Assembly: GCF_947568905.1 (NCBI RefSeq)
Contig: NC_079164.1
Location: forward strand, 103,974,001 to 104,038,000
Direction of reading: 5' to 3'
From: Ostrea edulis
Lineage: Eukaryota
Length of the DNA: 64,000 nt
The notes below the pieces were generated by a model, which saw only the letters and a list, made by a program, of their open reading frames with translations, was not told the DNA's origin and ran no database searches. The translations under genes were made by a program, and so were the position numbers. Shown piece after piece: positions 1 through 64,000 of this stretch (the first letter of the stretch is position 1; each line of letters begins with the position of its first letter).

Positions 1-68
1 TCTCTATTCAGGTGCTTTACCAACTGAGCTAACTGGTCACCGGATATCGAACACGACGGACCACCACA
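1..68 (-). mobile_element. Partial tRNA-containing solo-LTR-like element (Helenus-like), cut by the window edge
   Basis: Similar to the right half of 326-454 (tcaggtgctttaccaactgagctaactggtcaccgg...ccaccaca); the reverse complement contains the tRNA A-box/D-arm. Confidence 0.55.
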
Positions 69-325
69 TTGTTCTCATTGCCAATTATACTACATTACAA
101 AGAATGACGTATTGTGAGGATATACACAAAAAGACTGAAAACTATGAAGAAGCTTCAAGTAAATGCCATTTTGACTTTGGGTGGAATTACTACTGGTGAG
201 CTTTTTGAGATTCATGGTACAAACTGAACATGCATTCCTTCATGGTTTCATTTCCAGTCAGCCTGTTACCATTGTCAAAGCATGCCTCATGATTTAGGGT
301 ATTTCTATAGTTATATCTATAGTTG

Positions 326-454
326 TGTAACAGGAAGGGAGAAAATGCAACGGACCAGACCGGGATTCGAACCCGGGCCCCCTGAATCTCTAGTCAGGTG
401 CTCTACCAACTGAGCTATCTGGCCACCGGTGATCGAACCCGGCTGACCGCTACA
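326..454 (-). mobile_element. tRNA-containing solo LTR (Helenus-type TRIM-like)
   Basis: 129 bp, TGTAAC...GCTACA termini, exact 4-bp TSD GTTG (322-325, 455-458). The minus strand carries a tRNA-like segment GGCCAGATAGCTCAGTTGGTAGAGCACCTGACTAGAGATTCAGG...GGTTCGAATCCC with an 8-nt anticodon loop. Confidence 0.75.
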
Positions 455-3238
455 GTTGTATTTGATTACTCTTTTGGTTTCTGCCTACTTTGCATTTCAA
501 AAGATCCATAAGTTAGACTGAGGGTAAATTCTGGTATGCAAGAATGATTTACAGCTCTTTTTTATCCTAATACCTTTAAATTTTTGGGTTACCTTTTATA
601 CAGAAATTTTCTGTTTGAAAGAAATACTGCAAACAACTCAATGCAAATACTGGACAAGTCTGAATGCCGAGTGTTTTATGTATAATATTACTTTAACTGT
701 CTGAGATATTCCAGACACGCGGAAGTACAACACACTGAAAACACTCCCCCTATCGTACACTGAGATATCACAACAGAAGCAAGACTAAGCCACGTTTTCT
801 CCTACTCAAATCAGAGATTAATTTCATTAGTAAAGACTTTCTCTTAAATTATATGATAATCTGCTTTCCCAAACAACATTGTTAGTAATTAACACTACAC
901 CTTAACCCCGAGATAAAACCCCGGATTGATTTTACGTAAATAGTGTATTCTGTTTTGTGTTAGTATCAAGATTCTTTAAATGTTGATAAACATGTGGAGC
1001 TTTACATACCAAATAGATTTGGATTTGATAATACACTTGTTCTATTCATGTATTCTATTACAATGGCACTGATCCAAGGCACATACTTGCTAGAGAATGT
1101 TCACGGTAATGTTATTGATCTGACAATTGGTTATCTAGTACAAATCCTCTGCAAAAAGTGGCTGAAATTTTCAGCACCTCTCCCTCTTCACATCTGTCCC
1201 TTATCCCTGCAACCACCAATGTCTGCGCCACTTGCTGATGATGTCTCAATAATTACAAGAGGCTTATGTTCAAGTAGATACTGCTCTCTATCTTCTTAAT
1301 AAGCCCAGGACGACATCAGATTGTGTGTGATAATTCCATTGTATCTTTCATAAATATTCTTTAACAAAGTGTTTGATACTGAACTCATTTTTTCAATTTT
1401 TAAAAGTACTTTGACATTGTCTTCCTTGGGTAGGGACTTTTAAAAAAAAAAGCTTATATGCTTACTACCTTCCTACATTTTGTATGTCATATTAACAGTA
1501 GTACAAGATGAATGATGACACCTATTTAAAGGTCAAAATCAACTTATGTTTATATCAGTTCTGTGATGTGACCAATATTTACTGTCAGTTCATTAACTCC
1601 ACACAACCATCTGAAAGATCATATCATATTTAGGATTTTTTGGTGACAACATGCATGCAATTACCATAAAAATTGTGGAAATTTTTCCAAAATGAAAAGG
1701 ATTGACTTAATATTAATATAGGTATTGTAGAATTCTGAATTGTAAGTCATCTAAATGAAAATATTGTTTGTTTCTTTTTAAAAACCAAGTAGGTAAGGAA
1801 GAACCTGCTGTCAATTTGTTAAACACTTTGTCCCCCAAACAAAAAAATCAAAAATTTCATGCTTGATCGGGCGAAGTGAAATTTTTAGTGTAAGATACTG
1901 AAATGACAGTATCTTTACAAACTGTGAATTGTTAGAATGAATGCATTATCATTAAATGAATGTTAAACATTCACTTGAATAACTACTCTCAATGAATACA
2001 GTGTAATCCACATGATAAATTTCTTAATTTATTCTTGTTTCAGTGGTATGCAAAAACTAAATATAAGGAGTGGATTTTGAATTACTACATTATCATCCAA
2101 CACAGTAGGACATCTGAGTGTAATTTTGTTTTATCTCATTTGCAATAGGATTGACAGTATCCTGGATATTAAGCTTAAAATATATATCACAATTGTTTAC
2201 ACTAATAAGAAATACAGCCGACTTTCTTTTGTGGTCAAACTAGACAGTCCTTTTGATAAGAAATGTTACAGATATAAAGCTTCATTGCTTTATACATGTA
2301 AGTTTAGATGTACTCAATCAAACAAATAATATCAATTCTGTAACTAGAATACTGAAATTAAAATTCTCTCTTTGTTTTCCTTTCTTAGAAATAAAAATCT
2401 CACCAATGAATTTACAAAGTACATGTAGTATCTAGGGTCTCAGAAGAAAAATGTCTGAAACCCTAACTTTAAATGAGAAAAGTAAATAACATAAATAGAA
2501 ATAAAAAGATACATGCATCAATCAAAATAAGTTTGTTAACCTCACTTCCCCCCTTCCCTCCCACTGGTATCAGTCTGAGGGCTTCTAGATAAATCAGTCA
2601 GGTATCCCCTGTTCATGTGATACTGTGTCTATACTGTCTGAAGTAAATAGAAGACATACAAAGCTTTCTGTGTGTCAGCTACATCTTGTCACAACTTTTT
2701 AGTGTGATTAGTCTAACGGGAGTGCTGGCCAGTAACTAAGGTTTTGTTGACTACTGTTGAATGTATCAAAAGTTCACAAATATCAATCACCTACTACCAC
2801 TTCATATATATTTTCAAACTGTTATAGCATCTGAAAACAATAAAAATGAAAATGTTCTAGCCTTCTGATGGCTGATGTCTGGTGAGAGCTTACTTTTGCC
2901 CCCATAATTTGACTTTCAATTATAGTTAATTATTTGCTTTGTGTACACTCTACTATTTAAAGCATTCTGAAATAAGCGTCAAAAACTTGTGAAGCAATTT
3001 TATCTAAGTTTACAAAGAAAAGATTTGTGATGCATCTAGCTGTCTACCCAAAGTGGCCATTAATGATTTGTATTGAATCTTTATTGAAAAATCAGATAAA
3101 TTGCATTCTTTATAGGTAGATTAGGTATTTTGAAAATTGGATTTATTCTTCTTTTGGAAATGCTTAAAAGTATTTTGTTCCCTATAGAATCGAATTGGAC
3201 ACCCCAGATGATAATTTCAATGTAATGGAGATCTTTAC

Positions 3239-3705
3239 CTTCCCAGAGGACTTGATTCCTTTCCAAATACAAGCATACACCACAAGCCAGGCAAATATTA
3301 GACAGAGAAGCATCTTCCATTTAACTCCATCTGTCTCTGCAATGCTTGGCGTGACCTCCAGGGCATTTCGATACCAAAAATAGGAAGTTGGTCCACTGAC
3401 GTCACACTCCAGTATAGGAACTGTTAGATTACCCTTGGTTTCCATAGGGCATGAGGACCATGGTAAGGTCCCAGTGAAGGAATGCACCAGGTAGAAAAGG
3501 CACCACATGATAATGGCATTATAGTAAACCCCTACAATAAAGGAGGTGACAGCACTGGCCACGCCTACCCCTCCCAGCAATGGGTTGACCAAGTTCCAAG
3601 TACCCATACTGCCTTTACGAAAATGCTGTCCTGCAGCAAACTCTAGGTAAAGCAATGGCATCCCTTCCACAAAGAGCATGATGAGGTAAGGGATAAGAAA
3701 AGCAC
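3239..3705 (-). CDS. SLC6 sodium-dependent amino acid transporter (B0AT/SLC6A15-20-like clade), coding exon 2
   Basis: Translation GAFLIPYLIMLFVEGMPLLYLEFAAGQ...LPWSSCP...ECDVSGPTSYFWYRNAL...IWKGIKSSGK. Acceptor ttcag at 3706 (phase 1, matches exon 1); donor gtaaag at 3238 (phase 0). Downstream exons were not found in the window. Confidence 0.93.
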
Positions 3706-3786
3706 CTGAAAATATGATGGTTTTCATTAATGATTCAATAAAGTTATTTTAAACAAGAGGCCCATGAGCCACATCACTTAATATAT

Positions 3787-4047
3787 GGGTGTCTGGGTAG
3801 CGCAGAGGTAGTGCTCTCGCTTCTCACCGCTATGATCCGAGTTCGATCCCTGTGATTGGCAGTGGTTTTTTGTGAGAGGGTATGGCGGTCACCCGCTTGG
3901 ACATGTGGGTTTCCTCCGGGTACTCTGGTTTCCTCCCACATGAATGAACTAGCACACATATCCGAGCATCAAAGGATCCCATTGGAAATAAGCTTTTGAG
4001 CTTTCATGGGTTATCCTTGGTATTTATGTATGTATGTATTTATATAC
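3787..4047 (+). mobile_element. tRNA-derived SINE with V-domain-like core
   Basis: A/B-box-like head (gggtagcgcagaggtag...gagttcgatcc), core gtgggtttcctccgggtactctggtttcctcccac, (TATG)n tail. Confidence 0.7.
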
Positions 4048-4208
4048 GGAATACACATTTATTTTATCTATTTTACATGAGTCACCTTGACCCTGCTGTT
4101 GTTCAGCTATTGTGGTTTTTAAAAGATTTTTTGCAATCTTTATTTCTACAGAAATTTTTACCCCATATTGTGACCCCAACTTTACCCCATAGGGTCACAA
4201 TATTATTA

Positions 4209-4345
4209 GTTACCCAGTTAGTTAGTGACCTGATACGGAAAAATACATCATGGTGTTTAAAGAAAACCTGTATCGAGCGAGGCAAAGATACAGGTTTTCT
4301 TTTCACACCATGTATTTTTCCGTATCAGGTCACTAACTGTGTAAC
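4209..4345. mobile_element. Small foldback/MITE, nearly perfect hairpin
   Basis: gttagtgacctgatacggaaaaatac...gaaaacctgtatc is mirrored by gatacaggttttc...gtatttttccgtatcaggtcactaac. Confidence 0.7.
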
Positions 4346-7300
4346 AAATTTATCAAGTCAAAGACCTCTAACTGTATATTTGGGGGTCTATATCATACAA
4401 CTTAGTCTGCCCAAATCGCTTCGCCATTTTGTTATATGGCTGCAAGTCGAACCCGACAATAAATCACTCGCTCAATTCGGATTTTTCTCGCATCATACTT
4501 TTTTTTTCACATCGTCATATGTGACCAAGATCTGACCTATTAGATTTCAACAATTTTGTCCGAGGCGTGATAAAACCTTGATACAATGTCACAAGATAAA
4601 ACAAAACATGGTATAAAATGCAAGTATTTGCAATAAGGAATCTATATACAAAATATGAAAGCCCGATCTTGAATATTTCAGAGGATATTGTCAAGGTTAA
4701 CTTTTCTTTAAAAAACGTCAAAGTCTAAGGTCAAGGTTACAAGGTCAAAATTTTGGCTCCAAAAGAAAGGCATTGTCACAAGGAATGCATACATGAAATA
4801 TGAAAAATGTATCACTCACCATTCAAAAGTTATGAGGAAGATTAAAGTTTCAGTAAAAGTTTTAAATTTGGGTCAAACTTCAAGGTCACATGGTCAAACA
4901 TCACGGCATCAAATGAAATCTCTTGCATAAGGAATCTTTATACTAAATATGAAAGCCCTGTACGTAACCTTAAATAGTTCAGGAGATATTTCCTAGGTAA
5001 GGTTTTCTTAAAAATGTCAAACTCAAATGTCAACGTGACAAGGTCAAAATCTTTGATACCAATTATTAAGTCTTGTCACAAGGAATAAGAATATCAAATA
5101 TAAGAACTCTATCACTAGTACTCCCCATTCAAACGTTATCAGCAAGGTTCAACTTTCAGACAGACAGGACACATTTTTTAGTTATGATTGAGGCATAAAA
5201 AAATTGAATCAACACAACTAAGGAACACTTGAATTTTTATATGATTTAGTGTAGTCCTACAAATCTAGAAAATAATTCATATTAATTTCCTGTATATTCC
5301 CATATTAGATTTTGATCTCAGCTATTATGATCCCACCCTACTTCTGGGGCCCCTGAATTTAACAAACTTAAATTTACACTACCTGAAGATGCTTGCATGC
5401 ATATCAATATGACTAATCATTGACCTCCTGTTCTTGAGAAGATTTTTAAAAATGTTTCTCTATATATAACTGAGCTCCTATTGTGGCATGATTTGAACAA
5501 ATCTCAATTTGTACTTTCCCCTAGTGTACTGTGTCCATCCTACCCCCAGGAGTCATGATCTAAATACATTTCAATCTGCATTACCTATTGATGTTTGTAT
5601 GACAAATCATGGTTCTTTTGTTGTTGAGATGAAGATTTTAAAGATTTTTTCTATATATTCCCAATGGACCCATGTAAAACTTGAATCTGCACTACCTGGG
5701 AATGTTTGCATATTAATATGAGTAATCATGGCCCTATTGTTTTTGAGAAGATTTTTACAGATTCATCCTATATATCCCCATGTAAAACTTTGATCCCTAT
5801 TGTGGCTCCATCCTACCCCCAAGGGCCATGATTTGAACAAACTGAAATCTACATTACATGTATGTCAGGAAACTTTCAAGTAAGTTTCAACTCTTCTGGC
5901 CCAGTGGTTCTTGAAATTTTGTTTTAAAAGTCACCCACCCTATTTTTACATTTCCTTGATAATCTCCCCTTTGGAGAGCATAGCCCTTCATTTGAATAAA
6001 CTTGAATCCCCATTACCCACGAATTATTCGTGCCAAGTTTGTTTGAAATTAGCCGTGTGATTCTTGTGAAGAAGTTGAAAATTTAATTTTCAGTGGTTAT
6101 AGATGCTTGATAAGCACCATTCCACTGAATATAAAAAATTAATTTCATTTTTGAAAATACATGAGAGTATGAACAGCAATGGTTCACACCAGTAAAATTT
6201 TTATGAAGTGTGCAAAGCATTGCAGTTCTTGCCCTCACGTATTTTTAAAAATCAATTTTTTAAATTAATAGTGTTACACGTAGTTGGAATTTCTCTGTCT
6301 AATTATTTAGGCTTGTCACCCTATCAATGTTGGTGTCAACTGACTCCATACTAAAGAGGTTTGTACCTTAGTTTTGTAGTACAATACAAATGTACATGTA
6401 TTTTCAATTCTTTGGGAAGTGAAATTTGATTTCTACATTGATGGAAAATTAGGAAATCAAAAAGAAGAATCTATAGTGTTTTAAACTTGACCATTTAACA
6501 CTTATATTTACTAAGACCTTGATTAGCACCACAGATTAATAATTAAAAAGAAATATATAATCATGTCTTCTAACGAAACAGTTATAAAAAAGCTGAATAC
6601 CACATTTTCTAGATTGAAAATAAATAATGACCTTTTTGCACTTGAGATACGGAAAAATTGATGATATAGAATTTGAGAGTTTAAAAGAACATATCAGGAG
6701 TTAAATGTCAATTTCTAAAACTGTACGTAAATTACAAAGTTTTATTTTAAAATCTATAATGGAACTTTAAAAAGTAGGTGCTATAGATAAAATTTTTGAC
6801 AAAAATACTGAATTTTTATTAATTTTTTTAAAAGGTAAATCAATTTAGATTTTTTTAAAGGATCAGTGTTCTGTTTGGAAAAATATATCAACCAAATTAA
6901 TAAATTACAACATTTTAATTAATTCCAAGCCTCAACTACTTATATATCATAAATTATAAAACTGAAATACATGCATAGGAGTATTAAAATTGACAATATA
7001 TTGGATATTAACAGAAACCTTTGTAAAATCATGCAGATTTAGAACTTTTTAATGAAACAATCCTTCTGCCATAAAATGTAGTCCCTGCCAACCCTTTCAA
7101 AATTTGAATGGACAAAAATTTTCAAATGAATGGGGTTAAGTAATACATGTATAGTATGTTTGGAACAATGGGATCAGTATTGAACCAGTAAATACTTAGT
7201 TGTAGCATCCTGCACAGTTGTGCTCAAAAGCTGAGGAGCTCAAAAGCTGAGGAGCTAACTTCCTCATTTAAGCTTGTCACCTTTGTTAATTGAGTCACTT

Positions 7301-8652
7301 CCTGTCCATGGGAACTTTGTAAATGAATTAAGCCGTTGTAAGCAAAGATTTAGACAATTTCTTAACATAATTTTAATGCTACACTCATGCAATAAATTGA
7401 TTTTTGAGTGTAGTAGTTTACAAACACAATAATCATACTATTCCATATGAGGGGAGGAATATAAAAATGAAGAGGTTTGCATTAACTTTGTTTTTAAAAA
7501 GTCATACATAATTCATTGTCATTTAATTTTGATAAATTGATGGTAATACAGAAATGTAATTGGCTGAGATATTTGCATCAACTATGATGTCACTCTTTTG
7601 TTCAAAACATCATTTTGAAATCTGTGTCATCACATCCCATCATATCAAAATGTATTGATAAATAAAGCACATTTGTGGTAACAATAAGAAACGGTTAATT
7701 ATATTTGGAAAATCTTAATACCTTGCATGATCATTCGAAAATATATTAGAGTCATTTCTGAAAGCAACACACAAATTGAAAGTCACAGCTTTTTGAGTGC
7801 CTAGCAATTTATTTCACTTACTCTTCATGATAGAGTATAAATAATTGTAAAATGACATAATTTCATATTTAATGAAACTTAACATGGTTATATAGTCTTC
7901 ATAACTTTTTAAATGATGACACCCATTGTTTTAATCTTAATACATTTTTCATACTACGATGAATATTATTCACAAAACTCATAATATTTTTAGAGGACTG
8001 CTGGTTTATAAACATAATAATGATAAAATAAATAATAAAAAAAGAAATAAGACAAAATACAAAGTGAAATTATGAATGTAATGTACGTCCCCTCATGTTT
8101 TGGTTTCATTTTAGAGTTTAATAATAACAAATTAGTGAATGCAATATGTATATTTGTACACATAATTCAAAAAAATGGTTTTAACAAGAAAATTATACAA
8201 AGTGAAACTATAACTTCAAGTAATGGTTTCATTTTAAAATGTTTGATAATGTGAATACAATGTATATTTGTACACACAATAGTACACTATACAACCTACG
8301 TTGTGTAAAAGATTAACCTCAATCTTAACAAGTTATCATAATGTTGTCAAGTGTGGGCATCCATGTGTGTACCTCCTACTAACACTACACATTGGTGTCC
8401 TGGAATCCATCCAAGAATCCTCCGATACTGCAGTACTTATACTACATTTATTCTGGATTTGTTTTAGGAGTGTACATATGACGATTCAATTCTTTAGAAA
8501 CTTGAACCAGAATTTAAACTCTAAAAGGGATCTTTAAAACTTTGAATTAAAAAAAAATAATCTAAATATTAAAGTAAAAGAAAATAATTTTATGATATAA
8601 AACAAAGTTTTTATACCAGCTTAGATAGATAATCATAAATTATGTGTCAACT

Positions 8653-8705
<53 letters not shown>
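8653..8705. repeat. (TG)n(TA)n microsatellite
   Basis: Direct reading. Other (TA)n tracts occur at about 46637-46699, 55078-55120 and 62141-62191. Confidence 0.95.
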
Positions 8706-8707
<2 letters not shown>

Positions 8708-9405
8708 GTGTCTTACTAAAGATGCAAAGTTAAGAACGATAACCTTTTGTCCATGAAGATTTATTTACTAAATCTAAATTTTCATTGTTTAACCCTCATA
8801 ATAAGAGTATTAAATGGGTTTAAACTATAAAAGACAGGGTCAAGGCATAAAAATCACATTAAGACTTAATTCTTATATTTACGAACATACATGGATTCCA
8901 AATATCATAAGCTTCTTTCCAGACAGGCAACAAACTCTCTCAATTTCATACATTCATCCTATAGAGTACATGATCATCACAATGTTTTTCTTTCAAAATT
9001 AAAAACAATAATAAATTGTTGAGTTTAAAAAAGAGAGGGAAATTACCAAAGAACAGTAACTCTAATGAAGCTGACACGTTGCTGGCTGAAACTTGATCCA
9101 CCAATGCCTCATTGATAAACATTGAAATATATTACCTAGAAATGATGGTTTGTTATTAAAAAAAACCCACAAAAAACACGCATTACAAAAATCGACAAGC
9201 TTAACGAATCTTTAAAATTTCATTTCGAGCGAGAAAAAGCAACTGAATACATATAATTAACGTGGACAATGGCTCCAACGAGAAAGGAGACCACGTGTTT
9301 CATGTTTCGTGAAAATACGCGGACGTCACAGAAAACATAACATTGCGGACGTAATAGAAGACATATATGATGATTTTGCAAATGAAAACATAAGATTTCG
9401 CTAAC

Positions 9406-9604
9406 CTCCTCCGTGTTGCTGACACAGATAAGGGAATCTCCAGACATTACCCAGTCCCACGGCAGTAGATATAACCATTCCAAAATACTGAATCTTGCTT
9501 CCCCATGCTGGTCTTTCATGTTCTGTAGGGACATCATCTTCTTTCAAAGGATGCATTAACTCAGCATCATTCATCATGGAGTCTAAATTCTTGGATTTCG
9601 GCAT
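9406..9604 (-). CDS. SLC6 transporter, coding exon 1
   Basis: MPKSK...[37 protein letters not shown], the SLC6 TM1 signature. Donor gttag at 9405, phase 1; joins exon 2 in frame (199+467=666 nt). Confidence 0.93.
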
Positions 9605-11014
9605 CTTTATGAGATTGTCCCTACTCTACACGCCAAACGTAATGTTTACAGTCGTGGCTTCGCGACCATGAATGAACTAGTCTACACGCTACAGCGGGCG
9701 CTACTATTATGCATTTGTCAGGGGTGAAAGGTTTAAATTGTTCAGGATACTGCTGCCAAGTATTGGCTAAAAAGGTTGGAATTAGCAAAATTATTATCTT
9801 AATATGAATGTCAAAATTATTCACATCTCCTTTTCCAACTCTACAACAGCAGTAGACATATCGATTATTAGTTTCTTCCTCTTTTATTATGCGCACAGAA
9901 CACAACCACAGTTTGTATAGGCTAAAGCATTTCTAGGTAACAGATGGGTGGTGATTTTAAACGTCTTCCTGTAACGCAAGTTTCCATATATTTTGCTGGA
10001 CAGTAAATCCATTCATAATAAAGAAACAAACACAACTCTATCAAAGGCATTTTTCCTTTTTATATTTGTGTGTTTTGTTCTAGAGGCGTACCAAACTTGG
10101 CTGTCCTACACGAAGAACAAATGGATAATTTTTATACTACAATTGGACTCGATTAATGAAAACGTCGCTAATGACGACATAGTTATCAATTAATGTGATG
10201 AGTGCACACACATTTTTAATAAAAATATGCTTTATGCTAGTATCAAAAGATAGTTACTATGTGCTCGAATAATTCTAAAACAGTTGCAAACTAAACTATA
10301 AGAGAAATATTTTTAAAAAAACAACCATCGCGCTGTTTTGCAGGACAGTGTACCGTACTAAACTGTACACTTGTGTAATTGAATCTCTGTGGCATCGATT
10401 ATGACGTAAACGTTACATCTTTTTGAAAAAACTAGAAGACACAATTCTGTTTAGCTTCTTAAAAAATGGAGCATATGCATCACTCACGATCATACTATTG
10501 CCAATCTTAACACTTACCAATGTTTCGTGTGTAAAGTTTTGATGCTTCCTTATTTATATTTCTCAATATAAAATGCGACATGTAAGTGACTTTTCAACTT
10601 TAAAAAATGAAGTAAGTTAAATCAAACAATATTGATGGTTTGGTTATATTGTTATCATATATACTAGGCATTTACTCCTTAAACATTCTTGTGAGCGGCA
10701 ACTGTTGACAACCTTTTCCTAAGTGAAAAGCTTTTGATTATTATGACCATTTTTAATGCATTTTCACTGATATGATATGTTGATAACGACACGATTCTGT
10801 ACGAAGGATTCAGTTTGCTCCAATGCCTGTTGATCTGTTACTTACAGGAAGGTCTCAAAAATAATTTATTGCTTCTTCTATACTTCTTTCAACAGCCTCA
10901 ACAAAGAGATGCTTCAAAAGAAACGAAAATCATACTTTTGGTAGTTATTCTATAAAATATGTATTGGATTTTCATCATCCATGGACAGATTATAAATGCA
11001 GTTTGAGGTCTTAA

Positions 11015-11532
11015 AAAGGGACTGGTTCACGATTTTTGATAAAAATATTTTTCATTTTTGATGTTAAACATTAGAAATATAGCTCATTTAATGTTGACAA
11101 CCAAAATTTTGACCTTCTGAATGCAAGAATAAAAGTAATATTTTAGCCTTGAATATGTGTTATGTAAACAAAGACTCGAGTCTTTTTATGTAAACAAACA
11201 AACAAGTGAAATATTGATTTTGCAATATAATGCATCTTAATTTTGCATAGTAACAAATTTTAACTTTTAGATGACACATTTCACCCCAAAAATGCTTGAA
11301 ATGTGAAAGATATAATAATACTTAGATCGATATCCATTTCTTTTGAAATTTTGTAAACAATAGCATACCGCAATCTTTGTTTACAAAACAAATAATAAAC
11401 TCTCTAAAATGAGCTTCTGTGAGAATCTACAACCTTAATTTTCATATGAAATCTTTCAAACACATTAGACAGTAGATTTTGATCATTAAAAGTGAAAAAC
11501 AAAATTTTGGGTAAAATCGTGAGTCAGTCCCT
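11015..11532. mobile_element. TTAA-flanked MITE (Kolobok-like)
   Basis: TIRs agggactggttcacgatttt / aaaatcgtgagtcagtccct; TTAA at 11011-11014 and 11533-11536. Confidence 0.7.
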
Positions 11533-12150
11533 TTAATCTTCAAAAATTTTAAAAGGTACCAGACCACCAACGGCCATTTCAGAACACCAGATGAACATAT
11601 GCAAACATGCCAAATATGTTCATTTGAATACATGTGTTTTATTTAGGATTTTGATTTCAGAAACCAAAGCGACTGATGGAATCAGAATCCACTGAAAATT
11701 CTTCAGAGCCACTAGGTATGCTAAAAGAGCCACGTTTATAATCTGCAATACAGTCGTTTAGCAGAAGTCATTGGCACATTTTGTCATGGGCAATGACAGC
11801 CATACAAAGAAAAAAAACCCCACTCTTTTAAGGTCACTAGAAGAACATTTATACCAAGTTTCAATACTTGACATACAACCGTTGTGAAGAATATAAAAAT
11901 GTTACATTGATGGGCGAGATCAGACAGAAATGCCTTACATTGGCGCACAACATGGGACTCGTACTATAAAGTTAAGCAAGCTTAAAATTTTGACTTTTAA
12001 ACGTGTATATACGTTTTAAGATCTGCCGAAGTCCTACCCACCTAAGTATGTATCAACCCGTAATATATACCCGGTATGTAGTTATGCATACGGAATTAAT
12101 ACAACAAATCAAACCAAATATTCTTTCTTTAGAGTGGGGAGGGGGGGGGG

Positions 12151-12373
12151 GGGTTCGTGGCCGAGTGGTTAGGGTATCGCGCTTAAAATCACGCGGCTTC
12201 TCACCTCCGGCGCGGGTTCGAATCCCGCTCGCGCCGGTAAGCGAGAAAGTTTCCCAGTTTACTTGCGGAAGGTCCGTGGTCTTCTCCCAGGTACATTGTA
12301 TCTGGTTTCTCTCTTCCACCAAGAAAAACCGGGCGCCACCATTATAACTGAAAAAGTGTTGAGTCAATCAATC
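12151..12373 (+). mobile_element. tRNA-derived SINE (mollusc V-SINE/RUDI-like)
   Basis: A box gtggccgagtggtt, B box gggttcgaatccc, 3' part ttccaccaagaaaaaccgggcgccaccattataactgaaaaagtgttgag, tcaatcaatc tail. Confidence 0.7.
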
Positions 12374-13050
12374 TTAAGAGTCGGACATGGTATATAGAAT
12401 TATAGCAATAACTCGAAAGAGCTACTTTCCAACTACTAGTATGTACAATGCGTTTTATGAATGGAGCCTAAGTAGTATTTGCATGCAACATTAACCAAAT
12501 AGATAGCATATGATTAAATATCATTCTAAGACAAAAAGTGAAAAAAAAACCTTAAACTACAATTAATCTGCTATTGTTTGTATAGTGACGTGAAATCGAA
12601 TATTTCGGAAAATGTTTTAAATAATGTGATCATTATGGAATCGTTAAACTCCTGCCTGCAAGTCATGATATGTAGTCTAAATTTTCCTTCCACCAAACTA
12701 AAGCTTGAGGTCGTATTTTCATTAAAATAGATATATACACAAAGTGTTATCCATGTCCTGTATAATCAATTATTGTTTAGAAGTAAAAGTATAAATCGGT
12801 AATTTTTTTTTAACAATTCGTTTGTTAATGCAAGTGGATACAGCACTTAAGATATACTTTTAAGTCAGATCTACCAGCCGTCTAAGTTTTGCATAAATTG
12901 TTCAATTCTAGAACGCTTTTAGCTACGGTCTTAAATCTAAGATTGTACTTTGAAAATCAGTCCTACTTGCGCACGGTCTTAGACAAAGTACTCTTTTATG
13001 TTACAAACTCCGAAGAACCTGGTACTGTGGAAAAATAAATAATTCGCAAA

Positions 13051-24716: not shown

Positions 24717-25300
24717 GTGAAGATAACGAGTATTGATTAATCTCATAAATTCTATAAAGAACACAAATTTGAGAGTTGGGCAAACACAGACCCCTGGACA
24801 CACCATAGGTGGGATCAGGTGCTTAGGAGGAATAAGCATACCCTGTCAACCGATTACACCCACCGTGAGCCCTATGTCAGGTAAACGGAGTAATCCGTAG
24901 TCAAAATCAGTATGTTAAAAATTACCTAACAATTGGTATGAAACACGTCAGACAGCATTCGTAATGACAGGTTTTATTTGCAAATTGGATTATCATAACG
25001 ATCATAAAATTAGCAAACTGCTTACTTTATATGAGAATGTTGAAACCCCTATAACATTAACGTATTTGTCAATAGCCTGTCTCGATTTAATAATTGATCA
25101 TACGCAGAAAGTTCTCGCATATCCAAACAGCTGAGAGACATAAACACAATATGCACGTGATAATAGAATACATTAATACATAAGTATGGGAGTTCATGAT
25201 GGAGAACCTGAAGTCAACCTGTTTGTCATCAAGTGGAGTTGTTAGATTGCCGCTAACGTCTATGTTCAATAAAATATTCAAACATGAAGCAGACATGAAA
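24717..25300 (-). mobile_element. Penelope-like retroelement remnant
   Basis: ORF LNIDVSGNLTTPLDDKQVDFRFSIMN matches the 20.1k copy; shares the same 3' UTR. Confidence 0.6.
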
Positions 25301-25659
25301 GACTGTGGGATATATCGAATCGACGTGTGAATGGACGTGGGTTTCTTTCTTTCTTTTAAGATAAAACGTCATTGTATCTAAATGTCAAATTAAAAGCCAC
25401 AAGAATATATTTTCTTTTCTCATGTAGAAGTTTTTGAATAAATTCTGCCTCATAAGAAACATGAAAAAAGCAGGTAAGTTAATAAAGGAGCGCATTTCGT
25501 GCCCATGTGAATTCCAACAGACTGTTGGAAAACCTGATCATCAAAGACTACGTAGATATTGTCAGTGTGGAACAATATCTTTTTAATACACATGTATTAA
25601 CTTCAGAATAGAATCAGTAGTGTTTAACAAAGTAAATTTTGGATGACTGATCACATTAA

Positions 25660-26790
25660 TATTTAAGTCTCCCAAAAGAAGTTTGAAGACTTACTGTTTT
25701 TGCTCGGTTCTTATTATTCTTCCGCTTCTTCTCCTTCTTGAGCCTTCTTCTTCCGCTTCTTTCTCGCGCCTAAAACTGACCGACATCATTCTCTGTAACC
25801 AGTTGATAAAAGTATTCAAGAATATGATAAGCCAATGTATCTAGATGTGCAGAAATGTTTTGTTTTCAGATTGAAGGGGGTTAAGGTACACAGAGTTCTA
25901 GGGTCTTCGGAAATTATTAAAAAGAGAATGACAGGGCCTACAAACTAGTATCAAGGTCAAGTGACCTTGACCTCTGACCATGAACATAAAACTGGTATAA
26001 CTTTAAAACCGGGACTGATAGCAACATGGGATCTTCAGAAATGGCAACAGAATGATAGAGCTTACAAACTACTATCAAAGTCAAGTGACTCCAGTGACCT
26101 TAACCTCTGAACATAAAATTGGTATTGCTAAAGAACCAGGTCTAATAGAGACATGGGGTCTTCAGAAATGATGAAAGGGTGATGAGATATTCAAAGTAGT
26201 ATCAAGGTCAAATAACTCCAGTGACTTTGACCTTGAGCAGACAAACCCATATAACTTTAGAACTGAAATTGATAGACACGGGACCTTTAAAAATGGTAAG
26301 AGGATGATAAGATTTACAAACTAGTATCAAGGTCAAGTGACTCCAGTGATCTTTACCTTTGATCATAACTTAATATTTCTTAAGAACTAGGACTGATAAA
26401 GAGATAGGATCCTCGGAAATAATAAAAGGATGATGGGATCTGCAAATTGGTATCATGGTCAAGTGACTCGAGTGACCTTGACTTCTTACCTTGAACATAA
26501 ATCTGGTTTAACTTTAGAACTGGGACTGATAGACATGGAATATTCAGAAATGTAGTGACCTACAAACTAGTAACTCCAGTGACCTTGACTATAATAACTT
26601 TGGAACCGGGATTGATAGAGACATTGGATCATGGATCATGGGATGTTGGGACCTACAAACTAGGATCAAGGTCAAGTGGCACCAGTTTTACGAGAGAAAA
26701 AAAGGGAATTTTTTTGAAAAATTTCAAAATCAAATTCTTCGTGATCTAGATTTGTCAAATGAAGTTAAAATTGGCATGGCTTTTGTCAAA

Positions 26791-26823
<33 letters not shown>

Positions 26824-26885
26824 GGCAGTAGTACTCAGAAAACACCACTTTTATACAGCCAGTACCTTGTTTGGGAGACTTTATA
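25660..26885 (+). mobile_element. Helentron/DINE-like element with ~125-bp internal tandem repeats
   Basis: Subterminal IRs aagtctcccaaa / tttgggagactt; (cttct)-type microsatellite near the 5' end; the monomer tacaaactagtatcaaggtcaagtgac recurs about every 123-127 bp; poly-G at 26790-26822. Confidence 0.65.
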
Positions 26886-27154
26886 ATCGGTAAATTATAA
26901 TCATATCTTGTCCCTTTTGGATTCCATTTTTATTAAAGAAGCGGCTAGCTATCTATGATGTCAAAAAGTATAGTCTTCAATGATAATTATAAATATATAC
27001 ACGTTAAAGGGTTCTGTGGTTTCCATGGAGGCAATAATATACATGTATTCATGTTACACCAGAATTTTATACAAATTTTGATAATTTCTTAGAGATTCTG
27101 TAGAGAGTACCCAGGATTTTACTTAGCCATAAAAGTCAATCCTAAGATTTGTTT

Positions 27155-27330
27155 TTTGATTACGTTTTATACCCCGTTGAAAATTTTTCGCGCATACTCA
27201 GCCGCAGGTGAAGCCACAAAAATTTGACCTATCCACAGTGCTCGGGACCGTAGTAACAAGGGTTTTTCTTTTGTGCCAACGCCTGCAGCGACCATGGACC
27301 TCGGTTTTCAACATTGTGACTCTTCACAAA
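27155..27330 (-). mobile_element. Degraded SINE fragment (family resembling 32481-32804)
   Basis: aaaattttcgcgcatac...ggtgaagccacaaaaatttgacctat resembles the reverse complement of the 32.7k SINE 3' end. Confidence 0.4.
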
Positions 27331-28813
27331 AGCCGATGACGTCTCCACACGAGTGAATTTTTTTTGTATGAGATGTACAACATTATCTACAAACAGATCA
27401 TGCGCTATAAATGTCCGAGCACAGCTTTAACTCTATTGTGACATCAGTCTAATTCAAGTCGGATCCGCTTGCATGAGAGTCAAATGATTATTGTTCCGTT
27501 ACAAATAGAGGAAGAGGGCAAAGCAAAGATTCTGGACGAGACCTCGGCGAATATGTTCAGAATTTACTCAGCTTTCATAAACCTTCGCGTAACCGGTGAG
27601 ACCGTCGTGAAGAGTATTGCTGTCTATAAATATTGTAGTTAGCTCTTATCAAAGTTTTAGCAACCTCACTGACAATGTTGAGCTCTAGTTTGTGGATTGA
27701 TACATATAACTATCACGGCGTGTATCAATAAGTCCAAGAGGCAAGGTGCATGTATTGACAAATACAACATAATATTTACCACCTACAGTGCATCAAACAG
27801 AGGTAGTGATTGGCCTTCGCTAACGCTCGAGGCATTTAGAGGTGAGAATCACGGTCTACATATTTCACTATTACCAACAACAAACGTCTGGACTATGCAC
27901 ATGTAAACCGTATTGTATGTTACTGTACTGTCTTAAAATCATCGACCTAGGTAGAATTTGTACTGTCACTACTTCGTTCATCTTTAGAAACTGACCTGCA
28001 AGTTAAAAAAATTGCCCAATCATTTATCAAGAAGGGAAACCGAAAATTATTTCAATCAAGTCTCTTTCGCTAAACCAGTCCCTTCTACCTTTTTAGATTT
28101 CTAGGGCCATGACTACGAGGACGTCTACAAAAGGACTATTTAAAGCCTGTTTTCCGCTACAAACTTACACGAGACCTATAATCAGTGATTTTTCTACATT
28201 TTTAACAAGGGTCCTGTGGCTTTCGAATTGGGAAAAATTGTCAACATTTCAGTCAAATTGGGAAAAATCAATTTTATCGTAAATAAGTTATAAAATCACA
28301 TCAAACATTATATTATCTTTATTTTACACATCTAATTTTCTTCAACCTTCTAAAATTTTCAATTATTCTATCCAAATCATCATTCCATGACTCTTTGTTA
28401 AGTCTTATGTACATATAATTCACATCGAATGTTTACTTTTTTCAAATACGTTTTCCTTTCATAATTCTATTATTGGGAAAAATGTAAGCTAAATTGGGAA
28501 AAAATTGGCAACTTTTAGGAGGGGAGAGGGCCGAAATTCGGACCCAAAATAGGCCTAAAAAACCCACTGTATAAGAGTCCGTTCCAACAGAACAGTAATG
28601 TAGTGTAACACCCTTTCATGTTCTCGGCACAATCTAATTCGACCCGAAATTCTCATGTATACGACAACCAAAGGGAACCGTCGCTATGAACTGGAGGAGA
28701 ACATCATACAAATGACTGAGCGCATACCTCAGCCTAGACAATAAAACATAAAAGTCATCATAAATCAATTGTACATGTATGATATGATACTAGAAATTGG
28801 AATATTGTAACAC

Positions 28814-29033
28814 NNNNNNNNNNNNNNNNNNNNNNNNNNNNNNNNNNNNNNNNNNNNNNNNNNNNNNNNNNNNNNNNNNNNNNNNNNNNNNNNNNNNNNN
28901 NNNNNNNNNNNNNNNNNNNNNNNNNNNNNNNNNNNNNNNNNNNNNNNNNNNNNNNNNNNNNNNNNNNNNNNNNNNNNNNNNNNNNNNNNNNNNNNNNNNN
29001 NNNNNNNNNNNNNAAATATCAGGACAACGCTTT
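28814..29033. other. Assembly gap (220 N)
   Basis: Run of N. Confidence 1.
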
Positions 29034-29038
29034 GTTTT

Positions 29039-29213
29039 ATCGTCAATTTTATATGACCAATAATATTACGTGTTATCTGTTTAAGTTTATGCATATACTG
29101 TCAGTGAATAAAACCATCGTATTGAAAGATATCGACGAAAATCAATGTTGTGCACGGCATGTATGCTACATATGTTGTGCACGGGGTGACGATAAAACAA
29201 AGCGTTGTCCTGA
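29039..29213. mobile_element. 175-bp MITE with TA TSD (Tc1/mariner-type)
   Basis: Perfect TIR tcaggacaacgctttgttttatcgtca / tgacgataaaacaaagcgttgtcctga, with TA on both sides. Confidence 0.8.
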
Positions 29214-30603
29214 TATAAGTTTATAGACAAACGGTAGTGCCAAAATTGCTCCGATAGTCGGAATGCTATCTAATTCGAATTTAATGCGCATTATTTCAGG
29301 AATTCATTAAATTTAATGCGAAGTAAAATCTATAATGCGCATCCGTGTGAACGAGGCATAAGATATGGTAATGCTGAAGCACAACTTGTTGTGGTTATAT
29401 GGTACATCTATAGGCACATCTGATGTCCCTAAAATATTCATAGATATATAATCAAGTATAATAGATAATTTATATTTGAATTTATACTTATATATATTCC
29501 CTTTTGTCAGGGAATATAACAATATAAATATATCTATATGTACGTTTAGTTTCAAGAATAGATAAAAAAAAAAAATCCTGAAGTAATTATCATACAACTC
29601 GCTATGCTCAAACTTTTCTGCCCGTTTTGCATTACTTCACAAAATGACGAAGGCCATGTATGGGAGAAATCATTTTAGTCAAATGGGGTGTGGGGGTGGA
29701 GTGGGGATGGGGGGTTGGATTCTTTAGTATCTCCAGATATCTGTCAAAGTAAGAGAGATAAGTCTTTTTGAAATCTGTAAGATATACCTATTACCTCATC
29801 GATAAAGATATATCTCTTTACGATAAAGGTTAAGAAACAACTATCAATTTTCTATGAGAAGGATATTCAGATAGCTGCAGATTTGTAGCCCTCTGGAAAA
29901 GGGGACTGGTCTGTCAAAATATCTCCCTAGAGAGCACAGATCTTTGTAGCTAGCTTTCGTATAAGAGACAGCTCTCTTCGCAGAAAAAAAAATCTCTTTA
30001 CGTTAGATATATTTCTCCAAGAATAAACTTTTTTTTTTTTTTTTAATATTCTTCAATAAATACTAAAACGGCTTGCCATATTATGTTAAACGCCTGACGT
30101 CACAGAGTATTTTACCTATTGCTGCAACCAGTATTAGTTGCGTTAATAATTTTCAATTCTTATGCTTTCTGGGGTTTTTTTTAACAACTATTCTAGGGGA
30201 TATTATTAAAAACCTTAACTCCAGTACATCAAATGATAATTATCGACAATCAAACTGATTTACAGAATTCGTGTTAGCATCTATAAAGTCTACAGTAGGC
30301 CGCAACAGTCCGTCCCAAGTACTTCGCGTTTTGTTTCACTAGACAAAATACTGATTTTGCAACCCCCACCCCCGATATTTCTTTAATTATGTAAATCTGG
30401 ATATCATATTCGCAAATTTTAGAATCTGGATTCATAGCCATAAATATGATCAAACTGACACAAAATTTCACTTAGGGTCCTAAATGGTCCTTTTAAGTGT
30501 ATATTCATATCCCATTGAGGTAAATAGACCCACCCCTTTTACAATGAAAATGAAAGTAGAAAGGGACATTACTCTAGATTTATTTTCACATGATGCGACG
30601 TAC

Positions 30604-30771
30604 ATGTGGGCATATATGATTCCCTGTATACTTATAATTGTATCACTTGTGCATAGCAATGCATGGGCAACAAGGATGAATGAACTTCGTCACGTGAGGA
30701 GTCCATTAGTCAAAGCTGTATATCAACGTTTGAAGGAAGACGAGAAACAGAGAAACGACGACCATCAATAT
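30604..30771 (+). CDS. METTL9: Protein-L-histidine N1-methyltransferase METTL9, exon 1
   Basis: MWAYMIPCILIIVSLVHSNAWA (hydrophobic leader)...HVRSPLVKAVYQRLKEDEKQRNDDHQY; donor gtaggc at 30772. The start could instead be 30616. Confidence 0.75.
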
Positions 30772-31122
30772 GTAGGCTGTGTTGACTTACTCATCTTTTT
30801 TTTTCATGAGCCACGATAGTCATCGAAGTTCGCTCAAATGTTTTCATATGTCTTTAGCTTTATCAGACAAGTACACATTTAGTTTAAATCATAGGTTTGT
30901 GTTGGGACTGAAGATCATGCACATTATCAGATTATGAATAAAAATAGAATGTGACATTCTGCGTGAAAAATAGCCTTTTCACGTGATTAACACGACATAT
31001 GCCATACGGTTTACAAATTCAGAGCTGTTTCTCGAGTCTCATTCCATTGCCAAGTTTCTAAGAGTAGTCAAATAGTTATATTGAGCATTTAATTAATTTT
31101 GTTAATGGCTTTGTCCTTGTAG

Positions 31123-31311
31123 TGGTACAGTTTGACAGAGCCAAGGTGTCTGCGGATGTTTGCGAGTGCTTCATTCAGTTTTATCAGGACCCAGAGACAA
31201 AACAATTTCTGTCTAACTGTATGAAAAAGCTGACTGGTTGTTTACTCAGCTGTACCACTCCATTGCTAAGTCCATTCTCGGATGGTTCATGACAAACACT
31301 TCCATCAATGG
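31123..31311 (+). CDS. METTL9: METTL9 exon 2, with two apparent 1-nt deletions
   Basis: WY-x-FDRAKVSADVCECFIQFYQDPETKQFLSNC-x-EKADWLFTQLYHSIAKSILGWFMTNTSING is colinear with METTL9 only if one base is restored near 31130 and one near 31221. The exon is 189 nt; the flanking phases (0 in, 2 out) require 191. Confidence 0.85.
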
Positions 31312-31630
31312 GTGAGTGCATGATTTATTCTGAATTCCATTATAGTTCTGTCTGCTTTAGTAATTTCAGTATAAACTAGCTAGCAACATATGATAATTTG
31401 CTTATTTGAATGTCAAGTTGTAAAACCATAAAAACGTTAAGTTATGGGATATTTTGTGATGATAATAAAAAATCACTTGAGTGAGCTACTGATTTTCATG
31501 ATTGATTAGAATAGAATTTTTTTAATATGTCGAAATATGATAATGAACACTTACATTCATTAAGTTTGTTGGAATCATGGTCCAAGAGGAAGGATGGGGA
31601 TTGAAGTTTTACTGGAGTAAATGTATTATA

Positions 31631-32210
31631 AACAAGAGGCTCATGGGCCACATCGTTCACCTGAGTCACCTTAGCCCATATCTAAAGATGTTCCCTATAT
31701 ATTTGCATGTAAAACTTTGATACCTATTGTGGCCCCAACCTACCGCCAGGGGCTATGATTTTAACAAACTTGAATTTGCACTATGTCAGAACGCTTTCAT
31801 GCAAATGTATATTTCTTTTACTAAATGGTTTTTGAGAAGAAGATTTTCTCTATATATTTGTATGTAAAACTTTGATCACCTGTTGAGGGGCCCATCCTAC
31901 CCCCGGGGGCCATGATTTTAACAAACTCGAATCTGCACTATGTCAGGAAGCTTTCATGTAAATGTAAACTTTCCTAGCACAGTGGTTCTTGAGAAGATTT
32001 TCCCTATATATTTGTATGTAAAACTTTGATCCCTGATTGTGGCCCCATCCTACCCTTGGAAGCCATGATTTTAACAAACTTGAATCTGCACTATGTCAGG
32101 AAACTTTCGTGTAAATTTCTACTTTCCTAGCCCATTGGTTCTTGAGAAGAAGAATTTCCCTATATATTTGTATGTAAAACTTTGATCCCTATTCTATTAT
32201 TTGACCTTTA
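31631..32210 (+). mobile_element. Helentron-like element with ~155-bp Cg170-like monomers (METTL9 intron 2)
   Basis: aaacaagaggctcatgggccacatcgttcacctgag start; ttttaacaaact recurs at about 31760, 31916 and 32069. Confidence 0.7.
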
Positions 32211-32480
32211 CATAAAAGGTCATGGTCAAATAATAGAATAGGGATAAAAGGTCAAGGTCAAAGGTCATCACAAATGACACGTGACACACAGCCTTATCAT
32301 GGTATACCCACATACCAAATATCAAAGGCCTATGTCAAAAGACAAAAAAGTTATGGCCCTGACAAACTTTGTATGAGAAGCGGAAGAAGAGCAAGCGGAG
32401 GAAGAAGAATTCACACTAAAACAATATGTCCCCCTTCTAAAAGGAACTTGATGTGTCAGCATGACAATGACATTCAAGTT

Positions 32481-32804
32481 CGAGGTCTTGAGGTAGAGCG
32501 TTTGCCCTGCATGCGGAAGGTCGGGTTCGAATCCTGGCTGCCACAGACCTAAGTTGTTAAAACAGGTAGTGACAGTTCCAACGCCAAACACTCTGCATCA
32601 GGTGTAAATGTCATGGGTCCTTGGAGATGACCTTAAAAGGGATGTCCCATGTTATATAGTAGATGTGGCTTGCTAAAGAACCCTCACTGCTCAGTGGCCG
32701 TAAGCGCCGAGCATAGGCCTAAATTTGAAGTCCTTCACCGGTACTGGTCTCCATATGAGTGAAAAATTCTCGAGAGGGACATTAAACAAGATACAATCAA
32801 TCAA
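32481..32804 (+). mobile_element. tRNA-derived SINE (bivalve Meta-type-like)
   Basis: ggtagagcg A-box part, gggttcgaatcc B box, conserved central body, caatcaatcaa tail. Confidence 0.7.
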
Positions 32805-33221
32805 GTTTGAAGTCCAAGAATGTGAAAATAACATTGGGTGGAAATGAAAGAAAAATTGTTTGTCATATTGGTGCTTTTGTTTTCTTGAATAGTTATGAAG
32901 AGAACAATTTCAATACTTTAATTCATTAATTGTTCATAAATTTCTGAGGAAAAGAAGGGAGCGTGTGTTACTTTTGAAATTTTAAAAATATGTCAATTGA
33001 CATGAAACTCTTATCAATATAAAGAAATATACCAAATATTCGACAAGCACAGAAAAAAATCCCAACTGTTATGAAAGGAATGGGATTACACTATAGGCTC
33101 TGACCATGGCGGGGGCATAAACATTCAGATAAAACTTACATACAGGTGTGGTTGTATGTCTTGTTGTTTGACTATCAAAACATGGGTCTACTGTGCCTTA
33201 GCAGTATTTGTTCTGTTGCAG

Positions 33222-33322
33222 ACTTCTCCAAAGAGGTTCAATGTTTGTTTTCTCGGAGGAACAGCTGAGACAGCTTCTGCAGATTGAGGAAGGATGGCAG
33301 GGACAAAACATATTAGATCTTG
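33222..33322 (+). CDS. METTL9: METTL9 exon 3
   Basis: LLQRGSMFVFSEEQLRQLLQIEEGWQGQNILDL; AG/GT boundaries, phase 2 to 1. Confidence 0.92.
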
Positions 33323-33690
33323 GTACATGTATAATTTCTCTTCCATCCTCCATTTATTGATGCAATAAAATTCAAACTTTAATTTTCAACACCAAAATGC
33401 TATTACATACAAATATCCAATTTTTTTTTCATTTATGACAATTTCAATAAGTGTGTTATTCCTCAAGATACAAACTGTTCTGGTTTCCATAATCTCTGAA
33501 AAAATTAATGACATGTAATTTGCATATCATATTTGTACCTTGCGTCTTTATGATGGATTTTTCCTGGTGGAGATATCCTCAAAGCTCAGTAAAATCCAAT
33601 ATAGAAAGAGATCGTCGATCTTCACTTTTTGGGATACCTTGGCGAGGCTAGTCTTGATTGGTAACAAACATGTTTGTCTATTATGGACAG

Positions 33691-33799
33691 GTGCTGGAGA
33701 TGGACGTGTGACAGAGAAGATGGCCAGGTACTACCGACAGGTGTATGCTACAGAAGTATCCTCCACAATGGTTTGGAGACTACGAGAGAAAAACTACAA
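33691..33799 (+). CDS. METTL9: METTL9 exon 4 (SAM-binding motif I)
   Basis: GAGDGRVTEKMARYYRQVYATEVSSTMVWRLREKNY; completes LDLGAGDG. Confidence 0.93.
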
Positions 33800-33972
33800 G
33801 TATATTGCTTAATATGATAAAAACTTCATTTATGATATAAAGCCAATAGTGACAGCAACACAGTATATGAAATTTTCACTCACTTTCTTGATTTATTTTG
33901 TTTTTGATAGTTAAAATTGTGTCATTGAATAGCTTCTTTTTTTTGAAAAGTTTATTCTAATTTACCTTTCAG

Positions 33973-34157
33973 AATACTGGAATTAGATGAGTGGGACAAT
34001 GGTAGCATTTCCTTTGATCTTATTAGTTGCCTAAACCTTCTAGACAGATGCAACAAGCCAATGACCATTCTTCATTCCATTAAGAAGGTGCTGACTCCAG
34101 GTGTTGGAAGAGCCATTGTAGCAGTGGTGTTGCCCTTCAAACCTTATGTGGAGCAAG
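33973..34157 (+). CDS. METTL9: METTL9 exon 5
   Basis: ILELDEW...FDLISCLNLLDRCNKPMTIL...AVVLPFKPYVEQ; AG/GT boundaries, phase 2 to 1. Confidence 0.94.
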
Positions 34158-34743
34158 GTGTGTTTTTAGATCGCCTAACACTGTGCTAGAATTATATCCA
34201 TTTTGATCAAGTTCTATGTCAAAACAAAAGGCCCATAGACAACATCATTCACTTGAGCAGTTGCATCTTCCTGTATAAAATCTAAACCCCCATTATGGCC
34301 TGCCTTTGCCATGGGAAATACATCTAAATAATTAACTTTTTTATATTTACACAAAACCTGGCTCCCAAAATCGTGTTTGTAAATAGTCTTTGTCTCTATC
34401 TAGAGTGAGGCAATTGTGTGCATATTTCATAGGACTGTAAAGAAATGCTTGTATCAGTCAAGAAGCCATGTGTGTAGATAAGAATATCCATTTCTAGAAA
34501 AGTAGGACAAAAACATTCAACATTTCAAAATTGGTTAATGATGAATCAATTTAGGGTGGATGCACAAAGAAAAAGAAACTGAAAATTTTTGTTATGAAAG
34601 TTTGTTTTTTTACTGAAACTATCAACTGTAATGCCATGTTGAATTGTTGATAGTTGGGCCATGAAACTAAACTTAACAGGGCTCGGGCCTTATTTTGAGA
34701 ATGAAAAGTGTAAATGTCTCAAATACATCTTTGCGTCAATTTT

Positions 34744-35957
34744 TTATCGCAATTCACCTTTGAATTAGAACGCTTTGGCCGATATAGTATTGCGTTGTGT
34801 GACAACACAATTGAATCTGTTTGTAATACAATTGCGAAATGCAACAGAAACTCTCATTGGTCCATATGTATAGTTCCGCCCAAATTCCCTTATACGGGAG
34901 TAGTCAGTATTTGAAAACATGACAGCCAGATGCTAGATGAAAAAAAACTTCAAAGGAAGAAAGAGAAAAAATTGTATTCTTGTGTTGTTGTCTCATAAAT
35001 TTAATATAAGAAAATTCCTACTGTAACATATTTTCCTACTATACTTGTGTCCAAACATACCTTCAAATATTTATTAAAGCCCCATACGACCCACTTTTGA
35101 TGATTTCGTTCGTAGACGTAGCCATGTTAGGTAGCCAGTCAATTCGAATCCCGGTTCATTTCCATATTGGCACATATTTAGCGTCTAGATGTGTACTAAT
35201 ACCCCACAAATATTTTAGCTAAATTGTTTAAATAATATACAACCCCAGTCCTATTAAATGATAAAATTCAAATAGCTAAACTCACGGCAGTGCGGCTTTC
35301 ATTAGTCATGGGCGGCCGAGCCGGCCGGTCTCCATCTAATGTCCTTATGTAGCATTTTCGTTCATCTAGAGCTTATTTTACCTTTACAAAAACTGGTACA
35401 AAAATGTTTTAATTTCTATTAATTATTCTTGTTGATAATAAATGAAGAGCGAATACATAACTTACAACCGATTTTATGAATAGATACCAATAGCAAGAGT
35501 TCGAATTGACCGGCTAACTAACATATTTACGTCAACAAACGAAATCATTTGAAGCTGCGAGTTTTCGGGTGGTGTGTGGCTTTAATGAATATTTGAAGGT
35601 ATGTTTGGACGCAAGTATATAGTAGGAAAATATGTTAAGATTTTTTTTATATTGAGTTTATGAGACAGCAACACAAGAATACACCGATTTCAGGCCTCAA
35701 CCGTCCGCAGCTTTTTGTGACCCGTAAATCAAAGGTTTTTATAAGAGGTGGATCTTTTCAGAGAACTATGTACAGTTCTCCAGCTACACTGAATCCGCTC
35801 GAGAAAGTGGGCGGGCTGTAATCGGCCAATGAAAACTCTTGCTGTATTACATCAAACATGTTTTTCAAATTGTTCAATCGTCTCATTCAATTGTGTCGTC
35901 ACACAACGCAATACTATATCGGGTAAAGCGTTCTAATTCAAAGGTGAATTGCAATAA
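34744..35957. mobile_element. 1.2-kb element with ~75-bp TIRs enclosing a foldback (METTL9 intron 5)
   Basis: ttatcgcaattcacctttgaattagaacgc...acacaattgaat is mirrored at 35886-35957. Confidence 0.7.
34974..35682. mobile_element. Internal foldback segment with long imperfect inverted arms
   Basis: Arm gtattcttgtgttg...ccttcaaatatttattaaagcc...atgatttcgttcgtagacgt...gtcaattcgaa and its reverse complement at about 35500-35682. Confidence 0.7.
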
Positions 35958-36112
35958 ATTTAGGTTTATTGATTTGCTTTACATATATCAAATACTTTAA
36001 TATTACTGGTTAAAGATCTATAAAATTATTCCCCCCCCCCCCCCCCCCCCCAATCATGTCCATGTCCCTTTATTGAAAGTTTTGGCTTTTGTGGTTTAAT
36101 GATTTGAAAGAT

Positions 36113-37840
36113 TTTTATGCCCCCCTTTGAAAAAGAGGGGGCATATTGTTTTGCAACAGTCGGTCGGTCAGTCCGTCGGTCGGTCTGTAGACCACATGTT
36201 GTCCGCTCAATATCTTGAGAACCATTCGCTTGATGATATTGATATTTCATATGTGGGTTGGTTATGAGTGGAAGATGACTCCTATTGTTTTTCAGGTCAA
36301 AAGGTCAAGGGTCAATCTACTCTGGACATAGGAATATAATGTCTGCTCAATATCTCGAGAACCCTTTGCTTGAAAGACATCAAACTTGGCACACTGGTAC
36401 ATCCTAACGAGTAGATGACACCTATTGATTTTGAGGTCATATGGTCAAAGGTCAAACTGGGCATAGGAATATACTGACCATTCAATGTCTAGAGAACCCT
36501 TTGCTTGACAGACATCAAACTTGGTACACCAGTACATCTTCAGAAGAAGATGACCCCTATTGATTTTGAGGTCACATGGTCAAAGGTCAAGGGTCAAACT
36601 GGACATAGGAATATACTGTCCGTTCAATATATTGAGAACCCTTTTCTTGACATCAAACTTGGTACACTGATACGTCTTCAGGAGAAGATGACCCCTATTG
36701 ATTTTGAGGTCACATGGTCAAAGGTCAAGGGTCACACGGGACATTGGAATATACTGTCCGTTCAATATCTTGAAAACCCTTTGCTTGACAGACATCAAAC
36801 TTGGTACACTAGTACGTCTTCAGGAGAAGATGATCCCTATTGATTTTGAGGTCACATGGTCAAAGATCAAGGGTCAAACTGGACATAGGAATATAATGTC
36901 TGCTCAATATCTTGAGAACCCTTTTCTTGACAGACATCACACTTAGTACACTGGTAGATCTGCAGGAGAAGATGACTCGTATTAATTTTGAGGTCACATG
37001 GTCAAAGGTCAAACTAGACATGGGAATATTCTGTCTGCTCAGTATCTTGAGAACCCTCTTCTTGACAGACATCAAACTTGGTACACTGATACGTCTTCAG
37101 GAGAAGATGACCCCTAATGATTTTGAGGTCACATGAGCAAAGGTCAAGGGTCAACCTGGGCATAGGAATATACTGTCCGTTCAATATCTTGAGAACCCTT
37201 TGCTTGACAGACATCAAACTTGGTACACTAGTACATCTTCAGGAGAAGATGATCCCTATTGATTTTGAGGTCACATGTTTAAAGGTCAAGGGTCAACCTG
37301 GACATTGGAATATACTGTCTGCTCAATATCTTCAGAACCCTTTGCTCGACAGACATCAAAGTTTAAATAGTACACTGGTGTATATTCAGGAGAAGATGAC
37401 TCCTATTGATTTTGAGGTCACATGATCAAAGGTCAACTGGACATAGTAATATACTGCCCACTCAATATCTTGATAACCCTTTTACTTGACAGACATCAAA
37501 CTTAGTACATTGGTACATCTTCAGGAGAGGATGACCCATATTGATTTTGAGGTAAAAAGTCAATAGTTGAACTGGACATAGTAATATATTGTCTCCTATA
37601 TTTTAAGAATTATTTGCTTGATTGACACGTACCAAACTTGGTACACTGGTACAGCATAAGGAGTAGATGACCCCTATTGAATTTTAGGTCACATGGTCAA
37701 TTCACTCTTAACATAGGAAGATATTGTCTGCTCAATATTTTGAATTGATGATAATACTATCAATTAAATGAGGTGTGTGTATAACCCTTTTCAATTTTGC
37801 ACCATGGGGGGCATATGTGTTTTACAAACATCTCTTGTTT
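36113..37840 (+). mobile_element. Helentron/DINE-like element with (GTCG/GTCC) microsatellite and ~135-140-bp tandem monomers
   Basis: 5' tttttatgccccc...gggggcata hairpin, gtcggtcggtcagtccgtc tract, about 10 monomers containing gacatcaaacttggtacact, 3' ggggggcatatgtg...ctcttgttt. Explains the repetitive ORFs at 36505-37425. Confidence 0.75.
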
Positions 37841-37988
37841 AAGAGTGTCCTACAACATTCTTACCATTTGTTAATTATTCCCCTTTGAAGGGATCATGAT
37901 AACTTGAATACCCTTTACACCAGGATGATTGGTGCCAAGTTTGGTTGAAATATACGGTCCATTAGTTCTGTAGAGGACAGTAAAGAGA

Positions 37989-38098
37989 GTATACTGCCTC
38001 GCTAGAGAGCTAGTTTTTCTAGTGATAAGTTAAAGCAACGGCGAGCGTGATTAGGCCTTGAATGGGTGACCGCTACACATTATAGTTCTTAAGTAGAC
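37989..38098 (+). pseudogene. 5S rRNA-derived fragment (5S pseudogene or SINE3 head)
   Basis: aagttaaagcaacggcgagcgtgattaggccttgaatgggtgaccgc (38027-38073) resembles the internal control region of invertebrate 5S (AAGTTAAGCAACGTCGAGCCCGGTTAGTACTTGGATGGGTGACCGC, recalled from memory); the 5' half is more decayed. Confidence 0.6.
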
Positions 38099-39139
38099 GA
38101 TGTGAAATGTGCAAATGACAAAGTTTGATCAGCTCTTGAGAGCTAAAATGATCACATGAATACATAAAGATTTTAAGATACCATAGTGTCATCATTATTC
38201 CTCGAATGTTGTCTTGTTGTACATGTATTTGTGGACGAGCAAGATTACAAAATCAAGTAATGAACAAAGTAGCAATGAAGGTGAAAGAACATCTGTCCAC
38301 AACACAGGCTCCAGATGTTTTAAATATATATAATAAAAAAAGCTGTCTTCCTGTAAATAAACTATTCACAGTTTGTTTACAGGAAGGCAACTTTTTTTAT
38401 TATATAATTATTTAAAACGTTGAGAGCCTGTGGTTCACAATTATATAAAATTAGTTCTGACTGATCCATGAAAGAAGGGTGACTTTATCGAGCCGAGAAC
38501 CCACAGAAGGACAAATATCAAAGTTATAATTGAAAATCTCCAGAAAAAGAAAAATTTGCATTCTAGTCAATCCAGTTTCCAAAAATTCTTTACGATGTGC
38601 TCATTTCAAAGGAGCATTGAAAAAATTCTATTGAAAATCACATATACGCGAAAAACGCACAAAATAACAGTAAATTTGACTTTTCCAAGCAGATTCTCAT
38701 GTGAAGTGGGCCAAGTCTCCATTGTGAACTGAGTAAATATATTAGTTCATGTTCAGGTGTAAAATATTTTGTAAATAAAAGTATGGAGACTTGACCGACT
38801 GTATGAAAAAACTTACTTCTTGTGTACAACTTTTGTCGTATTATCAAGAAAATTTCCATGTCCACGTCGGGTGACTTTAGATAGCTTGAATTCGAAAATT
38901 CTTCATGTGATGGATAGCCAAGGTGGTTTAACGACAGTCTCATTGAAGTTTTGCACAGGCCCAGATTGCACATCTGTGGTTCAAATACCAATTTTTCCTA
39001 CTTCTTTTTTTATGAATTATTAGACTTCCCATAATTATTTGTCTCAGGAATTTTATGCTAAGTTTTACTCATAGCATGCAGTCTTAATGATGATCACAAA
39101 TAATTGATTCCAACATGTAGCTAGTGAATAAATGTAAAG

Positions 39140-39690
39140 AAATATGGGGCCTCCTGTGAAGTATGGATGTTGTTTGTGTAAACGCCAACCTACATATAAA
39201 GGAAAGTTAAAGAGAACAATTTCAACAATGCTTAAGAAGTTACTTGAAGAGATCATGACAAAGGTCAAATATGCAACCAGTGCAGACTGTCTAAAAGGCA
39301 CAGTGTACTACAGTTCAGTACAAAAACAAATAAAGTGTCTGTTTCTGTCCCATTTGTATTTGCTGGGAAATCTAACAGCAAATGTGTGTACTGTAACTGT
39401 AAAAACGGTCTCAGAGTTGTACCAAAAGAGGCGAGAAGTGATATTTTTATATTCGGTATATTCGTACCAGTAGGTTGTAAATGCTGTTCAAAACATTTGT
39501 TGGGGAAAACTGGATCCAAATCAAAGCATTAATACTACACCATACAGAAAATGCTATTCCACATTTGATTTACACCATAAAACATCCGAGGTTTCTCATT
39601 CACATCAGTTAATATGTCAATGGAAATGTGAAGCACGTACTGTTGGATGTTGTGAGCATATATGCAGTATTATTAGGTACCTTAGGTACT
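39140..39690 (+). mobile_element. Internally deleted ISL2EU/Harbinger-like transposase remnant (METTL9 intron 5)
   Basis: Cys-rich N-terminal pieces (CCLCKR; GKSNSKCVYCNC...VVPKEARSDIFIFGIFVPVGCKCCSKHL) lie close to a SWIM-like C-terminus (CQWKCEARTVGCCEHICSII). No DDE core and no TIRs were found. Confidence 0.45.
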
Positions 39691-40049
39691 CCAGGGATCA
39701 GTGTATTGTGTGTATGTTATAAATTATATAATCCACTTAATGTCGGATATACATAATGCTGCCTGTGAAACAAATTCTGATTATGATTAAATATTCTTTG
39801 AAGTATGATCTATATATTTGTTTTTAATTCTAAATATTTTGGACAGTGTTTTAGTACGGTACTGTATCTATTGTAAATACGGGTACCATCAATGTGGATT
39901 TTATACTTCGCGACCAGTGCCCAATCACGAATAGGTTTATTGTTCGCCAAGTTCACCCATCCTCTTTAATGCTCTTGAAATTAAGGAAAACCATAGAATT
40001 AATTTTTCCTCATAAAGCTGGTAATTATTATAAATCTTTTCTGTTTCAG

Positions 40050-40258
40050 ATTCCAAAGATCACGTACCTGAAGAAAATATACTCATTCAGGGACAGAGTT
40101 TTGAGGAACAAATTCAATTCTTTATCACCAAGGTGTTTGAACCAGCTGGATTTCATGTAGAAAAATTTAGCAGACTGCCTTACCTATGTGAAGGTGACCT
40201 CCACCAATCATTTTATGTACTGGACGATGCAGTGTTTGTGATAAAACCAAAACTGTGA
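40050..40258 (+). CDS. METTL9: METTL9 exon 6 (terminal)
   Basis: DSKDHVPEENILIQGQSFEEQ...GFHVEKFSRLPYLCEGDLHQSFYVLDDAVFVIKPKL*; hallmark RLPYLCEGD...YVLDDAVFV. The corrected CDS is 963 nt (320 aa). Confidence 0.95.
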
Positions 40259-40865
40259 CAAAGCACTAAGCATGTGCAGCATGCTATTATGTAAACAAAG
40301 TGCCTTGAAATGGCTCCTTATAAATTTTAACTTTAAGACTTGTTCATTAATTAGTTTCTTCTAGTGTGGTTGAGGTCTTTTCGTGAAGTTTGTGCTTTGA
40401 AGATAATAGTACCACACCTTATTATGCAATTTTGTTCACAAGCACTGAACAAGATGCTGAATGATATTGTGTGGAATGAGATAAAATACATTACTACAAG
40501 TTTACAGTGCTAAAATATGAAGGATTATTGACATTGGATATTTACTGTGAACCGCTTTGAATTTACTCAGGTTCATTCCAAAGTTTTTCTAAATGGAATA
40601 TTTATATATAATCCGTTTCAATCAAGGCTTTACTTCTGCTTCATGTAATGGCTTTAGTTGTATTTAATTTCATTGCATACATATCCCATAGCAAAAATAA
40701 AACTGCCTTGAAAATAAGCCTGTGTACAGTCTATGGGAGTTGTTTCACGTGGTTGATCTAAATATTTGCTTAGTTATATGTACAGAAGAAATCATGACTG
40801 CTTGTGTATTGAATCTAAAGTTATTCTCTCATTTTGAGAATTTCTTAACAACTGTATTCATTTGT

Positions 40866-40879
40866 TTTATTGAAATAAA
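40866..40879. terminator. Back-to-back polyadenylation signals TTTATT-GA-AATAAA between convergent genes
   Basis: Minus-strand AATAAA at 40866-40871 and plus-strand AATAAA at 40874-40879; an earlier plus-strand AATAAA lies at 40696. Confidence 0.35.
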
Positions 40880-41086
40880 ATATTTTAATAATGAATATAA
40901 GCTCTTCATATAATAAATGGAACAAAAAAGGAAAACTACTTGGATCATGCATGATGAAAAAAAAAAGACTTCTGTTGAAGGAATTTGTTACATGTACGTG
41001 AACAAAAGCAGAAGCATTATACAAAAACATGCAGTTCTTTGCTGGGTAATGTGCAGATCAAAATTTTCATTCTGTAAACCTGAGAG

Positions 41087-41166
41087 CTAAATCCAATCCA
41101 TTTCTTCATGAAAGCTTGCGATGAAGGACTTGTGTTTGTTTATTAGGGTTTCTGCATACCCTATTT
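41087..41166 (-). CDS. H2C2-domain gene, exon 5 (terminal)
   Basis: Acceptor ttttttcag; phase 1; KIGYAETLINKHKSFIASFHEEMDWI*. Confidence 0.65.
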
Positions 41167-41581
41167 CTGAAAAAAGAATTTTTTGATATAGACTGTTTTG
41201 TAACTTGAAACAAACCAATGCATATTAAAACTCAAATGCAGGTATTAGGCCAAAAACAATTAATTTGCATGTTTTTTTCAGAAATGGGTAGGTAGGTCAG
41301 ATTTGGTTTTTGTGTTTGTAACTCAAGTGGATATTTGAGGATACACGAAAAACCTGTGATACTGCCTACTTTTTGACGTCTTAAATTTTCTAGTGTTATC
41401 AAAATTTTGGAGGTAGACAAGGGCAGATAATTTAATTACGATAATTGGATCCTAATCCTCAGCTTTAAACAGTTTAAAGGATAGATTAATAGGGTATGTC
41501 AGGAAACCAGAACCATGCAATTATTTTTCTTTATACCTTATTTAAGTGATAAATCATTATTAGGGGTGGGGGTGGACTTAC

Positions 41582-41698
41582 TCTTTCTGAGCCTGTCCAT
41601 TGCATGGTAATCTGACAAAATGGATTTCATAACATCCATCCGCATATCCTGAATGGCGATCAGCAACCTTCCGTAATAGTTTTTCTCTGTCAGCATCT
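41582..41698 (-). CDS. H2C2-domain gene, exon 4
   Basis: Acceptor ttttccag, donor gtaagt, 117 nt phase 1-1; EMLTEKNYYGRLLIAIQDMRMDVMKSILSDYHAMDRLRK. Confidence 0.72.
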
Positions 41699-41809
41699 CT
41701 GGAAAATTTAAATTTAAACTATTATGAAATAGTTTACAATTCCTTTCATGCAACTGCAAAAAGCATTTTACATATTCTGCTTTCTGTGTCATAAATTTCA
41801 TATACATAA

Positions 41810-42805
41810 ACAAGTGGCCCATGGGCATCGCTCACCTGAGTCACCTTGTTCTTGCTTGTGATTTTTAACAGATTTTTTTTAACTCACATGAGCTGACAGC
41901 TCAAATGAGCTATTCTGATCACTTTGTCTGGTGTCTTCCATCCCTCCATCTGTCTGTATATTTTTAACCTCTTCTCCAGAACCACAGGGGTAATTTTTTT
42001 TCAGTCAAACTTGCTATAAAGCATGCTTGGATAAAGAGGATTCAAGTTTTTTCAAATACCATGCCCTTTTTGAAGGGAACATAATCAGGAATTAGTAAAA
42101 ATTTTGTGACATCTATTATAAATCTTCTCAAGAACCACTGGGCCAAATTCAATAAAAATTGGCACAAATCATCCTTGAGTGAAGGGGATTTAAGTTAGTT
42201 CAAATGAAGGGACATGCTTCCTCCACAGGGGAGATAATCAAGAAAAGGCGAAAATAAGGTGGAGTCATTTAAAAATCTCAAGAACCACTAGGCCAGAAAA
42301 GTTGAAATTATTGACTGCTTCCCGACATACCGGTAGTGTAGATTCAATTTCTTGTTCAAATCAAGGCCCCCGGGGGTAGGTTGGGGCCACAATAGGGGAT
42401 CAAAGTTTTTCATGGTGATTTATAGAATAACTCTTTAAAATATTCTCAAGAACAACAAGACCATGATTAATCATATTAATATGCAAGCATCCCCAGGTAG
42501 TACAGATTTAATTATTTTCAAATCATGATCACTGGGGGAGGATGGGGTCACAAATGGGGATCAAAGTTTTATATGAGTATAAATAGGCAAAATCTTTGAA
42601 AATTTCATACCGTGATTTTTTTTATCTTGTAATATTGTATCATGGTTATATCATATGACACTATGGGGCTACGTTGAGGCCACAATATGGCGTCAAGATT
42701 TTTCATGGGAATAAAAGTTGCAATTTTTTTTAAAAAATCACAATAGCTGAACAACATCAGGGCTAAGGTGACTTTGTGAGTGATTTGGCTCATGGGCCTC
42801 GTTTC
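41810..42805 (-). mobile_element. Helentron-like element with Cg170-like monomers, reverse orientation (a further + fragment lies at about 43090-43450)
   Basis: gagctgacagctcaaatgagct hairpin at the left; tttggctcatgggcctcgttt (reverse complement of the 5' motif) at the right. Confidence 0.6.
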
Positions 42806-43742
42806 AAGATTTAAAAGATTGTGGTGTGAAATGCAACATCTTTCCATGAGGAATCTAAATACAAAATACAATGTTTGAAAGCCCTACCTTAAATAGTTCA
42901 GGAGATATTTTTCATAAAAGACTTAAGTAGCCAGGTCAAACTCCCAAGATCAAACATTTGGTACCAATAAATGTCTTGTCACAAGGAATATACATATTTG
43001 AAACATGAAAGCCCTATCATTCCCCATTTAAAAGTTATGAGTGAGGTTAAAGTTTCGGATATACAGTGTAGCCCTACTACTTTTGGAATCCAGTGTATTC
43101 CTATATAAAACTTTGATCTCCAATTGTGGCCCCACCCTAGCCCTGGAACCATGATTTAAACAAACTTTAATCTACAGTATGTCAAAAGCTTTAATATATA
43201 GATTTCAACTTTACTGGCCCAAAGGTTCTTGAAGGTTTTTAAATGACCCCACCTTATTTTTTACTTTTATTATCTCCCCTTAGGAGACACAACTCTTCAT
43301 TTGAACAAACTTGAATTCACTTCATCCAAGGGTGACTTATACCAAGTTTGATTGAAATGGAGTGAGTGGTTCTGGAGAAGCAGATGAAAAAGTTAAAAGT
43401 GAACGACAGAATTGCCAAACAAATTCCGATCAGAAAAGCTTACTTGAGCTTTTGGTTTAAGTGAGCTGAGAACAACTACTGTAGAATCATTTAAATTCGT
43501 GGGGGCCAATTTTCGTGGATTGCTGAATGTTTACGGGTTCATGGGGACATAATTTTGTGGATTTATATATTTGTAAGAAAGATAACTCAGGAATGTTTGC
43601 TTTGTCTTTATTCGTTGAGGATGTAAATTTGTGGGTGAGGGGTACCTACGAATTCCACGAAAATTGAGCCACCACGAATTCTAATGATTCCACAGTACAT
43701 GTATACTGGAGTTACTTAATCATCTATTTACCACTACACTAC

Positions 43743-45482
43743 CTTCTGAGAAAGACCAGATAGCAGGACAGGGGATTGGACCAGGATCAGGCAACATGGG
43801 CTGTGCAGTTGTTTTATCCGAGTTTTGTATTGTTGCTCCTACGTGAATCTTCAAGTCTCGAGTGAACCTATCACCTCTTCCTGTGAAGTTTTCATTCATG
43901 ATTTGATTCACATCAAAAGGACATGATTCAGTCTGTTGAATGCTTTGTTGTCCTTCTGCATCAGATGACTTATTTACATACAGGATATCTTTATCACATT
44001 TCCCTGGACTTCCTGATATCTCTTTCTTGGATGTACCTCTGAAATCCACACAAGATGAGCCTCCATTTCTTGATATTGATTCTTCACCCAACAATGATGT
44101 GGCAGTGCTAAGTTGATCAGCTGGGGTAGATCTTTCATCAACAATGTAAGAAGTGTGAACATTGCTGGATTTATCGTGGATAGTGACATTACATTGTCCT
44201 TTGAAGTTAATATTCATGCTGGGGATCCTTAATCTATTGGTAAGTATTTTCTTCATCTTCTCTGGATTAACAACAATAATCTTCTTGAAGGTTTCATCAA
44301 GTTCATTAGAGGACTTGTCCAATTTTTCTTCATTTTCATTACCATTCTTTCTGTTGCTTTTCCCAACATTTGTATTTACTGGTTTTGGAGAAGCAAATTT
44401 CATTTGCTTTTTACCAGAATTCCCCTTATTGTCAAGTTTTTCTGGCTTTACTTTCAGTTTTTTCTTCACTCCTGATGAAGAGTCTTTCTTGACTTCACCC
44501 TTGCGTTTTTTAGCTGCCGTGGATAAAACACTGCTTGAATTTGTACTGTTGTCTGCTGCACTTTGAAGGTCTTTGTTTAGTTTTTCGTTCTTTGGTTTGA
44601 TTGGTGGTAAAACATTTGTGTGACTGGTGGAAATCATTATCTTTGGCTGTGACTGAATCTGGTCAGTGATTTTTGATTGATTGTTGATTGTGGACAACTT
44701 TGGGTGTGCAGTACTTTCCTGTAGATGAATAGCTTCTGTCTTCTCTGAAGCACTTTTAGTCATTTTTGCAGCTGTATCATCCTTAGCCATCAGAAGCGGA
44801 GCTGTGGTAAGAGTAGGCATTGATGTGGTGGAAGGTGAACACAATGTTGAAGTATTCAGGGACACCAGTGGAGTGGCCACAAAAGAGATGGAGAAACCAG
44901 TCGGTGAGGAAGAATTGGGCACTTTAACATAATACCCTAAGGCCGGGGCTCTTGGAGTCATCAGCGATCCCAGCTTTGAATTTATCCCCAACACCTTGGA
45001 TACAGTAGCAGAGCTAGCTTTTGAAATTGTTTGAGTGGAAGCTGGAATCTGTTTCACTGTGTTCCCAGAACTTGTGTATAAACTCTCAGTTGATTTTAAG
45101 TGTGTGTTGCTGAAAAATGGAAAGACGGAGACACTAACTGCATGGTGTAATAATGGCAATGAGAGCGACACATTTTGACCTGTACTGGTGATTACGCTTG
45201 GCTTTGTAGTCATCAACTGAGATAACAAAGTACTGTGGATGATCGGATGACTTTCTTTAACTTTAGTCTTATTTTTATTGGCTTCAGTCTGGTTCCAGTC
45301 AACTGGTTGCCCTCTTTGATTGGTACTGTCTGCTGCTGATGAAGTTGTCTGTGCACATTTCTCAGTTCCTAATCCACTGCTAGTGCTTGATAAAACTTTC
45401 TTCTTTTGACTTTCCAAATTTTGCTCCATGTTATTTGGTATGGATGCTGTGACAGTAGTTTGCTTTCCAGTCTTATTTGTAT
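43743..45482 (-). CDS. H2C2-domain gene, exon 3 (580 codons, Ser/Thr/Lys-rich low complexity)
   Basis: 1740-nt stop-free exon; acceptor tgtttaag at 45483, donor gtagtg at 43742, phase 1-1; basic cluster KKRKGEVKKDSSSGVKKKLKVK. Confidence 0.8.
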
Positions 45483-45508
45483 CTTAAACACAAATAGAAA
45501 TAGTTTAA

Positions 45509-45829
45509 GGATGTTCTCTACATCGTCATAATGGCTGACTTCCTTTTAAAACATGGATGAAAATATGAATATTAGTAATATTTGTCTATTCATTAAAAAC
45601 GTCAATGCCTAGCTGAGTAGCTCAGTAGGTTAGCACGCCGACTGCTGAACTGTAGATTGCGGGTTCGAGTCCAGCAGGGGTTTTAAATTTTTTTCAAATT
45701 GCTTTTGACTAAAACTGCATTTTTTGACTAAATTTTCAGTGAATTTTAAAAAATTTCAATTTCAAAATATTGTTGCACATATCCTCCACTTTTCATCCAT
45801 ATCAAATTTCTCTGATGTAGCATACCTCC
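45509..45829 (+). mobile_element. TTAA-flanked MITE (Kolobok-like) with an internal tRNA-like Pol III A/B-box segment
   Basis: TTAA at 45505-45508 and 45830-45833; imperfect TIRs ggatgttctctacatc / gatgtagcatacctcc; internal tagctcagtagg ... gggttcgagtcc. Confidence 0.8.
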
Positions 45830-45949
45830 TTAAATGACATTCTTATTTCATGTATACATTTAATTTTCATATTTTTAACATGTATTATAATGAATTCATT
45901 CTGCAATATGGATTTTGAGCTATTCTTTTTCAATTTTAATTTATTACAT

Positions 45950-46084
45950 TGTAGTATAGGAGGAGGAGAAAATCTTTGGCTGGATCGGGAATCGAACCCG
46001 GGACCCCTGCATTACTAGTCAGGTGCTCTAACCACTGAGCTATCCAGGCTGATATCCACGGTCCATATAGCCCTAATTACTACA
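45950..46084 (-). mobile_element. tRNA(Thr)-containing solo LTR (Helenus-type TRIM-like)
   Basis: TGTAGTA...TACTACA termini; exact 4-bp TSD ACAT (45946-45949, 46085-46088); minus strand TAGCTCAGTGGTTAGAGCACCTGACTAGTAATGCAGG...GGTTCGATTCCC. Confidence 0.8.
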
Positions 46085-46446
46085 ACATAATTTTAAAAAC
46101 TATGGATCTGGGTCATGACACAACCTCTGACTTGAGTCAAAGAGGAACCCTCAGGTCAATTTTAAGGGGATATAATTCTGATGTTTTTTATGTCACTGCG
46201 CAACTCGAACTAATGTACTTAGGTTATGGTTGTCGAGACAAACATCGATTATGACTTTAACTTAAGTCATATTTTTAAAAATAACGGTAATCATCCAACT
46301 TGTTACAAAGTTATGGTTTGGATGTGACTCACACTGACAAGTATATACCCCTCCCACTAAACTTCATTTGCTCATATACATTGTGAACATTTGAACAATA
46401 TTTATTATAGTTGATAGCAATACATTTATTCATTTCTACATCTTAC

Positions 46447-46576
46447 CAGCTAAGATTCCTTCCTTAAGATTACCAGATTGAAACCCCTCACAAATGGGAC
46501 AGTTTCTTACAACTCCTCTTACAAACTCTTCACTCATTCCAAAGTTTCTTCGTCCAAAAGTATATGTTTTCTGAAT
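46447..46576 (-). CDS. H2C2-domain gene, exon 2
   Basis: Acceptor ttgcag, donor gtaaga; IQKTYTFGRRNFGMSEEFVRGVVRNCPICEGFQSGNLKEGILA supplies the CxxC that completes the H2C2 motif; phase 0 to 1. Confidence 0.82.
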
Positions 46577-46635
46577 CTGCAATTTAAGACATTAAAGTGA
46601 GTTAATACATAATATGCAAATACATATTTTATGGG

Positions 46636-46697
<62 letters not shown>

Positions 46698-47490
46698 TAT
46701 GGAATCTGAATCATTAAAATTTGTGTGGACCAGCCACCAATTTTTGTAAGATTGCCAAGATTTTACAGTTTCGAGGGATGCTGCATGATCATGGATATGT
46801 TTTCAGTACCTATACATTAAAATATCATGTAAATTTTGTTGATTTGAAATTCGTGGGACGAGTCTCTCAAAAATTGAGTCACTTCAAAATCTTACAATTC
46901 CACAGTATTTCTATCTGATACATAGCATTCCAGTCATAAAAATGATCTTTAAATATAATTTACATTTTTTGCCTTTGATATATTTAGCAATACTTTTTGA
47001 AGTGATAGTTATTTCCTCATGAATGTGTCTGTTGTAAACAATACACATAATATGCCATATGAATCTTGATAAATATAGTAAATAGTACATCTATTTTAAC
47101 GACTGGGAATTCTGACGGAAAAGAAAGTAGAATGTAATTTTATACACTTGAGGGTATGAACTGCAACACTTCATGCTGGCAAGCAAGCCCCGCTGTAAAA
47201 TGGCTGAAATATTGCCAAAACAGCATAAAACCATATGCAAATCTTTACCCAAGCTTGCTTTGAGGCAGTATAGCTGATATTAGCCCATTGGTTTGAGAAG
47301 TCAAATATCTTAAGTTTATGGATGGATAGACGGACACCAGACAAAAAGTGATCAGAAAAGTTCACTCATGACATGTGAGCTAAAAACTACAAAAGCCACG
47401 GAGAATTCTACTTGGGTTTTTCCCCATAGATGGTGGGTCAAGAGCCATAACTTTAGTAAAGTGTGAATTCGGTCAATATTTCCTATGAAC

Positions 47491-47624
47491 TGTAGTATAG
47501 GAGAGGAGAAAATCAATGGCTGGACCAGGAATCTAACCAGAGACCCCTGCATTACTAGTCAGGTGCTCTAACCACTGAGCTATCCAGGCCGATAACCATG
47601 GTCTGTAGAGCCCTTACTACTACA
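47491..47624 (-). mobile_element. tRNA-containing solo LTR, same subfamily as 45950-46084
   Basis: TGTAGTA...TACTACA termini, degraded B box; the flanks (gaac/taat) give no TSD. Confidence 0.7.
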
Positions 47625-47897
47625 TAATGTTAGTGAAGGAATCTCTGCTAAATACAACACTATCCATGGAAAGGAAAATTTGTTACATTTAGTAATAAAG
47701 TAATATTATTTTTGAACAAAACTAGGCCTAGTCTATTTGAATTCCAAGTCTTTGAGGGCTTAGAGGTCCGCTTTGAGGGCTAAACTGGCGACTTTCAGGG
47801 CTAGTATTATTACTTTACAGGCTAAATGGCTACTTCCATTTTTATTTTTATTTTTTTTGGTAAAAAAAATCAAATATAAACATACTTTGCTGCCCAC

Positions 47898-48221
47898 CTT
47901 TTTCATTGTGGCAAATGCATTCAAATGACCACCATATTCATCACAGTGATTTGCAATAATAATTTCTACAAATTTTTCTTTCGGAACTACCACTTTTCCT
48001 GTAGGTAAATGGATTAGAACATTTTCTGATTCACGATAGAGTAACCTCTGAATCCATGATTTAAATTTTCGAAAAGGTCTTGGGCGAGCGGTTTCTTCCT
48101 GGCTTGCAAATTTGGCTTCCAATAAATCTCTTTTGCTTGGGAAATGCCCATGTGCCAAAAACCTAACGATTATATCGTACTGCTTTTGATTTAAGCAACC
48201 ACCGCGTCCCACTTCTTCCAT
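47898..48221 (-). CDS. H2C2-domain gene, exon 1 (integrase zinc-binding domain, N-half)
   Basis: MEEVGRGG...GKVVVPKEKFVEIIIANHCDEYGGHLNAFATMKK; donor gtgggc at 47897, phase 0. An upstream in-frame ATG at 48314 is also possible. Confidence 0.8.
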
Positions 48222-48823
48222 TTTGTTTCCCAAACACCAGAGTGACGAAGATTGACATTCATATTCTTTCGCGCTCACAACTACTGTCCATTCTCTCACC
48301 AGAGGGCGTTTCACGGCTACCCATGTCCTAAATCATAATGTATCGGTTATGCAAGAAAATTCGTTTGAAGTGTTTCCGGTTATGAGTTAAAAGAGAACAA
48401 CATGCCGCTTCGACAGGTAGGTAGATCTGAGTTTTTCTTGTTTATGATAATTTAACCACTGTTGACGAAAATCGGGGAATGTAGTCAGCTGTAGAAATGA
48501 TTAAAGTACACGAAATAACCACAATTACCCATATCTAAAGCGGCAAGACGACACGAGATGATTTTCCGAGAGCCGAAGGAGGTTGAATTTTGAAAATTTC
48601 TCATAGCTCTCGATTGTCAGGGTCAATATCAGCTCAATCAGCTAACCAGTCGAAATAAGTTGACCACTCTAGGGACGATTTGTGCAAGTTAAAATTAAAA
48701 TATTCTACTTTTTTGATGTTGGTGTTTGTATTTTGCCAAAATTTCTATCCAAACGGGTCAGGTAATGCGTTAGGGGATAAGTTATGATTTAATGGATTGG
48801 TTAAGATTTAGAGGAAAATTTGG

Positions 48824-49084
48824 TTATCGCAATTCACCTTTGAATTAGAAAGCTTTACCCGATATAGTATTGCGTTGTGTGACGACACAATTGAATGAGA
48901 CGATTGAACAATTTGAATGACATGTTTGATGTAATACAGCAAGAGTTTTCATTGGCCGCCCACTTTCTCGAGCGGATTCAGTGTAGCTGGAGAACTGTAC
49001 ATAGCTCTCTGAAAAGATCCACCTCTTATAAAAACCTTTGAATTACGGGTCACAAAAAGCTGCGGACGGTTGAGGCCTGAAATC
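48824..49084 (-). mobile_element. Fragment of the 34744-35957 element (its right-hand ~270 bp)
   Basis: Reverse complement of 35686-35957 with few differences. Confidence 0.8.
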
Positions 49085-49085
49085 C

Positions 49086-49233
49086 TTAATAAGGAGGGGG
49101 ACTCATGATGTATGAAACAAGTGCCTGTGAAACAAGTGTCTATGGTATTATTAAGGAGGGGGGACTCATGTATGAAGCAAGTGTCTGTGGTATTATTAAG
49201 GAGGGGGGACTCATGTATGAAACAAGTGCCTGT
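49086..49233. repeat. ~45-bp tandem repeat, 3 copies
   Basis: ttattaaggaggggggactcatgtatgaagcaagtgtctgtggta units. Confidence 0.85.
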
Positions 49234-49520
49234 GTTTTATACGTATTTTATTATACCGGTAGAAGGCCAATCTCTAAAGCTTACATGAGATAGACCGGGA
49301 ATTCACACATTATTGGAACCCCTTCCCCCTACAAGAATTATCAAAGGGGGGGGGGGGGGAGGAATATCCATACTTCAGGTGCCTGTGGAAAAAATACAAG
49401 TACTGATACTAAAGTTTTTTTTACCGCTAACTTCAGCTGTTCCTATGCAAAGATTCATTGAGTGTTTTCATTTCCATCCCAATACAACATACACTATTTA
49501 TTCTATTTTGTATTTTACAG

Positions 49521-49617
49521 ATGGAAAGAACTCAACACAGATGTGAATATAAAGGATGCGACAAATTTTACCATCAATTAAAAAGGGAAACTGACTTTGC
49601 ATATGAAAATTCAACAT
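49521..49617 (+). pseudogene. Degraded C2H2 zinc-finger exon
   Basis: After acceptor ttttacag: HRCEYKGCDKF...(frameshift and stop)...KGKLTLHMKIQH. Confidence 0.45.
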
Positions 49618-50717
49618 AGCTTTATTGACATCGGTCACTTACTTGTTTTGCTTTTGTTTGGTATTTAACATTAAAGAGAGATTACTTGAGTATGGTCTCT
49701 GGTTATACCTACTTCCGTTCTGATTTATCTGCATTTTACAATCTGAGAGTTGTCCCTTCATAAGCTCTCTTCTAAAACATTTCAAAGCAAACGTTACAGT
49801 AGGTAAGACACTTCGCTTTGTATACACGGATGTTTCGAGTGATGCTTGTGTCAACATGTTTTACGGGCTGTTATTTCTTTGCATAGAAAAAAAACCGGTA
49901 TCAAATTGCAGATACCTTTCTTAATAACAGTTTAGAGAGAAAACGTTTGCTTTGTTTTATAGCAATGTTTTATAATTTTTCAGAAAGAAGTAGGTTTTGT
50001 AGGGCATCTACTCTCACAATCATCTTAACGAATCTGATTCAGGGAAACAGCAATTCTTGAGAAACTCTACCCCGTTTGGTTAATTTTCATTCAGTGGTTC
50101 TCATGTGGAATTTAGTCAGCGGACAAAAGACGCCAAATGGTGACAACAACTAATTTGATATTATTGGTTAGATGAGGAGTATTCCGAATGTCCATTTTTG
50201 TTAGTTTAGTAATTATTGTACCACGCTCAAAATTATCTAGTATTTTTATTACACATTAGATTCTGACATGTAATCAAAGTTTAGTCCAAGTCTCTGCGGC
50301 TGCAACAGCTTAGAGTCGTTTATTCTGTAACCATCATGTTGCCTGATAGGTTGTTCTCTGGCATGTCGATTTGGTGCATTCGGTAAATACATTTTTTTGG
50401 AGGCAATCTCTGTCTAAATGGTCCCTGTGAAGTAGAGAAAACGTTATCATAATCACAAGACCATATCATGATAGCTTCCATGCTTATAAATTCATCCTAA
50501 AGAGTAAATTGACACAAGATCGACACCTACATGTATATAGTGTATCACCCCACCCCCCAGGGAATCTGACTATGGCCCCTTAACCATTTTACTAGGAAAT
50601 CAATATATTTCTATATCCTAATATGAAGTAATTCCTTATAGACTTTAACATTTGGTGTTCTGAATTTGAAGTAAAGTCCTAGACCAGAAAATGCAAAGTA
50701 ACAACATATTCTGTGCA

Positions 50718-50959
50718 ACATCATGTAGCGATTGGTGGACCGTTCTTGGCACACTGATTTTGGCTTCGGATAACTCCGTTTGCCTGGTCGGGATGTGGGG
50801 CTCACGGCGGGTGTAGCCGATTGACGGGGGATGCTTACTCCTCCTAGGCACCTAATCCCACCTCTGGTGTGTCCAGGGGTCCGTGTTTGCCCAACTCTCT
50901 ATTTTGTATTGCTTATAGGAGTTATGAGATTGGTCACTGTTCGTTATCTTCACCTTTCA
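50718..50959 (+). mobile_element. Penelope-like element 3' UTR fragment
   Basis: Same sequence family as 20.4-20.6k and 24.7-24.9k; least deleted copy. Confidence 0.6.
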
Positions 50960-52584
50960 TCAAGAAAGCATAAGCGTTACCTAAGTATTTGACAATTAAA
51001 CGTCATGCATAAGTACTCGACATTTACATAATCCGTTAATTTTTTACATAGTCATAAATAAGTTGCTTATACACACCTTAGAATAATACACTCTATCTTC
51101 TTCAATTCTCTGCACCTACTATACATACAGTTGACATACTATCTGGGTCTAGCCTTGATTGCCACGTCTTTGGTTCCAGAGATAAGCAGCATCTTTATTT
51201 AGTTTTTGTGAATATGTTCCTGAATAAATATACATATACGAGTACAATGCATGTACATTGAAGAAAAATATCTACAGCTTATAAAATTTTTTGCATGGAA
51301 AAGAATAGAGGTGAATTCGCAAATCGAAAACAGTATCAATCTTTTTCTCCCTAACACGACTAATATTTTTCATATACCTTCGTTACAAATAAAAAAAATT
51401 GATTTCAATAACTTCTAAGTTATTGCAGATCCAGAATCTACATACTAATCTAAATTACGTCACGTAATACAAACTCATTCAGGTGCGTAATACTACTGTA
51501 TCTATCAGCGGGGTGTGTATTAACCAAATTTTCCTCTAAATCTTAACCAATCCATTAAATCATAACTTATCCCCTAAAGCATTACCTGACCCGTTTGGAT
51601 AGAAATTTTGTGTTTGAATGTTGAATGGATTTACTGATAGGTCAGATCAAAACAAAGTCGGACCATAACAAACTCGGACTACAAAAAGTCGGACCATAAC
51701 AAACTAGGACCATAACAAACTCGGACTATACTTATAATTATGAATGTAAATTGAAATTAACAAATTAACTCATTTAATTTTTCTTTTCTTTTACATTTGG
51801 GCGTTATTATGAACTTGAAAATGACCGATTTACCTGTAGATGTGACATTTACAGGATCCAGCGAGGTGAAGGGGGGTGGGGGTGAAATTTCAGTTTTTCT
51901 GTTGGAGGACTTGTAAGTTTACTCTACTTGGAATTTATTTTGCCAAAGTTAAGCAGAAAAAAGCAACGGTTCCAATATAGAATTCTGAACACAATTTTAG
52001 CTATTCTAAATCGAAATTATGTACATTCTGCCAGAAACAATTTAACATTTGTTTTTGCGGATGTGCTAGTGTTCAGCATTTCTTCAGAGAATTTAAAGGT
52101 TATTCAAATATCAATAGCAATTTTTTTTAATGAAATTCGGAAACATTTACATATTGCATATAAAAATTATGAAAAAGATATATATACCTTTAGTAGCTTG
52201 TTATAAACATTTTGTACAAGTTTCTTTGCAGAATGTATTTATTGTATATATATATATAAAATATCAGAAAAAAGGTTTTCTATTAGAATCTATATACTTG
52301 CACCCCCACAGTGTGAGACCCCCCCCCCCCCGGAAAAGTAACCTGGATTCGCCCAAACTATTATTTACTAGATTACTATATGCGTAATTGATGTATTAGA
52401 AATAGCCAACATATGTTTTTAAAATAAATATTTTATTTCCCATGGTATAAAGAACAGTGTGATATTATACAAGACATAAAAAGAGATCAGGTTTGTCAAC
52501 CAAGCACATCACAGTATTATACACAAAGTCCAGAGAGTAACACTATGAACTTCGATGAAACACACACGGACACATCAGGGATTT

Positions 52585-52850
52585 TCAGTCATTGTTTGGC
52601 CCATAAATTCCTCCACACTCCCGCAAAAGTTGCGATACTGTCAAATCCCCGGCGACGTACTTGTTCCATGCCTCATGCAACCTGCCAGTGATGTCCTTGA
52701 ATCTTCTGCGTTGACAGCGCAGGGTCTGTTCCTCGGACACCAGCCGGACAGTCAGGTCTACCAATCTGGCTTCGCGTTGCAGAGTTGGAACGAGGATGTA
52801 GAAGGCGGCGTTGGCTTTCCCAATATCCGAATTGATTCTGGTATGCCAAC
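52585..52850 (-). pseudogene. MULE transposase, terminal exon
   Basis: GWHTRINSDIGKANAAFYILVPTLQREARLV...CGGIYGPNND*; completes RTNNDVEGWH (catalytic Glu motif). Confidence 0.85.
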
Positions 52851-53038
52851 CTGAAACAATGTAAAGAAACGGTTTTGTTAAATATAAATATCAGAATATT
52901 GTATTCTATTCCTTTCACAATGAATATAATGATTATTTCAACCATTTTTGGAAAATGCAATCTGAATATTTCAATTAATTCAATTTCATAAAATATAATA
53001 TATTCTATGGCGTAATTAGGTAGAAATTAGCAATTTAC

Positions 53039-53382
53039 CTTCTACATCGTTGTTTGTTCTGACATTGGTCTGGAAAATACTCCAATTCCTGGGCTGCCAT
53101 ACGGGGCTGCCAATCCAGTTGCTGTCGATGTATCCGACCAGCTGTTGTAGTTCTGGTGATGCGGCCCTGGCAGAGAGACGGTCAAAGGCTGGCTGGATGT
53201 CCGCCAGGGTAAGAAAGGCAAAGCCATCAGCGACCGGATGTAACGGTATTCTGGGCCGCGCTTGCTGTAGGTCGTTCTCAATCCCAGCTCCTGCACTTTT
53301 CGCCACACAGCCTGACCGAAGTGAAAAGCGCATCCTTTGATGATTGTGTTGGGAAATTCGTTGCGGATGGCTTTCCAGGCAA
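53039..53382 (-). pseudogene. MULE transposase exon with dead acceptor and a -1 frameshift
   Basis: AWKAIRNEFPNTIIKGCAFHFGQAVWRK...ALPFLP/LADIQPAF...RTNNDVE. The acceptor reads AA rather than AG; one base is missing near 53200; the intron end is tandemly duplicated. Confidence 0.85.
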
Positions 53383-53540
53383 TTAAAACATGGAATTGTA
53401 TTGTTATAATAGTATACATATAAATAACCTTTCAGGCACTTAAAACATGGAATTGTGTTGTTATAATAGTGTTCATATAAATTACTTTTTTTTAATCTGG
53501 AACAATTTGTATACTAGTTTAAATTTGTTAAATTTTGTAC

Positions 53541-53613
53541 CTTTCTCAAAGTCAACCACGAAAGATTGCACCTGGGGCACATCGTGAAGGATCTCCTTCA
53601 GTTTCTGAAAAAT
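53541..53613 (-). pseudogene. MULE transposase exon (second catalytic Asp)
   Basis: IFQKLKEILHDVPQVQSFVVDFEK; AG/GT boundaries, phase 0 to 1. Confidence 0.8.
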
Positions 53614-54001
53614 CTGAAATAGGATTGATATATAGTTATTCATATGCAAACCTAAGTGAAGATGCTTATCTATGTAGTAAATCTTTACATTTCAACAACA
53701 AACTATCATGGTACTCATTAGTAGAAAAAGTTTTAGAATATCTTAAAATTGGATATCCGTTACGAGATTTTAGTTAGTATAGATTTAGGAAAATTGTAAA
53801 GAAATAACTCTGTGATAAATACATTGAAATCTGGTACAATAATCGAAATAAATTAAACTGTGCACTTATTTTAGACTTGAGGAATATCTTAATAAAATAT
53901 AAAAAAAAAAATGATATTAGAAGAAATTAATAGGGTAGGCCTATCATGTTTGAGTATACGTTTTCATGTACTACAATGAAAATTACAGACAAAGAACTTA
54001 C

Positions 54002-54271
54002 GGCAACATAATCCCTGTCTTTCCTCCTGGACATTAGACAGAATACCAGTGGAACCTGTTTGAAACTTTCTCCTTTGGTAACAAACGCATGGATGGACCA
54101 AAGCTGCTGAAAAGGTTTGGCAAGGATCTTAAATGTCCCATCACAGAACCACCTTCTGGCTTGTTGCAGGATCCGCAGTTGATTTGGGGTCGAAAAAATG
54201 AGATGCCTCCCTTCATCAACTCGTATATCACCCACAAGGAAATCTCTGCATTGCAGATAATCTGTATCAAT
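54002..54271 (-). pseudogene. MULE transposase exon (first catalytic Asp)
   Basis: IDTDYLQ...RHLIFSTPNQLRILQQARRWFCDGTFKILAKPFQQLWSIHAFV...QVPLVFCLMSRRKDRDYVA; 270 nt, AG/GT. Confidence 0.88.
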
Positions 54272-54390
54272 CTGTAAACATGAGGAAGAAAATAAATGAA
54301 ACTGTCAGGGGCGTAGCTTCGTTAGGGTCAAGTAGGCACGTGCCTTCAGTTTCATCTTTTTGGCCTACACATTGAAATAGTCCTACCTAC

Positions 54391-54499
54391 GCTGCTCACC
54401 AGCTTCCTCTTTCCCCGTTGTGATCCCTGCTCTATGATCTTGTAGGTCACAGGAACATCTGGCAGAATATGTTCCTCGAGTGCTCGCTCTTGAAGGGAA
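54391..54499 (-). pseudogene. MULE transposase exon, FLYWCH N-terminal part (truncated)
   Basis: PVTYKIIEQGSQRGKRKLVSS; similarity then breaks next to a caggggcgtagc hAT-like end at 54306. Confidence 0.65.
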
Positions 54500-54640
54500 C
54501 TGAAAGTGTTCAAAGATCATTATTAATGTTATAGCATTATAGTGACTACAGTTATATAAGATATTTCCTATACTTAATTTATAATTTAAAAATGAATGTA
54601 TTGGTTTACTTGTTAAGTGAATCACTTAAGAAATGCATAC

Positions 54641-54765
54641 ACTTCTATGGCTTCTGGTTCGTCGCCAACAGGACTTCTTGTAACATCGAAACTAGCTGTA
54701 AGGTTATGCGTGGGTGGTGGGTCGGTCTCCTCACCTGTTGTGTCCGTCTGTCTGTCCGTCTGTCC
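54641..54765 (-). pseudogene. MULE transposase linker exon
   Basis: Open acidic exon GQTDRQ...ASFDVTRSPVGDEPEAIE; phases are consistent with its neighbours. Confidence 0.6.
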
Positions 54766-54912
54766 CTGTTTAAACATTATTTTGAAATGAAACTTATGCA
54801 TAAGTTTGGGGGGAAAACCCTCACATTAATGTTTTTAATAGAGAATATTCTTTTCATAAAGGTACCTTAAAGAAGGTAATGCTTTAAATACTGTACATCA
54901 AACGAAAATTAC

Positions 54913-55060
54913 CTCTCGATCTGACGTCTCTATAATATAAGTGGCGTTCAAACTACAGGTATTACTGCCACTCACACCACCCAGGATGATAGAAATGTCA
55001 AACTCCCCGTATTGTGGTGTTGTGTCCAAAGACTCTATATGAGTTGAATCCCTTGGACCA
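54913..55060 (-). pseudogene. MULE transposase linker exon
   Basis: GPRDSTHIESLDTTPQYGEFDIS...ETSDRE; 148 nt, phase 2 to 0. Confidence 0.6.
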
Positions 55061-55074
55061 CTGTAAGAAAGGAA

Positions 55075-55126
<52 letters not shown>

Positions 55127-55313
55127 ATAGTACCATCATATAAAATCAGCCCTCGAACGCTATATCAGATTACCACCCCACCCCCCCCTCAAAAACACTA
55201 TATTGTATGTATACAAGATTTATCAATAAGTATAAAAAAGATATGACATATGCGCATATTGCATGTTTTATTTCATACGACTTAAAATATTACCCAAGTT
55301 TTAAATTCCATAC

Positions 55314-55410
55314 CTGATTGTTTCTTCTTGGCTTCTCTTGCATCTGGTGCAGGTGAAGTGAATTGTGACATCTGACCTGATCATCTCTCTGTACGCACGC
55401 ACAGAAATTC
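55314..55410 (-). pseudogene. MULE transposase exon 2 (PHD finger C-half)
   Basis: GISVRAYREMIRSDVTIHFTCTRCKR; phase 1 to 2. Confidence 0.75.
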
Positions 55411-56142
55411 CTATAATATAAATATAAAATATAAATGAAAGTATTATTTCATGAATTAGCTCTACGAATGATTGATTTTGAAATAGTTATTCAATTTCAA
55501 TTAACATAATACAATTACGGAAAGGTGTGACATTCAATGTTGACTCAGTAGATTTGTAACGTTTTGAACGACAAATTATCATTGTGACACATAGCTATGC
55601 ATTCAATAGCATCGTAACTTTGGCAATAAACTACATGTCATGTTTAAATTTTGTTCAAAAAAACTATTTTTAAAATCGTTATAATTTAACTTAATATAAT
55701 CAAAAAACTATATTAACAGGCATTTTAGTTAACAGGCAGTTAAAGTGCGCCAAACCCCATTTTCCTTGTCACAAGGGTTTTTTCGATGACAGAAAACCAC
55801 ATTTTTAATTGTATTTGAGGGTTCAATTTAACATCAAGGTATGGCCGGTTAGTAAATAGAGATATTGTGATGTATTGATCACATTTACTGTACAAAACTG
55901 AAGGATTTCCAAGCCTAATTTGACAAAAACCGGATGTCACAAACAAGGGTGATCGTATTACTGTTTGAGAAAATAATCTAGAAGTCCTAAAAAAGAAGGC
56001 AAAATAATGTTCTCTAGAAGAATAAAGGGATAGACAATACATTTTTACACATAATTTTCTCCACAATTACCAAAAATAAGTTTTACAACAAAACCGCGAG
56101 TGTCCCGTTTCATGCAGTGGATTATGTAACCGGATTATTTGT

Positions 56143-56227
56143 TTAAGACTTCTTCCAACAAAGTCTTAACCTGAAGACTTATACTAACAAAGTCTTATTA
56201 CTCAGACTTCTACCAACAAAGTCTTAA
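56143..56227. repeat. Three tandem ~30-bp units, each a small hairpin (AAGACTT-N9-AAGTCTT)
   Basis: ttaagacttcttccaacaaagtcttaa and two variants. Confidence 0.8.
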
Positions 56228-57730
56228 CTATACTCAACTCGCGTTGGTTTCAAGGTTTATTTCTAACACAAACTCCGCAACATTCAAATACAATACCAGG
56301 TTCTATTCTCTTCTCCCTTTTGACAAATTTACAAACGTATATATATATATGAAATGGGTACGTGATTAACATTATTGACACTAATGCGCTATAATAAACG
56401 CAGCTGCAGTAGTGTACATTTTTGGTAACAAAACTGTCCCAACTGCCAATCATCTATGGGTGATGCAGGTACTGGAATAACAGTATCGCGAGTTTTACTC
56501 ATAAAGGTCGTACAAAACATGGTGACCTTTATGTATTTGTTTGCAATGTGGCTTACATAATTTCATCAGCTAAAATGACTAAATATGATCAGTGCGATTC
56601 CACAGGCCTGCATCACTCACATACATTGTAAATTTAATAATATAATCGGTAATACGCAAGATCGCGACTACTTTTTCCGTCTTGGTTTTTTTAAAATATT
56701 ACTTTCCCCTTTCAAAGTCTCGCGAGACCCAGAGTATGCGAGAATTTGGGCATGTTGGTAAATAATACCAGTTCTGCAACTTTTGTCGTGATCGATTCAC
56801 CCGATTTTAAACAATGGTGTACTATTATTGCATTGCAGTATACTGTAGTAATGATTCAAGAAGAACATAATACGCAGAAATATCCATAAATGATAGTTTT
56901 AATGGAAATGTGGTGGATTGTTTTCCCACTGCTGTCAGCCAGGAAATTCACAAAGCTTGCGTCAAAATATATAGCTTCGCGAGCTAAATTCAGAAGTTCA
57001 TTTTTCCTGTATCCAGACGTTTTACACACTTTTCATTTAAAAATGCTTTTAATTGTGGAAAGCATATGGAGGTTAAATTGTCTTCCGATGCCATGTTTTG
57101 AATAAACAAAAAATGCCCAAGATCGACACACTTTTCCGGACTTCTTTACAAGAGAGTTCCGCTAACTCAGTATTTACGATCTTGCGTATTAAGGCTAATA
57201 TAATCGATAAAGATAATGCAAGACTAATATAAGTGATAATACAATCAATTCTTAAGGTCATCTGGTTACAATTACGTTACGATTTTCTTAGTTATAAGGG
57301 AAATATATTTGGCACTTGCGGTTTTTGAAGAACTGTAATAAATCTTCTATTGATAAGAAAAATGTAGTATTCAAAATGTTTACTTCCATATTAACACTTA
57401 CAAATTCGTATGTGAATTACGTTACACCGTCTGTTTTATCAAACGGACTTATTTTAGTACAGAGTTTATTGTTTAAACCTATCAAACTTAATTGGGCACT
57501 AGAAATGGTGTATATGTTGCTAACATCATCCGTAAAAAGTTATGATTCTGCTTTTTCAGACTATACAACTGGTGATTTCGCCTAATATTTAATAGGGTGT
57601 GCGAAACGTGATTTAATTTGATGTTTAACGATCATAAAATTTTAGAGATATATTTATGTTATCATTTCAAAGATAGTGTAATAAGAATTTTCATTTTCCG
57701 TATTCCAATTTGTGGAATTGTGACTGTTAA

Positions 57731-58285
57731 GGTAGCTCCATCCTCATGTCACTTATCAATATTAATGGTTAAAAGTGGAAAAACTTTATTAATTTCCACT
57801 CAATATAGTTTAATTCAATTAATAACCAAAGAAAATGTATATGTTGCCACCTTTTTAAAGATGTCAGACATACAAAAACAGAAGTATATCAACATTAGAA
57901 AACACACATTTTCGTTAAACAGAATAATAAAAATAGATAAAAACTTGTTGAAATGACAAAATTTAAATATCAACAGTTTTAAAAGAACTGCTAATTCATA
58001 AATATGTATAGATTAATCATGGATATTAGGGAAACCAATGTATAATAGACATCCAGTTGAGGAAATTCCAGCACACGAGTTATTGCCCTTGACAACATTT
58101 TTAAAATCATAAATAATTGATTATCTATGGAAAATATAAACTTTTTCAGTATTAAGAGTATACCAGATTTTTTATTATATGCAGTGAATAATATTCCTCA
58201 AAAAGATATATTTCTATCATGCGCAAAGTTTAATTTATTAAGATTTTTGCAAAAACCTATGACGTCACATGAGGATCGATCAACC
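57731..58285. mobile_element. TTAA-flanked MITE (Kolobok-like) in MULE intron 1
   Basis: TIRs ggtagctccatcctcatgt / acatgaggatcgatcaacc with TTAA on both sides. Confidence 0.6.
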
Positions 58286-59356
58286 TTAAATCATTAGAAA
58301 ACATGGATATGCATTTTATGAATGAATGTGAATTACGTTACAAAGATGACCATTATCTCAAGTCTGAAAATAAATATTTCCTTTGAATGTTAACGTACAA
58401 AAACCTTTGATGGTTACAAATGAATGTAAATTACACAATTAAAGCAAAGGAAATAACGTTTATAGTTCTCAGAGTCTCAACAATTCATTATTTTAATACG
58501 TTAATATACAAAACACATGCACTATTTTTTCTTGAAAGTGAATAGTTTTTCATGTATCTTTATTACCAAATTAATTGTGTTTAAATTGGAATATATGTAG
58601 GCCCGACGGGTTGGGTGTTAATTTTAGTTGTATATTGGTTTAAAGATTATGTATGATTGCAGTTACATATTTTATATATCATTTATTTTATGCTATAGAA
58701 AGTTTTGCAATAAAGCATGTTCCAATGAAAGAGAAAACATATATCTGTTTAATCTCGTGCTCTTTACATTTTGTCGAAAGTTCAATAGAGCAATGGGAAT
58801 GGTATTCACAATTTTCATGGAGTGTATTACTCTATACTGTTACTTCAATAACTTGTGTAGCAAACCAAAGGATTACATAAAATATTTTAGTATAAGCAAT
58901 TATTAGCGTAAATCGTTAGTAAAAGTAAGTAGTAATAGTAAAAGTATCTATTAAGAAGATTACATCAAATCTTATAACATGATTTGTCTATATCAACTAT
59001 GATACATAATGATAAATTTCTGTAATTCATTGGTATACAATATTTAATGTTCCTGTGAAAACCCGGATTGATATATGTAAACGTTTACAAAATAGCATTA
59101 TAACTGGCTACTAAATAATTAAAATGTTGATGAATCAGCTTGTTTCATACAAACTTGTTTTCTATGGATGAGATTTATCCTTCATTCAAAACCTAGCGCT
59201 TCTAAAGACCTATGCATTAATTATTTGTAATTTGCTTATAAACATGCGATGATATACATGTGTAAATAACTTATTTAATATAAAAATCCATACACTCACC
59301 GGTATCGCATATTCTGTGTTGCCAGTGGTTACAGCAATCGCACAAAAGTGCATGTT

Positions 59357-60458
59357 GGGTCCTACTAAACAGAGTACTCTAGAGTACGTTAGAGTACTAT
59401 AGAGTACGCTAGTAAAATTTCATAATTTAATTGTTTATTTGTATGTATACCACTTAAATAAACATGATTATAAAATAATATTGCAAAATTTATCAAAAGT
59501 ATCTGCTTTTTTAGCGATATTTTGACAAGAAAACAACTGTTACATTAAGGAGGTATGCTACACTAGAGAAATTTGACGTAGATGAAAAGTGGAAGATATG
59601 TACAACAATATTTTGAAGTTGAAAATTTTCAAATTTACTTTAATTTGTCAAAAAATACAGTTTTAGTAGAAGGTATTCTGAAAAAAATTTAAAACCCCGG
59701 CTGGACTCGAACCTGCAACCTACATGTCAGCAGTCGGTATTCTAACCTACTGAGCTACTCGGCTAGGTATTTAAATGGAAAAGGAAAAGTCAAATATTGC
59801 TGATATCGATTTTTTCATCCATGTTTTTAAAGGAAGTCAGCCATTATGACGATGTAGAGTACTACCTTAAAGTTATTGACGATTTATGGCATCACGATCC
59901 CGATTATTTCTATTTTGTTTGGAGAAAAGAATTAAGCGATGTGACATATTGCATCAGTAATTAATTTTACGTATGATTGATAGTTATTTAGAATTGAATA
60001 ATTGCTGGCTTTTAAAAACACATCCAGTGTTGATTTAAAACCACAGCAACAATCACCAAAGAAATAATCTTCATAGATGTAATCATTTTCATTTTTATGT
60101 TAATCTAAATACCACTGAATGATTTATTTTCATGGAATTCACTGTTCAGTTGACTAAAAAAGACTTAATACTTTAAAAATAAGATTAAGGCATAATCTTG
60201 GGAAATTTAGTGTAATGCGCTGGTACTTTATATACATATGTAGTTAAATTTGATTGGGATCAAACGGTAAACTGTAATTCAAAATATTTTCTAAATATAA
60301 TGAAAACAAACACAATATATTCCAGATATATATTTATAAGGTTAAACTAAAGTAAGAACACCTACAAACAGCAGTTAAATTGCATTAAATTATGAAATTT
60401 TACCAGCGTACTCTAAAGTACTCTAACGTACTCTAGCGTACTCTGTTTAGTAGGACCG
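59357..60458. mobile_element. Mutator-type MITE with 9-bp TSD
   Basis: TIRs ggtcctactaaacagagtac(tctagagtac)n / (gtactct..)gtttagtaggacc; TSD gtgcatgtt at 59348-59356 and 60459-60467. Confidence 0.85.
59549..59866 (-). mobile_element. TTAA-flanked tRNA-containing MITE, nested in the Mutator MITE
   Basis: TTAA at 59545-59548 and 59867-59870; TIRs ggaggtatgctaca / tgtagagtactacc; reverse-orientation homologue of 45509-45829. Confidence 0.82.
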
Positions 60459-60940
60459 GTGCATGTTGTCGTGAAGATACAGTTCGGGAACACACAACAC
60501 AAAAGTTGGAATCCATCTTCCGAATGATTTCCATTTTTTTCAAACCAAGCTTATATTATTTAAGGATCAAACACCTTCGCGATTAATTAATATGCTCACC
60601 ATTATAGAAATTGCTGAGCTATTTGTGTGTTTAAGCGAGTCATTGTTTTTATAATGATAATCATACTATTGATTGATGTCGATAGTTGAAACCAGAATAT
60701 AAGGTTGTGTTCTTTAAAGATCAAACACTTTCGCGGATAAGTATCTGCTCATCATTAAATTGACCGAGTTATATTCTATTTATCGATAGTCCGACTTTGT
60801 AATAGTCCGACTTTGTTTTGGTCCAATTTTGTTATAGTCCGAGTTTGTTATAGTCCGACTTTGTTTTGGTCCGACTTATCTGACAGCGGTTGAATGTATA
60901 TAGTGCCGACTTTAAATAAAATTTACTTTACTTTACTTTA

Positions 60941-62138
60941 AACCAGAGTTTTCACCTGCCAAAAAGCGGTAAATCTAGTACGTTTTATAAATGTCGGAAC
61001 CCAAACACGGTCGAAGACACTGACCGATTTCCATAGCCCCTTTGTAAATACTGGGTTTTAAGTAATCCTATTCATGCAAAAAATATTGATTAAGATTTCA
61101 TTTTATGTTTCTATCATTATTTCCACAACACAGAATAATAAAAACTGCTGTATTTTGTTTGATTTCTAGTCAACTCGTACCCTGACCGACTCGTACCCAG
61201 GTCAACTCGTACCCAAAAGGCAAAAGTCAACTCGTACCCAAGAATCTGCCCATAATGCAATATATCTATGCGCATATATTCAATTCAATTCAATTCTTTA
61301 TTGGCACTAAAGCACATTATATAAGAATGTGTTGTTAGCCATACATAGATACACATATATATTGATACATTACAAAATATCAAACTGTTGAAAACTTATT
61401 TCTAACATTAAAACAGTCTCTGATGTAAGTGACATATCGCTTAGGTACGAGTTGTCATCATATTAAAGAGCAGGAGTCAACTCGTAACCAGATTCTTGGG
61501 TACCAGTTGACTTTTGCCTTTTGGGTACGAGTTGACCTATGGGGTACGGGTTGACCTGGGTACGAGTCGGCCAGGGTACGAGTTGACTTGACTCCTTTTG
61601 TTTTAATCGGAACAAGTAGACTCCCTTAGTTTGGTAAATTCGTACCTAAACAGCGTACGCGTACATGTAAAACGATAGTTGAGGATGTATGTCGGTAATT
61701 AGTCATGATTAAAGCATTGACCATTGATTCCGTTGCCCAGCTCTGGCCACGCGAAGGTTCCCCATTCACCCATTCATGTTATTTTGAATCGATATTTAAA
61801 CTCCGAAAGTAAAGAAATTATACTCCCTAAAGTGAATAATGTAACCCCAAAAGTGTGTTTTTACAATATTTTTCATTTTGATTAAGAAAGAAAAGGGAAA
61901 TATGATAGTACAGTCGTTAATCGTCTTGATGATGGAATGATAATATTAAAATTTGTCGTTCTTCTTCGATAAATTACATATAAATTACATGTACATATGA
62001 TTACTTTAAATCACAATTCGTATGCATTAGTAGCCTACACTGCATCAAAATAATTATTGAATTATAAAATTATTCAATTAATTCAATGACGAATATGCTT
62101 CAACAACCAAAGTTTAAAAAGAAGAACACTATTTATAA

Positions 62139-62195
<57 letters not shown>

Positions 62196-62474
62196 AGTGG
62201 ATTGAAATATTGCAAAAAAGTGCGTGTACTACACACGTATAATTACAAATAATATGTAGGGTGATACAATAAAATGCACATATAAATGCACCATACATGC
62301 AATTGCGATTTATTTAAGTTACCTTAGATATCTAGAACTCAGTCTCATTCAATATTGTCTATAATGCTAAAACGCGGACTTTCGGTAGATCAAAAGATCG
62401 GCGACCGTGTTCGGGTTTCGGCATTTATAAAACGTACTAGATTTACCGCTTTTTGTTATCCGAAAACTCTGGTT
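60941..62474. mobile_element. 1.5-kb TIR element
   Basis: aaccagagttttc..aaaaagcggtaaatctagtacgttttataaatg..aacacggtcg is mirrored at 62401-62474. Confidence 0.7.
61168..61588. mobile_element. MITE with TIRs built of gtcaactcgtaccc sub-repeats
   Basis: Left and right arrays are reverse complements; nested in 60941-62474. Confidence 0.75.
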
Positions 62475-63669
62475 CAGTATCTTCTTTACAGAATTTCCCC
62501 AGAAAGTTATATGATTCTTGTTTAATAGGTCACAAACAGTTATCACATTAAGTTTGATGTCATTCTATCGACTATTAAGAGAGAAATCATACAAAAATCG
62601 TTATCCGGGACTTTCGGCTTTCGGGTTTCGGCCGTACTACATTTACCGCTTACCCTTATTTTCTCCGTGGGACTTGTTTTAGTATGACCCGTTTTATTAT
62701 GTCTACTCGTTGAATGTTAGTATTCTAGACTAGTTTCAGACATACATCATGATTTTAAAAATCTGATTTATAGAAAAGTATGACATTACAATGGAGTGGA
62801 GAACAAGTGGTCGCAAAATTGCAAGATGTCCAGGTAAGAAATATTTAAGTTGTTGTTCAACTGTAGACAGTGTAATATTCACTAATAACAAACGATTAAA
62901 ATACATTATTTTAATGAACAGGTCCTGATATTGCATTATATAAAGATTATTACTAACTACGTAGCTACTTATGCAGGAATCAAAACGATTCCTATCTGAA
63001 ACTTAAATTTGCACATTCATGATTCAATTCCTGGTTCTGCTTGGTAATGACCACAATATCAACTGGATGATTATTCTGCCATAGAGAACACATGTATGTA
63101 AAAGAGTTCAAAATAAAAACACAAAATCTTTAGTCCTTAAAATTTGTGTTGGGACACCTGCTTCCCGAAGGCTTTGAGTGTTTAAAAGTGACTCAATTCT
63201 TGGTGGAATTGGGGTGGATTATTATGTTAATTTTTTGATTGGTCAATTTAATCCACCATCTGTGCTTTGTTTTTGTGATATAAGTTGACTATATAGATAT
63301 AATTAATGAAATTTTAATGTTTATACTCCACTCCCATCCAATCTTATATAAATAGATTGAATATATCAGAGACTCTTGGTGTCAAGAGTGATTTTATCCA
63401 AATGTTCAGATATCTGTGTATTATAATATTGTTTGAAATAACTAGTACATATGACGTAGATCATTATAAGATAACCATGGCTGATCTCGTCTTTTACTCT
63501 ACTGATGATTAGAATACGAGATCAGTCTTGGAAATCCGACAGTACATGTAGATATAGATACTTGTATAGCAGAAAGTCTTTGGATGAGACCTGGGGTCAT
63601 GGGTCTCGTTTTTAGTGACTGATTTTCAATTGTAGCTGAGATTAATAGAATCCTTCATTAGTACGAGTG

Positions 63670-64000
63670 TGGGATAGGGAAATTCCACAGAGGGGACAAG
63701 ATTTGCAGTCTATGATGAGGCTTTGCCGAGTCTTAGACATTGAATCTTGTTCCAGGTTTACAGTGTAAACCATTTTCAGGTACGCTCTTTCTGCTTATCT
63801 AATTAGTTTTTGCATTGAAGTTCAAATGAGGATTTTGATAATTTAAAATTTTCTCAAAGCTCCTAAATTTATGCACTAAACTGTAGGGAAAATGTGAGAA
63901 AAATAATCCTTCATTATTTACTAGTATGGGATAGGGAAATTCCACCTCTGGAACAAGATTCGTTGTCTAAGACTCGTCAAAGCCTTGTCCTAGACAGCGA
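63670..64000. mobile_element. Two fragments of a small MITE family in opposite orientations
   Basis: Both start tgggatagggaaattccac; their cores are reverse complements (63670-63757 and 63925-end). Confidence 0.55.

What the first reader, a model, noticed from the sequence alone, without database searches (positions are those of the whole stretch)
41087..48221. Spliced, intact gene with an orphan integrase H2C2 zinc finger, a huge disordered linker and a novel C-terminal domain
Seen: five exons with canonical sites and consistent phases (324+130+1740+117+80 = 2391 nt, 796 aa). Splicing exon 1 to exon 2 assembles H-x6-H-x34-C-x2-C preceded by a VVP.E..II..H motif. No DDE core follows; instead there are 580 stop-free S/T/K-rich codons with a basic NLS-like cluster and an LLSQLM helix, then a compact ~80-aa helical C-terminus (PCPAIWSFSEEMLTEKNYYGRLLIAIQDMR...MDWI). 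Established: H2C2 is the N-terminal Zn domain of retroviral/Gypsy integrases and Ginger transposases, and some host genes (GIN1, KRBA2/SCAND3-like) derive from such integrases but keep the core. Inference: a domesticated integrase-derived nuclear protein retaining only the oligomerisation/Zn module, possibly a chromatin factor or a dominant-negative regulator of integrases. This is the best candidate here for an undescribed host system.
Basis: partly seen in the sequence, partly recalled or inferred. Interest (0 to 1): 0.75.

Follow-up and report, generated by a model that had tools for sequence, protein, structure and literature searches.

The report
Integrase zinc domain plus DOC1-domain gene
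An intact five-exon oyster gene joins the zinc-binding N-terminal part of a retroelement integrase to a CDK2AP/DOC1-like dimerisation domain through a long disordered linker. It belongs to an old, conserved but uncharacterised invertebrate host-gene family and is not a transposon.

Summary
Five minus-strand exons (48221-41087) with GT..AG borders and consistent phases encode 796 aa. NCBI's Ostrea edulis model LOC130046669 uses the same first three exons, and Saccostrea orthologues carry all five.

The N-terminal ~135 aa is an integrase-type N-terminal region. Its H, H and first C are almost invariant across about 100 relatives. Pfam Integrase_H2C2 falls just below threshold. The best Foldseek matches are Ty3 and foamy-virus integrase N-termini. 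No member has a catalytic core.

The "novel" C-terminus is not novel. It is a CDK2AP/DOC1-type helical domain: the family profile matches CDK2AP2 at E 8.5e-6, and the model superposes on CDK2AP1 at 1.0 Å.

The gene is not an orphan. The same two-domain architecture occurs in bivalves, an annelid, a brachiopod, a bryozoan, arachnids and insects. In molluscs, annelid and brachiopod it lies tail-to-tail with METTL9. dN/dS is 0.04-0.10 in the two domains.

Best reading: a dimeric nuclear adaptor with a likely link to Mi-2/CHD (NuRD). That link is inferred, not shown. Every database member is unnamed, and I found no paper describing the family. I rate it a new variant of the domesticated-integrase kind.

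The parts
47898..48221 (-). Exon 1 (324 nt, 108 codons). Holds the start codon, the N-terminal extension of the integrase-like domain and the two His ligands (47948-47946, 47927-47925).
   Evidence: 82% aa identity to Saccostrea; dN/dS 0.10.
46447..46576 (-). Exon 2 (130 nt). Holds the rest of the integrase-like domain with C-x2-C (46501-46499, 46492-46490).
   Evidence: This exon alone gives Pfam Integrase_Zn E 0.038; dN/dS 0.21.
43743..45482 (-). Exon 3 (1740 nt). Long S/T/K-rich linker, predicted disordered, with islands conserved among oysters: 45211-45252 (LLSQLM motif), 44878-44940, 44590-44610, 44242-44286, 44134-44208. It also holds a basic NLS-like cluster at 44437-44511.
   Evidence: dN/dS 0.38. 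pLDDT below 50 over most of the orthologue's linker.
41582..41698 (-). Exon 4 (117 nt). First and most of the second helix of the CDK2AP/DOC1-like domain.
   Evidence: P0027, the window's own ORF, scores 43 bits on the C-domain HMM; dN/dS 0.035.
41087..41166 (-). Exon 5 (80 nt including the stop at 41089-41087). End of the CDK2AP/DOC1-like domain and a species-specific tail.
   Evidence: The first 12 codons are conserved with Saccostrea; the tail differs.
43732..43742 (-). 11-nt extension used by annotated isoform X2 (alternative donor GTG|GTAAAT). It puts exon 4 out of frame, with a stop after two codons, so that isoform lacks the C-terminal domain.
31131..40252 (+). Neighbour: exons of a METTL9/DREV-like methyltransferase gene, tail-to-tail with this gene. 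This is a conserved microsyntenic partner, not part of the gene.

Best explanation
This is an old cellular gene, not a mobile element. Its product has three parts.

(1) An N-terminal domain of about 135 aa. It has the fold and the H-H-C-C zinc ligands of the N-terminal region of Ty3/Gypsy and foamy/gamma-retroviral integrases, meaning the zinc-binding helical bundle and at least part of the stretch before it. There is no catalytic core.

(2) A linker of about 580 aa, predicted disordered, with an NLS-like basic cluster and a few short conserved islands.

(3) A C-terminal helical domain of about 65 aa of the CDK2AP/DOC1 type. In CDK2AP1 this domain forms a four-helix-bundle dimer, and cross-links tie the protein to the C-terminus of CHD3/4 in NuRD.

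Most likely working (inferred). The protein dimerises through the C-domain and enters the nucleus. It uses the C-domain to dock on, or compete for, the Mi-2/CHD remodeller, or to pair with DOC1. The two tethered zinc domains would bind DNA, chromatin or a partner. That would make it a targeting or regulatory adaptor of a chromatin remodeller.

Shown: the gene structure, both domain assignments, conservation, synteny and purifying selection. Inferred: dimerisation, nuclear location, the CHD/NuRD link and what the zinc domain binds.
For: Gene model.

N-domain:
- Pfam Integrase_H2C2 E 6.6e-5 to 1.8e-4 in the three oyster proteins. It is the most recurrent Pfam match in the family, 13 of 44 members.
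- H, H and the first C are present in 100/101, 100/101 and 87/87 members. 82 of 84 full domains keep the H..H..C..C pattern.
- AF2 pLDDT is above 90 for residues 4-140.
- The top Foldseek matches are only integrases. They are PFV 3l2q (prob 0.97, 120 columns), Ty3 7q5b (E 0.014-0.043, prob 0.96-0.97) and the MLV N-terminal domain. Against viral models, foamy-virus Pol fragments reach E 1.7e-3, prob 1.00.

C-domain:
- Pfam CDK2AP is above its cut-off in the annelid member (E 7e-8). It falls below the cut-off in two more members.
- The family profile hits only CDK2AP2 (E 8.5e-6) and CDK2AP1 (E 9.8e-4) at E below 1 in the PDB.
- The Foldseek match to CDK2AP1/2 has prob 0.99, TM 0.66-0.72 and rmsd 1.0-1.8 Å.

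Host-gene status:
- It is a single locus, with no LTR or TIR around it.
- It sits tail-to-tail with METTL9 in two oysters, a scallop, Solemya, a unionid, the annelid Owenia and the brachiopod Lingula.
- The intron between the His pair and the Cys pair is shared by oysters, scallop, mussel and Lingula.
- dN/dS is 0.10, 0.21, 0.38 and 0.035 for exons 1-4.
- No rve core was seen in 72 members scanned.

CDK2AP1 as a four-helix-bundle dimer tied to the CHD3/4 C-terminus: PMC8246863.
Against: - No integrase match passes a formal threshold. Pfam scores 23.4 bits against a cut-off of 25.5, and the Foldseek E-values are 1.7e-3 at best.
- The family profile finds no integrase by sequence in the PDB.
- Most members have C-x4-C rather than the integrase C-x2-C.
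- The oyster C-domain alone is not significant against CDK2AP2 (E 1.5). Significance comes from the family profile and the modelled fold.
- Nothing here shows zinc binding, dimerisation, nuclear location or any contact with CHD/NuRD.
- The CDK2AP fold is a small helical hairpin, so the partner could differ.
- The annotated isoform X2 lacks the C-domain.
- I saw no transcript evidence for the E3-E4-E5 junctions.
Confidence: 0.6

Rival explanations
1. It is a fragment or decayed copy of a Gypsy/Ginger-type element (an integrase N-terminus followed by junk) that a gene predictor stitched into a model.
For: The only Pfam match of the oyster proteins is an integrase domain. The introns hold SINE- and MITE-like repeats.
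Against: - It is a single locus, with no flanking LTR or TIR.
- The same five exons and intron positions occur in Saccostrea, and a shared intron occurs in scallop, mussel and Lingula.
- The METTL9 neighbourhood is conserved across three phyla.
- dN/dS is 0.04-0.38.
- The big profile search returned 79 hits. None of the 72 scanned by Pfam has an rve core, and no transposon integrase was among the 30 looked up by name.
Confidence: 0.02
2. The N-domain is an ancient cellular H2C2 domain that shares a fold with integrase N-termini but does not descend from a mobile element. Descent could run the other way, or the likeness could be convergent. The gene would then not be a domestication.
For: - All integrase matches are sub-threshold.
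- The family is at least as old as the protostome ancestor.
- C-x4-C spacing dominates.
- No transposon integrase reached E below 1e-3 among 1.84 billion representatives.
Against: In three structure searches the top-ranked matches (the first four, twelve and eight) were only integrase N-termini, apart from CDK2AP1/2 for the C-domain, with probability mostly 0.9-1.0. Integrase_H2C2 is by far the most recurrent Pfam match. The longest alignments also run into the region before the finger (120 columns to PFV integrase).
Confidence: 0.2
3. One reading: the protein acts against retroelement integrases as a dominant-negative partner of their N-terminal domains. With the new C-domain result, it could also tether them or their DNA to a repressive remodeller.
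For: It keeps the integrase part that is credited with aiding multimerisation (works cited in PMC12863088). It has a NuRD-subunit-like domain.
Against: The N-domain is too diverged from present-day element integrases to be found by sequence, and that argues against specific co-assembly with them. The slow, uniform purifying selection does not look like an arms race. There is no direct evidence.
Confidence: 0.08
4. It is the invertebrate member of an already named family, so the family is not new. My untested lead from memory is vertebrate NOL4/NOL4L. UniProt also names four insect members 'DUF3736 / Genetic suppressor element-like domain-containing'.
For: Source names for Glossina, Bemisia and Polypedilum members. 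My recollection of a similar N-terminal pattern in NOL4 is memory only.
Against: - None of the 30 hits looked up by name is from a vertebrate or carries a characterised name.
- This Pfam copy gives no DUF3736 match to those insect proteins.
- No paper links NOL4 with integrase or CDK2AP domains.
- No tool could fetch NOL4 or GSE1 for a direct test.
Confidence: 0.15

Closest known systems
Domesticated integrase genes (GIN1, KRBA2, NYNRIN, SCAND3/ZBED9; Imagin of malacostracans, PMC12863088)
   Same: A single-copy, multi-exon host gene under purifying selection, in conserved synteny, with an integrase-type H2C2 N-terminus.
   Different: Those genes keep the integrase core fold, and Imagin lacks only the DDE triad. 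Here the core is absent in every member and a CDK2AP-like domain sits at the C-terminus. This family is also older and wider (lophotrochozoans plus arthropods). The statements about GIN1, KRBA2, NYNRIN and SCAND3 rest on my own knowledge.
CDK2AP1/CDK2AP2 (DOC1), subunits of Mi-2/NuRD
   Same: The C-terminal ~60 aa has the same fold and detectable sequence kinship. As in CDK2AP1, a disordered region precedes it.
   Different: CDK2AP1 is a ~14 kDa protein with no zinc domain. This protein is 796 aa with an integrase-like N-domain. NuRD association was not tested here.
N-terminal region of Ty3/Gypsy, foamy-virus and gammaretroviral integrases (N-terminal extension plus HHCC domain; PDB 7q5b, 3l2q, 3nnq)
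   Same: These are the best structural matches of the N-domain, at 18-23% identity over 74-123 aligned columns. The same four ligands are present.
   Different: No catalytic or C-terminal integrase domains follow. Most family members have C-x4-C. Sequence matches stay below curated thresholds.
Yeast Spt10 integrase-like H2C2 finger (from my own knowledge; not tested here)
   Same: It is a cellular protein that uses an integrase-type H2C2 finger without a core, there as a sequence-specific DNA-binding domain.
   Different: The partner domain is different (an acetyltransferase-like one) and the lineage is different. No relationship was tested.

Membership tests
Integrase zinc-binding N-terminal domain (Pfam PF17921 Integrase_H2C2 / HHCC) | Four zinc ligands in the order H, H, C, C with integrase-like spacing | tested here: met
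   The window has H-x6-H-x34-C-x2-C. H, H and the first C are present in 100/101, 100/101 and 87/87 relatives. Most relatives have C-x4-C, which is a departure.
Integrase zinc-binding N-terminal domain (Pfam PF17921 Integrase_H2C2 / HHCC) | Score at or above Pfam's gathering cut-off (25.5 bits) | tested here: not met
   22.0-23.4 bits in the three oyster proteins. 13 of 44 relatives match at E up to 1, and none reaches the cut-off.
Integrase zinc-binding N-terminal domain (Pfam PF17921 Integrase_H2C2 / HHCC) | Helical-bundle fold of integrase N-termini | tested here: inconclusive
   The top Foldseek matches are integrases only, with prob mostly 0.90-1.00, but E is 1.7e-3 at best. These are models, not solved structures.
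Retroelement integrase / domesticated integrase genes (GIN1-like, Imagin-like) | An RNase-H-fold catalytic core (rve) after the zinc domain | tested here: not met
   There is no rve match in the exons, in the oyster proteins or in 72 relatives. AF2 shows no folded domain between residues 144 and 714.
Mobile element copy (LTR retrotransposon or Ginger-type transposon) | Terminal repeats, multiple copies, element-type ORFs | tested here: not met
   No LTR or TIR pair encloses the gene, and there is one copy in the window. It sits in a conserved syntenic position in seven other genomes. Genome-wide copy number in O. edulis was not counted directly.
CDK2AP/DOC1 family (Pfam PF09806) | C-terminal helical domain recognisable by sequence | tested here: met
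   The family profile matches CDK2AP2 at E 8.5e-6 and CDK2AP1 at E 9.8e-4, the only PDB hits below E 1. Pfam's cut-off is passed by the annelid member at 33.4 bits. The oyster protein alone is not significant (E 1.5).
CDK2AP/DOC1 family (Pfam PF09806) | Four-helix-bundle dimer fold | tested here: inconclusive
   The monomer hairpin superposes on 2kw6 and 2m1l (TM 0.66-0.72, rmsd 1.0-1.8 Å, prob 0.99). Dimerisation could not be modelled with these tools.
CDK2AP/DOC1 family (Pfam PF09806) | A small protein that is a subunit of Mi-2/NuRD through the CHD C-terminus | not testable with these tools
   This protein is 796 aa rather than about 115. No interaction data exist for any member, and the reference for CDK2AP1 is PMC8246863.
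NOL4/NOL4L (lead from memory) | Sequence kinship of both end domains | not tested
   No tool fetches a protein by name. No vertebrate appeared among the 30 hits whose names were looked up. The literature searches were empty.
GSE1-like (DUF3736, name given by UniProt to four insect members) | Match to the DUF3736 model | tested here: inconclusive
   This Pfam copy reports no such match for P0042, P0104, P0107 or P0066 at E up to 10. I could not establish whether the model is still in the library.

The most novel reading that the evidence does not exclude
This is a protostome-wide gene family more than 500 million years old. It was born when the DNA-binding and oligomerising N-terminal region of a retroelement integrase was joined to a DOC1/CDK2AP domain. 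The product would be a so far unrecognised targeting subunit of the Mi-2/NuRD remodeller, possibly directing it to retroelement DNA or other specific sites. The family would be missing, or diverged beyond recognition, in vertebrates.
Probability: 0.15. Interest if true: 0.85.

Novelty: new variant of a known kind. Interest (0 to 1): 0.6.

Why it matters
Host genes derived from integrases are known. In the described cases I know of, or found here, they keep the catalytic-core fold, and most come from vertebrates. The one partial exception I came across is amphipod Imagin, which has lost the core, though its zinc motif is also degenerate. This case keeps only the N-terminal integrase region and pairs it with a domain otherwise known from a NuRD subunit. 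It has been held in one genomic neighbourhood (next to METTL9) across molluscs, an annelid and a brachiopod, and it also occurs in insects and arachnids. It therefore gives a concrete, testable candidate for how an integrase module was reused in chromatin regulation in invertebrates. It also gives a domain assignment to about a hundred database proteins that are now labelled uncharacterised or carry misleading names such as "inner centromere protein A-like" and "RabX-like".

Tried and rejected
- Exon-by-exon Pfam scan. Only a weak Integrase_Zn match to exon 2, because the domain is split by an intron.
- Word search with the N-terminal 150 residues. Only the three oyster proteins came back.
- Word search with a 22-member family alignment. 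Low-complexity candidates swamped it and it returned only mussel proteins. That search was wasted.
- PDB sequence search with one orthologue. Nothing significant, though it gave the first hint of CDK2AP2.
- DUF3736/GSE1 names of insect members. I could not reproduce them with this Pfam copy, and no paper uses the term.
- NOL4/NOL4L lead. Nothing came from the tools or the literature.
- Search for any paper joining CDK2AP with an integrase zinc domain. None was relevant.
- Transposon reading. Rejected on repeats, copy number, synteny, shared introns and dN/dS.
- Weak single-member Pfam matches (FYRC, TFIIA, NRIP1_repr_4 and others). I judged these to be noise.
Full report
**Where and what.** The window is from the flat oyster Ostrea edulis. 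Exon 3 of the finding is 100% identical to NCBI's "uncharacterized protein LOC130046669 isoform X2" (P0001, 737 aa). The gene lies on the minus strand.

**The gene model.** Reading the sequence gives these exons:
- E1 48221-47898
- E2 46576-46447
- E3 45482-43743
- E4 41698-41582
- E5 41166-41087

All introns are GT..AG and the phases are 0, 1, 1, 1. P0001 contains the E1/E2 and E2/E3 junction peptides. It differs only at the 3' end. An alternative donor 11 nt downstream of the end of E3 puts E4 out of frame, with a stop after two codons, so that isoform lacks the C-terminal domain.

E4 and E5 are present in frame in the Saccostrea echinata and S. cucullata orthologues (P0003 792 aa, P0004 790 aa). 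Stops occur at 0.061 per codon on this strand, so the 579-codon open frame of E3 has a chance probability of about 1e-16.

**What I left out.** I did not build or search the joined five-exon sequence. The exons were searched one by one by reference, and database proteins from the same locus and its orthologues served for the whole protein. I saw no RNA-seq data. The N run at 28814-29013 was left untouched.

**Not a transposon.**
- No LTR or TIR pair encloses the gene. The repeats found are intronic SINE- and MITE-like pieces and one separate inverted repeat upstream.
- The window holds one copy.
- In S. echinata the gene sits between a WD40 gene and a DREV/METTL9 gene. The window has the same order. 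METTL9-like exons lie at 31131-40252 on the plus strand, tail-to-tail with this gene, and the first exon of the WD40 gene is near 62777-62842.
- The same tail-to-tail pairing with METTL9 holds in five further genomes. They are the scallop Argopecten, the protobranch Solemya (also with the WD40 gene upstream) and the unionid Potamilus. The annelid Owenia and the brachiopod Lingula show it too.
- The pairing is absent in Anopheles. No neighbouring gene was listed within 10 kb in Mytilus.
- Per-exon dN/dS between Ostrea and Saccostrea is 0.10 (E1), 0.21 (E2), 0.38 (E3) and 0.035 (E4), with dS 0.8-1.8.
- The intron that separates the His pair from the Cys pair is shared by oysters, scallop, mussel and Lingula.

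**A family, not an orphan.** Word searches found only oysters. The claim therefore rested on the absence of relatives, so I ran the full profile search with the three oyster proteins. It gave 79 hits at E up to 1e-3.

Names were available for these:
- Bivalves: Argopecten, Mytilus, Solemya, Potamilus, Dreissena, Mya, Mactra
- Other lophotrochozoans: Owenia (annelid), Lingula (brachiopod), Watersipora (bryozoan)
- Cnidarian: Hydra (weak match, N-domain only)
- Arachnids and a centipede
- Insects: flies, mosquito, sandfly, whitefly, psyllid, thrips, a moth

All are "uncharacterized", apart from evidently automatic names. Local HMMs of the two end domains show that nearly every hit has the N-domain and most full-length ones also have the C-domain. 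Lingula's model is split in two, and the second piece holds the C-domain.

**N-terminal domain.**
- Pfam Integrase_H2C2 matches residues 79-138 of the three oyster proteins at E 6.6e-5 to 1.8e-4. That is 22-23.4 bits against a cut-off of 25.5.
- It is the most recurrent Pfam match across the family, 13 of 44 members, and none reaches the cut-off.
- The two His and the first Cys are present in 100/101, 100/101 and 87/87 members. 82 of 84 complete domains keep H..H..C..C. The Cys pair is C-x4-C in 66 members and C-x2-C in 15, oysters included.
- AF2 models residues 4-140 of P0003 with pLDDT above 90. A compact 217-aa member reaches a mean of 86.8.
- Foldseek's top-ranked matches for the N-domain are integrases only, in all three searches. 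They are foamy-virus integrase 3l2q (prob 0.97, 120 columns) and Ty3 integrase 7q5b (E 0.014-0.043). The MLV N-terminal domain and foamy-virus Pol models (best E 1.7e-3, prob 1.00) also appear.
- So the domain is an integrase N-terminal region. The longest of those alignments reach beyond the zinc bundle into the stretch before it.
- Homology is likely but not formally proven, because every score is below threshold.
- No catalytic core exists in the exons, the oyster proteins or 72 relatives.

**C-terminal domain.**
- A first hint was a weak match to CDK2AP2.
- The annelid member passes Pfam CDK2AP at E 7e-8. A bryozoan and another member come close.
- The family profile hits only CDK2AP2 (E 8.5e-6) and CDK2AP1 (E 9.8e-4) below E 1 in the PDB.
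- The model of residues 720-790 has pLDDT above 90. It superposes on 2kw6 and 2m1l with rmsd 1.0-1.8 Å and TM 0.66-0.72.
- The window's own exon 4 (P0027) scores 43 bits on the C-domain HMM.
- According to PMC8246863, the C-terminal half of CDK2AP1 is a four-helix bundle formed by a dimer. Cross-links tie the protein to the C-termini of CHD3/4 in NuRD.

**Linker.** It is 35% S+T+K and mostly below pLDDT 50. It contains a basic cluster at 44437-44511 and several islands conserved among oysters.

**How it most likely works (inferred).** The protein would be a dimeric nuclear adaptor. The C-domain would pair and dock on, or compete for, Mi-2/CHD or DOC1. The two tethered zinc domains would bind DNA, chromatin or a partner. 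The rival readings are weighed in their own section. They are a transposon fragment, non-integrase descent of the finger, an anti-integrase role, and membership of a family that is already named.

**Novelty.** I found no paper that describes this architecture. The nearest described cases keep the integrase core. I rate it a new variant of a known kind.

Noticed in passing
window 14358-17898: A 27-bp minisatellite of about 128 copies (77% matches). It explains the strong GC and AT skew of this stretch.
   Followed up: partly
window 45977-46049 and 47517-47589 (minus strand): Two tRNA-like heads of a SINE-type repeat sit in introns 2 and 1 of the gene. They lie within a 122-nt direct repeat at 88% identity (45963-46084 and 47503-47624).
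   Followed up: partly
window 48737-48826 and 51521-51610: A 90-nt inverted repeat, 99% complementary, with arms 2.7 kb apart, lies just upstream of the gene. There is no ORF of 90 aa or more between the arms. It may be a non-autonomous TIR or foldback element.
   Followed up: partly
window 41699-43742 (intron 3): The intron is dense with MITE-like direct and inverted repeats (73-99 nt, 64-88% alike).
   Followed up: no
window 43732-43742 and 41690-41698: Annotated isoform X2 uses a donor 11 nt further on. Exon 4 is then read as two codons and a stop, giving a product without the CDK2AP-like domain. The early stop could make this transcript a target for nonsense-mediated decay.
   Followed up: partly
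window 28814-29013: A run of 200 N lies inside the METTL9-like gene region. It was left as it stands.
   Followed up: no
L007 12952-14757 (Lingula anatina): The Lingula gene model appears split. The 339-aa model holds the N-domain, and a separate 182-aa model downstream on the same strand holds the C-domain (hit at 14191-14571).
   Followed up: partly
L008 9968-11794 (Anopheles marshallii): The mosquito member is a single intronless ORF and is not next to METTL9, unlike the lophotrochozoan genes.
   Followed up: no
L001 19984-22752 (Saccostrea echinata); window 13098-13394 and 51958-52103: A long ORF on the METTL9 side of the Saccostrea locus has weak matches at two unrelated places in the window. 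It is probably a dispersed mobile-element ORF.
   Followed up: no
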